The notes under the pieces: generated by a model
What the model was told of the DNA's origin: nothing
What the model saw: only the letters and a program-made list of their open reading frames with translations
Databases searched by the model: none
Source of the DNA: Acidobacteriota bacterium
Lineage (GTDB): Bacteria > Acidobacteriota > UBA890 > WLXD01
DNA length: 64,000 nucleotides
Assembly: GCA_965248695.1 (NCBI GenBank)
Contig: CBDFKD010000002.1
Span: 1-64,000, forward strand
Direction: 5' to 3'
Made by a program: the position numbers and the translations under genes
Part shown: positions 1 through 64,000 of the stretch, one piece after another
Numbering within the stretch: the first letter of the stretch is position 1
Layout: each line of letters begins with the position of its first letter

Positions 1-132
1 ACTCTGGCACTGTGGGCACCGTACCTTCTGGATGCACGGTTGCTGCTGAAACTGGCTCCGCATCGGCTCCGGTAGCTGCCAATACAGCCGCTCCAGAGCC
101 TCGTAGTCCAGCTGCGCGACCCCCTCATGCAT
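1..132 (-). CDS. Phage hypothetical protein, 5' part only (MHEGVAQLDYEALERLYWQ...KVRCPQCQS)
   Basis: ATG at 132 overlaps the end of the 125..553 gene; open to the window edge; CxxC motif. Confidence 0.55.
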   Translation of the reverse strand, partial: MHEGVAQLDYEALERLYWQLPEPMRSQFQQQPCIQKVRCPQCQS

Positions 133-553
133 CCGCCTGCCCCATCAACTGCAACACTCGTGAGGCGGGCACCAACGCATCGGGGTTTTCTGCCAGCCAC
201 GCGAGCGCATCCTCGCGCCGGCGCTCCTCGGCCGGCTTGGAGGCCCGCTCCGAAGCCTCCCGCTCCGAGGCACTCTTGTCCACCAGCTGCCCCTCCAGCA
301 CCTTGTGCGCTGTCATCTTCGGGTGCACTGCGGAGTCGATCACAACCACCGAGTAGCCGGAGCGCAGGGCGCCGGAGCCCGTCCACACGTCCGTGGCCAC
401 AACCTCGTCGATGCCGTAGCGCACGGCCTTCGGATCGTTGGGCGCGACGTAGTCCAGGGGCTGCCCTTCATAGGAGCCATCCGGCTGTTTCGGTGCGCGC
501 CTTGAGGCCAGGATCTCTCCGTCCTCATCCCGCACCAGGAGCTTGTAGTTCAT
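125..553 (-). CDS. Phage hypothetical protein
   Basis: 142-aa ORF coupled by ATGA overlap to the upstream tail gene. Confidence 0.7.
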   Translation of the reverse strand: MNYKLLVRDEDGEILASRRAPKQPDGSYEGQPLDYVAPNDPKAVRYGIDEVVATDVWTGSGALRSGYSVVVIDSAVHPKMTAHKVLEGQLVDKSASEREASERASKPAEERRREDALAWLAENPDALVPASRVLQLMGQADA

Positions 554-1799
554 GCCGCCGCCTTTCGGAGCCCGTACAAACGTGCTGTGCCTGCATCCAG
601 GTTGCCCGTGGTGGCCTTGATGTCAATCTGCGTGATCGAGGTGGCGGTGCCCAGATCCACCCAGCCGCTGCCGCCGAGCGAGGACCAGAGCCTGCCGTCA
701 GCGTCCACATAGGAGCCTTGGTAAAACACCAGAAACTCGTTGGCGTGGTGGTCGTTGTCGATCCAGACCGAAAAGAACGCCCCCTCATCGGCGGCATTGC
801 CCAGCCTCCTGGCCCCGACGCTATTGGACAGCAGCTTGATCGAGCCGGCGTTGCCGGCGCCGAAGGATTGCTCGATGGTCGTCTCGCTGACGATCTCGTC
901 CGCATAGTGGTAGCCCGCGGTGGTGGCATTGAGCTGCATCTCTACTTCATCCTGATCGGTATCGGACTCCAGACCCGTAACCACCAGCCACAGCGCGTCG
1001 TAGTCGGTGGTGGTGAGGGAGCTCATCGAGATCGTTCCGCTGGCTGGCGTCGCCGCGGCGATCAAGGCCATTGCGGAGACCGGCGTGCTGGTCCGCGCTA
1101 GCGTCCTCCCAGTTGGTCCCGTCGCACGCGAGGACAACGGCCTGATCCTCGTAGTTCACCACGAACGTGGTGGCCCCATCGATGGTCTCTGAGGCATTGC
1201 CATCGATCGTCACCGCGTTGGCGGAGGAGTCGATCTTCTTGATGTACAGGTACACCCCGGCGTTGCTCGAAGCGGCTGGCAGCGTGAGGGTGAAAGCTGC
1301 CGAAGAAGCATCGCACAAGATCACCTGGTCTACGGTGGCCGAGGCCGTATAGGCGCTGGTCTTGGAGGACCACGTTCAGCAGACTGTTGGCGGTGTGCGA
1401 TAGCGTCTCCCAGTTGGAGCCATCGCAAACGATCAGTACCGCTTGATCCTCCATCTCCGACACGTAGGTCGTGGCCCCATCGATGGTCTCTGAGCCGTTG
1501 GCATCAATGGTGATGGCGTTGGCGGAGGAGTCGATCTTCTTGATCAGGTAGTACAGCCCAGCGTTGCCCGAGGCTGCCGGCAGCGTGAGAGTGAAGGCAC
1601 CCGAGGAGGCATCGCACAGCAGTACCGTGTCGGCGGTGGTGGCGGTGTAGGCAGCCGTCTTGGAGGCGATGTTGAAGAGCGTGCCGACATCGTCGATGCT
1701 GTCGAACAGATGGTTCAGGTTGTCACGCATATGCGTGTTCAGCTCCGCCGCCGTCAGCACGGCACCGGCCACAAATGTCTTGGGAGTCGTCCAGGCCAT
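550..1799 (-). pseudogene. Tail fibre/minor tail protein with two tandem ~95-aa repeats, split by two single-base insertions (~1367 and ~1105)
   Basis: MAWTTPKTFVAGAVLTAAELN start; repeat SKTAAYTA..LLCDASSGAFTLTLPAAS..IKKIDSSANA..IDGATT..CDGSNWETL recurs in another frame; removing 2 nt gives one 415-aa ORF. Could be sequencing error. Confidence 0.75.
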
Positions 1800-2195
1800 C
1801 TACCTGATCCCCCGGCTGCGGTTGTCCCGACGCAGCTGCCGTACCGTCTCGCCCGGCTCCCAGTTGCGGTTGTCCATCCGGGGACGCTTCAGCAGCTGTC
1901 GCTCGATCTGGTCACGGTGCCGAGGGAACCGGACTGACGAGTACACCGCCCCGCACCCGAAGCAGGCTGCCTTGTCAAACTCCGGCTCCACCGCCACGCC
2001 CCCGCCGCACGGGCAGTCCGCCACCCAGCGGCCGTGGTTGCAGTACGCCACAATCTCCTCGCCCTCCGGGTGCACCTGGATGCGCGCTCCCAGACGCTGT
2101 GACTTGGCGACCTGTTGGTCGAGCTTGGCAAGCAACCTGGTCTCGTCAACGACCAAGTGCTGGTCCCGAATGCCCAGTATGTAGCGGTGCATCAT
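1800..2195 (-). CDS. Cys-rich phage protein, putative Zn-binding (CNHGRWVADCPC...CFGC)
   Basis: 131-aa ORF abutting both neighbours. Confidence 0.75.
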   Translation of the reverse strand: MMHRYILGIRDQHLVVDETRLLAKLDQQVAKSQRLGARIQVHPEGEEIVAYCNHGRWVADCPCGGGVAVEPEFDKAACFGCGAVYSSVRFPRHRDQIERQLLKRPRMDNRNWEPGETVRQLRRDNRSRGIR

Positions 2196-3742
2196 CAGTA
2201 CCCCAGTGCGTTGGCGTCCAGGATCCCGGCCACCGGATCATCCAGAATGAACACGGCGGTCGTATCAGCCGGGGCCACAATCCACTCCAAGCTCACCGTC
2301 TTGTTGAGCACCCGACCGCGGACGCCGTTGATGAACACCTCCGCGCCATCCACCCCGGGACTGCGCCTCGGTCACCTTGATGCGCGAGCCAATATCCACC
2401 GGCAGACAGGACACCAACAGAGCAGGCCTCTCGGTCATTGGTGACACTTCGGTCGGCGTGTTGAGGATCCCGTCATAGACGTTGGCGGTGAAGTTCGCTA
2501 CGTCTTGCGCCACCAGAACGTTGTCCTGGTAGGGCATGTCGATGCGCAACCACCGCTCTCCGTAGTCGGTGATGCTGTCGGTGGAGCCTTTGCCGCGCTG
2601 CGATACGGGCGAGTACCGATACAGCGGCTTGCCCCGTATCTGCATGCCTGGGCTGGTGCCGGGGCCTCGCAGGTAGCCTGTTTTGTCGGCGTTATTGGTG
2701 GCCACGATCTTGCACCCGGAGCCCTCAAACTCCGTGTCGGATAGGTCAAACTGGGAGGTGATGAGACTCCCCCCACCGTTGGCGGCGTCACGGGCCGTGT
2801 AATCAGTACCCGATACCGGTGCGACCATGTTGGCGCCACCTATACGGGCGTCCTTGTTGTTCGGATCGGTGTAGGCGACGAACAGTTCAACGGTCTGTCC
2901 AGATCGGAGTTCGATCTCTTCATCCAGGCTCACGAGCACGATGATGGTGCTGCCCTTGTTGCGCGGGTGGGCCGTCGCTTCGACGTGGTTGTAGATCCGA
3001 TCCATGGCCGAAGGCACGCGGATGTCGCGCACCTGCGAGGCGGTGAGCGTCAAATCCAGGCTCTTGTGGCGCGCGCGTGACGGTTTTCGAACCGCAGCGT
3101 CTCGCCATCGGTCGTGTTACCCCGCACATACAGGTAGCCCCGTTCGCTCATGCAGATGGCGTGCGCCAGCGACATCGGGCTGGGATCTTTGTCCCCGAGA
3201 TCGTCAAAGGCGAACGTGTAGGTGTCGATGCCCACATCGAGGCTCTTGCTGGTCGGCGCCATGGCCACTAGCGCCACGAGGTCATCGATTAACTGATCGG
3301 AGCGAACGTTTTCCCGTAGGCTCAGGCGCACGTCCTTCAGATCCGCCAGGTCCTCCAGCCAGTCACAGGCGATGCAGTGTGTTTCGTGCACCGTGTAGGC
3401 GCCCGGTATCGGGTTGGCCTCCTTGAGCTTGCCGGCGAACACGGTGCGGCTGACGTTGTTGCCGGCGGAGTCGTTGCCTGCATCGATCGTCAGCCGTACA
3501 CGCATACCGTGCTTGAACCCGGTCCGCACGCTGGCGTGCCCGGGTGAGTAGTAGCCGGCAACACCGCCGGAGTTGTTGCCGTTGTTCATCACCCAGTTCA
3601 TGCGACCCGGCTGCCCGATCAGATCTTGCGGCCCGGAGCCGGGAATGCCGCGCTGCCAGCTGATCGGGTGGGCAGCGAGCACGTCGACGCTCACGTCCCT
3701 CCAGGATCCTGACAGGTAAAACTCCATCGCCACCTCCGCCAT
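2195..3742 (-). pseudogene. Distal tail/baseplate-hub-like protein split by a 1-nt deletion (~3066) and a 1-nt insertion (~2357)
   Basis: Joining ORFs 3050..3742, 2265..3053 and the frame ending ..FILDDPVAGILDANALGY gives ~515 aa whose TGA (2195-2197) overlaps the next ATG; follows the tape measure. Confidence 0.7.
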
Positions 3743-6700
3743 CAGCTGCTCGTCTGCTTCCCGTGCCGGGCAGCGGTGCGCAGCGCGTCCGGCAAGTAGG
3801 TGCGCTGGTCCTGCCGGAGCGCACGGAGCTCATGGAGCAGTTCGCGCAATAACGTCTCGTCGGGGCGCCTGGATGGTGCGGGGGCCGATGCAGCCGCGAC
3901 CGGTGCGGGAATCGAATCCCTTGGCCCCGTGCCCACCGACACGGACACCGACGAGGGAATCGCGGAAACCGCTGATTCCGTACGGTTCATCGACCGGGCA
4001 ATCGTGTCCGAGGCGAGGCTCCAGGTGTGCGCGGCACGCATGGCCGCTTCGACCTGACTACCACCGAGCACCTCGGCCGCTTCGATGCCGCGTCGTGAGA
4101 TATCCAGAATCGAAGAGTTACCGACGGTGGCTCGCTGCGTCGCTTCCCACTCGGCCGCAGAGTCCTTTGCCGCCCCCACGAACGCGTCCCCCAGCCGCTT
4201 CGCCTCAATCTCACCGACCTGTCCGATGCGGCGCAGCGCCGGGATGACCCGGTCGATGAATGCGATGCGCATCTCGCGCGCCGACCGCTTCGCCTCGCGC
4301 TCGGCCGCCTCGCCCACCTTGACGTTTTCCTCCTCGCCGGTCGTTCCGGCGTGGCCGAAGATGTCTTCGACGGTGCGCATGTCCGAGCCCCACAGCTGCC
4401 GCACCTGTGCCGCGCTCAGCCCGGCGGCCATGGCGATTTGTTTGAACTGGGCGCGGCCAACTTCACCACCCTCCTCGAACACGCGCCGCAGATCCGGCGA
4501 CAGCTGTCTCCATACCCCGCGCGTCTCTCGCGCTGCCCAGCCGGCATCCGCGGCCATCTCCATGAAGGCGCGCTTGAAGGGGCTCTTGATCCGGTTCTCA
4601 GCCTCTTGCGCCGCATCTGCTGCCTGCTTGATCGCTGCCGGTACCTGCACACCGAGCGACTCAGCCAACAGGATGATCACCGAGCGGATGTCGCCGAAGA
4701 TATCCTCGACCGGCTCGATCGCTGGCGGAAGCAGACCCGACGCATCAGCCTGATCGATCAGCGCCCGGGTGTTGCGGTCGATCTTGAAACCGTATTGCTC
4801 GGACAGGTCAATCAGCTGCCGCAGCTGCGGCCCAAGCAGCGCCATCGCTTGCTCCGAGCCCGCACCGCCTTCGATGAGCTTGGCGTAGGCGCGGTCGATC
4901 TTGTCGCCAAAGAAATCCAGCTGGCCGGCACTGAGCAGCCCCATCTGCCCCAGAGCCCCGATGGAGCCCCCAATCGCATCGACCTTCTCGATTGCCTTGG
5001 CTGCCGTGCCCTGCATGGCAGAAAACAGCGAGTCCACCTCGGCGAGCACCGGAGGCATCTTGCCCTGGAAGTTGTCGGCCAGCTGGGTGATCTGATCTCC
5101 CATGGCCTCGAAGATCTCTGTGAGCGGCACGCCAGCGGCACGCATCTGCTCGAAGGTGACCAGCAGGGCCGAGGCGGCAAACTCCGCCTCCCGCTTCGTG
5201 AGCCGTAGCTGCTCGATGGTCTGGGTAGAGCCGTCCTCGGTCAGCACCTCGACTTCTCGCCGTACGGTGGCAAACAGCGCCTCCACCCCAGCGACGACTT
5301 CCTGGGAGGCTCCCAGTACCAGGTCCTTGTACTGGCCCATAACGTCCGTCAGCAGACCTTCAAGGCTGGACAGATCAACGCCCGCCGCGATCGCATCCTG
5401 GATAGCATCGCTCATGGCGCTGAAGTCACCCGCACCGAAGGCGGCTTCGATGGCGGCGACGGCCGCCTCCGCACTCGTGGCAACGCCGTCGATGGACACG
5501 CCCATGGTGTTGAGCCAGTCCACCAGATCTTGGGCGCCTTCGACACCGGAGCCAAACAGCGCCTCCATCACCGGCTGCAACTGTGTGGCGAGCGTGTCCA
5601 GGTCAACGCCCCGAGATATCAGATCCGATATCTGCGCCTGCAGGCCCATCGCCGAAGCACCCGTCGCCTCCATCGCGGGCACCAGGGCCAGCCAGGAGTC
5701 CGACATCGACTCGACGGCCTGCTGCAGGCTGAGGAACCCTTCGTCCACGGACGAGAGGATCTGATGGGTCAGGGTGACCCACTTGGATAGCTCCGCCTCC
5801 GTGGTGATCGAGGCCTCTTGGATCGCCTGCGCCATCATCGAGCGGAAGGCCGCATCGAGGTTGCCTTGGAACTGACTGGCGGCAAGGTCGTCAATGGCCT
5901 TGGCGAGCCCATCGGACAGGGCGATGCCAAACTGCTCGGCTACGTGATCGGCCGCATTGGCCTTGCCAAACAGGCCCTTGATCGCCCCTGCAAGGGCGGC
6001 TATCGCCGAAAGTCCCACGGCCGCCCACTGCTGAAACGTGACCGGTACCCCCTTGGCGGCGTCCAGGAAGTTCTGGACGCTCCCGATCATGGCGTTGATG
6101 CCGGCCGTCACGGCCGCCGGGATCTGCACACCGAAGGCGTTGGAGAATACGTCCACGACTTGGCGGCCCCAATTCACGACGGCTTCGCCGATCTTGCCGA
6201 AAAACGACAGATCTGGTGGCGTCTCGATCTGTCCACGAAGCCGTTTAAATGCCGCTTCGAGCTCCGGCGTTAGCAGGCCCAGCTGTTGGAACGTCCGGTA
6301 CAGATCGTCGTAGATACGCTTCAGATCCGATGGGGCGAAGCCCCCGGCCGCAACAACGCTTTCTAGATCAACGAAGCTCTGGTTCAGCTCGTCGATGTTG
6401 ATTGCCTTAAGCCCAAGCCTCTCGGCCGCTTGGGTGACAGCATCGATTCCGGGCTCGATCTGTCCACGGAGCCGTTCAAAAGCAGCGGCCTGCTCATCGG
6501 TCAATGGCCCCAGCTGTTGGAACGTCCGGTACAGCTCGTCATAGATGCGCTTCAGATCCGATGGGGCGACGTTGCTCTGTTGTACGGCGAGCTGAAGATC
6601 TGCAAACCGCTGCGTAAGTACATCGACATTGACGGATTGGAGCCCAAGGTTCTCCAGCGCCTTTTCGAGCACGTTCAGAGGGGCCACCCTGGTGGGTGTT

Positions 6701-9543
6701 GGAAGCGCCGACTCGATCAGCTCGATGTTAGCGACCGCCTCTTTGGCCGCTTCCGTTGCTCGTAACAACGGCGGCTTTATCGCATCGAGTGCCGCGATCG
6801 TGTCCGAGGTCTCAAGGCCCAACTCGCGGATCCGATCTTGTAGCTCCAACCACGCCTTAGAAAGTTGCTCTACCGGCACCCTCCCGTCCGCGGTGGCGTC
6901 TCGCAGCTTATCGATTTCCTTGTCTATGTCTTCAGCGAGTGTGAAGCCGCTCAGCGCCTCGGCGAGAGCCTCAGCATCCTTCTTCGCGTCGATTAGCGGG
7001 GGCTTCAAAAGATCCAGAGCGGCCACTAGCTCCGGCGTCTCCAGCCCCGCGTTGCGAAGCTGATCACGCAACGACACCCATTGGGCGGCAAGCTGCTCGG
7101 CGGGTACCTCGCCGAGCTCGGTGGCGGTCCGCAGCTTGTCGATCTCCTTGGCCGCGTCTTCGGCCGTGAAGAAACCCTGCAGCGCCTCGGCGAGAGCCTT
7201 GGCTTCCTCTTCAGCATCAACCAGCGGGGGCTTCAAAAGATCCAGAGCGGCCACTAGCTCCGGCGTCTCCAGCCCCGCGTTGCGAAGCTGATCACGCAAC
7301 GACACCCATTGGGCGGCAAGCTGCTCGGCGGGTACCTCGCTGATCTCGGTGGCGATCCGCAGCTTATCGATCTCCTTGGATACGTCGGCTGCGGTGACGA
7401 AGCCCTTCAGCACTTCAGCGGCTTCCTCGGCCGTTGGAATCAACCTGCCGGTAGCGGCGTTAACTCTCCGCAGCACGCCCTCGACTTCTTTGTAGCGGAA
7501 GTCGACCTTCTCACCGGCCTGGGCCATCGCTTCGAGCTGCTGATTCGCCTGCATAACCGCATCCCTGAGCTTCCCGGTCACGTTCTTGACCTGGACCATC
7601 TGACCGTCGAGCTCCTCGTAGCGGAAGCCGACCTCGCGGCCCAGGGCGCTCATTTCAACCAACTTGTCGTTAGCGATCTGGATCTGCTTGGACACCGGCG
7701 TCATTTTGGCGGCGAAGCGGGTGGCCGCCTGGTCCAGAGACGCGTAGGCTTCCTTGGCCTCCTTCGACCACGTCACGTTTTCCTTGAGCCACTTCCATGC
7801 GTTTCTCATTGGGGTGATCGTTGCGTTGATCGCCTGGCGCCATTTGTCTAATTCGTTTTCGATTGAGGCTTTGATCACTTTGCGAAGCGGCTCGAATTTC
7901 GCCACCAAAAGGCCGATGGTCACGATCCAGCCCAACGGTCCGGTTAAAAACTTCAACCCTGCTCGCAGCGCTACTACCAGGCCCTTACCCAGCAGCGGGG
8001 TGATCTTCAGAATGCTCTTGCCCATCGACCCGAGCACCCCACTGAACCGCGAGAGCCGACCCGGAGCGGTAATGAAAGCAGTATCGAACTTCTTCACACC
8101 GGCGGTGAACTGCCCCATCGCGTTGCGACCCTGCAACGTCTTGGTCATCACGTCCGGCAGCAGACGAACGAGAGGACCCAGACGGGAAGCGCTGACGGTG
8201 AGTACAGCGTTGTTGGCCGCATGAGCTGCGGTGTTGGCGACCACCGACGCCGTCATACGGCCAAACGCCCCCGTCACCGTGCCCGCGGCCGTTACTAGCG
8301 ATCCCATAACGATCAGCACCGGCCCCGCCGCCGCCGCCAGCCCCGCTAACATCACCGCCGCCGTCTGCACCGGTACCGGCAGCTTGCCGAACCACTCCGC
8401 GCCCCGGAGCACCATGTCCAACAACGGCCGCAAACTCTCCCCGGCGCGCATCACGATCGGCAACAGCACGTCACCGAGATTCTGGGCCGCCACGATCACC
8501 TGCTGCTTCAGCTGCTCCCAGGCGAACCCGGCGGCATTGAGCCCCTTGGTTTGTTCATCGAAGGCCTCATCAGTGGCGTTCAGCGAGTCGCGCATCTCCA
8601 GGAGCTTTTCGTCGAACGCCCCGGACTGCGCCCCGGCGATGGAGGCGATACCGGCCCACGACTCGGTCGCATCCCACAGCTTGATCAGCTCGTTGGTGTT
8701 GCCGCCCGTCTGCTGCAGCAACGCATCGAGCGTGCCCTTGTAGCCAAGCGTTTCAAGCGCCGCCTCACCGGTGTTAAAGCCCATCTGCGCCAACGTGGCC
8801 GACATCGCGTCGCTCGGTTTCTGCAACCCCACGAGCGAGGCACGCAACGCAGTGGACACCTCCGACGCCTGGCCGATCACGCCCGTGTTGGTGGCAAACA
8901 CGGCGTTCAGTTCCTCTTGGGAGATCTTCAGTTGCGCCGTAATGGGCGCCACCTTGCCGATAGCCGCGGCCAGCTCCGGGAAGGTCGTTTGACCGAGCCG
9001 TACCGTGGTGAAGGCCAAGTCGGAGGCCTTCGACACCGCCTCCGCGCTCGTGTCGCCGTAGGCTTTGGTTACCGCGCTCGTTAAGTTGATCGCCTCGGTC
9101 GTCGTGGCCATGCCAGCGGCAGCGGCCTTTGCGTTGATCTCCAAGATTCGGGCCGTGTCGGACGTGTCACCGAACGCACTCACCGTTTGGTACAGACCTG
9201 CGGTGAGGTCCGCCGTGCTCGTGCCCGTGGCGATCGCCATGTCCTGCACCGAGCGCTTCAGCTCGTTGACACGCTCGGTGTTGCCGGGGATCAGCGTGGC
9301 GACGTTGGCCATGCCCTTGTTGAAGTCGATCGCCGCCTTAATCGCCGCGATGCCCACCCCAGCAATCGGCAACGTCAGGCCGGCCGTGAGCTTCACCCCG
9401 GCGCTCTGCATCTGGGAACCGACCTGCTTGAACTTGTCTCCGGTCATCTCCAGCTTCTGCGCCGCGATCGCAAGCGGCTTGGAGAAGTCGTCCATCAGGA
9501 CGATCTTGCCGAGCACCTGGCCGATGCTGACACCCGCCGGCAT
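3742..9543 (-). CDS. Phage tail tape measure protein
   Basis: 1933 aa, Ala-rich and helical; TP901-type N-terminal core (FNKGMANVATL..GQTTFPELAAAIGKVAP); follows the tail chaperones. Confidence 0.95.
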   Translation of the reverse strand: MPAGVSIGQVLGKIVLMDDFSKPLAIAAQKLEMTGDKFKQVGSQMQSAGVKLTAGLTLPIAGVGIAAIKAAIDFNKGMANVATLIPGNTERVNELKRSVQDMAIATGTSTADLTAGLYQTVSAFGDTSDTARILEINAKAAAAGMATTTEAINLTSAVTKAYGDTSAEAVSKASDLAFTTVRLGQTTFPELAAAIGKVAPITAQLKISQEELNAVFATNTGVIGQASEVSTALRASLVGLQKPSDAMSATLAQMGFNTGEAALETLGYKGTLDALLQQTGGNTNELIKLWDATESWAGIASIAGAQSGAFDEKLLEMRDSLNATDEAFDEQTKGLNAAGFAWEQLKQQVIVAAQNLGDVLLPIVMRAGESLRPLLDMVLRGAEWFGKLPVPVQTAAVMLAGLAAAAGPVLIVMGSLVTAAGTVTGAFGRMTASVVANTAAHAANNAVLTVSASRLGPLVRLLPDVMTKTLQGRNAMGQFTAGVKKFDTAFITAPGRLSRFSGVLGSMGKSILKITPLLGKGLVVALRAGLKFLTGPLGWIVTIGLLVAKFEPLRKVIKASIENELDKWRQAINATITPMRNAWKWLKENVTWSKEAKEAYASLDQAATRFAAKMTPVSKQIQIANDKLVEMSALGREVGFRYEELDGQMVQVKNVTGKLRDAVMQANQQLEAMAQAGEKVDFRYKEVEGVLRRVNAATGRLIPTAEEAAEVLKGFVTAADVSKEIDKLRIATEISEVPAEQLAAQWVSLRDQLRNAGLETPELVAALDLLKPPLVDAEEEAKALAEALQGFFTAEDAAKEIDKLRTATELGEVPAEQLAAQWVSLRDQLRNAGLETPELVAALDLLKPPLIDAKKDAEALAEALSGFTLAEDIDKEIDKLRDATADGRVPVEQLSKAWLELQDRIRELGLETSDTIAALDAIKPPLLRATEAAKEAVANIELIESALPTPTRVAPLNVLEKALENLGLQSVNVDVLTQRFADLQLAVQQSNVAPSDLKRIYDELYRTFQQLGPLTDEQAAAFERLRGQIEPGIDAVTQAAERLGLKAINIDELNQSFVDLESVVAAGGFAPSDLKRIYDDLYRTFQQLGLLTPELEAAFKRLRGQIETPPDLSFFGKIGEAVVNWGRQVVDVFSNAFGVQIPAAVTAGINAMIGSVQNFLDAAKGVPVTFQQWAAVGLSAIAALAGAIKGLFGKANAADHVAEQFGIALSDGLAKAIDDLAASQFQGNLDAAFRSMMAQAIQEASITTEAELSKWVTLTHQILSSVDEGFLSLQQAVESMSDSWLALVPAMEATGASAMGLQAQISDLISRGVDLDTLATQLQPVMEALFGSGVEGAQDLVDWLNTMGVSIDGVATSAEAAVAAIEAAFGAGDFSAMSDAIQDAIAAGVDLSSLEGLLTDVMGQYKDLVLGASQEVVAGVEALFATVRREVEVLTEDGSTQTIEQLRLTKREAEFAASALLVTFEQMRAAGVPLTEIFEAMGDQITQLADNFQGKMPPVLAEVDSLFSAMQGTAAKAIEKVDAIGGSIGALGQMGLLSAGQLDFFGDKIDRAYAKLIEGGAGSEQAMALLGPQLRQLIDLSEQYGFKIDRNTRALIDQADASGLLPPAIEPVEDIFGDIRSVIILLAESLGVQVPAAIKQAADAAQEAENRIKSPFKRAFMEMAADAGWAARETRGVWRQLSPDLRRVFEEGGEVGRAQFKQIAMAAGLSAAQVRQLWGSDMRTVEDIFGHAGTTGEEENVKVGEAAEREAKRSAREMRIAFIDRVIPALRRIGQVGEIEAKRLGDAFVGAAKDSAAEWEATQRATVGNSSILDISRRGIEAAEVLGGSQVEAAMRAAHTWSLASDTIARSMNRTESAVSAIPSSVSVSVGTGPRDSIPAPVAAASAPAPSRRPDETLLRELLHELRALRQDQRTYLPDALRTAARHGKQTSS
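6223..6570. repeat. Internal tape-measure duplication, period 231 bp (77 aa)
   Basis: APSDLKRIYDxLYRTFQQLGxLTxExxAAFxRLRGQIE occurs twice (copies start at 6223 and 6454). Confidence 0.9.
6995..7340. repeat. Internal tape-measure duplication, period 228 bp (76 aa), with 118 bp identical
   Basis: 6995-7112 is identical to 7223-7340; a more diverged unit lies at ~6770-6990. Confidence 0.95.
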
Positions 9544-9900
9544 CTACTCAGTCTCCTTGCGGGCGCACAGGTGGCTTCGGATGCGCGCCTTGAGCACACG
9601 CCAATCCAGCCGCTTGCGCGGTTTGGCCGCTCCGTCCCAGCGGAGCAGGAAGTCCTCCAGCTTCAACGGGACGCGCTGGCGCTTGGGGTCGCGGTTGATC
9701 TCGGCCCGCATCCACAGATCGCGTGCAGCGTGCACGTCGATCCGCTCCTCGAGCGGAGGCTCCAGGGCCAGGAACGCCGCCCACATCCGAAACTGGGATG
9801 CCGGCATTCGAGCCCCGAGGCCCGGCACATCCCACTGACCGAAGTGCCAGGCAAGTCGATACAGCAGGCGAAGCGACGGGCTCCGCCTTAGTCTTCCCCC
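9544..9900 (-). CDS. Tail assembly chaperone T segment (C-terminal part of the GT fusion, reached by -1 frameshift)
   Basis: -1 frame reads GRLRRSPSLRLLYRLAWHFGQWDVPGLGARMPASQFRMWAAF.., typical of gpT; directly precedes the tape measure. Confidence 0.8.
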   Translation of the reverse strand, partial: GGRLRRSPSLRLLYRLAWHFGQWDVPGLGARMPASQFRMWAAFLALEPPLEERIDVHAARDLWMRAEINRDPKRQRVPLKLEDFLLRWDGAAKPRKRLDWRVLKARIRSHLCARKETE

Positions 9901-10349
9901 TCATCGCCTCCTTCCGTTTCCTCGGCGATCTCCAACAGCCTCGCCTTGACGGCCCCGTCTTGTTCCTGCTCGGCGTGCTGGCGCAGCAGCGCGGCGAGCT
10001 GGGCGTTGTCGGAGCTGATGCCGTTGAGCTGCATGGCGAAGTCGGAGATGCGGCGCACCGCCTTGAGCGACTTACCACCCAGCGTCTCCAACTGCGCCTT
10101 GGAGGCGAACATGCGCGAGCCGTCGGGGTTGATGACCGAGCTGGCAACGACGTGCAGGACCGCTTGCTTCTGGTTCTTTTGGAACATCTCGGCGAAGTTC
10201 AGCGAATCGTTGGTAGACCACGGCTTCATCAGCACCGAGCCGCCCCATTCCGGCACGAACAGTTCCATTTGCTCGATGTCCTGGGCGTCCTCGACCTGCT
10301 CGAAGCTGAGCGGTGCTTCTTTCTGGCCCTTCTTGGTCTGTTTGCTCAT
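9888..10349 (-). CDS. Tail assembly chaperone gpG-like
   Basis: 153 aa with VPEWGGSV motif, between the major tail and tape measure genes. Confidence 0.85.
   Translation of the reverse strand: MSKQTKKGQKEAPLSFEQVEDAQDIEQMELFVPEWGGSVLMKPWSTNDSLNFAEMFQKNQKQAVLHVVASSVINPDGSRMFASKAQLETLGGKSLKAVRRISDFAMQLNGISSDNAQLAALLRQHAEQEQDGAVKARLLEIAEETEGGDEGED
9894..9900 (-). promoter_or_regulatory. Programmed -1 frameshift slippery site G GGG GAA
   Basis: GAG GGG GAA GAC TAA ends gpG; a -1-frame TGA just upstream restricts the shift to this site; GGGGGAA is the heptamer reported for mycobacteriophage L5. Confidence 0.8.
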
Positions 10350-10352
10350 GTC

Positions 10353-10775
10353 TTACACGTTGGTGTCGATGTAGGCGCCCGACGGCCGCACGGTGATGTC
10401 CTCGGTGAGCTTGTTGTCCATGTCGGCCTGGAGCCCGCCCATCGCGCTGATGAAGCCGGAGAAGATGAGCTCCGAGTTGTCCGGGTAGGTGATGCGCCAG
10501 CCGTCCGTCTGGCCAGCCTGAAACGATGCTTCCAGACTCCCATAGGAGGCGCCGTCCGGGTCAACCTGAACGTTGAGGGTCACCGACTCGCGCCGCTCGA
10601 TACCGCCCGGGATGTAGTAGTCGATGTCGTCGGCCAGCGAGGTCGTATCGATCTCCTCGCGCGATCGCGCCGGCGAGTTTACGCTCAGCAGCTCGCCAAC
10701 GTTGACGAATGCGCCCGCGCCGTTGTCTTGGCGGGCAATGATGGTTCCGTGGGATCCGAGTGCGTTGGTACCCAT
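10353..10775 (-). CDS. Major tail tube protein
   Basis: Start MGTNALGSHG with AGGGAG RBS; EEIDTTSL..YIPG..WRITYPD..FSGFI is a lambda-like tube signature. Confidence 0.88.
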   Translation of the reverse strand: MGTNALGSHGTIIARQDNGAGAFVNVGELLSVNSPARSREEIDTTSLADDIDYYIPGGIERRESVTLNVQVDPDGASYGSLEASFQAGQTDGWRITYPDNSELIFSGFISAMGGLQADMDNKLTEDITVRPSGAYIDTNV

Positions 10776-10799
10776 TTTCAGTTGCTCCCTGTTGTTGAT

Positions 10800-10955
10800 G
10801 GATATTCCGTGTTTTCGGGCCACAGAAAAGAGCGCCTTACCGGTGCGGTATCCGCACAGGCAGGGCGCCCTCTCCTGCATGCCCTTGTCGGGTGTCGCGC
10901 TCCTGAGCTAGGAGTTGTCGGCGCGGGGATCAGCCGCGCCCTAGCGACAACCGGT
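10800..10955 (-). ncRNA. Candidate structured cis-regulatory RNA in the leader of the major tail gene
   Basis: 13-bp stem 10824-10836/10864-10876 with three G-U pairs valid only on the minus strand; hairpins 10843-10857, 10900-10914 and 10914-10951. Confidence 0.5.
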
Positions 10956-10965
10956 ATTCGTTACC

Positions 10966-11385
10966 TCATGCGGCGGTCACCTCTGTGTTGCGAATGTCCA
11001 GGGCCACGTGCGCGTCCCACGCCATGCCCCGAGCCGCGGTGTAGGAGGCGGCTCGGGTGGTGATCTGTGCCGCCGGCCGATGCGTATCGCGGATCTGGTT
11101 GTGCGTGTCCAGTGGAGATGCGCCACCCGACGGCATGATCAGCAGATACGGCCCGTCCCCCGTTGGAATGACCGCTTTCGGACCGGCGAAGATGTCTCGG
11201 TTTTCCACTGGTGTCCAGGTGCCCACCCCTGCGTTGACCAACAATCCGATCAGCTCCTCCTCGAACTGCTCAGTGGGGTCGCACTCGGCCCGTACGTTGA
11301 AGGCGAACAGCACGCGGTCTGAATCATCCAGCGCCAGCGGAAACGGATCAGTGTCCGGTTTTAGCGACAGGTAGGTGGTGCTCAT
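10966..11385 (-). CDS. Tail terminator/minor capsid-like connector protein
   Basis: Start MSTTYLS overlaps the upstream stop (ATGA); RPAAQITTRAASY motif; position before the major tail gene. Confidence 0.7.
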   Translation of the reverse strand: MSTTYLSLKPDTDPFPLALDDSDRVLFAFNVRAECDPTEQFEEELIGLLVNAGVGTWTPVENRDIFAGPKAVIPTGDGPYLLIMPSGGASPLDTHNQIRDTHRPAAQITTRAASYTAARGMAWDAHVALDIRNTEVTAA

Positions 11386-11804
11386 GATGCCGCCTTCAGC
11401 TTGTCGAGTTCGGCGGCGATCTCGCGCGCCATACTTGGCACCGCGGCCATCAGGGGCTTCTCCAAGTATTTCCAACTCTTGCCGGCCCGGTGCGACAAGT
11501 CAGGGTTTTCATGTTGCACCAAGGCATACGGCGCTTCCGGTCCGCCATACGCGAGCGTCACCTCGACTTGCCGGCCTCGGCGCTCCGGCAGCTGCACATG
11601 TCCGGTGCTCTTGAGCGCTCCGTCCCGGACCGGCACGTAGTTGTCCTTGGAGTCGGCCATGACGTTTTCGGCCTGGCGATAGGCTGCTGCTTCCACTTGC
11701 ACGACCGTGTTGGCTATCAGGCCCTTGAGTGCCTTGTGCATCTGGTCAAAGCCTTCGAAGCCCACCTTGACGAAGCGTCCCCTGGAGTCACGCAGTCTTG
11801 CCAT
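11382..11804 (-). CDS. HK97 gp10-like tail completion protein
   Basis: VPVRDGALKSTG..YALVQHE..KYLEKP motifs. Confidence 0.8.
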   Translation of the reverse strand: MARLRDSRGRFVKVGFEGFDQMHKALKGLIANTVVQVEAAAYRQAENVMADSKDNYVPVRDGALKSTGHVQLPERRGRQVEVTLAYGGPEAPYALVQHENPDLSHRAGKSWKYLEKPLMAAVPSMAREIAAELDKLKAAS

Positions 11805-11832
11805 TAGCCACTGCCCCTGTCCGTTGCCTGGA

Positions 11833-13020
11833 TCATGAGGCCACCTTCAGCACGGGCTTTTGCAGCACCGACTTCACGGCTTGTACGAACGCCGCGCCGA
11901 CGTTGTCCCAGCGGTAACAGTCGCTAGATGCCAGCTTCATTCCCGCGCACGACAGCTCGTGGCGCAACGCGCCATCCCGGTACAGCCTGTCGAGCGCCGC
12001 GATGCACTGCGCCTTGTCGGCGATGCCACCGATGGCATTGATGCCGTTGGGCGTGGCGATGGTAGATGTACACGGCACCCGCAGCGCGGCGCCCTGGGTC
12101 CACTCCCCGAGTGCGGACCAGTCGGGAACGATCTGCGGGATGCCGCAGGCCATTCCCTCCAGCTGCGTGAGCCCGAACCCCTCGCCCTGCGTGGTGGTGA
12201 TCATCGCGTCCATGCACGCATACATCCACGCAAGCGCTCCCTCCGGGGCCCCGTTGCCGATGTCCGGTTCCGACAGCACCACCCGCCCGGCCAGCCCGTA
12301 ATAATCGGCCAGCTGCCGAAGGTCGTAGCCTTGGTCGCCGGTCGGACACACGTGCAAAAATAACGCCGCATCCTCAATGCCATGCTCCTGAACCCACTCG
12401 GCAAAGTACTGGATCGTGAGATCGAGGCGCTTGCGGGGCTGGTTGCGGTTCACGTTGCCGACGATGAAGGAGTCGCTGAACCGCTCGATGCCGATGCGTT
12501 CCTTGGAGCGCGCCTCCTTCCGATCCCGAGCTTGGAACACCTCCAAGTCCACGCCGAGCGGCACCACGGCGCTGGCACCTTCGTAGCCTCCAGAGCGCGC
12601 CTCGTTCGCCGCGAACTGGGTCCAGAAGACGGCGAGGTCCAAGCCCCCCAACGCGCCGCCGCGGCAGTTGTTACCGTCCACCGCAATCCACCCGACCGTG
12701 ACGCCCTGGTAGTCGGCGCACTCCAGCTGTCTCATGTACGCGGGGATGTTCCAGGGGTCGTTGAGTAGCACCACGACATCCGGATCGTGCTCGCGAACCA
12801 TGTGCGGCAAGCGGACCGTCCCGAACGCATCCTCACGGCGGAACGGCCGCGCGGCGGGGTAGACAGGGTAGTCGTAATCGTGCGGGTCACCCCCGTGGTT
12901 GATGCCGAGCACGCGCACCTCCCAGCCGCGAGCGTGCAGCGCGTTGCAGGCGGCGCGGGTGCAGCGCTCAAACCCCGTGGCCACCCCGGCATCACCGACC
13001 CACAGTACCTTCCGATTCAC
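11833..13020 (-). CDS. GT4-family (GT-B) glycosyltransferase, phage-encoded
   Basis: TGFER N-terminus; NVNRNQPRKRLD; EGFGLTQLEGMACG (EX7E motif). Confidence 0.9.
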   Translation of the reverse strand: MNRKVLWVGDAGVATGFERCTRAACNALHARGWEVRVLGINHGGDPHDYDYPVYPAARPFRREDAFGTVRLPHMVREHDPDVVVLLNDPWNIPAYMRQLECADYQGVTVGWIAVDGNNCRGGALGGLDLAVFWTQFAANEARSGGYEGASAVVPLGVDLEVFQARDRKEARSKERIGIERFSDSFIVGNVNRNQPRKRLDLTIQYFAEWVQEHGIEDAALFLHVCPTGDQGYDLRQLADYYGLAGRVVLSEPDIGNGAPEGALAWMYACMDAMITTTQGEGFGLTQLEGMACGIPQIVPDWSALGEWTQGAALRVPCTSTIATPNGINAIGGIADKAQCIAALDRLYRDGALRHELSCAGMKLASSDCYRWDNVGAAFVQAVKSVLQKPVLKVAS

Positions 13021-13949
13021 GCTGCGACTCCCTGGTGAATAGCTTGCGCCGTCGCGTGGAGACTTTCTTTGTCCGGGTAGATACCTCGACCATCTCGACC
13101 GTCGATCAGGTGCACCGCCTCACCGTCAAGGATGAAGTTCCACGGCTGGATATCGCCATGGGGCACCTCGGGTAGCGTCGTCCGCCGCACCAACTTAGCC
13201 ACGGCCTGGCCGCTGGGGTAGATGCCGCCGAGCAGCTGATAGGTGCGGAGATTGATGCCGGCGAGCCATTCCCGCTCCTGGCCCTTGCGCTCAAAGTGCA
13301 CACGCTTGTCATGCGGTGTGGAGGTAATCGACACGGGGCCCAGCGGCACCGTGGCCGCCACATCCAGGTAGGCGCGGCTGATGGTGCTCTTGGGCCTCTC
13401 AAACAGCCACAGGGGCCGTTGGGCATCGCTCACGTGGCTGGGCGTTGTTGTCAACAGGCGACCGGCGCGCTGCTTGAAGAACGCGTGGATGCCCGACACG
13501 GCCGCCTGGTTGCAGGCGCCGGTGTCGTCGGGACTGGGCGTCTCGATGATCACGTTGTCACCGAGCTGCAGTACGGCCCCTGCCGCGCGCCGCCAGTCTA
13601 CAAAGTGATGCAACACGTTCAGCGCCAGCACCACATCGAAGTGCTCGCACGTGGCCAGCTGCTCCAGCTCAGAGGCCGTAACGTGATGCTGCAAAAGGAT
13701 CGTTCGGGGTGCGTCGTTGCGCTCGCACAGTGGCAAAAGCCGCGTTCCGCCCTCCACCATTACGCAGACTGCGTCGTAATCCTGTCCGATGCGGAAGCTG
13801 AAGTAGCCCTCCGATGCGCCGATGTCCAGCACGGTAATGCGGCGGCTGTAGCCATCCAGCACACAGCGAATCGCCCCATAGCGTGACGCGCACTGTCTTT
13901 GTCCACGCTGAGCCAGCGAGCCCCGAACCCATGTGTCTTGGTACGGCAT
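13017..13949 (-). CDS. WbdD-like class I SAM methyltransferase with C-terminal kinase-like segment
   Basis: VLDIGASEGYFS, FDVVLALNVLHH, VIIE, HVSDAQRPLWL; C-terminal HGDIQPWNFILD..HLID catalytic-loop-like motif. Confidence 0.75.
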   Translation of the reverse strand: MPYQDTWVRGSLAQRGQRQCASRYGAIRCVLDGYSRRITVLDIGASEGYFSFRIGQDYDAVCVMVEGGTRLLPLCERNDAPRTILLQHHVTASELEQLATCEHFDVVLALNVLHHFVDWRRAAGAVLQLGDNVIIETPSPDDTGACNQAAVSGIHAFFKQRAGRLLTTTPSHVSDAQRPLWLFERPKSTISRAYLDVAATVPLGPVSITSTPHDKRVHFERKGQEREWLAGINLRTYQLLGGIYPSGQAVAKLVRRTTLPEVPHGDIQPWNFILDGEAVHLIDGRDGRGIYPDKESLHATAQAIHQGVAA

Positions 13950-13963
13950 CAGCTAACCACCCT

Positions 13964-14296
13964 TCAGAAAAACACTTTGTCGTGGTGGGGACCGTTTTCG
14001 TCCCGCACCGGAAAGGCGCGGCGCACGATCACCTCGCGGTCCTGGAAGTCTTCCGGCAGCGTCAGCCGATCGCCCTGCTTGACCCCATAGGATCCGGCGA
14101 AGATGACCTTACCCTTGGTGACGAACTCCTGGCCGTCCTCGCCGATCATGCGCTCGCCACCAGCACCCACCCGCGCGGACCGATCCACTTTGTCCTCGTA
14201 GGTCGGATCCCCGAAGCCGTCGGTTCCGGTTAAGGTTTCGACAGCGACCGTATCGGACAACATGTCGCTAAACTGTCCGGCGATCGCGTCCGTCAT
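13964..14296 (-). CDS. Head closure/head-tail joining protein
   Basis: 110 aa with TDGFGDPTY; follows the adaptor gene. Confidence 0.7.
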   Translation of the reverse strand: MTDAIAGQFSDMLSDTVAVETLTGTDGFGDPTYEDKVDRSARVGAGGERMIGEDGQEFVTKGKVIFAGSYGVKQGDRLTLPEDFQDREVIVRRAFPVRDENGPHHDKVFF

Positions 14297-14638
14297 CTAC
14301 ACAACTCGGAAGTGGCGATTGTTATTGGCCGCCTGAGTTCCACGCTGCTTGAACTCGTTGATCTGCTCCCGCAGCGCCTCTGCGACGCTTGTCTCCATGC
14401 CCCACCGGAGCCTGAAGTCATCGACTGTCTTTTCCATCACGCCCTCGCCCTTGCCAGCCCAATGGCTCAGCAGTGTCGACAGTGCCCGAGCCGCGGCGTA
14501 GTAGACGTTCGCCTCGGTAGCCAGGAACACGTCCAGCTCCTCGTCCTGGAACAGGGCGCTGTCGGTATCGGTGTCCTGGATCAACAAGCGCAGCGTATTC
14601 CGATCGGTCCCGGAGCCCGCGGTATAGGTGGTCGTCAT
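14297..14638 (-). CDS. Head-tail adaptor protein
   Basis: LRLLIQDTD..FQDEELDVFL..YYAAA motif, immediately after the capsid gene. Confidence 0.75.
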   Translation of the reverse strand: MTTTYTAGSGTDRNTLRLLIQDTDTDSALFQDEELDVFLATEANVYYAAARALSTLLSHWAGKGEGVMEKTVDDFRLRWGMETSVAEALREQINEFKQRGTQAANNNRHFRVV

Positions 14639-14698
14639 CCCGCCTCCAGGGCACGGGGCGCGCCTTCGTTTGACGCGCCCCGACCCCTACTTTCAGCA

Positions 14699-15742
14699 TC
14701 AGGTGATGTTGCCGGCGCACACACCGGATTTGCTGTTGTAGTCGCTCTTGACGCGCGGAACGATGCAAGCGAAGACCGTCCACTTCACCGTCCACTCCAT
14801 CTCTGGAGCCGGCATGATCGCCACGGGCTGCTGCCCCACGATCACGTCGCACACGTCGCTGGTGTCCTGCATCAGCAGCGTACGGTCGTCCGGTAGCAGG
14901 TCCGCCGTGCCGACGCGCAGATTCCGGCCACCGAACGTGAACGACTCCAACACCTCCTGGATGGAGCGGTCGACGGTGGCAGTACCGTCACTCCAACGCT
15001 TCTGCAGCTTCGCCCCGTAGGGCGTGGGTACGTACAGCGTGTACGGGCCGTAGAACTTGTCCGTTGACAGCACGGCGCGCATCGCGAGCACATCGGTCTC
15101 GATCTCCGCACCGGTGTGGCCGGCGTCGTCCCAGGCCTCGCCCCCTGTATATGCCTGCGTGTTGGTGGTGCCCAACAGCCCGGGGCTGGAGTTGCCACCC
15201 ACGGTCGGTCCGCCATTAATGATGGCGTCCTCGATCGCGTAGTTGACGTTGCGCACCGCCTGCTCGATCTCGTCGGTGTCCAGTGGACGACCGGCGCGCT
15301 CGGCAGCAGCCAACTCGCGAACGTTGAACGAGAACTCGTCCCACGTGACGTAGATCGGCACGGTGTAGGGCGTCTTGTCCTGCAATCCGCCCTCGCCCTT
15401 CGCCCCCGGGATCATGCCTCGCTGCGCCGCCCTCGACTCGCCGACCTTGTGCGAGGTCAGCTCGAGGATCGACAGCCAGTTCGACATCGACACAGGGTTC
15501 TGGTCGATTCGATCGGCAGCAACCACGAGCCCCTCTCGGCCGACGCGAACGATCGCGTCGTCGATGAACTCGTTGCTGTACTGCCACATCGGACCGAGGC
15601 CGCGCATCTGTGCCTCGCGGTACTGCGCGGCCCGCATCGCACCGACATTACCTTCGTGCCGGAGCAGCTGCGACAGGGACGCCCCGACAGCGGCTGGAGC
15701 GTTTTCGAACGTTGACATCATCTGTGCTCCAGGAGCCATCAC
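14699..15742 (-). CDS. Major capsid protein, HK97 fold, encapsulin/Linocin-M18-like
   Basis: PIYVTWDEFSFNVRELAAAER.GRPLDT, EDAIING and GPYTLYVP motifs; 347 aa in the capsid position. Confidence 0.85.
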   Translation of the reverse strand: MMAPGAQMMSTFENAPAAVGASLSQLLRHEGNVGAMRAAQYREAQMRGLGPMWQYSNEFIDDAIVRVGREGLVVAADRIDQNPVSMSNWLSILELTSHKVGESRAAQRGMIPGAKGEGGLQDKTPYTVPIYVTWDEFSFNVRELAAAERAGRPLDTDEIEQAVRNVNYAIEDAIINGGPTVGGNSSPGLLGTTNTQAYTGGEAWDDAGHTGAEIETDVLAMRAVLSTDKFYGPYTLYVPTPYGAKLQKRWSDGTATVDRSIQEVLESFTFGGRNLRVGTADLLPDDRTLLMQDTSDVCDVIVGQQPVAIMPAPEMEWTVKWTVFACIVPRVKSDYNSKSGVCAGNIT

Positions 15743-16191
15743 AGCACCTCCACGTACAGCCGCGTGTCTTGGGTGACAGAGCCGGGGCTGGAGGCGGCAA
15801 CGAATCCGCCCGGTCCGCTCGTGTACGCCTTCAGCTTGCCGTCACCGTTGGACTGCAGCAGCGCACCCTGGGTGATGTCCTGGCCTGACGGGATGACCCC
15901 GTAGAACCGATCACCTGGGTACAAGTAGCCGACCTTGACCAGATCGCCCGCCGCGTAGGCGGTGTCGACCCCGTGGTTCAGCTCGATCTCGTCCAGAGCC
16001 ACCGCCCGTGCGGCGGGATCGTCGGCCGAGTCATGCACACCCCACTTCAGGGCGCCGGAGTCATCGTGCAGCTGTACCAGCATCCCGGGGGTGATCGACT
16101 CCGCCGCGGCCAGGTCGTTGCGGATGCGCTCCGCGGGGATCTGTGACGGCGAAATCGCGATCGTGTTGGGGGGGCGCTTTGTGATCGCCAT
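15739..16191 (-). CDS. Capsid decoration/cement protein
   Basis: 150 aa with AAESITPGMLV and LQSNGDGKL; between scaffold and capsid genes. Confidence 0.7.
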   Translation of the reverse strand: MAITKRPPNTIAISPSQIPAERIRNDLAAAESITPGMLVQLHDDSGALKWGVHDSADDPAARAVALDEIELNHGVDTAYAAGDLVKVGYLYPGDRFYGVIPSGQDITQGALLQSNGDGKLKAYTSGPGGFVAASSPGSVTQDTRLYVEVL

Positions 16192-16192
16192 G

Positions 16193-17635
16193 TCAGTTCA
16201 CCTCCGCCTGCTTGCTCAGGCCGTAGGGGTCGGGAGGCTGGAAACGGGACAGGTCCTCGCCACCGTTAGGTAGCGCGCGAGCCGCGAACGTCGGCTCGGC
16301 AACAGCCTCGGCCCCCGCCAGCTTGGCGATGACCTCAAGCTCTTCAACGTCCTTGTCCTGCAGGTACTTGTCGGGGCACTCGGTTCCCGCCGCCTGGATG
16401 GCCGCGATGAGCTGCTCCTTGCGAGCGGCACGAATGGCCTTGCGCTCATCGAGGGCCGCCCGCATCTCGCGATACGTCTCCTCGTCCACCTGGTGCATCT
16501 TGGCCCCGGTCGGCTCGGCGCCGGCAAGCTCCTCCTTGCGCTTGTCGGCGGCCACGTACCGCTCGGCCTGCTTGCTAAGCTCCTCGGTGCCCTCGGCCAG
16601 GCTGTGGGACGCCTCGATGCGCTCCACCGACAGACCCGACAGATACTCCTCGTCCGCCTCGGTGAACGGGCTGTAAGCGTGTTGAATGAGCGCTCCGATG
16701 CGCCCCTTGAGATCGGTCATTTCAGGCCCTCCTTGTTCTGAATCCTGGGCGGCTTGACGGCCACCACACTCACAATGCTCGGAATCAGGGCAGCCGCATG
16801 GGCTCGCCCCTGCTCCCACCAGGTCCTCCTCCAACAGGTCGCGGATCCCCGCCATGACGCGTCGCAAAAGCGACGGCTTGTCGGTTCGGTTCATGTTCTC
16901 GTCCTTCGTGGCTTCCGATTCATGTGCTTCATCAAGCTCCAGGTCCTCGTTGGTAGCCACCGGTTCATGTGCCATGAGCTTGTCCTTGGTCAGATCTGAT
17001 TCGTGTGCCTCATCGAGCTCCAATCCATCGGCGCACACCCGCATGGCCACGCGCGGAGCCCCACACCCCATCTCGTTGTCGCAGGCGCCGAGCACTCCTT
17101 CCGGGAGCATGGCGAGGTGGTCGGAGCCAATGTCCGTCCAGGTTGCGACGTACTCGTTGCTGTCGATCTGTCCGGGGGTGTTGTTCGTTCTCACCCATGC
17201 CCCGATGGACACCTCGATCGGTTCCCCCACGAGCGCTCGTTCGAGTACACCTTCCGCATCCGGCCCAACGGCCTTGGCCTTGTCGGCATCCAGCCACGCC
17301 TCGACCACCAGGCGGTTGTTGCGAAAGCTCGGATTGGCGATGCGACCGAAACACGCCCGCTCGCAGGTACCCGGGTCGTTAGCTGATACCGGCTCCCCAG
17401 AAGCATCCATGGGGTGGTCACCAACGACAGGACGACCGTTCCATTCCGAGTGTGACCGCTCGATCACGGATGCGGGAACGAGCTCCGGCCCTGAGGCGTT
17501 GGCGGCAACAATCACCTGGTCGCCCACCAGCGCCACCACCGGAACCACGACGTGCTCACGCCCCTCGAAGCTCGCCGTACGAACCTCCGCATCCACCGCG
17601 CCGCGCAGCGTCAGGCCACGGAACACCCTAGCCAT
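16193..17635 (-). CDS. DUF2213-like prohead protease fused to an acidic coiled-coil scaffold
   Basis: NGRPVVGDHP, EVSIG, DHLAMLPEGVLGAC..GCG; likely start MARVFRG. Confidence 0.8.
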   Translation of the reverse strand: MARVFRGLTLRGAVDAEVRTASFEGREHVVVPVVALVGDQVIVAANASGPELVPASVIERSHSEWNGRPVVGDHPMDASGEPVSANDPGTCERACFGRIANPSFRNNRLVVEAWLDADKAKAVGPDAEGVLERALVGEPIEVSIGAWVRTNNTPGQIDSNEYVATWTDIGSDHLAMLPEGVLGACDNEMGCGAPRVAMRVCADGLELDEAHESDLTKDKLMAHEPVATNEDLELDEAHESEATKDENMNRTDKPSLLRRVMAGIRDLLEEDLVGAGASPCGCPDSEHCECGGRQAAQDSEQGGPEMTDLKGRIGALIQHAYSPFTEADEEYLSGLSVERIEASHSLAEGTEELSKQAERYVAADKRKEELAGAEPTGAKMHQVDEETYREMRAALDERKAIRAARKEQLIAAIQAAGTECPDKYLQDKDVEELEVIAKLAGAEAVAEPTFAARALPNGGEDLSRFQPPDPYGLSKQAEVN

Positions 17636-19949
17636 CGCGCCCCTCCAGCACCAAGATCTCCGCGCAGCGACAGGAAGCATGTAGCGGCGGCCCGATCACC
17701 CCATTGCCGTAAGGCTGACCGATTCGGGCGCGTTGGCCGTCCATAGCCTCACACTCGACACATACGCGCTCGTCCGAGGTATCGGACCACTGTCGTTGCT
17801 GATCGGCACGCAGCAGACCGCTGTCCCGTGCCTGCTCCCAGAGCTGTTGCTGGCCCGCATTGGAGGCGGCGATCGTCTCGGTCCGCGCAATCGTTCGCGC
17901 CCGCAGGTTCAGCTGCATGCCCCGGTACTGCGCCAGACGGGTCTCGATCCATTCCTCGGTTGCGCCCGCCTCGGGAATGCGAGCACGGAAACCGGCTGTC
18001 TCTCGAACACCTTCTCGGGGGCCAAAGCGGGTCACGAGAGAGCCGGGATCGGCACCCAGCAGCTCCTCACGTAACGTGGCGACGGCTTGCGCCTGGCCGC
18101 TGGTCAACCCGACGACCTGTCGGATCTGTCGCGCCGCTTCGCCCGGCGGGACGCCTTGGGATAAGGCGGCAGAGATTTCCTCACGAAGCGCAACCAGCGT
18201 CGCCGTCGTAATCGAGATGCCGGCCGTCTCCTCTTGGATCAGGGCAGCAGCACGGCTCTCGGCCCACAGCACCGCCTTCGGGTTGTCCTCATCAAACACC
18301 ATCTGCGCCTGCGCGGCGCGAAGGTTCGTGGCGCGGTTCAGTACCCCAGCCGCAGCGTTGCCGCCCGCGATCAGCGTCCCAAGCAGTGCCTGTGCGATGG
18401 CCTCCTGCTGCTGGGTCATCGCCCCCACCGCTGCCCGCGCGATGCCCACGGCACCAGAGCGGTCCGCGCTCCCCAGCGCGCCTTCGAGCGCTTCCACGTC
18501 CAACGCCTCGCGCACCGACTCCAGAGCCGAGGCCACGACAGAAGCAACCGCATCGACGTTGTCGTCGGCGGCACGGTGGATCGCCTTCCAGGACGGCTCC
18601 TGGGGTGGCTCCTCGGTACGTTCAAACTCCTGTGCCGCTCGCGCACCCACTGACCCGGATGCAACCTCCTCAAAAGGTACAAGATCCAGGTACAGGTCGC
18701 GGATCTCGTCGCGCGAGATCACCTCCGCCCCATGGCGTCGGTTCACCTCCGCGGCTTTGGCGGCAAGCTCCATGCGCTCCCGCTCATCTAGATCGCGGAT
18801 CGAGGGCCACACCACCCGATACTCCGATGGCTCCGGCAACGCCCCGTATTCAATGAGCCGCCCCACGAACGGCCGCACCATGCGAGGCTCGGCGTACTGT
18901 TCGCGCCGGTCCCGGGCGCGACGCTCGAAGTTGGAGCGGTCCTGGGAGGAGGCCAACTCGCCCCGCTCCGATCCCGTCAGCATGCGCTTGGGGATCTTCG
19001 TGGCGCCGGCGATCAGTGTGAGGATCGCGTCGGCCGGGTCGCGCATCCCAGCTACCGACACCGGGAACTGCTCCACTTCCACGCCCTGCGTCAGGAAGTA
19101 GCGGCGCAGGCCGTGTTGAAACTCGTCGAACTGCTCCTCGATACCCCTGGCGTCCGCTTCGTCAAACTTCATCTCCGCCGGGACCTTGATGTGGTTGCCC
19201 GGCTGTGCGCGCTGCCAGAATGCCTCGGCACCCGCGCCGATGACCTTGTCCAGATCATCGAGCCGGTTCCACACCTTCTGCAGCCGCGGCAGCCCGTACA
19301 CGTCGTCAGCCAGCAGCCCGTCCGCAATGTGGATCATTCGGGACCAATGCACGACCGGCTTCTTGCCCTTGGCCAGCTGGATCCGGTACCGGATGGGCAT
19401 GCCGTAGCGCGGATCCGCGGGATTGCTCTCCAGATCCTTTATCTCGTCGAACTCCACGTCCTTTTCGCCAAACACCGACAGCACCGCCACCTGCTCGGGG
19501 TTGGTGATCTGAGGCATTTCCTGTGACAACTCGCCCGGTGCACCGATCAGGATCACGGCGTAACGTCCTAGCCCTGCGAGGATGTCGGCGCGCAGAAACA
19601 TCTCCCAGACCCGCAGCCTCTCGGCGAGCTGTTGCCATGCGCGCTCGAAGTCGGTCGTGACCGCCGGGTCTTCGTCCTCGATCAGCGTGGCTCCACCGCG
19701 CCACGTCGCCTCCGGGTACGCCGTCACGATCGTGGAGGCGAGGCCGCCCCGCTCGTACCGGTTCCAGTAGTCGGCTGCGACCAGCTTTTGCTTGTAGCCG
19801 AGGGCGCGGGCCAGATCGCGGGCATTCTGGAACGTCAGTCCGTGCCGAGAGGCAAACTCGTAGCGCTCCACGAGCGTGGAGGCGGCCGCGCGGAGTGCCG
19901 CCGCGTCGACGGTCGGATCAGTAGAGGTTGCTGCCCCGTTGGTGCCCAC
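17628..19949 (-). CDS. Portal protein (DUF1073-like) fused to a MuF/SPP1 gp7-like head morphogenesis domain
   Basis: VHWSRMIH, IPKRMLTGSERGELASSQD (portal); RARTIARTE, DERVCVEC..DG, PPLHASCRC (MuF) in one 773-aa frame. Confidence 0.85.
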   Translation of the reverse strand: MGTNGAATSTDPTVDAAALRAAASTLVERYEFASRHGLTFQNARDLARALGYKQKLVAADYWNRYERGGLASTIVTAYPEATWRGGATLIEDEDPAVTTDFERAWQQLAERLRVWEMFLRADILAGLGRYAVILIGAPGELSQEMPQITNPEQVAVLSVFGEKDVEFDEIKDLESNPADPRYGMPIRYRIQLAKGKKPVVHWSRMIHIADGLLADDVYGLPRLQKVWNRLDDLDKVIGAGAEAFWQRAQPGNHIKVPAEMKFDEADARGIEEQFDEFQHGLRRYFLTQGVEVEQFPVSVAGMRDPADAILTLIAGATKIPKRMLTGSERGELASSQDRSNFERRARDRREQYAEPRMVRPFVGRLIEYGALPEPSEYRVVWPSIRDLDERERMELAAKAAEVNRRHGAEVISRDEIRDLYLDLVPFEEVASGSVGARAAQEFERTEEPPQEPSWKAIHRAADDNVDAVASVVASALESVREALDVEALEGALGSADRSGAVGIARAAVGAMTQQQEAIAQALLGTLIAGGNAAAGVLNRATNLRAAQAQMVFDEDNPKAVLWAESRAAALIQEETAGISITTATLVALREEISAALSQGVPPGEAARQIRQVVGLTSGQAQAVATLREELLGADPGSLVTRFGPREGVRETAGFRARIPEAGATEEWIETRLAQYRGMQLNLRARTIARTETIAASNAGQQQLWEQARDSGLLRADQQRQWSDTSDERVCVECEAMDGQRARIGQPYGNGVIGPPLHASCRCAEILVLEGRDG

Positions 19950-20009
19950 GGATCGAAGCTATGCATGCGCACAGCCCCGATGCTAGGTAGGCAGCAGCAA
20001 GTACTTCCG

Positions 20010-20087
20010 AGCTGATAGTTGCTGATGGTAGTTAGGGGTTCCTGAGTACAGCTGATAGCTTCTGATGGTAGTTGAAGGTTCCCCGAG
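20010..20087. repeat. Two ~37-bp direct repeats (period 40) upstream of the portal gene
   Basis: agctgatagttgctgatggtagttaggggttcctgag / agctgatagcttctgatggtagttgaaggttccccgag. Confidence 0.85.
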
Positions 20088-20111
20088 GGGCAGCATTGGA
20101 GTGTCTACACC

Positions 20112-20145
20112 TTGACTAACTGTAGCCTAATGGCTACAGTTAGTC
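20112..20145 (+). promoter_or_regulatory. Sigma70-type promoter of the TA operon overlapped by a 14-bp perfect palindromic operator
   Basis: TTGACT-N17-TACAGT; GACTAACTGTAGCC-taat-GGCTACAGTTAGTC; ATG at 20148 implies a leaderless mRNA. Confidence 0.8.
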
Positions 20146-20147
20146 TC

Positions 20148-20486
20148 ATGATTAAGGTTGGCCACTACGTTTCAGAAGACGGCACGGACCACTTCGATAG
20201 GTGGTTTCGGCAGCAGTCACCAGAAGCTCGCGCCCGCATACAAACACGCATCGACCGAACGGAACTCGGCAACTTCGGGGATCACGGGCCCGTCGGGAAA
20301 GGTGTCTCGGAGTTTCGAATCAACTTTGGCGCTGGATACAGGCTGTACTACGGGCGTGATGGCGAAGAGCTTGTGATCCTGTTGGGTGGCGGGACGAAGA
20401 AGCGACAACCCCGTGATATCGCTAAGGCCCAGGCCCTATGGAAAGCGTACAGACAGGAGAGACAAAGTGCCCGTAAAAGAACATAA
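20148..20486 (+). CDS. RelE/HigB-type addiction module toxin
   Basis: GNFGDHGPVGKGVSEFRINFGAGYRLYY..LLGGGTKKRQPRDI. Confidence 0.92.
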   Translation: MIKVGHYVSEDGTDHFDRWFRQQSPEARARIQTRIDRTELGNFGDHGPVGKGVSEFRINFGAGYRLYYGRDGEELVILLGGGTKKRQPRDIAKAQALWKAYRQERQSARKRT

Positions 20487-20751
20487 GGCGAGTGACTACC
20501 TCAAAACACCCGAAGAGGCCGCTGCCTATCTGAACGCGGCCCTGGAAGAAATGGGCGACGATCCACGCCTGCTTATGAAAGCATTTCGTAACGTCGCCGA
20601 GGCGCACGGCGGTGTGTCCGCGCTTGCCCGCCAAGCCAAGCTGAATCGAGTAGCGCTGTCCCGGGCCTTGTCGGGCCGGAGAAATCCACGACTCGACACG
20701 CTCGCGAGAGTATCAGCCGCGTGCGGCGTCAAGCTTCGGTTCTCAGCATAG
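20467..20751 (+). CDS. Addiction module antitoxin (HTH, HigA-like)
   Basis: SDYLKTPEEAAAYLNAALE..GGVSALARQAKLNR..LSGRRNPRLDTL; GTG start overlaps the toxin. Confidence 0.92.
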   Translation: MPVKEHKASDYLKTPEEAAAYLNAALEEMGDDPRLLMKAFRNVAEAHGGVSALARQAKLNRVALSRALSGRRNPRLDTLARVSAACGVKLRFSA

Positions 20752-20958
20752 CCGTTGATCCTCCGGTGTCACCACCTCCGCCAGCTCCGACTCGATGATG
20801 CGGATGTACCTCCGCTTGCCGCTGTCATGGCGCGGGCCGACGCGGACGTGTCCGATGACGCCTTTGTCGATCCACCGATACAGGGTACCCACGGCGATGT
20901 GGTAGCGATCGGCAGCCTCCGAGACAGTCAGAAGAGTTTCGGTATGAACGGTCATCAC
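20743..20958 (-). CDS. Excisionase/MerR-like helix-turn-helix protein
   Basis: LLTVSEAADRYHIAVGTLYRWIDKG; coupled to the terL stop. Confidence 0.85.
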   Translation of the reverse strand: MMTVHTETLLTVSEAADRYHIAVGTLYRWIDKGVIGHVRVGPRHDSGKRRYIRIIESELAEVVTPEDQRLC

Positions 20959-22406
20959 CGCGCCCCCAGCGGCCTACCGAGTGCACGAGCTCGGGGCTTT
21001 GGTTTCTGGAGCGTTAGCCTGTTGAACGCACCGCTGGATGCATCCACCTGGTCCATGGGCTTGGCCTTGCCGTCGAAGCGGTGCATCTCTTGCAGGTACG
21101 GCTCGTTCCATGGCCCCTGCACGTAGGAGACGTTCCCCGCCTCCACCTGTGCGGCGAACGGTTGCGCTCGCGTCAGCTTGTCACCTGTGGCTCGCTCGCT
21201 GTGAACGTCGAACCCGGCCAGCTGACGCACCGTGTTCTCGGCACTCTCCTTGCCCCCAGAGCCGGGCTCCTGCTCCACCCACGTCGCCACCGGCGCCTGC
21301 AGGCTCGCGTCGGCCTCGGCCTTCTGCCGAATCACCCTCTCCCGCTCCAGGGCCGACCACTGGCCTCGCTCCACATCCCCCACCACGAAGGACCCGTCGG
21401 GCCGGTTGCCGATCAACACGCCCGCACTGTAGGCGGCCGATGGGTTGTCCACCGTGCCGGCCTTGTCCCAGTAACGCACCCACCCCTCCACGTCAATCGG
21501 CATCGCCGGGAGCTCGCGCAACCAGGCGCGGTTGAACACCAGGCCAGCCTTTGCCTTGATGTGCCAGTTGCCCTTGAGCAGCCGCTCCCTCTCCACCAAC
21601 GGCAGCGCCATAAGCTTGGCGCGGTAGTCGGGGTCGGCGCGCTCCAGCGCTGGGTTATCCTCCAACGTGGCCGGGATGAACGTCACTGACCGCGGCCGGA
21701 TCTCGGTGGCAGCGTGCTCAGGGAAGCGCTCGTGCAGCTGGTCGGGCGTATCGGCCCAGTGCAGCTCCTCCGCCAGCCGCACGAACCAGCGCACCTTTCC
21801 GGCGCGCTCCTGGATCGCATAGCCGGTCTCTGGGTCAATCCACCAGCGGATGAACCGGTTCAACCACCCGCCCACCGGATCATCCTCCGGCACCGGGTTA
21901 CACGTGGCCCGCACGTAAGGTCGAATGCCGGCGCGTGCGGAGCGGTTGCGCGACAGCAAAAACCAGAACTGCTCTTGGGTGAAGTCCTCCAGCTGGTCAA
22001 ACCCGATCATCGGAATTTGTGCCCCCTTCCACGCCAGCCGGTCCTTTTCATGCTGCATGTGGGCGAACTTCACCGTCATGCCGCTGCGGAAGCGGTACTC
22101 GACACTTGAGTCACGCGCCTCGCCACCGAGCAACGGGTACATCTGCCCCGCCTCGTCCCACAGCGCCCCCTGTCCCATGATCTGCGGGTACGTGCGCCGG
22201 AAGATCACGGTGCCAAAGTGCGGGTTGTCCAGCTGGTACAGCGGCTCCATCAGCAGCGCGAACGTCTTGCCCCCTCCGGCAGCCCCGCCCGCGATCGCAA
22301 TGTCGGCATCAGAGGCTAGGAACGCCTCTTGCGGCCCCGGCTGCGGACGAAGCTCGATCGTCTCGACCGCCACCTCGGCTTCTGGGCTCGACTGGCTTGT
22401 CGCCAC
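20955..22406 (-). CDS. terL: Terminase large subunit
   Basis: PQPGPQ, Walker A GGAAGGGKT, RATCNP, nuclease WDKA and DQVDASSGAF. Confidence 0.95.
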   Translation of the reverse strand: MATSQSSPEAEVAVETIELRPQPGPQEAFLASDADIAIAGGAAGGGKTFALLMEPLYQLDNPHFGTVIFRRTYPQIMGQGALWDEAGQMYPLLGGEARDSSVEYRFRSGMTVKFAHMQHEKDRLAWKGAQIPMIGFDQLEDFTQEQFWFLLSRNRSARAGIRPYVRATCNPVPEDDPVGGWLNRFIRWWIDPETGYAIQERAGKVRWFVRLAEELHWADTPDQLHERFPEHAATEIRPRSVTFIPATLEDNPALERADPDYRAKLMALPLVERERLLKGNWHIKAKAGLVFNRAWLRELPAMPIDVEGWVRYWDKAGTVDNPSAAYSAGVLIGNRPDGSFVVGDVERGQWSALERERVIRQKAEADASLQAPVATWVEQEPGSGGKESAENTVRQLAGFDVHSERATGDKLTRAQPFAAQVEAGNVSYVQGPWNEPYLQEMHRFDGKAKPMDQVDASSGAFNRLTLQKPKPRARALGRPLGAR

Positions 22407-22808
22407 TTATACCCCCCACCCCTCTTTCTGACTCCCCTACCGTGGCACGGCTTTCGTCCTCGCCTTGGGGCGCTTGCGGCACCTCCAAGGCGATGAGGTA
22501 CAGTAACCGCTTACAGCTATCCCGCCGCGTCGATTCTTCCAATGGGGTGGACTAGCGGTCGCAGCCTGCGGTCTACGGGCCATGCGGGACCGACCCACGA
22601 CGGAATAAACAGACCGAACATCGGGTGGTCGCACTGTCCGAGACCTCGGTTCGTTTCGGCGCGGTAGAAAGCTCGGATAGCATCGGGTGGGCTGGAGCGT
22701 TGCACCATTCATGGTGCACGAATCGGCGTTTGAGCCACACAGCTCAAGTCCAAAAGTTCGGTCGCAGCTCCCCACCAGCAAGTAAACGCAACCTGATGGG
22801 GATGCAAC
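22407..22808 (-). ncRNA. Candidate ~400-nt structured RNA between terS and terL
   Basis: No convincing ORF; at least five stems, including a 16-bp stem with minus-strand-specific G-U pairs at 22761-22808. Confidence 0.4.
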
Positions 22809-23303
22809 TCACGACTCCTGCGGCTGCTGCTTGCCCGGCAGGTACACCACGACCTTCTGGATCGGGCCGCCGCCCGCACCCGTCACCTGCACGCGCTCGC
22901 TGATCCCACGAACCGATAGCAGATGCTTGAGCACGAGATCTCCAGGGCGCTTGGGATCCAGGATGCGTCGCCGCGCCACCTCCATGAGCATCCCCAAGCC
23001 CCGGTTGTAGTGAATGTCCTCCTGCTCGGCGAACGCCGTGTCTCCCCGCTGCACGCGCTTGTAGGGCGTTGCCGCGCTGACGCCAGCGACACCGGCAGCA
23101 GACTCCTTGGTGTGTCCACGCTCTAACGCTTTGAAGTAGACCGATTCCCAATCCCTCGCGCGCGCGCGCACGTTGGCTCCTGGACATTCCTGGACAACAT
23201 CTTCGGCATGCGAGGGGATGGCACACCGATCCGATCCGGGTAACGCCTTGCGTTTGCAGCGTTTTCCGGTGCTCGTGGTAATCGCCGTGCAGCGGTTGTT
23301 CAT
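22809..23303 (-). CDS. terS: Terminase small subunit
   Basis: N-terminal C..GKRC..C..H, HTH (AAGVAGVSAATPY), C-terminal VTGAGGGPI..VYLP; upstream of terL. Confidence 0.8.
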   Translation of the reverse strand: MNNRCTAITTSTGKRCKRKALPGSDRCAIPSHAEDVVQECPGANVRARARDWESVYFKALERGHTKESAAGVAGVSAATPYKRVQRGDTAFAEQEDIHYNRGLGMLMEVARRRILDPKRPGDLVLKHLLSVRGISERVQVTGAGGGPIQKVVVYLPGKQQPQES

Positions 23304-23322
23304 GGGTGTGTGCCTGGGATGA

Positions 23323-24570
23323 TCACGGGGTGCACCGGTTGGCCTTGGAGCCGGTCAGGTTTTCCCAGCGCTCGACGGTTACGTCGCAGTAGCCGGGGTC
23401 GATCTCGATGGCGAAACAGCGGCGCTCCAGCTGCTCGGCGGCGATGAGCGTGGTACCCGAGCCCACGAACGGGTCATAGACCCCATCGCCGACCTTGCCG
23501 TGGTTGCGCATCGGACGGCCCATGCACTCAAGCGGCTTTTGCGTCGAGTGGTCCGTCTTGCCTTCGGAGGCTCGTAGCTGGTTGGAGATGCGCCAGAGCG
23601 TGCTTTGGCACCGGTCTCCGCTCCAGCGCGCGCTCCGGCCGCGGCGCACCGCGTACCAGGCCGGCTCATGAGCCCATTGATAGTGACCACGTGAGATCAC
23701 GCCCTGCGGCTTGGCCCATATGATCTGGGCACGAGGCCCCAACCGCGCCGCCGCTAACCCTTCGAGCACGACCGCACCGAACAAGGATGCGTGCCATACG
23801 TAGGCGACATCGCCGGTAAAGTGGGTGAACGCCTCTCGCCAGTCGGCGCAATCGTCGTTGCGTACAATCCCGGACCGCCGGCCCGCATGTTTTTCTCCCA
23901 AATCACGTTCGCGCCATTCCGGCTCGTACTCCACGCCGTAGGGCGGATCGGTGATCATGAGCAACGGCTTGCTGGAGTCCAGCACGGCGGAGACCGTATC
24001 GGCGTCTTCGGCATCGCCACAGATCAGGCGGTGATCCCCCAGTGTCCATACGTCCCCGGGCTTGGTCACCGGGTTGGCTGGTGGCTCTGGCACCTCGTCA
24101 TCTTGCAGTTCGATGGGCTCCGGTCCCATGTCGAGCGTTTCCAGCAGATCGTCGAATCGGAGCGCTTCGGTCAGCTCCGGCAACTCCTCTTGGGCCAGCG
24201 CCACCAGGTCGGGTAGATCGTCCGTGAAGATGCCTGCGAGCAGGGGCGAGTTGGCGGCGATGTTCGCGGCGCGCTCCGTCTCCTCGTCCCAGTTCACGAC
24301 GCGCAACCGGAACCGCTCGGAGCCCACGTGTAGGTACGCTTCCTTGCCGGCGTGACGGATGCGCGCTGACTCGCCGTGCTGTTCGCGTAGCACACGCACG
24401 CGCTGGTGGCCCGTAACGAGGTGCCCGGTGCGCTCGTTGAAGGTGATACCTGAGAGGTCGCCGAAGGTACCCAGCGATGCCTTCAGCGCCTCCAGCGAGG
24501 GGGCATCGATAGTGCGCGGGTTGTAGGGCGCCGGCTGCAGATCCTCGATCCGGCGGGGCGTTGGAGTCAT
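23323..24570 (-). CDS. ParB-like N-terminal domain plus N6/N4 DNA methyltransferase (beta class)
   Basis: PAPYNPR..GHQR; TDPPY, HSTQKP, DPFVGSGTT. Confidence 0.92.
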   Translation of the reverse strand: MTPTPRRIEDLQPAPYNPRTIDAPSLEALKASLGTFGDLSGITFNERTGHLVTGHQRVRVLREQHGESARIRHAGKEAYLHVGSERFRLRVVNWDEETERAANIAANSPLLAGIFTDDLPDLVALAQEELPELTEALRFDDLLETLDMGPEPIELQDDEVPEPPANPVTKPGDVWTLGDHRLICGDAEDADTVSAVLDSSKPLLMITDPPYGVEYEPEWRERDLGEKHAGRRSGIVRNDDCADWREAFTHFTGDVAYVWHASLFGAVVLEGLAAARLGPRAQIIWAKPQGVISRGHYQWAHEPAWYAVRRGRSARWSGDRCQSTLWRISNQLRASEGKTDHSTQKPLECMGRPMRNHGKVGDGVYDPFVGSGTTLIAAEQLERRCFAIEIDPGYCDVTVERWENLTGSKANRCTP

Positions 24571-24890
24571 GCCGCTGCCTCCAGGAGCCCTCGATGACGC
24601 AGTTGTTCGGTGAGCGCCACCGGGTCAGCACCGATGTACTGACACCACCAGCCCAGCGAGCAGGGGCGCAACTCCTCCGGGTGCGACAACCACGCAACCA
24701 GGTCTGATTCGGGGCCGATCTCCCGTAGCCTCTTGCACGTGCAAGCGGGCCGCTCGGTTCGATCACGCCACGTTGCCACCATGCCCAGGTCGACAATCGC
24801 CCGACGGATCACCGCAGCGGCAAGTGCGCGCTCAGGGGCGGCGTCCATGTCTTCAACGTCGGGGATCGCGGGGGACTCGAAGCTGATCAT
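24567..24890 (-). CDS. Phage hypothetical protein
   Basis: PERALAAAVIRRAIVDL; ATGA coupling to the methyltransferase. Confidence 0.7.
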   Translation of the reverse strand: MISFESPAIPDVEDMDAAPERALAAAVIRRAIVDLGMVATWRDRTERPACTCKRLREIGPESDLVAWLSHPEELRPCSLGWWCQYIGADPVALTEQLRHRGLLEAAA

Positions 24891-24988
24891 GCCGCTAGCT
24901 CCAGGAGCATCGGGTCCTCGCGGTTCAGCAGCGGCGCGTCATCTCCGATCCTGCGGCGAGCCATCTGTACGAGTGCTAGGGTGCGCAT
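24887..24988 (-). CDS. Small 33-aa phage ORF (MRTLALVQMARRRIG...)
   Basis: GAGG RBS and ATGA overlap with the next gene. Confidence 0.4.
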   Translation of the reverse strand: MRTLALVQMARRRIGDDAPLLNREDPMLLELAA

Positions 24989-25227
24989 AGCGCCCTCACG
25001 CGAGCACCCCCGAAATCAGCGTGATACCGCTTTGGTACCGATTCCTATTCCCCAGGAGTGGTTTTGCTGGGCCTGACCCCCTGAAAACAGGCCGTATTTG
25101 TTGGTGCAGATGTAGCAACGGTTTGTTACGATCAGGTTCGCGCGCGAATGTCGCTGCCCCCTCGCCGCCCATCTGGCGGCGTCGCCCCTCGCGGAACAGA
25201 AAGAAACGAGGTAATGCGAGAAACGCG

Positions 25228-26079
25228 ATGATCGAAGTTCAACAGCTAACCAAGTACTACGGTAGCCATGCCGCCATCCGCGACGTGAGCTTCACGGCCA
25301 ACCGCGGGGAGATCTTGGGGTTCCTGGGCCCGAACGGCGCCGGCAAGACCACCACCATGCGAATCCTGACGGGGTACATGCCCGCCAGCAGCGGCACCGC
25401 CAACGTGGCCGGGTTCGACGTCTTCAGTGAGTCGCGGGAGGTGCGCAAGCGGGTCGGGTATCTGCCCGAGAACCCACCCCTGTACCCCGAGTTCACCCCC
25501 TATGCGTTCCTCGATTTCGTCGCCAGCATCAACGGCGTCGGCCGGGCGCAGCGGCGGACGGCGATCGAAAGCGCCTGCGAGGCTACGGCGATCGCCGACG
25601 TGGCGTATCTGCCCATCAGCACGCTGTCGCGCGGCTACCGCCAGCGCGTCGCCATCGCCCAGGCCATCGTTCACGAGCCCGAGGTGATCGTGCTCGACGA
25701 GCCCACCATCGGGCTCGATCCGAAGCAGGTGATCGGCATTCGCAAGCTCATCAAGTCGCTTGCCCGCGAGCGCACGGTCATCCTGTCGACACACATCCTC
25801 CCGGAGGTGATGCAGCTGTGTGACCGGGTGGTGATCATCTCGCGCGGACAGATCGTCGCCGACGACACCACCGATTCACTTACCGCCAGCGAGGATCTGG
25901 AACAGGTGTTCCTCAGAGTCACCGCCAGCGACGTGGCCGAGGATGATGCCGCCGCCGCTGAGCACATGTCGGGGGCCGCGGATGACCCGGTCGCCGGCGC
26001 CGACGCGAACGAGCCCGAGGACAGCGAAGCCGACGACGACACACCGTCGCCGACCGCCGACAACGGAGGTGGGAAATGA
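25228..26079 (+). CDS. ABC transporter ATP-binding protein (GldA-like)
   Basis: GPNGAGKTT, LSRGYRQR, LDEPT; start MIEVQQLTK. Confidence 0.93.
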   Translation: MIEVQQLTKYYGSHAAIRDVSFTANRGEILGFLGPNGAGKTTTMRILTGYMPASSGTANVAGFDVFSESREVRKRVGYLPENPPLYPEFTPYAFLDFVASINGVGRAQRRTAIESACEATAIADVAYLPISTLSRGYRQRVAIAQAIVHEPEVIVLDEPTIGLDPKQVIGIRKLIKSLARERTVILSTHILPEVMQLCDRVVIISRGQIVADDTTDSLTASEDLEQVFLRVTASDVAEDDAAAAEHMSGAADDPVAGADANEPEDSEADDDTPSPTADNGGGK

Positions 26080-26849
26080 GCAACGTATGGGCTATCGCCT
26101 ACAAGGAGTTGCGCGCCTACTTCCTGTCCCCCATCGCCTACGTCGTGCTCGCCGGGTTCTTGCTGATCACCGGCTTCATGTTCTGGAACATGCTGGCGCA
26201 GTTCTCGCGCTTCGTGGCGATCTACTCGTCGATGCAACGGCCGGACATGATGCAGCAGATGAACCTCAACGACATGGTGATCACGCCGCTGCTGGGCAAC
26301 GTCACCGTGGTGTTCATCTTGATCATGCCGCTGGTGACCATGCGGCTGTTCGCCGAGGAGCGCGCCCGCGGAACGGATGAGTTGCTGTTGACTTCGCCGA
26401 TCAGCACGCTCGAGATCACGTTCGGCAAGTTCTTCGGCGCCGCGTGCTTCCTGCTCGTGCTCCTGGGCCTGTTTTTCGTCTACCCGCTGGTGCTCATGTA
26501 CTTCGGCGATCCTGAGTTGCCGCGCATCTTCACTGGCTACCTGGGGCTGCTGCTGATCGGACTTTCGGCGATCGCACTGGGCCTGTTCACGTCGACGTTG
26601 ACCGACAGCCAGATCGTCGCCGGGGTGCTCGCCGGCGGCCTGCTGCTGATGCTGCTGTTGATCGCGTGGCCGGCAGATGCGGTCGGGGAACCGTATGGAG
26701 CCGTGCTCCGTTACCTATCGATCACGGATCATTCCAGTGACCTGATGCGTGGCTTGGTCAAGGCGGAGGACGTGATCTATTACCTCAGCGTCGTGGCTAT
26801 CGGTCTTTTTCTTTCGCAGCGCTCGTTAGAGTCGCTGCGCTGGAGATAA
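26076..26849 (+). CDS. ABC-2 permease (GldF-like)
   Basis: KELRAYFLSPIAY, TMRLFAEE.GTDELLLTSP; six hydrophobic segments. Confidence 0.9.
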   Translation: MSNVWAIAYKELRAYFLSPIAYVVLAGFLLITGFMFWNMLAQFSRFVAIYSSMQRPDMMQQMNLNDMVITPLLGNVTVVFILIMPLVTMRLFAEERARGTDELLLTSPISTLEITFGKFFGAACFLLVLLGLFFVYPLVLMYFGDPELPRIFTGYLGLLLIGLSAIALGLFTSTLTDSQIVAGVLAGGLLLMLLLIAWPADAVGEPYGAVLRYLSITDHSSDLMRGLVKAEDVIYYLSVVAIGLFLSQRSLESLRWR

Positions 26850-26853
26850 GCGG

Positions 26854-28470
26854 ATGGGCAACTACCGGACGTTCGGACCGCTAGGTTCTGTTGTTCTCGT
26901 ATTCGGACTGCTGTCCGGTTTGCTCTCCGGCAACTGGTCATCCGTTTACGTTCTCGCGCACCTGATTCTCGGCACCATGATGCTGGCGCTGTACCTGTTC
27001 ACCCACGTCGACTCGCTCAAAGAGTCGGTGGGAGGACGACAGGCCAAGTACGGGACCAACGCCATCGTCTACACGTTGTTGACACTCGGCGTCATCGTGG
27101 CGCTCAACTACTTCGCGGCGCAGCGATCGTGGCGCTGGGACGTGACCGAGCAGGGCGTCTTCTCGCTCGCCCCACAGACCACGCAGCTGCTCGACGGGCT
27201 CGAGGTCGACGTGGTGGCTCGCGGCTTCTATCGTGACGGCGAAGAGGGCGCTACGCGCGACTTGCTGGAGAGCATCGCCGCGGTATCGCCTCGCTTCAGC
27301 TACGAGTTCGTCGATCCGGACAAGAGCCCGGAGCTCGCCGAACGCTACGAGATCACCCAGTACGGAACGCTCCACGTCGCCGCCGGTGAGGAGACCACCA
27401 AGATCACCGAGATCAACGAGGCAGCGATCACCAACACCCTGATCCGCCTCACCTCGGCGAGCCGCAAGCTCGCCTACTACGTGTCGGGGCACGCCGAGCT
27501 CGATCCGGACGATTCGACAGCGCCGCGCGGCTTCGGTCTTGCCAAGGCGGCGCTCAGCAACGAGGGGTACGACTTCGAGTCCCTGGTGCTTGCCGCCGTT
27601 CCCGACGTACCGGCGGACGCCGACGTCCTTATCGTGGCGGGCCCGGAGCGGCCCTTCCTGGAGCGCGAGGTGGAGACGCTCGGACGCTACCTACAACGTG
27701 GCGGCCAGGCGATCGTGATGATCGACCCTCAGCGTGGTCAGGAGCTCCGCGGAATGCTCGCCGAGCGCGGCGTGGCACTCGGCGACGACGTGATCATCGA
27801 GGAGTTCGTGCAGCTGTTCGCCGGCGCCAGCCTCGGCGTCGAGCCTGTGGTCAGCAGCTACGGTACGCATGAGATCACCAGCGGCTTCAGTGAGCGCACT
27901 ATTTTCCAGCTGGCTCGCAGCGTGGCGGCAACCGAGGAGACGCCCGAGGGGATCGTCATCGAAGAGCTGGCGCTCACGAGCCCGAGCTCCTGGGCCGAGG
28001 TCGACATCGATCGACTGTTCGACAACGGTGAGGTGGAAGTTGGCGACGACGACCGGCGCGGTCCGATCGCGCTGGCGGTAGCGGCCACCGCCACCGATGC
28101 CGCACTCGTATGGACGCCACCCCTCATCGCGTCTGCCCGCGACGGCGAGGTGGTGGCAGCTAGCGGAAGCGAAGATTCGGGCGCCGAGGCTCCCTCCGGT
28201 CTCGAGGGCCGACTCGTCGTTTTCGGAGACTCGGAGTGGATCAGCAATCGTTACATCAACAACTTCTTCAACCAGGACCTCTTCCTGAACGCCATTAGCT
28301 GGCTGGGCGGCGAGGAGGAGTTGATCTCGATTCGACCTCGGCAGACGCGTGCTTCGAGCGTCATGCTGACCGCCAGCGAGAGTCAGGCAGTCTTCTATAT
28401 CGCGGTGCTGTTGATGCCGGAGCTCATCCTGTTCTGTGGCGTGATGGTCTGGCTCAACCGACGCAGGTAG
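26854..28470 (+). CDS. GldG-like ABC transporter auxiliary protein
   Basis: DVTEQGVFSLA, VDPDK.P, GH.E, GDSEW..N; terminal TM helices. Confidence 0.85.
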   Translation: MGNYRTFGPLGSVVLVFGLLSGLLSGNWSSVYVLAHLILGTMMLALYLFTHVDSLKESVGGRQAKYGTNAIVYTLLTLGVIVALNYFAAQRSWRWDVTEQGVFSLAPQTTQLLDGLEVDVVARGFYRDGEEGATRDLLESIAAVSPRFSYEFVDPDKSPELAERYEITQYGTLHVAAGEETTKITEINEAAITNTLIRLTSASRKLAYYVSGHAELDPDDSTAPRGFGLAKAALSNEGYDFESLVLAAVPDVPADADVLIVAGPERPFLEREVETLGRYLQRGGQAIVMIDPQRGQELRGMLAERGVALGDDVIIEEFVQLFAGASLGVEPVVSSYGTHEITSGFSERTIFQLARSVAATEETPEGIVIEELALTSPSSWAEVDIDRLFDNGEVEVGDDDRRGPIALAVAATATDAALVWTPPLIASARDGEVVAASGSEDSGAEAPSGLEGRLVVFGDSEWISNRYINNFFNQDLFLNAISWLGGEEELISIRPRQTRASSVMLTASESQAVFYIAVLLMPELILFCGVMVWLNRRR

Positions 28471-28475
28471 CCGAA

Positions 28476-30317
28476 ATGCAGATCCGCAACACGTTGATCA
28501 TGGCCGTCGTATTGATCTTCGTCGGCGGCTTCGTCTACTTTTACGAGGTCCGGGGTCGAGCCGAGCGCGAGGAGGCCGAGGAGCAGGAAGCGCTGCTGCT
28601 GCACTTCGACTCCGAGCAAGTGACCGCACTCGAGCTCACCACCGCCGACGGGACCGTTAGCGCCACCAAGACCGATGGCGAATGGGTCATCACCGCTCCG
28701 GTGTCCGTCCCCGCCGACGGCGCCGCGATCGATTCACTCGTCGACCGGCTGCAGAACGGCAAGCAGGATCGCCTGATCTCGGAGGCAGCGGAGGATCTGG
28801 CGCCCTTCGGGCTGGCAGAGCCGGTGGCGCGCGTCACACTCGAGCTGGAGGACAGTGGGTCCGCAATGCTGGCGGTGGGTGGCGACACGCCGATCGGTGC
28901 CAACGTCTACGTAACCGCCGGAGACGAAGGAACCGTCCACAGCGCCGTAAGCAGCCTTCGGGACGTGCTCGATCAGTCGCTCTTCGATCTACGCGACAAG
29001 TCGGTGCTGATATTCGACGAGGACACGGTACGCCGCGTCGAGATGTCGCGCGGCGCGTTCCGCGCCGAGCTCGCGGCAACGCCAGACAGCGACGGCGAGC
29101 TGCAGTGGGCGGCCACCGCGCCGTTCAGTGGCCGCGCCGACGGCGATACGATCGACGACCTGCTGTCGACGCTGCACACCGCCGAGGCAACGGCCTTCGT
29201 GCTCGACTCCGAGCCCACGGCCGAGCAGCTGGCCGAGTACGGCCTGGCCCAACCAACCGTCCGCTTCTCGTTGGGCACTGAAGACGACGCCAGCCATGGC
29301 CTGGTTGTCGGCGCGGCGCTGGAAGAGGACGAGGGCTTTTACGCCATGCGCGCCGGAGGCAATGCGATATTCGTTGTCGAGAGCGATCTTCTTGACGATG
29401 TGCCTTCCACCGCCGACGGGCTGCGCAACAAGCAGGCGGTCGCCCTGGCACGCGAGCGTGTCAGCACCCTCGCCTTGCAGCAGGCTGGCGAGGCGACGAT
29501 TCGCGTCGAGCGCGACGGGGCCGATTGGAAAATCACCGAGCCGCGGCCGCTGGAGGCCGACGCGTCCGTCGTGTCTCGCTTGCTGAGCGCGCTCGAGGAT
29601 CTGCGCGCCGAAGGGTTCGCGGAGTCGAGCGCCGCGGCCAACGCCAACGAGATCGTGGTCACGGTCGGTCTGAGCGCCGAGGGTGATGGCGGCGGCCCGG
29701 TCAGCGAGACGATCGAAGTCCGTACGGGCGGGTCGAGGTCGATTCTGCCGCTGTCGGAAGCCGGCGGTGAGGACGTCGAGGAGATCGACGCAACCTATGT
29801 GAGCACGTCGCTCGACGATACCGTCTACCTGGTGCCGGCGGATGACGCCGCCGATCTGGACGTCGGCCTGTTCGACCTGCGCGTCAAGACGTTGGTGGAG
29901 TTCACTCAGGCCGACTTGGACGAGATCCGCGTCGAGGCCGGCGGCACACGCTACGCGCTCAGCAAGAGCGGCACGGATTGGTCGCTTGATGGCGGCGGCA
30001 CGATCGAAGCCAGCGATGTCTCCGACCTGCTCTGGGACCTCAACTACCTCCGCATGGAGGGGGTCACCACCGAATGGTCCGGTACCCCGCCTGATTTGGC
30101 TCCGTACGGTCTGGCCGCAGTCAGGTATAGCGTTCAGGCGTCCATCGACGGCACCACGGTGGCGAACATTCAGCTCGGCGACGACATCCCGAGCACGGAC
30201 CCCGACGCTTCGGGCCGCGCGCACGCGATCGTCGACGGCCACCATGCTGTCTACGAGGTTGCCGCTTCGTTGGGCGATGCCGTCGCCACGCTGGTGGAGA
30301 AGCTGGAAGGCAGCTGA
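28476..30317 (+). CDS. DUF4340-like repeat protein
   Basis: N-terminal TM; three repeats with W.I..P..AD and L..YGL..P. Confidence 0.8.
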   Translation: MQIRNTLIMAVVLIFVGGFVYFYEVRGRAEREEAEEQEALLLHFDSEQVTALELTTADGTVSATKTDGEWVITAPVSVPADGAAIDSLVDRLQNGKQDRLISEAAEDLAPFGLAEPVARVTLELEDSGSAMLAVGGDTPIGANVYVTAGDEGTVHSAVSSLRDVLDQSLFDLRDKSVLIFDEDTVRRVEMSRGAFRAELAATPDSDGELQWAATAPFSGRADGDTIDDLLSTLHTAEATAFVLDSEPTAEQLAEYGLAQPTVRFSLGTEDDASHGLVVGAALEEDEGFYAMRAGGNAIFVVESDLLDDVPSTADGLRNKQAVALARERVSTLALQQAGEATIRVERDGADWKITEPRPLEADASVVSRLLSALEDLRAEGFAESSAAANANEIVVTVGLSAEGDGGGPVSETIEVRTGGSRSILPLSEAGGEDVEEIDATYVSTSLDDTVYLVPADDAADLDVGLFDLRVKTLVEFTQADLDEIRVEAGGTRYALSKSGTDWSLDGGGTIEASDVSDLLWDLNYLRMEGVTTEWSGTPPDLAPYGLAAVRYSVQASIDGTTVANIQLGDDIPSTDPDASGRAHAIVDGHHAVYEVAASLGDAVATLVEKLEGS

Positions 30318-30364
30318 TACGGTCCCGCACCTGACAGCTTCCAGATAGCCCCTACCCCGCCAGC

Positions 30365-32380
30365 ATGTCCAACGATCAAGCCCCGCCCGACAGCCGACAA
30401 CCCTCTAGCGAGCCGGTGATCCCGGCGTCCGTGCGCCTGCCGGAGCTGACCTTGAAAGGGGTCCTCCTCGGAATCGTGCTGGCCATCGTTCTCGGCGGCG
30501 CCAACGCCTACCTCGGTCTGTTCGCCGGCATGACGGTCTCTGCGTCGATCCCCGCCGCCGTCGTATCCATGGCCGTGCTGCGGGCGTTCCGTAACTCGAA
30601 CATTCTCGAGAACAACCTCGTGCAGACAGCGGCCTCGGCAGGAGAATCGCTGGCGGCCGGCGTCATCTTCACCATACCGGCGCTGGTGCTGATGGGGCAC
30701 TGGGAATCGTTCGACTACTGGCAGGTAACTGCGGTCGCAGCCGTTGGCGGGGTGGTGGGCGTGCTCTTCAGCATTCCCCTGCGACGCGCGCTCGTGGTCG
30801 AGGAACAGCTGCGCTTCCCCGAGGGGGTGGCTACCGCGGAAGTCCTGAAGACCGGTGGCCTGGCGCGCGGCGCCGACGCCCTTACCGCCGGCCTGGTCGA
30901 CGAAGGGGCCGACGAGGAAACTCAGCGCAACAGCATCCGCGCCCTGGGAATAGGGGCGCTCGCCGGCGCCGCGATGAAGTTTTCCGAAGCCGGCATGGGG
31001 CTGTGGAGCGGCACGTTGACGATCGGGGGGCGTGCCCTCGGAACCATCTGGGTGCTCGGCATCAACCTCTCGCCGGCGCTTGTCGGGGTCGGGTACATCG
31101 TCGGCTTGAACATTGCCACCGTCGTATTCGCTGGCGGCGTCATCGCCTGGCTTCTGGGGATCCCGATCTACGTCTGGCAGACCGGTAAGCCGGCCGGCGA
31201 CGCGGTCAACGCGGCCTACGGTATCTGGAGCAGCCAGATCCGCTATCTGGGCGTTGGCGCAATGGTCGTCGGCGGCCTATGGGCGCTCATCAACCTCATA
31301 GGGCCCGTCCGGCGCGGGATTGCCTCCGGAATCGCAGCCTACCGCGCCGCACGCTCCGACCCCGGGGCCCGTGCGATCCGCACCGAGCGCGATGCGCCCA
31401 TGAACCAAGTGCTCATCGCCACCGCGCTCTGCGCCATCCCGATGTTCGCGGTCTATCAGATCGTGCTGCAGCAGGCCGCGATCTCGGCGCTGCTGGCGGT
31501 GGTGATGCTGTTCGCGGGGTTCTTCTTCGCGGCCATCGCTGGCTACATGGCCGGGCTGGTGGGCTCGTCGAACAACCCGATCTCCGGGGTAACGATCGCC
31601 ACGCTGCTGTTCACGTCGTTCATGCTGCTGTGGCTGCTGGGACCGGACAACCCGATCGGACCGCCGGCCGCCGTGTTCGTCGGCGCCATGGTCGCCTGCG
31701 CGGCGGCGATCTCCGGCGATACGATGCAGGACCTCAAGGCCGGCCACCTGGTGGGCGCGACGCCGTGGCGACAGCAGGTCATGGAGCTAGTTGGCGTCGT
31801 TTCCGCCGCCTTCGTGATGATGCCGGTCTTGTACTTGCTGCAGGCACGCTACGGCATCGGCCCACCCACGGCGGCGCAGCCCGACTCGCTGACCGCACCG
31901 CAGGCGACGCTCATGGGAAGCGTGGCAACGGGCGTGTTCGAAGGCGGCCTACCCTGGACGATGATCATCATCGGCGCCGTGGTCGCGGCCCTCATCATCG
32001 CGCTCGACAAGACGCTCGAGGCGCGGAAGGCAGGCTTCCGGACTCCGGTTCTCGCCGTTGCCGTCGGCATCTACCTGCCTCTGGAGCTCACCACATCGAT
32101 CTTCATCGGCGGCCTCGTCTGGTGGGCGGCGGAGCGCGCGTCGGCTGCCAGCGGGGGTGAGCAGTCCATGCGCGGCTTGCTGCTGGCGTCGGGCATGATC
32201 ACCGGCGAGGCACTCATCGGCATCGGCCTGGCATTGCCGATCGTGCTGTCGAGCTGGTCGCCGGCCTTCGGCGCCGACATGTTCCGCGTCGCTGTGGCGC
32301 CGCTGGGCGGCTGGCCCGGCTTCGTCGCGCTGAGCGCGTTGGCGTACGTCATGTACCGCGTGTCGGTGAGCCGTCGCTGA
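30365..32380 (+). CDS. OPT family oligopeptide transporter
   Basis: ANAYLGL..GMTVSASIPAAV, ENNLVQT, FPEG, GSSNNPISG, QDLKAG. Confidence 0.93.
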   Translation: MSNDQAPPDSRQPSSEPVIPASVRLPELTLKGVLLGIVLAIVLGGANAYLGLFAGMTVSASIPAAVVSMAVLRAFRNSNILENNLVQTAASAGESLAAGVIFTIPALVLMGHWESFDYWQVTAVAAVGGVVGVLFSIPLRRALVVEEQLRFPEGVATAEVLKTGGLARGADALTAGLVDEGADEETQRNSIRALGIGALAGAAMKFSEAGMGLWSGTLTIGGRALGTIWVLGINLSPALVGVGYIVGLNIATVVFAGGVIAWLLGIPIYVWQTGKPAGDAVNAAYGIWSSQIRYLGVGAMVVGGLWALINLIGPVRRGIASGIAAYRAARSDPGARAIRTERDAPMNQVLIATALCAIPMFAVYQIVLQQAAISALLAVVMLFAGFFFAAIAGYMAGLVGSSNNPISGVTIATLLFTSFMLLWLLGPDNPIGPPAAVFVGAMVACAAAISGDTMQDLKAGHLVGATPWRQQVMELVGVVSAAFVMMPVLYLLQARYGIGPPTAAQPDSLTAPQATLMGSVATGVFEGGLPWTMIIIGAVVAALIIALDKTLEARKAGFRTPVLAVAVGIYLPLELTTSIFIGGLVWWAAERASAASGGEQSMRGLLLASGMITGEALIGIGLALPIVLSSWSPAFGADMFRVAVAPLGGWPGFVALSALAYVMYRVSVSRR

Positions 32381-32406
32381 GACCGCTTTCCGACGCCGGA
32401 CCTGAA

Positions 32407-33582
32407 GTGACCCCGCCTCCACCCATCGGCCCCAACGTCCGCAAGCTGGGCCTCGTCAGCCTGCTCACCGACATGAGCAGCGAGATGCTCTACGCGGTCG
32501 TCCCTTTGTACTTGACCGAGGTCCTCGGTGCCCCGATCAGCATCGTCGGGTTGATCGAGGGAATCGCCGAGAGCACGGCCAGTGGGCTGAAAGCGGTTTC
32601 GGGCTGGCTGTCGGACCGCACCGGGCGCCGCCGACCGTTCGCGCTCGCCGGCTATGCTCTGTCGGCCCTCGCCAAGCCGCTGTTGGCGCTGGCCGGCACC
32701 TGGACCTGGGTACTCGGGGCTCGCGTCGTCGACCGTACCGGCAAGGGCCTGCGGGGCCCGGCCCGCGACGCGCTGCTGGCCGATTCCACCGCGCCAGAGC
32801 ATCGCGGCCGGGCATTCGGCTTCCATCGCGCCATGGACACCACCGGAGCCGTCATCGGTCCGCTGTTGGCCCTGCTGGCGCTGTCGATGTTGGGATTGGG
32901 CTACACGGGACTCTTCCTGCTCGCCGCCGTACCGGCGTTCGCAGGGGTCGTCGTGCTCGCCGGCGTCGCGGAGATCCGTGGGCCGGCGTCGGAGTCTCCC
33001 GGAACCGGTGCGCGGCGCGCTGTCTCACCGGAGCTACGGCGGTTTCTGGTGGTCGTCGGGCTGTTCGCGCTCGGCAACAGCAGCAACGTCTTCCTGCTAC
33101 TGCGGGCGCGCGATCTTGGCTGGTCACAGGAAGGCGTGATCGGGCTCTATGTGCTCTACAACCTCACCTACGCCGCCGCCGCGTTGCCGGCCGGCTCCTT
33201 ATCAGACCGGATCGGCCGCCGGCGCGTCCTGCTGGGTGGCTTCGCGCTCTCGGCGTCGGTGTACGCCGGCTTTGCCATCGTCGACGAGGCGCTTTATGCC
33301 GTACCGCTCCTCGCCGCCTATGGACTCTATGCCGCCGCCTTTGCGGGCGCCGGGCGCGCCTACGTTGCCGACCTGGCGCCCCGCGGCGGCATGGCCACCG
33401 CCATGGGCATGTATCAAGCCGTTACTGGGGTGCTCGTCCTGGCAGCAAGCCTGATCGCCGGGGCACTGTGGGACCAATTCGGCGCCCACGCGCCGTTCGT
33501 CTTCGGCGCCGCTACGTCGATAGCGGCGGCGATCTTGTTCGCGGTCCTTTGTGCCGAGAAACGCTCCGAGTCCACCAGCTGA
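32407..33582 (+). CDS. MFS transporter
   Basis: GWLSDRTGRRR, GKGLR..RDALL, GRAFGFHRAMDT. Confidence 0.92.
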   Translation: MTPPPPIGPNVRKLGLVSLLTDMSSEMLYAVVPLYLTEVLGAPISIVGLIEGIAESTASGLKAVSGWLSDRTGRRRPFALAGYALSALAKPLLALAGTWTWVLGARVVDRTGKGLRGPARDALLADSTAPEHRGRAFGFHRAMDTTGAVIGPLLALLALSMLGLGYTGLFLLAAVPAFAGVVVLAGVAEIRGPASESPGTGARRAVSPELRRFLVVVGLFALGNSSNVFLLLRARDLGWSQEGVIGLYVLYNLTYAAAALPAGSLSDRIGRRRVLLGGFALSASVYAGFAIVDEALYAVPLLAAYGLYAAAFAGAGRAYVADLAPRGGMATAMGMYQAVTGVLVLAASLIAGALWDQFGAHAPFVFGAATSIAAAILFAVLCAEKRSESTS

Positions 33583-33623
33583 CCGCGGCCTCGCGCGGCG
33601 ACCTCGCGCTCGACCGTCCCGAC

Positions 33624-35072
33624 CTACTCGTCGTCCGCCGCCGTGCCGAAGGCCTTCAGCACCTCGCGAGTGAGATCCCAGCGGTTGAATCCCTGGCGCC
33701 CGTAGTCGAGCCCGCGTCGGACGATCACCAGGTCGTGCGACGGCACGACGACGGCGTACTGTCCGCGATTGCCGGCGGTCGAATAAGCGTCGGTCGGCAC
33801 GTCGGTCCGATCGTCGGGTACGAGCCACCACTGGCCACCGTAGAAGTTGCCGCGTTGCGCGGTGGACGGCGCCGGCGTTCGGACGAAGTCGATCCAGTCC
33901 TCCGACAGTAGCCGTCGTCCGTTCCAGACACCTTTGCGCAGGTAGAGCAGCCCGAAGCGGGCCAGGTCGCGCGCGTTCGTGTAGACCTGACTGCTGAGGA
34001 TAAAGTCGCCGAAGCGATCGACGCTCATGAGCGTGTTGCGCATGCCGATCGCGTCCAGAAGAGCGCTGCGCGGAAACTGCAGATACTCCTGGTCATCACC
34101 GATCGCCAGCTTCATGGCGTACACCGCCAACAGGGTGTCGTAGTTCTCGTAGTCCCAGTGCGACCCGGGCTCGCGGATCAGACCGCGGCTGCGCGCTCCT
34201 ACGATCGAGCTCGCACCGGCCCAGTACGCCTGGCCCGATCCGGTGGCGTATTCGAGTCCGGCGTTGTCGACCGTGCTCAGCCCGCTCGACATGTTCAGCG
34301 CGTGCCGCAGCGTGATTCGCGCGCGGGGATCGGAATCACCGTCCAGTGCATCCGGTAACCATTCGAAGCCCAGCGGCGCATCGAGGTCCAGCCGCCCCTC
34401 GTCCACCAGCATGCCGATCAGCGTCACCGCCAGGCTCTTGGCGGTCGACCAGGTACGCGTGCGGGTGCTCATGTCGACGCCGGGCGCATAGCGCTCATGC
34501 ACGATGCGGCCGCCATGGACGACGATCAAGCTGAGCGTCACCTGTTCGGGCGACGGGCGCTCGAACGCCCAGTCGGAGGCAGCCTGCAGGCCGGCGACGT
34601 TGAGCGCTGACGGCGGCGGATCATCCGCCACCAGGTCGCCGTCCGGCCACGGGATGGAGGCCGGATCTCCGGATTGCAGTGGCGTCTCGAGCACCGGCAG
34701 GCTGTCGATGTCCTCGAACGTCTGATCCGGCGCCATGATCACACAGCCCAGCCCTTCGCGGAACGCGGCGCGCATCACCGGGGTCCCTCCCGGCGCGCCG
34801 ATGGCGACGGCGCGACGATCCCAGTCGACTGCGTAGTCACCGCCGGACGCCGTTCCGACCGGCTGCCGGAGGTACTTGAGCTCCTGGTCGAACACCTGCT
34901 CGAGGGTGCGATTCGAGGTGAACAGGCCGTTGCACATGAAGATCGCCTGCTGCCCGTGCTGGATCACGTTGCGGTTGAACCGCCAGTAGTCGTAGGACTC
35001 GGTTTGCTGAGCGCTGGCAAGCGTGGGCAGCAGGAGGGCGACGGCAGCGAGTTGGGCCGATAGGCGCTTCAT
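33624..35072 (-). CDS. Secreted serine hydrolase (beta-lactamase class C-like)
   Basis: Signal peptide MKRLSAQL..; SxxK (WSTAKS), YxN (YEN), ARDLARFG. Confidence 0.88.
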   Translation of the reverse strand: MKRLSAQLAAVALLLPTLASAQQTESYDYWRFNRNVIQHGQQAIFMCNGLFTSNRTLEQVFDQELKYLRQPVGTASGGDYAVDWDRRAVAIGAPGGTPVMRAAFREGLGCVIMAPDQTFEDIDSLPVLETPLQSGDPASIPWPDGDLVADDPPPSALNVAGLQAASDWAFERPSPEQVTLSLIVVHGGRIVHERYAPGVDMSTRTRTWSTAKSLAVTLIGMLVDEGRLDLDAPLGFEWLPDALDGDSDPRARITLRHALNMSSGLSTVDNAGLEYATGSGQAYWAGASSIVGARSRGLIREPGSHWDYENYDTLLAVYAMKLAIGDDQEYLQFPRSALLDAIGMRNTLMSVDRFGDFILSSQVYTNARDLARFGLLYLRKGVWNGRRLLSEDWIDFVRTPAPSTAQRGNFYGGQWWLVPDDRTDVPTDAYSTAGNRGQYAVVVPSHDLVIVRRGLDYGRQGFNRWDLTREVLKAFGTAADDE

Positions 35073-35265
35073 GGTGTTTCCCTCCAAGGCGCGACGAAAC
35101 AGGGGAGTTGCCGATAGCCGGCGCCGACGCTCGCCGCCCTGACCACGGTTTGGCGCATGATACCGAACATGGCCGCCGACTTCGCGGCTCGACGACTGCC
35201 GCCAGCGCGTTCGGCTGTGCCGTCCAGACAAGCGTGCGATATGACTCGCAGCGTCTGGACGTGTC

Positions 35266-36435
35266 TCACCCGTCCAGCCACTCCAGCGGCACCTTGGCGG
35301 CGCGGTAGACAACGTTCGCCTCCACGTCACGGAACGGCCCCATCGCTCGGCTGACGTATTCCCAGACGATCTCGCCGTCCGCAGTGACCTCGAAGATGCG
35401 ACCGTAAGCGCCCTCGTCGATCAGCGTATTGCCGTTCGGCAGTCGCTGTGCCGAGCTCAGAATGAAGCTGTTGAAAGTAAACTGCGGCAACCCGGAGGCG
35501 GAGGCTCGATACTCGTAGCGAATCGACTGATCGACCGGATCGATCTCGATCACACGGGAGAACGACCGCCAGCCGGCGCTGCCGCCGGCGTCATAACCGC
35601 TGCCGAGACCGTTGTCGAAGATCAGGATGTTGCCGGCTCCAGGGAGCCCGCGAGGAATCATGAGGGGGTCGTGCTGGCCGATGGTAAGCCCGTCGGTTCG
35701 CCAGACGATCTCGCCGGTCTGACGATCGATAATGGCGACGGCGTTGATGAACCGGTAGCTGATGATGACGTTGCCACGGCGAAAACGCGGATCGGTGTGG
35801 CCGTTGCGCGGGATGACCGAGGCTGCGTTGGCGTGGGCCCAATCCCCGCCCTGCTGCCGGATCATGCGCCTCATTCGCGGCGAGAAAGCGAAATCGTCGA
35901 ATCGATCCGCCGTCTGCCAGTCCCAAGCAACGGTCCCATCGGCTCGAACCTCGAGCACACAATCGTCCTGCAGCGGGGTCGGCGAGATCGCCGCGCGGAC
36001 GACCTCCCGAGAGCACAGGATCAGGGTGTTGCCGTTCGGCAACCGCGAGTGATCATGATGGAAGGTGACGCCAGCGGGCTGGTGGTACTGCCATACCGTT
36101 GCCCCCGACGGGTCAAGCTCGACAATCGAGCGGGCGGCGGTCGACGACTCGTGCAGCCGCACAAGGATGCTGCCGTTGTCCAGCGGCCGCGCGAACGCAT
36201 AGCGATGTCCGGCGGGGGCGCGGAATCGTCGGGCAACCTGTCCTTCCACGCCGATGATGTAGATGTCGCCGTCGTTTCCGGCGAACACGACATACCCGGG
36301 GCTCACTCGTTCACGATCGAGAATCGTGAGGCCTTTCTTGTGATGCGACGGCGGCGTGGCGTGCTTCGCGAGCGTCGGCGGCGTGGGAAGAAGGCAGCAG
36401 ACCAACGTGGCGATGGCAAGACAGCGGATGTTCAT
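35266..36435 (-). CDS. Arylsulfotransferase (ASST)-like beta-propeller protein
   Basis: HHD..LPNGN, DWAHAN, GQHD, FDNG, SAQRLPNGNTLI. Confidence 0.85.
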   Translation of the reverse strand: MNIRCLAIATLVCCLLPTPPTLAKHATPPSHHKKGLTILDRERVSPGYVVFAGNDGDIYIIGVEGQVARRFRAPAGHRYAFARPLDNGSILVRLHESSTAARSIVELDPSGATVWQYHQPAGVTFHHDHSRLPNGNTLILCSREVVRAAISPTPLQDDCVLEVRADGTVAWDWQTADRFDDFAFSPRMRRMIRQQGGDWAHANAASVIPRNGHTDPRFRRGNVIISYRFINAVAIIDRQTGEIVWRTDGLTIGQHDPLMIPRGLPGAGNILIFDNGLGSGYDAGGSAGWRSFSRVIEIDPVDQSIRYEYRASASGLPQFTFNSFILSSAQRLPNGNTLIDEGAYGRIFEVTADGEIVWEYVSRAMGPFRDVEANVVYRAAKVPLEWLDG

Positions 36436-36457
36436 CGAGGCCTCCGGAGCCGGACGG

Positions 36458-37786
36458 CTAGCGCGGCGCCGATGCCGACAGATCGTCCTTGTAGACGGCG
36501 CCCTGTTTCATCACGAACCCGACGCTCTCGAGCACGCGCACGTTGTCGAGCGGACTGTCCGCCACGGCGATGAGGTCCGCCGAGCGGCCGACGGCCAGCG
36601 CGCCGAACTCATCGTCGCGCTTCAGCAGGGTCGCAGCGTGGATCGTGGCTGCCTGGATCGCCTCCATCGGCGTCATGCCCCATTGCACCATGTAGGCAAA
36701 CTGGCGGCCGTTGGAGCCGTGTGGGTACACGCCGGCGTCCGTTCCGAAGACGATGCGCACTCCCTCACCATGGGCGCGCTGAAAGCTCTCGCGTTGGACA
36801 CGGCCGACCTGACGCTCCTTGTCGAGCGACTCGGGCAGGATCCCGGCCTCCTCTCCCGAGGTGAGGATGTAGTCGGACACGTAGATGTCCATCGACAACG
36901 CCGTACCGTGCTCGACCGCTAACTCGATCGCCTCATCATCGAGCATGCTGGCGTGCTCGATCGAGTCGGCACCCGCCTGGATGGCAAGCTTGATCCCCTC
37001 CGTTCCGTGCGCGTGGGCGGCGACCACGAAGCCGAACTTGTGGGCCTCGTCAACGATCGCCTGCATCTCCTCGAAGGTGTACTGCAGGCCTCCTACCGTC
37101 GTTCCCTTCGACAGAACGCCCCCGGTGGCGCAGAACTTGATGACGTCGACGCCATACTTGGCGTTCTCGCGAATGCGCTGGCGAATCGCCCACGGACCGT
37201 CCGCGACGCCTTCACCGACAAAGCCGAACTCGAGCGGCAACAAGTTCATGTCGCAGTGCCCGCCGGTGATGCCGAGTGCCGGACCCGAGACCAGCATGCG
37301 GGGCCCGACGATGTCGCCATCGTTGATCGCGTCGCGCAGCGCGACGTCGGTGAACCCGCCGGCACCGACATTGCGCACCGTGGTGAAACCGGCATCCAAC
37401 GTTCGCGCCGCCTGGCGTACACCGGTCAGCGCTGAGCGCACGAGCGAGACCGCCAGCGCCGCGTAGCCGTGTGTCTCGCCGTCGGCGGTCAGGTGGGTGT
37501 GGAGGTCGATCAGGCCAGGAAGAACCGTCGCGGCTGACAGATCGATGACCGCCGCGCCGGCCGGCACCGGCGTCGACCCGGCGGGTCCGATCGAGTCGAT
37601 GAGGCCATCGCGCACGATGATGCCCTGATCGGGCAATAGCTCGCCGCCCACGACGTCGATCACCGTGCCGGCGCGGATGTACTGGGTGTCCGGCGTCTGC
37701 GCTGGAACAGCAGTGGCAGCAGCAGTGGCAGCAGTAGCGGCGAGCAGCAACACGCCGGCGACAAATCCTGACGAACGAGACCTCAT
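36458..37786 (-). CDS. Secreted amidohydrolase (Xaa-Pro dipeptidase-like)
   Basis: PGLIDLHTH, IKFCATGG, AHAHG, SIEH, FGTDAG. Confidence 0.9.
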   Translation of the reverse strand: MRSRSSGFVAGVLLLAATAATAAATAVPAQTPDTQYIRAGTVIDVVGGELLPDQGIIVRDGLIDSIGPAGSTPVPAGAAVIDLSAATVLPGLIDLHTHLTADGETHGYAALAVSLVRSALTGVRQAARTLDAGFTTVRNVGAGGFTDVALRDAINDGDIVGPRMLVSGPALGITGGHCDMNLLPLEFGFVGEGVADGPWAIRQRIRENAKYGVDVIKFCATGGVLSKGTTVGGLQYTFEEMQAIVDEAHKFGFVVAAHAHGTEGIKLAIQAGADSIEHASMLDDEAIELAVEHGTALSMDIYVSDYILTSGEEAGILPESLDKERQVGRVQRESFQRAHGEGVRIVFGTDAGVYPHGSNGRQFAYMVQWGMTPMEAIQAATIHAATLLKRDDEFGALAVGRSADLIAVADSPLDNVRVLESVGFVMKQGAVYKDDLSASAPR

Positions 37787-37858
37787 GATCTTCTCCTGTG
37801 CGTACGACGGCCATCGCACCGAGCCATCACCAGCCCCGTAAGTGCGCGCCGCGTGTTG

Positions 37859-40570
37859 CTATTGATCCCCTACCCGCGGCCGATCGCGCCACTGCTCCCA
37901 CAGTCGTGTGTGCTTGCTCGACAGGTCAACCTCGTTGCCATCGATCCAGCCGCGCAGCACGTTGGTGCGAACCTCGAGCAAGTCGCCGTCCGCAAGCACG
38001 AGCGTGGCGCTCTTGCCTACTTCGATCGAGCCGAGTGAATCGCCGAGCCCGAGTATCTCTGCCGGCGACAGGGTCACGGCACGAAGCGCTTCCTCGGGTG
38101 AGAGCCCGTAGGCGGCCGCGTGGCCGGCCTGATAGGGCAGGTTGCGATCGTCGCTGCTGGGCCCGGCTGGGCCGTCGCCGATGGCAAAGTGGACGCCGGC
38201 GTCACGCAGCCGAGCTGCGTTCGCATACATGGCGTCGTACGGGTCGTCCTCGTTCCCCGGTATCTGAAACACCGCTGACACGATGACCGGCACGTTCGCG
38301 GCCGCGATCTCGTCGGCGGCGCGCCAGGTGTCGCCGGTGTCCAGGAGCACGATGCGCAGATCCTGCTCGGCTGCCCACGCCAGCGCCGCCTTGATGGCAT
38401 GGGCGCCGGCGGTATGAATGAACACCGGCATATGGCCGCGAATCACGGGAACGAGGCCCTCGAGCTTCACATCAACGTCGGCCGAACGCCCCGCTTGCGC
38501 TGCCGAGCGCGCCCGGTCGTAGGCGCGCGCGGCTTCCAGCGTGGCGTCGACGCGTTCCAGCGCCTCTTCACGCTGGAGCTCGAGGTCGTCTTCCGACGGT
38601 CGCGGCCCGAAGAAGAAGCCACCACCGCCGCCAGGCAGAATCAGGTGCATGCCGGCGCGCGACAGCGCGGTCATTTCCTCCCAGCTCCATCCGTCGAGGC
38701 GCAGTAGCGCGCTGGCGCCGGCTAGGATACCCCCGCGCGGGATCGTCAGCGTGTGCGTGACGCCGTTGGCGCGCGTCACCGCAATGTGCTCGCTCGCCGC
38801 GTTGACCGCTACTTCGGCCCGCAGATCGGAGTTGATATCGTCGATCTCCGCGCTGTCGACCGAACCTGCCGCGCCACCGCTGATCTCCACCAGACCGACC
38901 GTGCTGTCGGCCGAGATCATGCCCGGGAACAGACTCTTGCCAACGACGTCGACGCGCTCGGCGCCCGCCGGGATCGGCGTACCGGGGCCACCGACCGCGG
39001 TGATCACACCGTCGGCGAACACCACGACTCCGTTGTCGATCACGTCGCCGGCTACGGTATGGACTGTAGCTCCGACCAGCGCCGTCGCAGCGCGCTGGGT
39101 ATGCGGGCTCGAGGCGTACGCTCGCGGCAACGGATCGGCGAACCGGTGCGCCTCGCCGGATTCCCCTTCATCGTCCGGATCGGCCTCTGAATCCTCCCCA
39201 GCGTCTGCCTCGGAATCGCCTTCGATCAGCGCGACGATCCTTGCCTTCTCCGCCTCACGGGCCTGGAGCATGCGCCGATCGAGCGCCCGATCGAACACCT
39301 TACGACCGTCCACGAAGGTGGCCTCGGGCCGCGAATAAATCGACAGCGGATGGCCGTTCCAGAGCACGAAGTCGGCATCCTTGCCGACGCTGAGTGAGCC
39401 CATCTGCTCGAACAGCAGCAGCTGCTTGGCAGCGTTGGAAGTGACGAACGCGAGCGCGTTCTGTTCCTCCAGGCCGCCGTACTTGATGGCCTTGGCAGCC
39501 TCCAGGTTCAAGTGCCGGGCCAGCTCGCCGGAGTCCGAGTTGAACGACACCACGATGCCGTCGTCGTGCATGATGGCGCCGTTGTACGGAATGGCGTCGA
39601 AGGCCTCGATCTTGTAGCCCCACCAGTCGGAGAACGTCGACGCGCCGGCGCCGTGGGCGGCGATCTCGTGCGACGCCTTGTAGCCCTCGAGCACGTGCGT
39701 GAAGTCGCCGATCGTGAAGCCCATCTCCTCCGCCACACGGATCAACATGATGATCTCGTCCTGGCGGTAGGAGTGCGCCGTTACCTTGCGTGCCCCGTTC
39801 AGAATCTCGACCAGAGCGTCAAGGCGCAGATCCCTTCGCGGCGGCACGGCGTGCTCGGTCGCCTCCGGCGAGAGCGCGTCGTAGGCCTCCTGCTCGTTCT
39901 GATAGTCGCGCGCCGCCAGGAAGGCGCGACGGATGGAGTTCGCCACTCCCATGCGGGTCGCCGGATAGCGGCGCGGAGCACCGGGAATCGGCAGCGAGAA
40001 CGCCGATCGCTTGGGATTCTCGCCAAGAGCGAACTTGATCCGTGGCGTTGCTCCCTCGATCAGCAGCTGTTCTGCCTGCGGCACTCGATAGCGCCACTTC
40101 ACGATTGCCGACTGGCCTCCTATGGCGTTCGCCGAGCCGTGCAGGATCTGGGCGGCAGTGGTGCCACCAGCGAGCTGGCGGTAGATGTCCGGATCGTTCG
40201 GATCGAGCCGGTCGGTGATGCGCACCTCGGCGGTAATGTTCTCGCTCGCCTCGTTGGACCCGCCGGCCGTATGGCTGTGCGCGTCGATGATGCCGGGCGT
40301 GACGTGCATACCCGAACCGTCGATGATCGTCGCATCGTCAGGCGCATCGAGCCCGACCCCGACCGCGACGATCAGGCCGTCGCGAGCCAGTAGGTCCGCT
40401 CCCTCGAGGATGCCGGCGTCGTCCTGAGTCCAGATCGTCGAGTTACGCACCAGCCAGGTGCCGCCGGTGGCGCGCTCGAAGCTCAACTCCCAGCCCACAT
40501 CGTCCTGCTGTGCCATCGCCAGCGGAGCCACGAACAGCAGGGCAACCAGGGTTGTCAACAGTCGCCTCAT
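37859..40570 (-). CDS. Secreted two-domain amidohydrolase
   Basis: PGIIDAHSH, KFALGENPK, HSY, NSD in domain 1; domain 2 has PGMISAD without His ligands. Confidence 0.85.
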   Translation of the reverse strand: MRRLLTTLVALLFVAPLAMAQQDDVGWELSFERATGGTWLVRNSTIWTQDDAGILEGADLLARDGLIVAVGVGLDAPDDATIIDGSGMHVTPGIIDAHSHTAGGSNEASENITAEVRITDRLDPNDPDIYRQLAGGTTAAQILHGSANAIGGQSAIVKWRYRVPQAEQLLIEGATPRIKFALGENPKRSAFSLPIPGAPRRYPATRMGVANSIRRAFLAARDYQNEQEAYDALSPEATEHAVPPRRDLRLDALVEILNGARKVTAHSYRQDEIIMLIRVAEEMGFTIGDFTHVLEGYKASHEIAAHGAGASTFSDWWGYKIEAFDAIPYNGAIMHDDGIVVSFNSDSGELARHLNLEAAKAIKYGGLEEQNALAFVTSNAAKQLLLFEQMGSLSVGKDADFVLWNGHPLSIYSRPEATFVDGRKVFDRALDRRMLQAREAEKARIVALIEGDSEADAGEDSEADPDDEGESGEAHRFADPLPRAYASSPHTQRAATALVGATVHTVAGDVIDNGVVVFADGVITAVGGPGTPIPAGAERVDVVGKSLFPGMISADSTVGLVEISGGAAGSVDSAEIDDINSDLRAEVAVNAASEHIAVTRANGVTHTLTIPRGGILAGASALLRLDGWSWEEMTALSRAGMHLILPGGGGGFFFGPRPSEDDLELQREEALERVDATLEAARAYDRARSAAQAGRSADVDVKLEGLVPVIRGHMPVFIHTAGAHAIKAALAWAAEQDLRIVLLDTGDTWRAADEIAAANVPVIVSAVFQIPGNEDDPYDAMYANAARLRDAGVHFAIGDGPAGPSSDDRNLPYQAGHAAAYGLSPEEALRAVTLSPAEILGLGDSLGSIEVGKSATLVLADGDLLEVRTNVLRGWIDGNEVDLSSKHTRLWEQWRDRPRVGDQ

Positions 40571-42264
40571 CGTCCACCTCCCTGCGGGCCGGAGGTACGT
40601 TCGCCCCTGAAGTCGAGGGTAATGGACCGCCCTCCGGGGCCTTCCACCGACGCGGTTCCGGTGAGCTCGTCGCCTTCGATCACCACGGTCGCCTCGAGCG
40701 ACCCTCTCGGACCCGGTAGCACGAGAGTCAGCGCGTTCCCGGCCAGCTCGACGCTCTCGAAGTCGCGCTCGCCCTGCTGACCGATCGACCGACCGCTGTA
40801 GTCACCCTCATCGCCCTCGATGATCCAAGTAGAGCTGCGCTCGTTGCCCATGACCGTCGTCGTGACCGCCCACTCGCCGCGCGGATCAACTACCGCATCC
40901 GGGTTGCCGACTTCCTCCGTCTCCTCCATCTCGTGGTGAACCCCGTCCACGAACACGTGGCGGATCTCGGTCTCCTCACCGAACGGCTCGCCGGTGGCCA
41001 CCACCAGATTGGCGATCTTGCCGGCCTCCAGCGTGCCCATGCTGGCCGAAACTCCCAGCATCTCTGCCGGAATCGTCGTTACAGCAGCGAGCGCGGTGTC
41101 GCCGGATAACCCGGCATCGATTGCCTTACGGACGTTCTCGGCGAACTTGCCGGCGTTGCCCATACCGTAGGGCGTTAGCGCGAAGGCGATGCCAGCTGCC
41201 TCGAGGGCACCGGGGTTGGACGGCGCCCGCTCCCACTCCTGCAGGCTTGTCAGGCTGATCGCCGGCAGCCGCTCTGGCTTCGACACGTCGGGGTCGGTGG
41301 GAAAATCGACCGGCACGATCAGCCTCGTACCGGCTTGCCTCAGAAGATCGATGATTTGCTGCTCGTCGCCGCCGCCGAGAATGATCGGGTCGCCGTCGAG
41401 CTCGGTGGCCAGCGCCAGCGTACGCTCGATGGCGCGGTTCCCGGCGGCGTACACGATCATCGTGCCGCCGTCGATCATCATCGGCGCCAGAGCCTCCATG
41501 GCGTCGTTGTAGGCGGGGCGCGCCATGCCGCTCGGGTCGGCCTCATATCGACGTCGCCATTCGACGTATCGCGCGGTGTCGTAGTACACCTGTCGAATCG
41601 TCGCCACAGCACCCAGCAGGTCGGCCGGGTAGCCGCCGAAGAAGGATCCGGTGTCGTACCCCAGGTGTTGGGCCACTGTCGCCTTCACCACAAGCTCGCG
41701 CGGATGCCCGTCGCGCAACGCCACCAACGCGCTCCAACCGCGAAAGATACCGCTGCGTGGCACCGCGAGCGCGGCCGTGAACCCTTGTTCCCGGCGTTGC
41801 CCGATCTCGGCGCTGCCCTCCTCCAGCTCGCTCGTGACACGGTACTGAGGATGAACGAGCTCGATCGGATGACTGGTTCCGGGCTCCGCCTCCTCGGGCT
41901 GGAACAGGGCCGCGATGTTGAAGCCGCCGCCGCCACCGCCGCCCTGCTGCGACTGCATGCCGAGGTGCGAGTACGCGTCGATCCAGCCGGCGTAGACGGT
42001 CATGCCGTCGCCATCGATCACCTCGGCATCAGCCGGTACGACCGCATCGGTGCCAACCGCCTCGATGAGCCCGTCGCGCAGCACGATCGTGCCGCCTTCG
42101 ATGACCTCGCCGGGGGCGGTGATCAAGGTGGCACCGGTAATCGCGTACACCCGAGGCCGCTCGGCCGCGGCCGGCTGTGCCAGGACAAGCAAAGCTGCCG
42201 TTGCCAGCGCAGCGGCCACCTTGGACCGCCGACCGACGCGGCGGGTCATCGAGAACGAACGCAT
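40567..42264 (-). CDS. Amidohydrolase-family protein
   Basis: GWIDAYSHLG, TTIPAEMLG..GTLEAGKIANLV. Confidence 0.82.
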   Translation of the reverse strand: MRSFSMTRRVGRRSKVAAALATAALLVLAQPAAAERPRVYAITGATLITAPGEVIEGGTIVLRDGLIEAVGTDAVVPADAEVIDGDGMTVYAGWIDAYSHLGMQSQQGGGGGGGFNIAALFQPEEAEPGTSHPIELVHPQYRVTSELEEGSAEIGQRREQGFTAALAVPRSGIFRGWSALVALRDGHPRELVVKATVAQHLGYDTGSFFGGYPADLLGAVATIRQVYYDTARYVEWRRRYEADPSGMARPAYNDAMEALAPMMIDGGTMIVYAAGNRAIERTLALATELDGDPIILGGGDEQQIIDLLRQAGTRLIVPVDFPTDPDVSKPERLPAISLTSLQEWERAPSNPGALEAAGIAFALTPYGMGNAGKFAENVRKAIDAGLSGDTALAAVTTIPAEMLGVSASMGTLEAGKIANLVVATGEPFGEETEIRHVFVDGVHHEMEETEEVGNPDAVVDPRGEWAVTTTVMGNERSSTWIIEGDEGDYSGRSIGQQGERDFESVELAGNALTLVLPGPRGSLEATVVIEGDELTGTASVEGPGGRSITLDFRGERTSGPQGGGR

Positions 42265-42374
42265 TTGTTTCTCCTTACCGGATATGCCGGCAATCAAGAT
42301 TCTTCACGGCTCGAGGTCTAATCGCCGCGATTCTACTGACTCGAATCTCCGTCCCTGTCGATCTTCATCACGAG

Positions 42375-44102
42375 CTAACGGGCGCTCGCGGCCTCTTGCT
42401 CGTAGATCACGCGCCCGTCGAACACGGTCATCTGCACGACCGCTTGGTGGATCGTCAACGGCGCTACCTCGAAGAGATTCCGGTCCAGCACCACGAGGTC
42501 GGCCAGCTTCCCTACCTCGATGGAGCCACGTTGACGCTCGTCGAACGACAGCTCCGCACCGGCGATGGTGTAGGCGGCGAGCGCCTCCCCGAGCAAGATG
42601 CGCTCCTCCGGCTCCCAGGCGGTGTCGGTCTCTCCATAGGGGTCGACGCCGCCCAGGTGGCGACGTGTGACAGCGGTTTCCAGCCCGTCAACAGGAACGA
42701 TCGAGGTGACCGGCCAGTCGGTTCCGAAGACGAGCCGAGCACCGGCTGCGAGGATCGACCGGTGCACCAGCAGCTGCAGTGAGCGCTCCGGCCCCAGGCG
42801 CCGGGGCGCGAAGAACGTCTCCCAGTCGTCTCCTCGCGCCCACAATGGCGACATGTTCGCGGCCACACCCAGCGTGCGCAGTCGCGGGATATCGGCTGTG
42901 TTCGGAAAGTGTACGTGGGCCAGAAGGTGGCGCGAGTCGCGCCGGCCGTTGGCGCGTTGCGCCGCCTCGAACGCGTCGAGGATCTCGCGGATGGCGCGAT
43001 CGCCCATGACGTGCACCTGGATCTGGAATCCCTCGGCGTCGAGACGCGTCACCAAACGCTGCAGCCGCTGCGGCTCGACGGTCAGGTGGCCGAGAAAGTC
43101 GGGCCGGTCGGCGTAAGGCTCCAACAACGCCCCGGTGTATTGCTCGATCAGCCCGTCGAGGGCGATCTTGACGCAGGGTGCTCGCACAACCGTGTCTTGA
43201 AGCTGCGCACGACGCCTCAGGAAGCCTCGCACCTGCTCGTCGTCGTCGCCGGCTGGCGAGTAGCGCTGGCAGAGCACGGTGCGCGCGTTCAGCTCGCCGG
43301 CCTCCGCCAGCGCACGATAGTCTGCCTCGCTCTCCGGGCTCGTGCCGGCGTCGATGATCGCCGTGATGCCGTAACGAGCCAGCTCGCCAAAGCCGCGGCG
43401 GTAGCCATCGAGGCGCTGACGCCGCGATGGTTCCGGGATGTGCCGCCTGACCAGCTCCATGGCGCGCTCGTGGAGAACCCCTGTCGGAACTCCCGCCGCA
43501 TCACGCTCGATAACGCCGTTCGGTGGATCGGGGGTGGTGGCGTCGATGCCGGCGATCTCGAGCGCGCGGCTGTTTGCCCAGCCGTCGTGGTGCGACGAGT
43601 TGACCAGAAACGCCGGCCGATCGGTAACCAGCTCGTCGAGCATGTGACGATCCGGCAGCCCCGAGGGCTTGAAGGCCCCTTCCTCCCAGCCGCTACCCTC
43701 TATCCACGGCCGATCAGGGTATGCGGCAGCGTACTCCTCGATGATGCGAAAGACCCCGGCGCGATCGAAGACCCCGCCGACGTCGACAAGATCCATGCCG
43801 AGGCCGCCGCCGCCCGGATGTATATGGGAATCCTGGAAACCCGGCAACAGCATGCGTCCGCGAAGATCGACCACGCGCGTGGTGCGGCCGACGAAAGCCT
43901 CGACGCCGCGGTTGTCACCAACGTAAACGATGCGGTTTCCCGTCACCGCAACCGCAGATGCCCAGCTGCGCGCCGCATCCACTGTGTAGACGGCGCCTCC
44001 GCGAAACACGAGGTCGGCGGCGTCCTGGGCCCCAACGAGGCCCGGGGAAATGCTCGCCGCCAAGGCGACCAGCGCGATGGCGATAGCTCTCATTGTGACC
44101 AT
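42375..44102 (-). CDS. Amidohydrolase 3 (YtcJ-like)
   Basis: PGFQDSHIH, HVMGDRA, GTDWPV, GSIEVGKLADLV. Confidence 0.9.
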   Translation of the reverse strand: MVTMRAIAIALVALAASISPGLVGAQDAADLVFRGGAVYTVDAARSWASAVAVTGNRIVYVGDNRGVEAFVGRTTRVVDLRGRMLLPGFQDSHIHPGGGGLGMDLVDVGGVFDRAGVFRIIEEYAAAYPDRPWIEGSGWEEGAFKPSGLPDRHMLDELVTDRPAFLVNSSHHDGWANSRALEIAGIDATTPDPPNGVIERDAAGVPTGVLHERAMELVRRHIPEPSRRQRLDGYRRGFGELARYGITAIIDAGTSPESEADYRALAEAGELNARTVLCQRYSPAGDDDEQVRGFLRRRAQLQDTVVRAPCVKIALDGLIEQYTGALLEPYADRPDFLGHLTVEPQRLQRLVTRLDAEGFQIQVHVMGDRAIREILDAFEAAQRANGRRDSRHLLAHVHFPNTADIPRLRTLGVAANMSPLWARGDDWETFFAPRRLGPERSLQLLVHRSILAAGARLVFGTDWPVTSIVPVDGLETAVTRRHLGGVDPYGETDTAWEPEERILLGEALAAYTIAGAELSFDERQRGSIEVGKLADLVVLDRNLFEVAPLTIHQAVVQMTVFDGRVIYEQEAASAR

Positions 44103-44431
44103 CTCGATCTCTCTCCGGTGAACATGGCGTCGACTACGATAGCGTAGCGCCGATCTGCCTGCGGTCGAGGATGAACGAGAGCTGCTTACAGACCTCGGCA
44201 GCTATCCATCAGGAGACGCTCATGTCCAAGTCCTACGCCGAGACGACTCCTGCGAGCGCGATGCGGCGATCAGGCAATAGCGAAGCAGAATCCAGGATTG
44301 AGGACTCGGGTCCGTATCGGCTCCTCCGCGCCGGTAGGATAATCGAGCGTCAAAAGAGACTACCGTCCTATTAGCTGCTAGGCGCAACGCGTTTATTCCC
44401 GACTCCGTACAGTCGGAGGGATCTAGATCAG

Positions 44432-46372
44432 ATGCGACAGAAGATCTCGTGGAAGCAGCTGTTGCCAGGTTGGCTCGTTGTCATCGGGGCATCGAGCGGC
44501 GTTTTCGGGTCCGCGCATGCCTACTCCCAGCAGCAGACGGAGCGGGTCGACGATGTGATCGTCGCACTCGATGTCATGGTGCCGATGCGGGACGGCATCC
44601 GGTTGGCCACCGACATCTATCGGCCGGCTCGTGGAGGCAAGGCGGCCGATGGACGGTTCCCGACCTTGCTCTGCCGCACGCCATACGGGACGTCGTTCCG
44701 GACCCCGGCCGCAACCGGCTTTGGCTGTTCCGAGGAACCTGCGCGTTCCATGGCGCGACACGGATATGTGGTGTTGACTCAGGATGTCCGCGGTCGATTC
44801 GACTCGGAGGGTGAGTTCTATGCCTACGTCAACGAGGGGCCCGACGGGTACGACACCGTGGAATGGGCAGCCGCGCAGCCTTTCTCGAACGGTGACGTCG
44901 GCACCTTCGGATCGTCGTACTACGCCGGCACACAGAACGCGCTGGCCGCGGAGCGTCCACCGAACCTCAAAGCAATGTTCCAGCGTGTCGGTAGCTCCCA
45001 CTACTGGCTAGACGGTGCCGGTAGTGGTGGCGCTTTCGCGCTCAGGCACAACCTCGGCTATGCACTCTACCTGGCTAGCACCGGCCAGGAAGCCGATCGC
45101 CAACCGGCTCTGAAGACAGCCCTGGAGGCCGCTCTACAGCGTGACAACCTCGCGGCTTGGCTCCAGGCCTACCCGTACCGGCCGCATGGGTCGCCGCTGG
45201 AGTTGGTGCCGAGTTATCAGCGCTGGTTCCAGGATTGGGTCGATCACTCCGCCCTCGACGACTACTGGACCCAGAGCGGCTATGCCTTCGAGCCTTACTA
45301 CGACGACTTCCCGGACATCCCTGTCTACTTCGTTGGCGGTTGGTACGACATCTTCCTGCGCGGCACGTTGCAGGGCTACTCGATGCTCTCGGCGATCCAA
45401 TCGAGCGAGAAGCGCCTGCTGGTCGGTCCATGGACCCATGGTGTCGGGCCGCGAACCAGCGGTGAGGTCGACTTCGGAGTCGACGCCGCAATCGATCTGG
45501 AGGCGGAGCAGCTACGCTGGTTCGACCACGTGTTGCGTGGCAAGGACACCGGCTTCACCGACGAACCGCCCGTCCGTGTGTTCGTCATGGGGGGCGGAGA
45601 TGGCTCTCGTACCACGGAAGGCCGCCATCGACACGATGGCGGCTGGCGGTCGCTCGGGGGTTGGCCGCCCGCGGCTGCCGAGTCTCGAGCCTACTACCTG
45701 CAACCGAACGGCCGGCTCGAGCTGCAAGCATCGCGTTCCATCGCGGAGCCATCTGTCTTCACCTTCGATCCCACGGATCCGGTGCCGACGATCGGTGGGA
45801 AGATCAGCTCCGGCAACAACGTGAGCCCGCCCGGCCCCTACGACCAGCGGTGCGATACAACGAAGTTCTTCCCCTGCAAGGACAATCTACCGCTGGCAGC
45901 GCGCCGCGACGTGCTCGTCTTTCAGACGGCACCTTTGCATGAGGATGTCGTCGTCGTCGGTCCGGTTACGGTGACCCTTTGGATAGCCTCGTCAGCGGTG
46001 GACACCGACTTCACCGCCAAGCTTGTCGATGTGCATCCCCCGGGTCCTCACGCACCCGCCGGCTATTCGATGCTGCTGGCGGACAGCATCGTACGGGCAC
46101 GCTACCGAGACAGCCTGGCGACAGCAAAGCCCCTGGACCCTGGTGAGATGTACGAGATCGAGATCGATCTTCTCGGCGTCGCCGCCCGGTTCAAGAAGGG
46201 GCACCGGATTCGACTCGACGTGTCGAGCAGCAACTACCCCTTCTTCGATGTCAACCCGAACACCGGCGAGCGCCCTGGTCATCACACGCACATGGCACCG
46301 GCGCGCAACAGCGTCTATCACGATCGGACGCGCCCTTCGAAGCTTCAGCTGTCCATCCTGCCAGAGCCGTGA
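44432..46372 (+). CDS. CocE/NonD family serine hydrolase
   Basis: MRDGIRLATD, QDVRGRFDSEG, GSSYYA nucleophile elbow, GWYD, GPWTH. Confidence 0.92.
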   Translation: MRQKISWKQLLPGWLVVIGASSGVFGSAHAYSQQQTERVDDVIVALDVMVPMRDGIRLATDIYRPARGGKAADGRFPTLLCRTPYGTSFRTPAATGFGCSEEPARSMARHGYVVLTQDVRGRFDSEGEFYAYVNEGPDGYDTVEWAAAQPFSNGDVGTFGSSYYAGTQNALAAERPPNLKAMFQRVGSSHYWLDGAGSGGAFALRHNLGYALYLASTGQEADRQPALKTALEAALQRDNLAAWLQAYPYRPHGSPLELVPSYQRWFQDWVDHSALDDYWTQSGYAFEPYYDDFPDIPVYFVGGWYDIFLRGTLQGYSMLSAIQSSEKRLLVGPWTHGVGPRTSGEVDFGVDAAIDLEAEQLRWFDHVLRGKDTGFTDEPPVRVFVMGGGDGSRTTEGRHRHDGGWRSLGGWPPAAAESRAYYLQPNGRLELQASRSIAEPSVFTFDPTDPVPTIGGKISSGNNVSPPGPYDQRCDTTKFFPCKDNLPLAARRDVLVFQTAPLHEDVVVVGPVTVTLWIASSAVDTDFTAKLVDVHPPGPHAPAGYSMLLADSIVRARYRDSLATAKPLDPGEMYEIEIDLLGVAARFKKGHRIRLDVSSSNYPFFDVNPNTGERPGHHTHMAPARNSVYHDRTRPSKLQLSILPEP

Positions 46373-46406
46373 ACCATGACGGTGGGGCGCTGACGCACGC
46401 GAGAGA

Positions 46407-47483
46407 CTATCTCCGCACTTCCAGCGTCTCCTGATACCGGGCCCCGCTCAGCACGTTGGAGAGCGAGTAGTTGCCCTCGTGACAAGCGAACTCGTACAGC
46501 GGTTGATCGAACCGTTCGAAGGGAACCTGTCCGCCCCAGACACTCGTGTACATCGTCGGGTCATCGATCGTGAACTCGTAGACGACGGTATCCTCGTCGA
46601 CGCGGGTAAAGCGCTCGATCACCTTCTGATCGTTCGATGGTGGAACTCCGCGGAACATGTGAACGGGATTGAGGTTGGTGGTCTCGACCACCAGCGTGTC
46701 GTCCTCCCACCGACCCCACGAGTCGCCGAACCACGGACGGACGTCCTGCGGCAGCCCCGTCGGCTCGCCGAGCCGAATGATCCGCGCGTCGTGCACCATC
46801 TCTGCCATGATCACCACGTGATCGGCATTTTGTACGATGGTGTAGTTGTTGTTGTACCAGTAGTTGGGCAGCATCGGCGGTCCGGCGCTTGATTGGAACG
46901 ATACAAGGCATCGTTCGCCATCTGGGCGGAGCTCCGGATGGTCATACGGACCGAACTGGCTCCTGAGCTCCTGATACTCGTCGACCCGGCGACGCCCCTC
47001 GTGCGTCAGCTCCGGCGCACGTCCGTCCGGCGGATTTGTGACCAGCGAGCTCCGTGGCTCACCGTTGACGATCGCTACCCGCTCACCGGGCTCTCGGTAG
47101 ACTTCGTTGTAGCAATCTGTCGCCGAATGGATGCACTCTGGAATCGTGCCCCCGGCCGGAAGCGGCGCGCGGTTCGGATCGCTCGGAGCGGCGCCTCGGG
47201 CGACCATTTCGAACTGCCTGGCTTCGATCTCGGCAACCTCCTCCGACGTGAGAACAGCTCCCTGGCCTGCGGGACGCTGGAAGGGGGTCAGCGTCGCATT
47301 GGTCCAGTTCCCCTGGAGGTCCGGATGACCGTGCGACGTTCTGGGCACCTCCCACGGTGCAGCCTCGGAGACTTCGGCCTGCTGGGCAGCGGCGTAGGAT
47401 GACACGGCCGCCGCCGATACAAGCGCCGCCACGACGATCGGATGGTGCCTTGCAGAGAAAGGTACCGAGAGCTTGCCGTTCAT
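46407..47483 (-). CDS. Conserved secreted hypothetical protein
   Basis: PRTSHGHPDLQGNW, GDSWGRWEDDTLVVET, YEFACHEGN. Confidence 0.8.
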   Translation of the reverse strand: MNGKLSVPFSARHHPIVVAALVSAAAVSSYAAAQQAEVSEAAPWEVPRTSHGHPDLQGNWTNATLTPFQRPAGQGAVLTSEEVAEIEARQFEMVARGAAPSDPNRAPLPAGGTIPECIHSATDCYNEVYREPGERVAIVNGEPRSSLVTNPPDGRAPELTHEGRRRVDEYQELRSQFGPYDHPELRPDGERCLVSFQSSAGPPMLPNYWYNNNYTIVQNADHVVIMAEMVHDARIIRLGEPTGLPQDVRPWFGDSWGRWEDDTLVVETTNLNPVHMFRGVPPSNDQKVIERFTRVDEDTVVYEFTIDDPTMYTSVWGGQVPFERFDQPLYEFACHEGNYSLSNVLSGARYQETLEVRR

Positions 47484-47653
47484 CTTTGCCTTCCTTTGCC
47501 TGTGTGCACGTACGATCATCGACCCGCAGCAGCCTCCCTCAGGCGATTCGTCTCCCAGTTCGTCACGAGATGACTGACCCAGTTTACAGACACGACGATT
47601 GAGTCACGCGTCGCGTCGCCTCTGTTGTTGAGCTACGGCCTGCTAGAGTCAGG

Positions 47654-47705
47654 GCCGACCCCAGCTGCCTGACGAGAACTAGCGCGCAGTCCACCCCGAT
47701 ACGGA
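47654..47705. repeat. 52-bp direct repeat, copy 1
   Basis: 48/52 identical to 53778-53829. Confidence 0.9.
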
Positions 47706-47838
47706 CAGCGAAGTAGTACTCGATGTAGCGATCGCCGTCGCTCACCCCGAGGCGGCGCAACGCGCGGCCAGCCTGTGCAGTCGACGGTTCCCCACCGCGC
47801 AGCTGCACGGTCCGCTTGAGCGCCTGCGTCAAGTACAT
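47704..47838 (-). pseudogene. Eroded 5' fragment of a long-chain acyl-CoA ligase
   Basis: MYLTQALKR..ALRRLGVSDGDR/YIEYYFAV parallels MFNLTQPLRQ..DDRVAVLALNSDRYFELYYAV of the intact ligase at 51356. Confidence 0.65.
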
Positions 47839-47944
47839 CGCGTCTTCAGGGTTCGCCGGAGCAGACTCCGAGATGGAGATTGTTGGTAGTCTAGCCAGTG
47901 GATCCAGCGTCATTCTGACCACGTTCGCGGGCCTCTTCTTACTC

Positions 47945-50122
47945 ATGCAAGCCATCAAATTCGATGTAGACGGCGACGGTATCGCCACCATCCTGATCGA
48001 TCTCGAGGACCGCTCGACGAACGTCATCACGCCGGCGTTCAGCAGCGAGCTCGCGGGGGCGGTCGAAAGAGTCGCATCGACCGACGACATCAAAGGCGCC
48101 GTCGTGACGTCGGGTAAGGACTCGTTCATGGCCGGCGCGGACCCGACCTGGCTGGTGACCCTGTTCGCCAGCGGCCAGAGCGCTGATGAGCTCTACGCCG
48201 GATGCCGTGCCCTGCAGCAGACACTGCGGCGCATGGAAACTTGCGGCAAGCCCTTCGCCGCGGCCATCAACGGCACTGCCCTCGGTGGCGGGTTCGAGAT
48301 CTGCCTTGCCTGTCACCATCGAGTTGCCTCCGACATTCCGTCCTACGTCGTCGGCCTGCCCGAGGTGCAGTTGGGGCTGCTTCCGGGCGCCGGGGGCACC
48401 CAGCGGTTGCCGCGTCTCATAGGGCTCGAGGCGGCCCTCCCGCTACTTCTCGAAGGCAAACATCTGAGGCCGAGCGCGGCGCTCGAGTCGGGGCTCGTGC
48501 ACGAGCTCGTGCCGCCCGATCAACTGATCGGTGCCGCCAAGCGGTGGCTGATGAGGTCGGGTAACACGCAACAACCATGGGACATCGAGGGCTTCAAGGT
48601 ACCTGGGGGGGCCGGTCTCATGCATCCGAAGTCAACACGCGTGTTGATGGTGGAAACGGGGCTCGTGGCTCAAAAGACCAGCCACAACTACCCGGCGCCG
48701 ATCTCGATCCTGTCGTCGGCATACGAAGGCACCGTGGTGCCCATCGATACCGGTTTGGACATCGAGACCAAGTACCTCGTCTCATTGCTGATGAGCCCGG
48801 TGGCCCGCAACATGACGCGCACCCTGTTCCTCAGCAAAGACGCCGCCGACAAGCTCGTGCGCCGGCCGAAGGGAATCGCCAAGCACCGCGTGACCAAGCT
48901 CGGTGTCCTCGGTGCCGGAATGATGGGCTCGGGGATCGCCTACGTCTCCGCCCGCGCGGGGATTGAGGTGGTGCTGCTGGACACCACGAGCGAGCGTGCG
49001 CGGAAAGGCAAGAACGTTTCTCGAGCGCTGCTCGAGGGGCGCGTCGCTCGCGGACGCCAGGACGAGGCGGCGGCGACAGAACTGCTCGGGCGGATTCACC
49101 CGACCGACGACTTCGACGATCTGGCCGGCTGTGACCTCGTGATCGAGGCCGTGTTCGAGAGCCGCGAGGTCAAGGTCGACGCGACCCGCAAGGCCGTGGC
49201 GGTGATCCCGGAGGCCGCCGTGTTTGCTTCCAACACGTCTACACTCCCGATCACCAGCTTGGCGGCAGCCTCGGACAGGCCAGAACTGTTCTTGGGCCTC
49301 CATTTCTTCTCTCCGGTCGACCGCATGCCTCTCGTGGAGGTGATCATGGGCGAGCAAACCGGCGAGGTGGCACTGGCACGCGGGCTCGACTACGTGCAGC
49401 AAATCGGCAAGACACCGATCGTGGTCAACGACAGCTGCGGCTTCTATACCAGCCGTGTGTTCGGCACCTACATCCGCGAGGGGATGACGCTTCTTTCCGA
49501 GGGCGTCGGTGCGGCGCTGATCGAGAACGTTGCGCGGCAGGCGGGAATGCCGGTCGGGCCGCTTGCCGCAACCGACGAGGTGTCCCTGGAGCTTGCCTAC
49601 CAGCTCAACAGGCAGACCCGCGCGGATCTGGGCGACGAATATCCGGCGACCCCCGCCGACGAAGTAGTACGTCAATTCGTGGAAGACCTGGACCGTCGCG
49701 GCAAGCGCTTCGGCAAGGGTTTCTACGACTACCCGGAGGGAGGTAAGAAGCGCCTGTGGTCCGGGCTCAGTAGGATCTTCCCGCCCGTGCACGTGCAACC
49801 GGCCGCGGACGAGATCCGCAGGCGCCTGCTCTACATCCAGGCGCTCGAGACGGTTCGTTGTCTGGACGAAGGGGTCGTCGGCCAACCGGCCGATGCCGAC
49901 GTCGGCTCGATCCTGGGCTGGGGTTTCCCCGCCCACACCGGAGGCACCGTATCGTTTATCGAGACGGTCGGGCTGAAGACGTTCGCCGACGGGTGCGAGC
50001 GCATGGCGGAAGCCTACGGAGATCGCTTCGCAGTTCCCGCCAGCCTGCGAGAGCGAGCCGACGAGCGCGCGCCTTTCTACCCTGAGCCTGTGGGCACGGC
50101 CGCCCGACTGGCAGGGAAGTAA
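47945..50122 (+). CDS. Fatty acid oxidation complex alpha subunit (enoyl-CoA hydratase/3-hydroxyacyl-CoA dehydrogenase, FadB/FadJ-like)
   Basis: ALGGGFE, GLPEV.LGLLPG.GG, GAGMMG, SNTSTLPI, HFFSP. Confidence 0.93.
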   Translation: MQAIKFDVDGDGIATILIDLEDRSTNVITPAFSSELAGAVERVASTDDIKGAVVTSGKDSFMAGADPTWLVTLFASGQSADELYAGCRALQQTLRRMETCGKPFAAAINGTALGGGFEICLACHHRVASDIPSYVVGLPEVQLGLLPGAGGTQRLPRLIGLEAALPLLLEGKHLRPSAALESGLVHELVPPDQLIGAAKRWLMRSGNTQQPWDIEGFKVPGGAGLMHPKSTRVLMVETGLVAQKTSHNYPAPISILSSAYEGTVVPIDTGLDIETKYLVSLLMSPVARNMTRTLFLSKDAADKLVRRPKGIAKHRVTKLGVLGAGMMGSGIAYVSARAGIEVVLLDTTSERARKGKNVSRALLEGRVARGRQDEAAATELLGRIHPTDDFDDLAGCDLVIEAVFESREVKVDATRKAVAVIPEAAVFASNTSTLPITSLAAASDRPELFLGLHFFSPVDRMPLVEVIMGEQTGEVALARGLDYVQQIGKTPIVVNDSCGFYTSRVFGTYIREGMTLLSEGVGAALIENVARQAGMPVGPLAATDEVSLELAYQLNRQTRADLGDEYPATPADEVVRQFVEDLDRRGKRFGKGFYDYPEGGKKRLWSGLSRIFPPVHVQPAADEIRRRLLYIQALETVRCLDEGVVGQPADADVGSILGWGFPAHTGGTVSFIETVGLKTFADGCERMAEAYGDRFAVPASLRERADERAPFYPEPVGTAARLAGK

Positions 50123-50124
50123 CG

Positions 50125-51333
50125 ATGTCCGACGCATTCATCTTCGACCACGTCCGTAGTCCCAGGGGGCGCGGCAAGTCGACCGGCGCGTTGCACGCAA
50201 TCACCCCGGTTGAATTGACGACACAGGTGCTCGAGGAGTTGCGTGATCGAAACGAGCTGGACACGTCTCGCCTCGACGACGTGGTGCTGGGCTGCGTGAT
50301 GCCGGTAGGCGAGCAGGGCTCCAACATCGCCCGGACGGCAGTGCTCAACGCCGGCTACGCTGAAACGGTCCCCGGCAAGCAGCTGAATCGCTTCTGCGCT
50401 TCGGGACTCGAGGCCGTGAACACGGCCGCGGCGCAGGTCATGTCCGGGCAGTCGGAGCTCGCGATCGGGGGAGGCGTCGAGTGCATGTCGCGCGTCCCCA
50501 TGGGCGCCGACTCGGGCGCCATGTTTGCGGACCCGCAAATCGCTTACAAGACCTACTTCGTACCACAGGGCATCAGCGCCGACCTCATCGCGAGCAGGCA
50601 CGGCTTTTCGCGCCAACAAGTCGACGGCTACGCGGTAGACAGCCAAGAGCGAGCCGCCCACGCCTGGGAGCATGGCTATTTTGATGCCTCGGTGGTGTCG
50701 GTCAAAGACCGTCTCGGGACGACCGTGCTCGAACGTGACGAGCATCCGCGCCCCGGAACCACCCTCGAGGACCTGGCTGTGCTGAGCCCCTCGTTCGCGG
50801 CGGTGGGCGAGCAAGCAGGATTCGATGCCGTCGCCCTGCAGCGATACCCGGAAGTGGAACAGATAGAGCACGTCCATACTCCCGGCAACTCGAGCGGCAT
50901 CGTCGACGGCGCGGCTGCGGTTCTCGTGGGCAACCGCGAGCTCGGCGAGGCGCTGGGACTCAAGCCGCGCGCCCGGATTCTGGGATTCTCGTCGATCGGC
51001 TCGGAGCCGACCATCATGCTGACCGGTCCCCGGCCGGCGGCCGAGAAGGCCATGACCCGCTGCGGCATGACCCCCGACGATATCGACCTATACGAGCTCA
51101 ACGAGGCGTTCGCCGCGGTCGTACTGCTCTTCATGCAGCAGCTGGAGATTTCGCACGAGAGGATCAACGTCAACGGCGGGGCAATCGCCATGGGCCACCC
51201 GCTCGGAGCTACGGGTGCGATGATCCTCGGGATCGCGCTCGATGAGCTCGAGCGACGAGACCTGAGCACCGCCCTCGCTACGCTCTGTGTCGGCGGTGGG
51301 ATGGGTACCGCGACAATCATCGAGCGAGTCTAG
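50125..51333 (+). CDS. Acetyl-CoA C-acyltransferase (thiolase)
   Basis: NRFCASG, NEAF, GHPLG, CVGGGMG. Confidence 0.95.
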   Translation: MSDAFIFDHVRSPRGRGKSTGALHAITPVELTTQVLEELRDRNELDTSRLDDVVLGCVMPVGEQGSNIARTAVLNAGYAETVPGKQLNRFCASGLEAVNTAAAQVMSGQSELAIGGGVECMSRVPMGADSGAMFADPQIAYKTYFVPQGISADLIASRHGFSRQQVDGYAVDSQERAAHAWEHGYFDASVVSVKDRLGTTVLERDEHPRPGTTLEDLAVLSPSFAAVGEQAGFDAVALQRYPEVEQIEHVHTPGNSSGIVDGAAAVLVGNRELGEALGLKPRARILGFSSIGSEPTIMLTGPRPAAEKAMTRCGMTPDDIDLYELNEAFAAVVLLFMQQLEISHERINVNGGAIAMGHPLGATGAMILGIALDELERRDLSTALATLCVGGGMGTATIIERV

Positions 51334-51355
51334 GGGGCTCCGGACCGAGGGCGCG

Positions 51356-52903
51356 ATGTTCAACCTGACGCAACCGCTCCGACAGGCCGTGCAGGCCGCG
51401 GCCGACGTGCTGGCAACTCGATTCCTCGACCGTGACCGGACCTGGAGCGAGGTCACCGAGAGGATCGCGCGGCTCGCGGCGGCGTTGATCGCCCGGGGCC
51501 TGAAGCCCGACGACCGCGTGGCAGTCCTCGCACTGAACAGCGATCGGTACTTCGAGCTGTACTACGCCGTTTGGTGGGCGGGAGGCGCCATCGTCCCGCT
51601 CAACACGCGCTGGAACGACAGGGAGACCGTTTACGCGCTCGATGACTCCGAGTCCTCGATGTTGTTCATCGACGACGCCTTCCTCGAGGTCGTGCCGGCA
51701 CTCCTGGAGGGCTGCGGGCACATCCGAACCGTCGTCCACATGGGCGAGGGCGAGGCGCGGGAAGATCTGTTGAGCTACGAGTCGATGGTCGCGTCCCACG
51801 AGCCCGCCGAGGACACAATGCGGGCCGGTGACGATCTCGCGGGGCTGTTCTACACGGGCGGCACCACGGGCTTCCCGAAAGGCGTCATGCTGTCGCACGA
51901 CGGCCTGTACATCAGCGGGCTGGGTGGCATGGCGACGGCGATCAGCGACATGCCCGACTACGTGTTTCTCCATCACGCGCCGATGTTCCATCTGGCTGAC
52001 GCGATGATGATCGTCACCGGGTCCATGCTGCGTTGTACACACGCCATGATCCCGCAGTTCGAGCCGAAGGCCTCGTTGGAGGCCGTGCAGCGCTTCCGGG
52101 CAACGAACGCGATCTTCGTTCCGACCATGCTCGCGATGTTCGTGCGGCATCCGGACTTCGACCAGTACGACTTGTCGAGCTTGAAGCTCATCGGCTACGG
52201 CGCTTCGCCCATGCCGACGGCCTTGCTTCGCGAGACCATGGAACGGCTTCCGCACACCGAGCTGTTCCAGGGCTACGGTCAGACCGAGCTGTCGCCGCTC
52301 GCGACGATGCTCGCCCCCGAAGACCATGTTCTCGAAGGGCCCGGCTCCGAGCGTCTGAAGTCGGCGGGTCGCGTCATGCCCCACTGCGAAACGGAGGTCG
52401 TCGACGAGAGCCTGCAACCGGTGCCCAGCGGCACCATCGGACAGATCCGCGTTCGCGGCCCCAACGTGATGCTGGGGTATTGGAAGCAGCCCGCGCTGAC
52501 TGCGGAGACCATCGTCGATGGCTGGTTGCTGACGGGAGACGCCGGCTACATCGACGAGGCCGGGTTTCTCTACGTTGTCGACCGGGTCAAGGACATGATT
52601 GTCTCCGGCGGAGAGAACGTGTACTCGGTCGAAGTCGAGAACGCCATCATGGAGCATGAGGGCATTGGGCAGTGCGCCGTGATCGGGATCCCGCACGAGT
52701 TCTGGGTGGAGCAAGTGCACGCGCTCGTCGTGCCGAAGCCCGGCAGCGAGATAACCGAGCAGGAGATCATAGACCATTGCCACGAGCACATCGCGGGCTA
52801 CAAGTGCCCGCGTTCCGTCGAGATCCGGCGAGAACCGTTACCGCTCTCGGGCGCCGGCAAGGTTCTCAAGCGCGAGCTGCGGCCCGACAAGACAACAGGT
52901 TGA
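51356..52903 (+). CDS. Long-chain fatty acid-CoA ligase
   Basis: YTGGTTGFPKG, YGQTE, TGD, GGENVYS, GKVLK. Confidence 0.93.
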   Translation: MFNLTQPLRQAVQAAADVLATRFLDRDRTWSEVTERIARLAAALIARGLKPDDRVAVLALNSDRYFELYYAVWWAGGAIVPLNTRWNDRETVYALDDSESSMLFIDDAFLEVVPALLEGCGHIRTVVHMGEGEAREDLLSYESMVASHEPAEDTMRAGDDLAGLFYTGGTTGFPKGVMLSHDGLYISGLGGMATAISDMPDYVFLHHAPMFHLADAMMIVTGSMLRCTHAMIPQFEPKASLEAVQRFRATNAIFVPTMLAMFVRHPDFDQYDLSSLKLIGYGASPMPTALLRETMERLPHTELFQGYGQTELSPLATMLAPEDHVLEGPGSERLKSAGRVMPHCETEVVDESLQPVPSGTIGQIRVRGPNVMLGYWKQPALTAETIVDGWLLTGDAGYIDEAGFLYVVDRVKDMIVSGGENVYSVEVENAIMEHEGIGQCAVIGIPHEFWVEQVHALVVPKPGSEITEQEIIDHCHEHIAGYKCPRSVEIRREPLPLSGAGKVLKRELRPDKTTG

Positions 52904-53035
52904 CTCGTAACCACCGTACCGCGGGTGCTTGGCATGACCGTTGATGCGCAGATCCACGACACGCCGGCAGAGTTGCCCGAGTCCCTCGTTCGTGACGGCG
53001 CCTAGCGGCACGTCTTTTCGTACCGTCCGATGGAC

Positions 53036-53227
53036 CGCACACGAGGAGCGTTCGTTCGGGTGGACGGGGACGTGTAGCCGGCGCCGCGATTCAGCCGTAC
53101 GCCTCCCGACCCACCGCGGTCAGGCGTGGTTCCCGGATTCGATACGCGTGAGGTGCTCGCGGAGGCGGGCCTCAGTCGCGATGAGATCGATTCCTTGATC
53201 GAGAACCGGCCCGTCACGCAGCCCTGA
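53036..53227 (+). pseudogene. C-terminal remnant of a CaiB/BaiF (AMACR-like) CoA transferase
   Basis: RGAFVRVDGDV*PAPRFSRTP..PGFDTREVLAEAGLSRDEI with in-frame TAG at 53075; no 5' part. Confidence 0.7.
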
Positions 53228-53291
53228 CCCCATGCTCGTTCGCGCCCCGAGGGAGATGGTACATTGCACGCCTGTTCGGAGGAGGAAGCCG

Positions 53292-53759
53292 ATGGTTGTG
53301 TATCGATCGGCCCGCGTCGTCGGGTTGCTGCTGGTCGTCCTTGGAGTCTCTTCGAGCTCGGTGACTGCGCAGGACCAGGTAGTGACGCGAGGCGAGTCTC
53401 TGCAGGGGGCGCCCGTGGTCCAGCTTGGCACCGCGTTGCAGTCGGTCGACGAATACATGCATCGGATCGTGGCGCTCGAGGGCAAGGTCGCCAAGGTGTG
53501 CCAGGCCAAGGGCTGCTGGATGGAGCTGGTTGCGGGCGACGATCGAGGTATCCGCGTCACGTTCAAGGACTACGCGTTCTTCGTGCCGACCGACTCGACC
53601 GCGTACCGGGCTCGTCTCGAGGGGACATTCGAAGCCAACCGCTACTCCAAGCAGGACGCGGATCACCTGATCGCTGAAGGGGTGCCGCTCACCCGGAACC
53701 CCGACGGCACAGCCACCGAAATCAGCTTCGTGGCTCAGGGTGTCGAGCTGCGCCGATAG
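53292..53759 (+). CDS. DUF4920-like secreted protein
   Basis: VCQAKGCWM, RVTFKDYAFFVP; signal peptide; GGAGG RBS. Confidence 0.85.
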   Translation: MVVYRSARVVGLLLVVLGVSSSSVTAQDQVVTRGESLQGAPVVQLGTALQSVDEYMHRIVALEGKVAKVCQAKGCWMELVAGDDRGIRVTFKDYAFFVPTDSTAYRARLEGTFEANRYSKQDADHLIAEGVPLTRNPDGTATEISFVAQGVELRR

Positions 53760-53777
53760 TCGGGGGCTGACCCTTCA

Positions 53778-53829
53778 GCCGACCCCAACTGCCTGACCAG
53801 AACTAGCGCGCAGACCACCCCGAAACGGA
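53778..53829. repeat. 52-bp direct repeat, copy 2
   Basis: 48/52 identical to 47654-47705. Confidence 0.9.
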
Positions 53830-53842
53830 GATCAGCTACCCC

Positions 53843-55546
53843 ATGTACCGAACTGAGTCTGTATCGCTGAAAACCCGTGGCCGGTGGCTGCTGCTGCCGT
53901 CAATTGTGTGGGCGGTCTGCTCCGCTCAAGCTTCCGGCGCCGCCCAATCATCCGGCAGGCCACAGTCGCCCACCGTGGTCAACGACAGCGCCATGGTCGA
54001 CGAGTCGCGGGGCGACAACTGGCTGGCGTTCGGGAGAACCTACAGCGAGCAGCGCTTCAGCCCTCTGAACCAGGTCAATACGTCCAACGTCGGTGACCTG
54101 TCGGTCGATTGGTATCTCGACCTGCCGAACGATCGGGGCCTGACTTCCACACCGCTCGTTGTCGACGGCATCCTGTACTTCATCGGCAGCATGAACGTAG
54201 TGCGCGCCGTCGACGGAGCCAGCGGCGAGATGCTGTGGGAGTACGACCCGGACATCGTCGGGCATGCGGCCCATCGCATCCGGGCCGGCTGGGACCACAG
54301 CCGGGGCATCGGGTTCTGGGAAGGCAAGGTCTACGTCGCCACCTGGGACGGACGTCTCAACGCTGTCGACGCGGCCACCGGAGAGGAGCTGTGGAGCGTC
54401 ATGACGGTCGACCCGGCCGTCCACTACTACATCACCGGCGCCCCCAAGATCTTCAAGGGCAAGGTGCTGATCGGCAACGGCGGCACCGAGAACGGCGCCG
54501 CCCGCGGCTACGTCACCGCTTACGATGCCGAGACCGGCGAGCAGGCCTGGCGCTTCTGGATCGTACCCGGCAACCCCGCCGACGGGTTCGAGAACGACGC
54601 CATGGCGATGGCCGCCGAGACCTGGACCGGCGAGTGGTGGAAGTTCGGCGGCGGCGGTAACGCCTGGCACGGTTTCACCTATGACGCCGAGCTAGACGTG
54701 CTGTACATCGGCACCGGCAACGGCGCGCCGTGGAACCGGAAGATCCGCAGCCCCGGGGGCGGTGACAACCTGTTCCTGTGTTCCATTGTCGCCCTCGACC
54801 CGGATACCGGTGAGTACCTGTGGCACTACCAGACGACGCCCGGCGAGACGTGGGACTACAACTCCAACATGGACATCGTCCTGGCCGATCTAGAGATCGA
54901 CGGCCGCGACGTGAAAGCAATCCTGCACGCCCCAAAGAACGGTTTCTTCTACGTGATCGACCGCGAGACCGGGAAGCTGATCTCGGCCGAACCGTTCGCC
55001 GAGGTCACCTGGGCGACGGAGATCGATCTGGAGACCGGCCGACCCGTCGAGGTGGCAGGCGCGCGGTACGATGATCGACCGGCCCGGATCGCGCCGGGGC
55101 CGATCGGCGCCCACAACTGGCCTGCCATGTCCTACAACCCGTCCACCGGGTTGGCCTACATGCCGACAATCCACACGGCGACGATGTTCAGCGACGAGGG
55201 TATCGACCTCGAAGCCTGGGACTCACCGATCGGAAGGCTCGGAGTGGGGGTCAGGTATAACCTGACAGAGTCCAGTAGGCTGGACGGCGTGCTCGGATCC
55301 CTGCAAGCGTGGGATCCGGTGCGCCAGGAACTGGCCTGGGAGATTCCGCTAGGCGGCCTCTGGAATGCCGGAACGATGACCACCGCCGGCAACCTGGTGT
55401 TCCAGGGACGAGTCGACGGGACGCTCGCGGCGCATGACGCCGCGAGCGGCTCCACGTTGTGGACCTTCGACGTGGGTTCAGGGATCTCCGCCCCGCCGAT
55501 CACCTATGCGATCAACGGGCGCCAGTACGTCGCTCTGCTGGTCTGA
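53843..55546 (+). pseudogene. PQQ-dependent alcohol dehydrogenase-like protein, C-terminally truncated by the IS
   Basis: GRTYSEQRFSPL, ITGAP, RGYVTAYD, WHYQTTP..WDY, GRQYVALLV; the stop is the first TGA of the IS end. Confidence 0.85.
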
Positions 55547-55609
55547 CCTGACCCCCGAAAACGGATCCGGATGTAATCTCACGATCTGGGTCAAGAACGG
55601 GAGGTCAGA

Positions 55610-55888
55610 ATGCCGAGTAAGAGGCACAGCGCCGAGCAGATCGTACGCAAGCTCCGGGAGGCTGAGGTGGAGCTGGCTCGAGGGGCGACGGTCAAGGATG
55701 CCTGCCGCAAGCTAGCAATCACCGAGCACACCTACTACCGGTGGCGGCGAGAGTACGGCGGACTGAAGCTCAACCAGGCCAGAAAGCTCAAGCAACTGGA
55801 GAAGGAGAATGCCCGGCTCAAGAGGCTGGTGGCGGAAAAGGAACTCGACCTGTCGATCCTGAAGGAAGTGGCGGAGGGAAACTTCTGA
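55610..55888 (+). CDS. IS3 transposase OrfA
   Basis: HSAEQIVRKL..TYYRWRREYGG..LEKENARLK; GGGAAAC slippery site at 55876-55882. Confidence 0.93.
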   Translation: MPSKRHSAEQIVRKLREAEVELARGATVKDACRKLAITEHTYYRWRREYGGLKLNQARKLKQLEKENARLKRLVAEKELDLSILKEVAEGNF

Positions 55889-56769
55889 GCCCAGCTCGGC
55901 GGCGAGAGGCGGTGGCACATGTACGGGGGCGGCTGGGCGTCTCGGAGAGGCGGGCGTGTCGGGTACTGAAACAACCACGCACGACACACCGGTACGTGCC
56001 AAGAGAGCCGCAACAGGAGCAGATTTTGACGGAGCGGATCGTGGATTTAGCCCGACAGTACGGGCGCTACGGATATCGGAGGGTGACAGCGTTGCTGCGC
56101 ATGGAGGGCTGGTCCGTGAACCACAAACGAGTGCAGCGTATCTGGCGGCGCGAAGGGCTGAAAGTACCGAGAAAACAGCCCAAACGAGCACGGCTGTGGC
56201 TGAGCGATGGCTCCTGCATCCGGCTGCGCCCACAGCACCGGGATCATGTCTGGGCGTATGACTTCCTGCACCACCGGACGCACGACGGTCGGGCTATGAG
56301 GCTGCTGACGATCGTCGATGAGTACACACGAGAAAGCCTGGCGATCCATGTAGCACGGAAGCTCAACTCTGAGGACGTGCTGGAGCAGCTCGGGAGGTTG
56401 TTCGTACACCGGGGCATACCTGAGCACATCCGGTCGGATAACGGACCAGAGTTCACCGCCGAGGCGGTTCGCGACTGGCTGGGCCGGTTGGGCGTGGGGA
56501 CGCTGTTCATCGAGCCGGGCTCGCCGTGGGAGAACGGTTACGTGGAGAGCTTCAACGGCAAGCTACGCGACGAGCTGCTGGATGGAGAGATCTTCTACAC
56601 GCTCAAGGAGGCAAAGGTTCTGATCGAGAGATGGCGTCAGCACTACAACCGCATGCGACCGCACAGCTCGCTGAGCTATCGGCCGCCCGCACCCGAAGCG
56701 ACGTTGTTGAAGCCGGCTGCGCTCCGCTTCGCCGGCCTCAACAACCTCTTGTCAGCACCGAGTTACTGA
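55885..56769 (+). CDS. IS3 transposase OrfB (DDE integrase core), translated as an OrfAB -1 fusion
   Basis: YGYRR, WAYDF, SDNGPEF, PGSPWENGYVESFN, RPHSSL. Confidence 0.93.
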   Translation: MSPARRREAVAHVRGRLGVSERRACRVLKQPRTTHRYVPREPQQEQILTERIVDLARQYGRYGYRRVTALLRMEGWSVNHKRVQRIWRREGLKVPRKQPKRARLWLSDGSCIRLRPQHRDHVWAYDFLHHRTHDGRAMRLLTIVDEYTRESLAIHVARKLNSEDVLEQLGRLFVHRGIPEHIRSDNGPEFTAEAVRDWLGRLGVGTLFIEPGSPWENGYVESFNGKLRDELLDGEIFYTLKEAKVLIERWRQHYNRMRPHSSLSYRPPAPEATLLKPAALRFAGLNNLLSAPSY

Positions 56770-56803
56770 GATAAGACATGGTACTAACCGCGGGGTCAGG
56801 TCA

Positions 56804-57119
56804 ATAGTGCATCGGCCGCAGTTGCTTTGGCCGTCGGATGCATCTCCCGCAGAAACTCAAGCTTGGCCACCGAAAAGTCGACCCCGAGCAGTCGACATGC
56901 CGGCCGTTCGCGCGAGAGATACCAGAGATTGCTGCCTTCTCCGCAGCCGACCTCCAGGACGCGTCCCTGTGGCGGAATACGCTCTGCGACGAGGCGCGCG
57001 AGCGCTGATTCCTTGCGTCGGAGGAAAGGGTTGTCGATTCGATTCCAGTAGCGGGCGACGTCGACATTTCGATGGAACTCGATCTGTTCGGTGCGCGCGT
57101 TTCGAACGGACGGATTCAT
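56804..57119 (-). pseudogene. Class I SAM methyltransferase truncated by the IS right end
   Basis: VLEVGCGEG, GVDFS, ADALL then IS sequence. Confidence 0.8.
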
Positions 57120-57892
57120 GCTATGTCAACCGTCCGTGTCCCGCCTTGCGCGGAAGCAGCTCCATTCTCGGTCTTGGACGCCCGAATTGTAGTCGCGAAC
57201 ACCAGATTGAAGTTTGGCGAAGGCACACCGGTTGGATACCAACACTCCTCTCGGTCTGCGAAGTAGTGGCGGATGAGGGCAAGCAAGCGCCCGCACGTGT
57301 TGACGTGCTCGCGCGCCACAATGTAGTCGTAGTCGAACCCCATTCGGCGAAACGTTCGCCTGGTGGAAAAGTACCTACCTAGGGTCCACGCGAGGCCACC
57401 CTCGGTTGGGATGGCGATCGACAGAATCCCGCCCGGCTTCAGTACGCGAGCCCATTCCTTGAGAACCAGGTGAGGGTCGGTCAGGTGCTCCAATGTGTAG
57501 ATGGATATGACGCGGTCGAATGTGTGGTTCGCGTATGGAAGCCGCCGACCGTCGAGCACCATCGCCTCAACCCGAGGATTCGCACCATGAGAGCGCAGCA
57601 CTTGACCGAGCATCCGAAGGTCCAAATCGCCCACGATGTAGCGGTCGAACCGGTGACGGACATGAGGCAGGTGTGGATGTCCCCCGCCGCCCACCTCGAG
57701 CACATTCCTGTATCCGTCGCTTGCGGTATGTGGCCTCTCCAGCATGCGGTGACCCGCAGCACCGATCCTTCGAATAAGAGCGCTGCCATCGTAGAACACG
57801 TCGGCATACGAACGACCCCGGTATTCTTTCCAGCGCTCCCACATTTCGTCCTCGGGTGCCTCAGGTCCCGAGGCCGGGATGTCTAGTCCCAT
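57116..57892 (-). CDS. Class I SAM-dependent methyltransferase
   Basis: VLEVGGGG, LPYANHTFDRV, LEHL, RVLKPGG; start uncertain. Confidence 0.85.
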   Translation of the reverse strand: MGLDIPASGPEAPEDEMWERWKEYRGRSYADVFYDGSALIRRIGAAGHRMLERPHTASDGYRNVLEVGGGGHPHLPHVRHRFDRYIVGDLDLRMLGQVLRSHGANPRVEAMVLDGRRLPYANHTFDRVISIYTLEHLTDPHLVLKEWARVLKPGGILSIAIPTEGGLAWTLGRYFSTRRTFRRMGFDYDYIVAREHVNTCGRLLALIRHYFADREECWYPTGVPSPNFNLVFATTIRASKTENGAASAQGGTRTVDIA

Positions 57893-58035
57893 CGACTTAC
57901 TCCCGCGCTCCGGCCGCGCAGGCGCTTCGGGATCGGAACCACCTGGAAATGAGGGTGACTCAACCAACACTGGGCCCCAGGGTGCTGACGATGACGCATC
58001 TTTCGAGACAAAAAGGTGCGTGCCGCCGAGTCGGC

Positions 58036-58125
58036 GTCCAATACGCAGCCAGTGTAGACGAACTCGTGGGAGTGGCCGACGCTACGGTCATCATGACGGC
58101 GTGGCCCGAGTTCGGACAGATGCGG
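58036..58125 (+). pseudogene. Fragment of a UDP-glucose/GDP-mannose dehydrogenase C-terminal domain
   Basis: YAASVDELVGVADATVIMTAWPEF. Confidence 0.55.
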
Positions 58126-58157
58126 CGAGCGATGATACGTCTTGCGGCGACAATCAG

Positions 58158-58235
58158 TGGCGGGGCCGACGGGATTTGAACCCGCGATCTCCGGCTTGAC
58201 AGGCCGGCGTGTTAACCAGGCTACACCACGGCCCC
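58158..58235 (-). tRNA. tRNA-Asp(GTC)
   Basis: Cloverleaf GGGGCCG..CTGTCAA..TTCAAAT..CGGCCCCGCCA. Confidence 0.97.
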
Positions 58236-58278
58236 GCCCGAAAAGCGGTCTGCTGCGCCGCTGGCGACGGCAAAAAAA

Positions 58279-58354
58279 TGGTGGGCGGTACCGGACTCGA
58301 ACCAGTGGCCCCCTGCTTGTAAGGCAGGTGCTCTCCCAGCTGAGCTAACCGCCC
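58279..58354 (-). tRNA. tRNA-Val(TAC)
   Basis: Cloverleaf GGGCGGT..CTTACAA..TTCGAGT..ACCGCCCACCA. Confidence 0.97.
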
Positions 58355-58365
58355 ACGCGGGTCGG

Positions 58366-58374
58366 ATTCTAGCA
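58366..58374 (-). promoter_or_regulatory. Extended -10 promoter element for the tRNA operon
   Basis: TGCTAGAAT about 12 nt upstream of tRNA-Val. Confidence 0.55.
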
Positions 58375-58467
58375 TAAGCGCGGGCCCCTAAAGCTCACCG
58401 CGAGGCAGCCTCAACGGCTCACCGAGAGACAGCTCGAATATCTCAGCGGCTCGGCAGCTCGAACGGC

Positions 58468-59202
58468 TCAGCGACGCAGCAGCGCCTTCATCTCGGCGAC
58501 CGCCCGCGTCAGACCCACGAAGCTCGCGCGCGCAACGATGTTGTGGCCGATGTTGAGCTCGATAATCTCCGGCACCTGCACGATGGCACCGACGTTGCGG
58601 TAAGTAAGCCCGTGACCGGCAGCCACTCGTAGGCCGGCCTCGCGCGCGTGTCTGGCCGTCTCGGCCGCCTTGTCTCGCTGGCGCATCGTGACCGCCGAAT
58701 CACGCTCCTCGCTGGCGTCGGCGTAGGCCGCGGTATTGATCTCGATCTGCTGAACACCGGACTCAGCGGCCGCGTCCACCTGGCGGCGGTCCGGGTCGAT
58801 GAAAATCGCCACATCGATACCCACTTCCTGGAGCGCCTGCACGGTGTCAGCCAGGCGAGCAGGATCGGCGGCGACATCGAGACCGCCCTCGGTAGTGATC
58901 TCGTCGTCACGTTCGGGTACCAGCGAGACGTTGTGCGGCCGAAACTGCAGCGCCAACTTCAGCATCTCCTCCGTGCACGCCATCTCGACGTTCAGGTGCG
59001 TCTTGACGGTGGCCGCCAGCAACTCGACGTCGCGCTCGTTGATATGGCGCCTGTCGGTGCGCAGGTGGACGGTGATGCCGTCGGCGCCCCCCAGCTCCGC
59101 CAGCACCGCTGCCTGCACGGGATCAGGTTCCGGAGCGCGCCGCGCCTGCCGCAGGGTGGCGATATGGTCGATGTTGACGCCCAGGAACATCGCGTCTGCC
59201 AT
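58468..59202 (-). CDS. pdxJ: Pyridoxine 5'-phosphate synthase
   Basis: LGVNIDHIATLRQAR, HLRTDRRHI, TTEGG, AGHGL, ELNIGH. Confidence 0.97.
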   Translation of the reverse strand: MADAMFLGVNIDHIATLRQARRAPEPDPVQAAVLAELGGADGITVHLRTDRRHINERDVELLAATVKTHLNVEMACTEEMLKLALQFRPHNVSLVPERDDEITTEGGLDVAADPARLADTVQALQEVGIDVAIFIDPDRRQVDAAAESGVQQIEINTAAYADASEERDSAVTMRQRDKAAETARHAREAGLRVAAGHGLTYRNVGAIVQVPEIIELNIGHNIVARASFVGLTRAVAEMKALLRR

Positions 59203-59251
59203 CGGAACAACCTCGTCGAAGCGGAGAGGGTGCTGCGGCGGCGAGGCGAGC

Positions 59252-60625
59252 TCAGGCCGACGCTTCGAGAGCGCTCACGATATCACTGGCCAGGCTGGCG
59301 ATCTGTCCGGCGTCCTCGCCCTCCACCATCACCCGCGCCATCGCCTGCGTTCCCGAGTACCGGACCAGCACCCTGCCGCGCTCACCCAGGCTCGACTCGG
59401 CCTCGCGGATCGCCGCCAGCACCTCCGGTAGCTCCTCGATCGGTCGGCGGTCGGCGACATCGACGTTCTTCAGCACTTGCGGGAGCGGCTGCATCGACGC
59501 GGCGAGCTCGCTCAGGGAGCGGCCCGTCTCGCGCATCACCTGCAACACCTGGAGAGCCGTGATCAACCCGTCACCGGTAGTGTTGAAATCGAGAAACACC
59601 GTATGCCCGGATTGCTCACCGCCAATACAGAAGCCGCCGCTGCGCATTTTGGCGACGACGTGCCGATCGCCGACGTCCGTACGCTCGACCTTCACGTCGA
59701 TCTCGCGCAACGCCAGGTCGAGGCCGAGGTTGCTCATCACTGTGGCCACGACCGTATCGTGGCGAAGATCACCCTTGTCCTTCCAAGCGTTGGCGCAGAT
59801 CGCCAACACATGATCGCCGTCGATCAGGTTGCCGTCGCTATCGACCAGCACGCAGCGATCCGCGTCGCCGTCCAGGCACACTCCAACGTCGGCCGCCCCT
59901 TCGCGCACCCGCGACGCGGCCGCCTGAGCGTGCATCGACCCCACCCCGTCGTTGATGTTCGTGCCGCTCGGCGAGGTGCCGAGGGCGATAACGTCGGCGC
60001 CGAGCTCGGCCATCACCGCGGGGCCGACACGATACGCCGCACCGTGCGCCGCATCGACGACGACTCGCATACCGTCGAGCGTGAATCCCCGTGGCAGTGT
60101 CCCTTTGAGGAACTCCACGTAGCGCCCCGCCACGTCGTCGACGCGGAACGCTTTACCGACAGAGTCTGCCGTGGGTCGAACATCATCGATCCGGCCAGTG
60201 AAGGTGAGGTCCTCGATCTCCTCCTCGAGCTTGTCGGGAAGCTTGTACCCGTCGCGGTTGAAGAACTTGATCCCGTTGTCCATGTACGGGTTGTGAGACG
60301 CAGAGATGACGATGCCGGCATCGGCGCGCAGTGACCGCGTCGCGAAGGCGATACCAGGCGTAGGCAGTGGGCCCACCAGAATCGCGTCGACGCCCATCGA
60401 GCAGATCCCGGCGACCAGCGCGCTCTCGAGCATGTAGCCCGACAGCCGCGTGTCCTTGCCGATCAGGATGCGATGACGGTGCGTGCCCCCACGGAAGACG
60501 TGCGCCGCGGAGCGGCCCAACCGCACCGCCGTCTCCACCGTCATGGGCTCGATGTTGGCGACGCCACGAACCCCGTCGGTGCCGAACAGCCGCACACCAC
60601 CGGCGCGCTTACCGAACTCGTTCAT
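59252..60625 (-). CDS. glmM: Phosphoglucosamine mutase
   Basis: FGTDGVRG, ISASHNP, DGDADR, GGEQSGH, RYSGT. Confidence 0.97.
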   Translation of the reverse strand: MNEFGKRAGGVRLFGTDGVRGVANIEPMTVETAVRLGRSAAHVFRGGTHRHRILIGKDTRLSGYMLESALVAGICSMGVDAILVGPLPTPGIAFATRSLRADAGIVISASHNPYMDNGIKFFNRDGYKLPDKLEEEIEDLTFTGRIDDVRPTADSVGKAFRVDDVAGRYVEFLKGTLPRGFTLDGMRVVVDAAHGAAYRVGPAVMAELGADVIALGTSPSGTNINDGVGSMHAQAAASRVREGAADVGVCLDGDADRCVLVDSDGNLIDGDHVLAICANAWKDKGDLRHDTVVATVMSNLGLDLALREIDVKVERTDVGDRHVVAKMRSGGFCIGGEQSGHTVFLDFNTTGDGLITALQVLQVMRETGRSLSELAASMQPLPQVLKNVDVADRRPIEELPEVLAAIREAESSLGERGRVLVRYSGTQAMARVMVEGEDAGQIASLASDIVSALEASA

Positions 60626-61596
60626 GACGAGCTCGCAGGCTGATCGTAGACGTGGACATCGATTCGGCTCTGCGGCGTGATCGCCATGACCTCGATGTGT
60701 TCGGCCAGTGAGGGGTCGGCGAACTCGATTTGCGGCTCGACTCGGTAGTCTTCGGTACGCGGCGCCAGCTCGGTGGCGTCCAGACGAGCAATGATGTCGT
60801 CGGGCTCGAGGGCATCCAGCACCGAGGGCGGGCCGCGCAACACCAGGCCGATCTCGCCGGGGTTCACCACGACACGATACGCGTCCGCGACAATCGACAC
60901 GGTGATTCCGTCCAGCTGCCGAGGAACCGCCGCCTCCGTGATGACGATCGTCATGACCACGCTCGTACCCCGCTCGACCGTCACCAGCGGATCGTCGGTC
61001 AGCACGGCCAACTCTCGCGTGACCGGCTCACGACGACCGGCAACGTTGACAATCTCCGTCGACACGCTGGTGAGCTGACCGACGAGTGAGGCCGGCCCGG
61101 TCACCGACACTACCGTGGGCTCGACCACCTTGTCGCTGATCTCGAAGCCCTCCGCTGGACTGCCCTCGACGACCGCGTTCACCGGCAGCTCGGCGCGCAC
61201 GCGTTCGTCGAGCTGGACTCTGAGCAGCGGAGGGTCAATGCGCGCGACCCGGACGCCGAACGGATTGTCGATGTCGTCGCCCGACAGCGTGATCACATTG
61301 TCGCCGAGCGTGGCGCCGAACATATCGATGCGCGGTGACAGTTGACCGGGGGTCAGATCTCGTGTCCGAGCCGGCATGCCACGAACGGTCACCTCGACCG
61401 TCGGGGAGGCACCGTCAAGCAATGCCATGTCGGACGGGATGTTCAGCAGCTGTACCGGGACGCCGACGACGATGTGCGGTACGTCGGCGTCGGGTACCAC
61501 ACTCCACAGTCCTAGCGCCATCGCCAGCGACACCAGCTTGAGCGGCAGGTTGTCGAACGGCCGGAGGTTTGCCCAGGCCGCCGTTACGCGGTTCAT
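60622..61596 (-). CDS. cdaR: YbbR-domain regulator of diadenylate cyclase
   Basis: KLVSLAMALGLW TM segment followed by YbbR repeats; between cdaA and glmM. Confidence 0.85.
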   Translation of the reverse strand: MNRVTAAWANLRPFDNLPLKLVSLAMALGLWSVVPDADVPHIVVGVPVQLLNIPSDMALLDGASPTVEVTVRGMPARTRDLTPGQLSPRIDMFGATLGDNVITLSGDDIDNPFGVRVARIDPPLLRVQLDERVRAELPVNAVVEGSPAEGFEISDKVVEPTVVSVTGPASLVGQLTSVSTEIVNVAGRREPVTRELAVLTDDPLVTVERGTSVVMTIVITEAAVPRQLDGITVSIVADAYRVVVNPGEIGLVLRGPPSVLDALEPDDIIARLDATELAPRTEDYRVEPQIEFADPSLAEHIEVMAITPQSRIDVHVYDQPASSS

Positions 61597-62474
61597 TCGT
61601 GCACCGCCTGCGGCGTACCATCGTGCTCCGCCCGAGGCACGCTGACAGGCTCGGTTGCTTCGGCCTGCACGGCAGTAGACTCCTGAAGGCCCTCCTCAGG
61701 GGCCTGCGCCTCCCGCGCCTCGGACTCCACCACCAGCAGCTCCCGTAGCCGCCGGCTCAGCGAGGCTGCATCGAGACGCCTGGTTATCTTGCCTCCGACG
61801 GCCAGTGCCAAGCTGCCGGACTCCTCGGAAACGACCAGCGCGACAGCGTCAGTCTCTTCAGAAATGCCGATTGCCGCTCGGTGACGCGAGCCGAGAGCGC
61901 GCGCCAGCCGCGGATTGGACGTCAGGGGTAAGAAACACGAGCCGGCGGCAATGCGCTCGCCACGCACAATCACCGCGCCGTCGTGCAGTGAGGTACCGGG
62001 ATGGAAGATCGAGAACAGCAGATCGTACGAGATGCTGGCGTCCAGCGTGATGCCCTGATCGATGTAGTTCTGCAACCCGACGCCACGCTCGAACACGATG
62101 ATGGCGCCGCGACGCTCGGCCGCCATCGCGGTTGCCGCGCTGACGATGTCGTCGAACGGCTCGGTAGGAATCGCCGGGGTCAACCCGCGGAGCGCCGCGG
62201 TGCGTCCGAGATGCGCCAGGCCGCGGCGAAGCTCGGACTGAAACAGCACGATGACGGCGAGCACGATGTAGGTAAACACGTTCGACAGCAGCCAAACCAC
62301 CGTGCTTAGCTGCAGCAGATTGGCGACCGTATAGGCGACGAATACGAGCACCAGCCCGACTACCACGCGGACGGCGCGAGTGCCCTGGATGAGGATCAGG
62401 CTCCGGTAGAGTACATACGCCACCAGCAGGACGTCGACGACGTCACGTAACTCGAACTGGGTCAGGAGATCCAT
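61593..62474 (-). CDS. cdaA: Membrane diadenylate cyclase
   Basis: Three TM helices; LHDGAV and GSRHRAAIG motifs. Confidence 0.95.
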   Translation of the reverse strand: MDLLTQFELRDVVDVLLVAYVLYRSLILIQGTRAVRVVVGLVLVFVAYTVANLLQLSTVVWLLSNVFTYIVLAVIVLFQSELRRGLAHLGRTAALRGLTPAIPTEPFDDIVSAATAMAAERRGAIIVFERGVGLQNYIDQGITLDASISYDLLFSIFHPGTSLHDGAVIVRGERIAAGSCFLPLTSNPRLARALGSRHRAAIGISEETDAVALVVSEESGSLALAVGGKITRRLDAASLSRRLRELLVVESEAREAQAPEEGLQESTAVQAEATEPVSVPRAEHDGTPQAVHE

Positions 62475-63697
62475 CCCGCGCCCTCGGACCGGATAGCCGC
62501 GGCGACTGCGACGACCCGACGCATCGCGCCGACATCGTGAACTCTGAGGATATTGGCCCCGTAGAGAACTGCTGCGGCTACCGCTGCTGCGGTGCCTTCT
62601 AAACGCTCTTCTGTAGGCAAATCTAACACGGCTCCAACAAAGGATTTGCGCGACGGTCCGACCATCAGCGGGCGGCCGAGCGAGCGTAGGGCCGCAGTGT
62701 GCCGCAGGATCGTCAGGCTGTGCTCGGCACGCTTGGCAAAGCCGATGCCGGGATCGATAACTATGGCGTCCTCGGCCACACCGGCGACGTGGGCGCGGGC
62801 GATCGCTTCGCGCAGCTCACGAACCACCTCGGCAACCACATCCTGATATTCCGCCCGCTCGGTCATGTCGGCTGGATCGCCGCGCGTATGCATGAGTACG
62901 AGCGGGACATCGGCAGCCGCTGCGACGCCGCCGAGCTCCGGATCGTGGTCCAGGCCACTGACATCGTTGATCATGCAGGCTCCCGCCTGCAGGGCGGCGC
63001 GCGCCACCTCGGCGTGGCGCGTGTCGATCGAGATCGGCACGTCCACTCTGGCCGCGAGTGCCTCAACCACCGGTGCCACGCGCTCGATCTCATCGGCAAC
63101 GGCAACCGGTTCGCCTCCCGGGCGGGTCGACTCACCGCCAACGTCGACGATGTCGGCGCCCTCGTCGACCATCCGCACTCCCTGGTCGGCGGCGTTGGTT
63201 CCCTGCACTCGGCTCCCGGCGTAGAACGAGTCGGGGGTACAGTTGACGATCCCCATCAGCAGCGGCTTCACTCCGCACTGCAAAGTCCGGGGGCCGCAAC
63301 GCAACGTGAACTCGCGGCGATGGTAGGCGCGGAGCACAGTCGCGATCTCTTCAGCGATCGACAGCAGCCCAGATGGCGCCGCCAGGAGCTGACTACGCAG
63401 GGCCTCTAGCTGCTGGATGCTGATAGCGATATGGACGACGCCAGTCGCTCCGTGGGCCAGCTGGCAGCACCCGCCAACGAGCCCGACGGCTCGTAGAAAG
63501 GCCTCGATCAGGGCGTCGTCCAGCCGATCGACGCGGATCAGGTAGCTGCCCAGCTCGGCGCCCAACCGATCGGTCTCCGGGCTGCCTGCGAGCGCCTCCG
63601 GTACCGGATCGAATCCCTTCAGAACGACGGCGTTGGGCGGCGACGACTGGCCCGCCTGCGATGGCCGGGCCGCTGGGGCGCCGGCCGGGTGGGTCAC
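62462..63697 (-). CDS. folP: Dihydropteroate synthase with N-terminal extension
   Basis: MGIVNCTPDSF, GGESTRPG, INDVSG, DPGIGF, SRKSF, RVHDV. Confidence 0.95.
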   Translation of the reverse strand: MTHPAGAPAARPSQAGQSSPPNAVVLKGFDPVPEALAGSPETDRLGAELGSYLIRVDRLDDALIEAFLRAVGLVGGCCQLAHGATGVVHIAISIQQLEALRSQLLAAPSGLLSIAEEIATVLRAYHRREFTLRCGPRTLQCGVKPLLMGIVNCTPDSFYAGSRVQGTNAADQGVRMVDEGADIVDVGGESTRPGGEPVAVADEIERVAPVVEALAARVDVPISIDTRHAEVARAALQAGACMINDVSGLDHDPELGGVAAAADVPLVLMHTRGDPADMTERAEYQDVVAEVVRELREAIARAHVAGVAEDAIVIDPGIGFAKRAEHSLTILRHTAALRSLGRPLMVGPSRKSFVGAVLDLPTEERLEGTAAAVAAAVLYGANILRVHDVGAMRRVVAVAAAIRSEGAGWIS

Positions 63698-64000
63698 CCG
63701 GTGAACCCTTCTGCCGGCTGCGCGGGCAGGCCGATCGCCGGCTCTTCGTCGGCCATCTCGTCCGCCTCGGGCTCGGTCCGCACGGGCGACACCGGTCCAT
63801 CGCCTGAATCGAGATCCGGCAACGGCCGACCGTCGATGAGCGCTGACACGTCGTCGGCATCGAGCACCTCGCGCGCCAGCAGCGCCTTGGCGATGGAGTG
63901 CAGGTGCTCGAGGTTTTCGGTCAACATCTGCGTGGTCGCCACGTAGCCCTCGTCGATGATGCGCTTGATCTCTTCGTCGATGATGTATGCCGTGCCCTCG
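63694..64000 (-). CDS. ftsH: ATP-dependent zinc metalloprotease FtsH, 3' end only
   Basis: EGTAYIIDEEIKRIIDEGY..LHSIAKALLAREVLD; conserved ftsH-folP synteny. Confidence 0.88.
   Translation of the reverse strand, partial: EGTAYIIDEEIKRIIDEGYVATTQMLTENLEHLHSIAKALLAREVLDADDVSALIDGRPLPDLDSGDGPVSPVRTEPEADEMADEEPAIGLPAQPAEGFTG

Follow-up and report, generated by a model that had tools for sequence, protein, structure and literature searches.

A WbdD-like methyltransferase-kinase coupled to a glycosyltransferase in a phage head-tail operon: a probable system for making and capping a sugar coat on phage particles

Why would the head and tail genes of a siphovirus prophage enclose a glycosyltransferase and, coupled to it, a protein resembling an enzyme that caps bacterial polysaccharides? 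This question is raised by a locus in the 64,000-nucleotide stretch of Acidobacteriota DNA analysed here (the window), for which an earlier note, made from the sequence alone, had suggested a phage system that synthesizes a glycan and caps it. The features of the locus, from upstream to downstream, are the following:

13964..14296, minus strand: upstream flank, head-tail connector gene, 110 aa (phrog_3881, E 3.3e-7)
13950..13963, minus strand: 14-nt spacer with an AGGGTGG Shine-Dalgarno-like run, before the 310-aa gene (sequence read directly)
13017..13949, minus strand: gene of the 310-aa protein, an ORF with an ATG start, predicted bifunctional WbdD-like SAM methyltransferase with a minimal kinase-like domain
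13395..13949, minus strand: methyltransferase domain of this protein, residues 1-185 (phrog_9361, Pfam Methyltransf_11, VIA-align)
13020..13394, minus strand: minimal protein-kinase-like domain, residues 186-310 (domain model, fold search, invariant motif residues)
13017..13020, minus strand: GTGA stop/start overlap that couples both genes (sequence read directly)
11833..13020, minus strand: predicted GT4 (GT-B) glycosyltransferase gene, an ORF with a GTG start, 395 aa (Pfam, phrog_2170 and PDB profile matches)
11382..11804, minus strand: downstream flank, neck/tail-completion (gp10-like) gene, 140 aa (phrog_5, phrog_556)

Reading of the junctions confirmed two co-oriented, coupled genes with a 4-nt overlap and gaps of 14 and 28 nt, as previously described. 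The TGA of the upstream gene is followed by the 14-nt spacer and then by the ATG of the 310-aa gene at 13949, the GTGA overlap comprises the stop of this gene and the start of the 395-aa gene, and 28 nt separate the stop of the latter from the next ATG at 11804. Both flanks are virion genes, a head-tail connector gene and a neck/gp10-like gene. The name “head-closure”, which the note gave to the upstream gene, is plausible, the match itself being to the head-tail connectors of phrog_3881. The product of 11382-11804 matches phrog_5 (tail completion/Neck1) with an E-value of 1.2e-4, phrog_556 with 9.1e-5, and the Pfam family Minor_capsid_2 below its cut-off. Other genes of the siphovirus operon, encoding the major capsid, decoration, portal, tail terminator and tail tube proteins, lie nearby.

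In the region 9500-16500 neither a promoter-like site of the pair's own nor, on the coding strand, a terminator-like site was found, and the GC and GC3 of both genes are similar to those of the neighbouring genes. Both genes are kept in a syntenic prophage from the genome of another genus, with dN/dS values of 0.28 and 0.15 in a comparison that comprised five gene rows, the neck gene being left out as out of register; the pair is under purifying selection. A recent foreign insertion (a moron) was also considered and was rejected because of the neighbour-like GC and GC3, the absence of an own promoter or coding-strand terminator in that region and the synteny in a second genome. Judged from the sequence, both genes sit inside a siphovirus late operon and are translationally coupled.

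The 310-aa translation contains YQ (residues 3-4), R18.C20..R23, VLDIGASEGYFS, FDVVLALNVLHH and then VIIE, followed by H172.S...RP.W, HGDIQPWN and LID, that is, all of the motifs listed beforehand and in the stated order, and the WbdD motifs that the note gave for comparison correspond to those of WbdD itself in the HMMER alignments. The family profile of the protein finds WbdD in the PDB with an E-value of 2.6e-21, through separate methyltransferase and kinase-loop stretches, while the second-best entry reaches 5.7e-4, so that the resemblance to WbdD is far above chance. The AlphaFold2 model of the protein has a pLDDT of 96.3 and a pTM of 0.94. A structural match to WbdD had been named in advance as a test, as had the kinase fold described below, and in the Foldseek search with this model WbdD structures occupy all of the first five places (E 4.9e-12 to 8.8e-10; next 3.8e-7). 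VIA-align superimposes WbdD with Z of 15.6-15.7 and an rmsd of 2.6-2.7 over 181-184 residues, the best methyltransferase other than WbdD having Z of 12.5. These comparisons identify the 310-aa protein as a genuine relative of WbdD, its closest relative of solved structure by sequence and by fold.

Residues 1-184 match the phrog_9361 methyltransferases (E 8.6e-29), and the match to Pfam Methyltransf_11 is above the cut-off. Residues Y3, H114, H115 and R178 align to WbdD Y16, H132, H133 and R203, mutation of which abolishes phosphate methylation in that enzyme (PMC3482155), and they are conserved in 97, 97, 91 and 73%, respectively, of 49 aligned homologues of 302-327 aa. In WbdD a His-His-Arg cluster surrounds the phosphate acceptor (PMC3482155), and this cluster is retained in the methyltransferase domain of the 310-aa protein. 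The anion pocket of WbdD, in which sulphate or phosphate is bound, is formed by R31, C33, N34, Q35, R36, F194, D195 and H197 (PMC3482155). R18, C20, R23 and H172 align to R31, C33, R36 and H197 of this pocket and are conserved in 91, 87, 100 and 100% of the same homologues, whereas N34 and Q35 are replaced by A21 and S22.

The VIA search with the whole model covered only residues 1-190, and therefore the C-terminal part was folded separately. The model of the kinase-like domain alone has a pLDDT of 94.6, and in a VIA search of it against 48,161 chains the best 50 matches are all kinase-fold proteins, with Z of 6.2-7.5, which is below 8, a level at which, according to the tool, a match may mean no more than a shared arrangement. 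Among these listed matches are the minimal kinases Rio1, Rio2, NleH1 and OspG (Z 7.0-7.5, 108-113 residues aligned). When Foldseek was run with the domain alone, nothing reached E <= 0.001, and the sub-threshold rows listed are kinases, including WbdD. In sequence comparison the kinase stretch alone is weak (i-Evalue 0.078, family profile against the PDB; hhalign 76% against Thibault gp12), and Pfam detects no kinase family in the 310-aa protein of the window, whereas APH is found above its cut-off in one of its homologues and in gp12 of the mycobacteriophage Thibault.

H264, D266, N271 and D283 of the domain are invariant in the 49 homologues and align to WbdD H349, D351, N356 and D369; among the residues with a role in the WbdD kinase are the catalytic D351, the magnesium ligands N356 and D369, and W355 (PMC3482155). 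W270 of the 310-aa protein is 93% conserved. The domain shows the hallmarks of the protein-kinase-like (PKL) superfamily: the HxD...N catalytic loop, the metal-binding Asp and, at a modest Z, the bilobal fold. In the model, the N lobe has three strands and a C helix is absent; there is a single terminal helix. Equivalents of WbdD Y230, and of R270 and E274, which serve the second sugar, were not found in the 310-aa protein by alignment, and no ATP-anchoring pair of a strand-3 Lys and a C-helix Glu was identified in the domain; two basic residues on its N-lobe strands, K215 (81% conserved) and R226 (89%), are candidates only. The models and alignments indicate that the last 125 residues adopt a much reduced protein-kinase-like fold whose catalytic loop is intact, in line with the proposed methyltransferase-then-kinase layout, which profile, fold and residue alignment all bear out.

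A domain this reduced could be dead, serving as a mere binding module, in which case a sugar hydroxyl or another group would be methylated directly and the cap would be a methyl rather than a methyl-phosphate. This is in keeping with the length of 125 aa, the lack of an identified Lys-Glu pair and of a Pfam kinase match, and the best Z of 7.5. The limited literature searched for a WbdD-like cap in phages yielded only an Asgard-archaeal virus preprint, which invokes a WbdD-like methyltransferase alone. Loss of activity is nevertheless rather improbable, given that the catalytic Asp (D266), the magnesium-binding Asn (N271) and the DFG-type Asp (D283) are invariant in a wider set of 94 out of 94 homologues, that the methyltransferase domain retains the His-His-Arg cluster of the WbdD phosphate-acceptor site and that in mycobacteriophages the methyltransferase gene is still accompanied by a distinct kinase gene.

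The 395-aa protein matches Pfam Glycos_transf_1, Glyco_trans_1_4 and Glyco_transf_4, all above the cut-off, and phrog_2170 with an E-value of 2.2e-26. Its best relative in the PDB is the chlorovirus protein B736L (3oy2, E 9.5e-14, residues 10-386). Transmembrane-like stretches were found neither in this protein nor in the 310-aa protein, and the 395-aa protein is accordingly classed, on its sequence matches, as a soluble GT4 glycosyltransferase. Its relatives occur in cyanophages and actinophages, and those in cultured phages adjoin portal or terminase genes. It is the only glycosyltransferase in the operon of the window, and it need not make a chain. A prediction of its complex with the 310-aa protein, with both given as alignments, scored 0.00 and was counted neither for nor against an interaction.

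At E <= 0.001 the family of the 310-aa protein numbers about 1,050 cluster representatives, and 68 of its loci lie on viral contigs. Its members recur with glycosyltransferases and with virion genes. A glycosyltransferase is fused or lies within four genes at 17 of 31 viral loci (none at 14), and virion genes (capsid, portal, terminase, adaptor, neck, tail) lie within four genes at 19 of the 31 (none at 12), counts that overstate independence because several of the loci are near-duplicates. Twelve of those 17 loci carry phrog_2170, the family of the window's own glycosyltransferase. One locus has the same layout as the one analysed here, and four have the gene order capsid, glycosyltransferase, methyltransferase-kinase, adaptor, terminator and tail tube. 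Cellular relatives of the 310-aa protein also exist outside phages, and at none of ten MAG loci examined was there a Pfam match to a phage family.

The recurrence of glycosyltransferases bears on the alternative that the protein is a kinase and methyltransferase directed at virion or host proteins and acts independently of its neighbour. The listed fold matches are Ser/Thr/Tyr protein kinases and effector kinases, and the homologues in mycobacteriophages carry the annotation serine/threonine kinase (PMC3706429), both of which would suit such a function. Against this, the family is repeatedly fused to glycosyltransferases: at one locus the methyltransferase, the kinase and a GT4 domain form a single 661-aa ORF, at another there is a fusion with a glycosyltransferase domain, and GT1 or GT2 domains are present in 11 of 19 longer homologues. 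As the closest solved relative by far is moreover a sugar kinase and phosphate methyltransferase, WbdD, a protein substrate is considered quite improbable.

If the substrate is a glycan, it might belong to the host. The pair would then add a sugar to a lipid-linked host polysaccharide (O antigen, capsule or a cell-wall glycopolymer) and cap it prematurely at the cytoplasmic face, so altering the cell surface for superinfection exclusion or progeny release. WbdD itself, a bifunctional kinase/methyltransferase, caps and so terminates the polyprenol-linked polymannose O polysaccharide (PMC3482155), and at six of the ten MAG loci the cellular relatives lie beside glycosyltransferases, a NeuB/CMP-sugar cluster and a WecA/MraY-type transferase. 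However, both proteins lack transmembrane-like stretches, and nothing in the 310-aa protein corresponds to WbdD residues 460-708. The pair lies within the head-tail operon with no signals of its own, rather than at the edge of the prophage or close to lysogeny genes, and 19 of the 31 viral relatives adjoin virion genes. Manipulation of host glycans is thus an unlikely function of the pair.

DNA-acting phage glycosyltransferases are well known, and four viral loci of the family lie among recombination/replication, clamp-loader or DNA-methylase genes, which would fit a hypermodification pathway acting on phage DNA or on nucleotide sugars in place of protein glycosylation. The pair of the window, its syntenic relative and most of the informative loci are, in contrast, situated among head, neck and tail genes, and the relatives of the glycosyltransferase in cultured phages adjoin portal or terminase genes. 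DNA modification is for these reasons highly improbable.

The preferred explanation, which is given somewhat better than an even chance, is that the gene pair forms a phage module for building and capping a glycan, expressed together with the virion genes and ending in a WbdD-like methyl-phosphate cap; put simply, the particles of this phage probably bear a sugar coat that the phage itself synthesizes and caps. The soluble GT4 enzyme would place a hexose on an acceptor in the infected cell. The hexose may be mannose, donated by GDP-mannose, since the closest solved relative of the enzyme binds this nucleotide sugar: the viral GT-B enzyme of the B736L/A546L type bound GDP-mannose best among the nucleotides tested (PMC9614988). 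The acceptor would most likely be a virion protein, for example the capsid, decoration or tail tube protein. The minimal kinase domain would then phosphorylate a hydroxyl of the terminal sugar using ATP, as WbdD of E. coli O9a does, and the methyltransferase domain would methylate the sugar phosphate using SAM. The resulting methyl-phosphate cap would halt extension and alter the particle surface. The coiled-coil ruler is missing, and the length of the glycan would therefore depend on the ratio of the two enzymes and not on geometry; the overlapping stop and start codons would fix the ratio of terminator to glycosyltransferase.

Both catalytic activities, the identity of the sugar and of its acceptor, the chemistry of the cap and the late expression are proposals drawn from the sequence; late expression is in keeping with where the genes lie, with their coupling and with their lack of signals of their own. 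Of the glycan-capping interpretation advanced earlier, the homology, the domain order and the fold have stood up to analysis, while the virion glycan, the methyl-phosphate cap and late transcription are still what we infer from them.

If this explanation is correct, a WbdD-type capping enzyme in head-tail modules would bring to virion glycosylation a further step, one that terminates chains and alters charge. To our knowledge, phage particles have been shown to be glycosylated only in recent work, and in no more than a few mycobacteriophages. In mycobacteriophages, virion glycosylation blunts antibody recognition. Because the family has about 1,050 representatives and 68 loci on viral contigs, and the glycosyltransferase has relatives in cyanophages and actinophages, the biology of capping would reach phages of other phyla. 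A natural minimal WbdD with no ruler would also be a compact system in which to study the minimal needs of the kinase fold. A broader proposal is offered tentatively, with the balance of probability against it. Many tailed phages of very different hosts would carry short virion glycans with methyl-phosphate caps added by such a 310-aa “mini-WbdD”. With 125 residues, the kinase of this protein would rank as the smallest active PKL domain known, working only because it is packed against the methyltransferase, and glycan length would be controlled through a fixed translation ratio.

Compared with WbdD of E. coli O9a (PDB codes 4AZS, 4AZW, 4AX8 and 4UW0), the 310-aa protein has the same order of methyltransferase and kinase and shares the N-terminal YQ, the His-His and Arg residues, the HxDxxPWN loop and the Asp of the LID(F)G motif. 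WbdD is, however, a protein of 708 aa, and only 16-22% of the residues are identical in the aligned structures. Its full eukaryotic-type kinase comprises about 250 aa (residues 211-459, with a G-rich loop containing Y230) as opposed to 125 aa here, and its C-terminal coiled-coil and trimerisation region (residues 460-708) has no counterpart in a protein that ends at residue 310, which bears out the earlier description of a very short kinase region and no coiled-coil ruler. WbdD belongs to an ABC-transporter-dependent O-polysaccharide cluster, whereas the 310-aa gene has virion-gene neighbours in a phage late operon.

Rio1/Rio2, NleH1 and OspG are chains of 160-269 residues that phosphorylate proteins, while the domain in the window is fused to a methyltransferase and, with its 125 residues, is shorter than the shortest chains among the listed matches (160 and 169 residues). 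The chlorovirus proteins NY-2A B736L and PBCV-1 A546L (PDB codes 3OY2 and 3OY7) are, like the 395-aa enzyme, virus-encoded GT-B proteins and are similar to it over nearly the full length. The sequence similarity is modest, they come from giant viruses of eukaryotes, and their acceptor and activity are not established.

Capsid and tail tube proteins of the mycobacteriophages Che8, Corndog and Myrna are glycosylated by glycosyltransferases that the phages themselves encode (Freeman et al. 2023, cited in PMC13445384, PMC12363180 and PMC11256854), and Che8 gp110 and Corndog gp38 were shown to be required for virion glycosylation (Freeman et al. 2023, as reported in citing papers). A phage-encoded glycosyltransferase is also present in the window, that of the GT4 type and phrog_2170. 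Che8 and Corndog, whose virion glycans are experimentally shown, have no homologue of the 310-aa protein, to which Che8 gp108 and Corndog gp34/gp35 are unrelated. The 395-aa glycosyltransferase is unrelated to Che8 gp110 and gp108 (hhalign probabilities of 0.1% and 0.2%) in a comparison confined to these two of the three glycosyltransferases annotated in Che8.

In mycobacteriophages of clusters J and F the same components are encoded by adjacent but individual kinase, methyltransferase and glycosyltransferase genes (Thibault gp11-16, Tweety gp102-104), so that the proposal is less unprecedented than the earlier note assumed. The kinase and methyltransferase genes are separate there and in the order opposite to that of the domains of the 310-aa protein, the glycosyltransferases belong to other families (GT2 where Pfam detects one), and the hosts are actinobacteria. 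In cluster F the set is located at the right end of the genome, and in cluster J between the capsid and connector genes; in Thibault a glycosyltransferase, the kinase, the methyltransferase and three further glycosyltransferases lie between the major head and connector genes. Pope et al. 2013 remarked on this gene set and gave the roles as not known (PMC3706429). The present analysis proposes a concrete function for these kinase and methyltransferase genes, annotated since 2013 with no role, in phages that can be grown on a laboratory strain. By hhalign, Thibault gp13 corresponds to the methyltransferase domain of the 310-aa protein (99.8%, E 3.9e-30) and Thibault gp12 to its kinase loop (76%, E 2.3e-5).

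A complete siphovirus morphogenesis operon lies on the minus strand of the window and contains both the gene of the 310-aa methyltransferase-kinase and that of the 395-aa glycosyltransferase.

Genes of the morphogenesis operon (coordinates, strand, product)
20955–22406, minus strand, large terminase
17628–19949, minus strand, 773-aa portal protein including a fused Mu-F-like domain
16193–17680, minus strand, protease/scaffold-like protein
15739–16191, minus strand, head decoration protein
14699–15742, minus strand, major capsid protein
14297–14638, minus strand, connector protein
13964–14296, minus strand, connector protein
13017–13949, minus strand, 310-aa methyltransferase-kinase
11833–13020, minus strand, 395-aa glycosyltransferase
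11382–11804, minus strand, neck/tail-completion protein
10966–11475, minus strand, tail terminator
10353–10880, minus strand, tail tube
9888–10349, minus strand, chaperone
3742–9543, minus strand, tape measure, 1933 aa

The two genes form a coupled pair inside this late operon, with a connector gene upstream and the neck gene downstream, as the earlier note had placed them. The junctions that it gave were read directly in the sequence: a 14-nt spacer carrying AGGGTGG precedes the 310-aa gene, a 4-nt GTGA stop/start overlap joins the two genes, and a 28-nt spacer separates the glycosyltransferase gene from the next one. A consensus scan of 9500–16500 returned no promoter-like site and four terminator-like ones, every one of them on the opposite strand, with 3.7 expected from shuffles. 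In GC and GC3 (0.635/0.768 and 0.661/0.846) the pair stays within the range seen in adjacent genes. No hydrophobic stretch of the membrane-span type occurs in either protein, the maximal 19-residue Kyte-Doolittle means being 1.02 and 0.92.

The window covers the initial 64 kb of a 5.76-Mb contig, its base 1 falls inside the element and host-type transporter genes begin at 25021, so that the element is a prophage with its other end beyond the window. A N6/N4 DNA methylase (23323–24570, minus strand) and a small HTH protein (20743–20958, minus strand) are located at its inner end, before the host ABC-transporter genes. The portal protein contains Phage_portal_3 (residues 64–401) followed by a C-terminal Phage_Mu_F domain (661–763) in Pfam; portal and Mu-F-like head-morphogenesis domains are usually encoded by two separate genes. 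The translated tape measure comprises about three tandem copies of a ~95-residue unit (...KEIDKLR.AT...VP.EQL...L.LET.....ALD..KPPL...), followed by a second repeat pair (...APSDLKRIYD.LYRTFQQLG.LT...). Between the genes for tail tube and tape measure, two successive ORFs (9888–10349 and 9544–9828, minus strand) occupy a position typical of a frameshifted tail assembly chaperone pair.

Pfam detects in the 310-aa protein a generic class I SAM methyltransferase alone (residues 36–152), and PHROGs assigns residues 1–184 to phrog_9361, annotated as "methyltransferase". A single-sequence search against all solved structures ranked WbdD first (E 0.014), the HGDIQPWN motif giving a further short stretch of similarity, and a profile of 49 homologues matched WbdD with E 2.6e-21 (79 bits), the next entry being at 5.7e-4. 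The AlphaFold model built on the 49-homologue alignment has a pLDDT of 96.3 and a pTM of 0.94. The WbdD-like identity proposed in the earlier note is upheld by Foldseek with this model, where the five WbdD entries rank first to fifth (E 4.9e-12 to 8.8e-10; next 3.8e-7). In VIA-align, residues 1–189 superimpose on WbdD with Z 15.6–15.7 and rmsd 2.6–2.7 over 181–184 residues, while the best unrelated methyltransferase reaches Z 12.5.

According to the WbdD structure paper (PMC3482155), the Y16F, H132A, H133A and R203A mutants keep phosphorylation and lose methylation, and a sulphate-binding pocket is lined by R31, C33, N34, Q35, R36, F194, D195 and H197. The printed alignments use SEQRES numbering, 13 ahead of that paper, an offset checked against the VIA residue ranges.

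WbdD residues, their counterparts in the 310-aa protein and conservation within the 49-sequence alignment of the family
Y16, Y3, 97%
H132, H114, 97%
H133, H115, 91%
R203, R178, 73%
R31, R18, 91%
C33, C20, 87%
R36, R23, 100%
H197, H172, 100%

Conservation of these eight residues indicates, at the level of sequence, that the part of WbdD handling the phosphorylated acceptor is retained, beyond the SAM-binding core.

Residues 186–310 are conserved over their full length across the family, and in a near-length search 120 listed proteins, mostly of 300–330 aa, cover 78–100% of the query. H264, D266, N271, I282 and D283 are invariant in 49/49 sequences, and D266, N271 and D283 also in a wider set of 94. 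H264, D266, N271 and D283 align with H349, D351, N356 and D369 of WbdD, and W270 with W355; in the WbdD structure paper (PMC3482155), D351A and D351E are dead and N356 and D369 are Mg ligands. Folded alone from the 94-sequence alignment, the domain reaches a pLDDT of 94.6. Foldseek gave no match for it at E <= 0.001, and the entries listed were kinases, WbdD among them. When 48,161 representative chains were searched exhaustively with VIA, the best 50 listed, headed by Rad53, Rio2, Rio1, NleH1 and OspG, were all kinase folds, with 103–119 of 125 residues aligned and Z 6.2–7.5, values that are middling by the tool's own caution. The kinase-fold assignment is based on the uniformity of this list and the invariant motif rather than on the Z values, and together the models and alignments show a predicted kinase-like domain whose catalytic loop is intact. 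Homologue P0016 and gp12 of mycobacteriophage Thibault, a separate kinase, both score above the Pfam APH cut-off.

The modelled domain has three strands in the N lobe and a short helix pair, as well as the catalytic loop, two short strands, the metal-binding Asp and, at its end, a single helix. The model contains no C helix, no equivalents of WbdD Y230, R270 and E274 could be placed in the 310-aa protein, and the counterpart of WbdD beyond residue 459 is wholly missing. These losses are substantial; the earlier description of a minimal WbdD with a very short kinase region and no coiled-coil ruler agrees with them and with the 125-residue length of the domain.

The 395-aa protein is a GT4-family glycosyltransferase of the GT-B type, with three Pfam families above their cut-offs, and is assigned to phrog_2170. 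Its nearest solved relative is B736L of chlorovirus NY-2A (E 9.5e-14 over residues 10–386), for which a review (PMC9614988) gives GDP-mannose as the best-bound nucleotide of those tested and no established acceptor. Of 8,000 candidates scored, 1,565 proteins belong to the family at E <= 0.001, and many of them, 50–60% identical to the query, are found on contigs of about 45–65 kb. Seven cultured-phage records contain relatives, from Synechococcus phages S-CBS4 and S-EIVl, Tetrasphaera phage TJE1, Microcystis phage Mae-JY09 and Pontimonas phage phiPsal1; the order in S-CBS4 is portal gene, the relative, a second glycosyltransferase and a SAM methyltransferase.

A scan of IMG/VR with the 310-aa protein yielded 68 loci, 46 of which hold the kinase part, their matches reaching query residue 283 or extending past it. 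After removal of obvious duplicates and of three loci with the gene missed by ORF picking, 31 were examined, with four genes on each side annotated by PHROGs and partly also by Pfam; close relatives remain among them (L009/L012, L010/L011, L023/L025/L038, L030/L036, L041/L042, L047/L048). A glycosyltransferase is fused or at most four genes away at 17/31 loci, a raw count, and belongs to phrog_2170 at 12. Virion genes lie within the same distance at 19/31 loci; at the other 12 there are none within four genes, and some of these relatives are found among recombination, clamp-loader, PhoH or DNA-methylase genes. The pairing within phage head-tail modules, for which the earlier note had proposed a survey, does recur: glycosyltransferase and virion genes are both nearby at 13/31 loci, and L006 has the order of the window (adaptor, small gene, methyltransferase-kinase, glycosyltransferase, neck). 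In L023, L025, L032 and L038 the order is capsid, glycosyltransferase, methyltransferase-kinase, adaptor, terminator and tail tube. Linkage of the methyltransferase-kinase to glycosyltransferases and virion genes is a repeated one.

Fusions are independent support for the glycosyltransferase linkage. L008 joins methyltransferase, kinase and GT4 in one 661-aa ORF, and a 1,471-aa ORF between terminase and portal (L017:2192-6607) combines GT1, an FkbM methyltransferase, the WbdD-like methyltransferase-kinase and another methyltransferase. Among longer homologues, 11/19 have GT1 or GT2 domains, the largest being a 2,346-aa multi-glycosyltransferase protein. At L015 and L029 the relatives adjoin sulfotransferase-family, sialyltransferase-like and arabinose-5-phosphate isomerase-like genes and extra methyltransferases, which hints at more elaborate phage glycan decoration.

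Cellular genomes also contain the family, with 23 loci that come from Zhengella and from Pseudomonadota, Desulfobacterota, Chlamydiota and Dependentiae MAGs. A glycosyltransferase is nearby or fused at 6 of the 10 annotated loci, and no Pfam phage family was matched at these 10. The enzyme is thus not phage-specific and appears to be a general glycan-modifying module recruited by phages. Full-length relatives are present in genomes of obligate intracellular bacteria (L072, L082, L084, L086, L071 and L087; Chlamydiota, Dependentiae and other MAGs), and at one such locus the gene adjoins those of a leucine-rich-repeat protein and an ATP/ADP translocase.

Among 40 related genomes searched, a full-length homologue was found in one, which belongs to a different genus of the same family (E 3.0e-133); the remaining 15 matches are weak, none better than E 6.8e-8, and among the 18 listed the coverage is mostly confined to the SAM-binding region. 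The homologue lies in a prophage (L102, G007:C2:491000-510900) syntenic with the window from portal to tape measure; at protein level the methyltransferase-kinases are 89% identical, the glycosyltransferases 93% and the capsid proteins 98.6%. Pairwise Nei-Gojobori dN/dS, in a comparison that leaves out the out-of-register neck gene, is 0.28 and 0.15 for the two enzymes, respectively, indicating purifying selection on both. Synonymous divergence over 9500–16200 is 0.22–0.36 in the connector, methyltransferase-kinase and glycosyltransferase genes, 0.04 in capsid and 0.11 in tail tube, a mosaic suggesting that the glycan module has a recombination history unlike that of its neighbours.

By analogy with WbdD biochemistry (PMC3482155), the kinase-like domain would phosphorylate the terminal sugar, and the methyltransferase would then methylate the sugar phosphate and so block extension. 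The position of the genes and the mycobacteriophage precedent, as citing papers report it, point to a virion protein as the probable acceptor and to cytoplasmic action late in infection; mannose is a possible sugar, judging from B736L. The "chain" may amount to one or a few sugars, there being a single glycosyltransferase. Speculatively, without a coiled coil the enzyme ratio could set chain length, and the stop/start overlap would hold that ratio constant. The gene pair described in the earlier note is confirmed. Sequence and models support the molecular part of the earlier interpretation, a WbdD-like methyltransferase with a putative kinase-like domain, and the biological part, a capped virion glycan, is plausible.

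A tblastn search of 50,697 phage records with the 310-aa protein gave 45 matches, all in Mycobacterium phages and all to the methyltransferase part only. Thibault (cluster J) carries, between major head and connector genes, a glycosyltransferase, a kinase (164 aa), a methyltransferase (176 aa) and three more glycosyltransferases, and Tweety (cluster F) has kinase, methyltransferase and glycosyltransferase genes at the right genome end. By hhalign, Thibault gp13 matches the N-terminal domain of the 310-aa protein (99.8%, E 3.9e-30) and gp12 its kinase loop (76%, E 2.3e-5). The mycobacteriophage insertion was described by Pope et al. 2013 (PMC3706429), who state that the specific roles are not known. 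In the part of the literature searched, no link of phage kinase/methyltransferase genes to WbdD-type capping was found; for an Asgard-archaeal virus, a preprint puts forward a WbdD-like methyltransferase. Virion glycosylation in mycobacteriophages is similar in concept, but no homologous enzyme is shared with Che8: the glycosyltransferase of the window is unrelated to Che8 gp108 and gp110, and neither Che8 nor Corndog has a homologue of the 310-aa protein. To WbdD the 310-aa protein is homologous, and it would work likewise. However, it lacks three features that define WbdD, namely a complete kinase domain, the coiled-coil region and an O-antigen setting, and is therefore placed in a distinct minimal branch.
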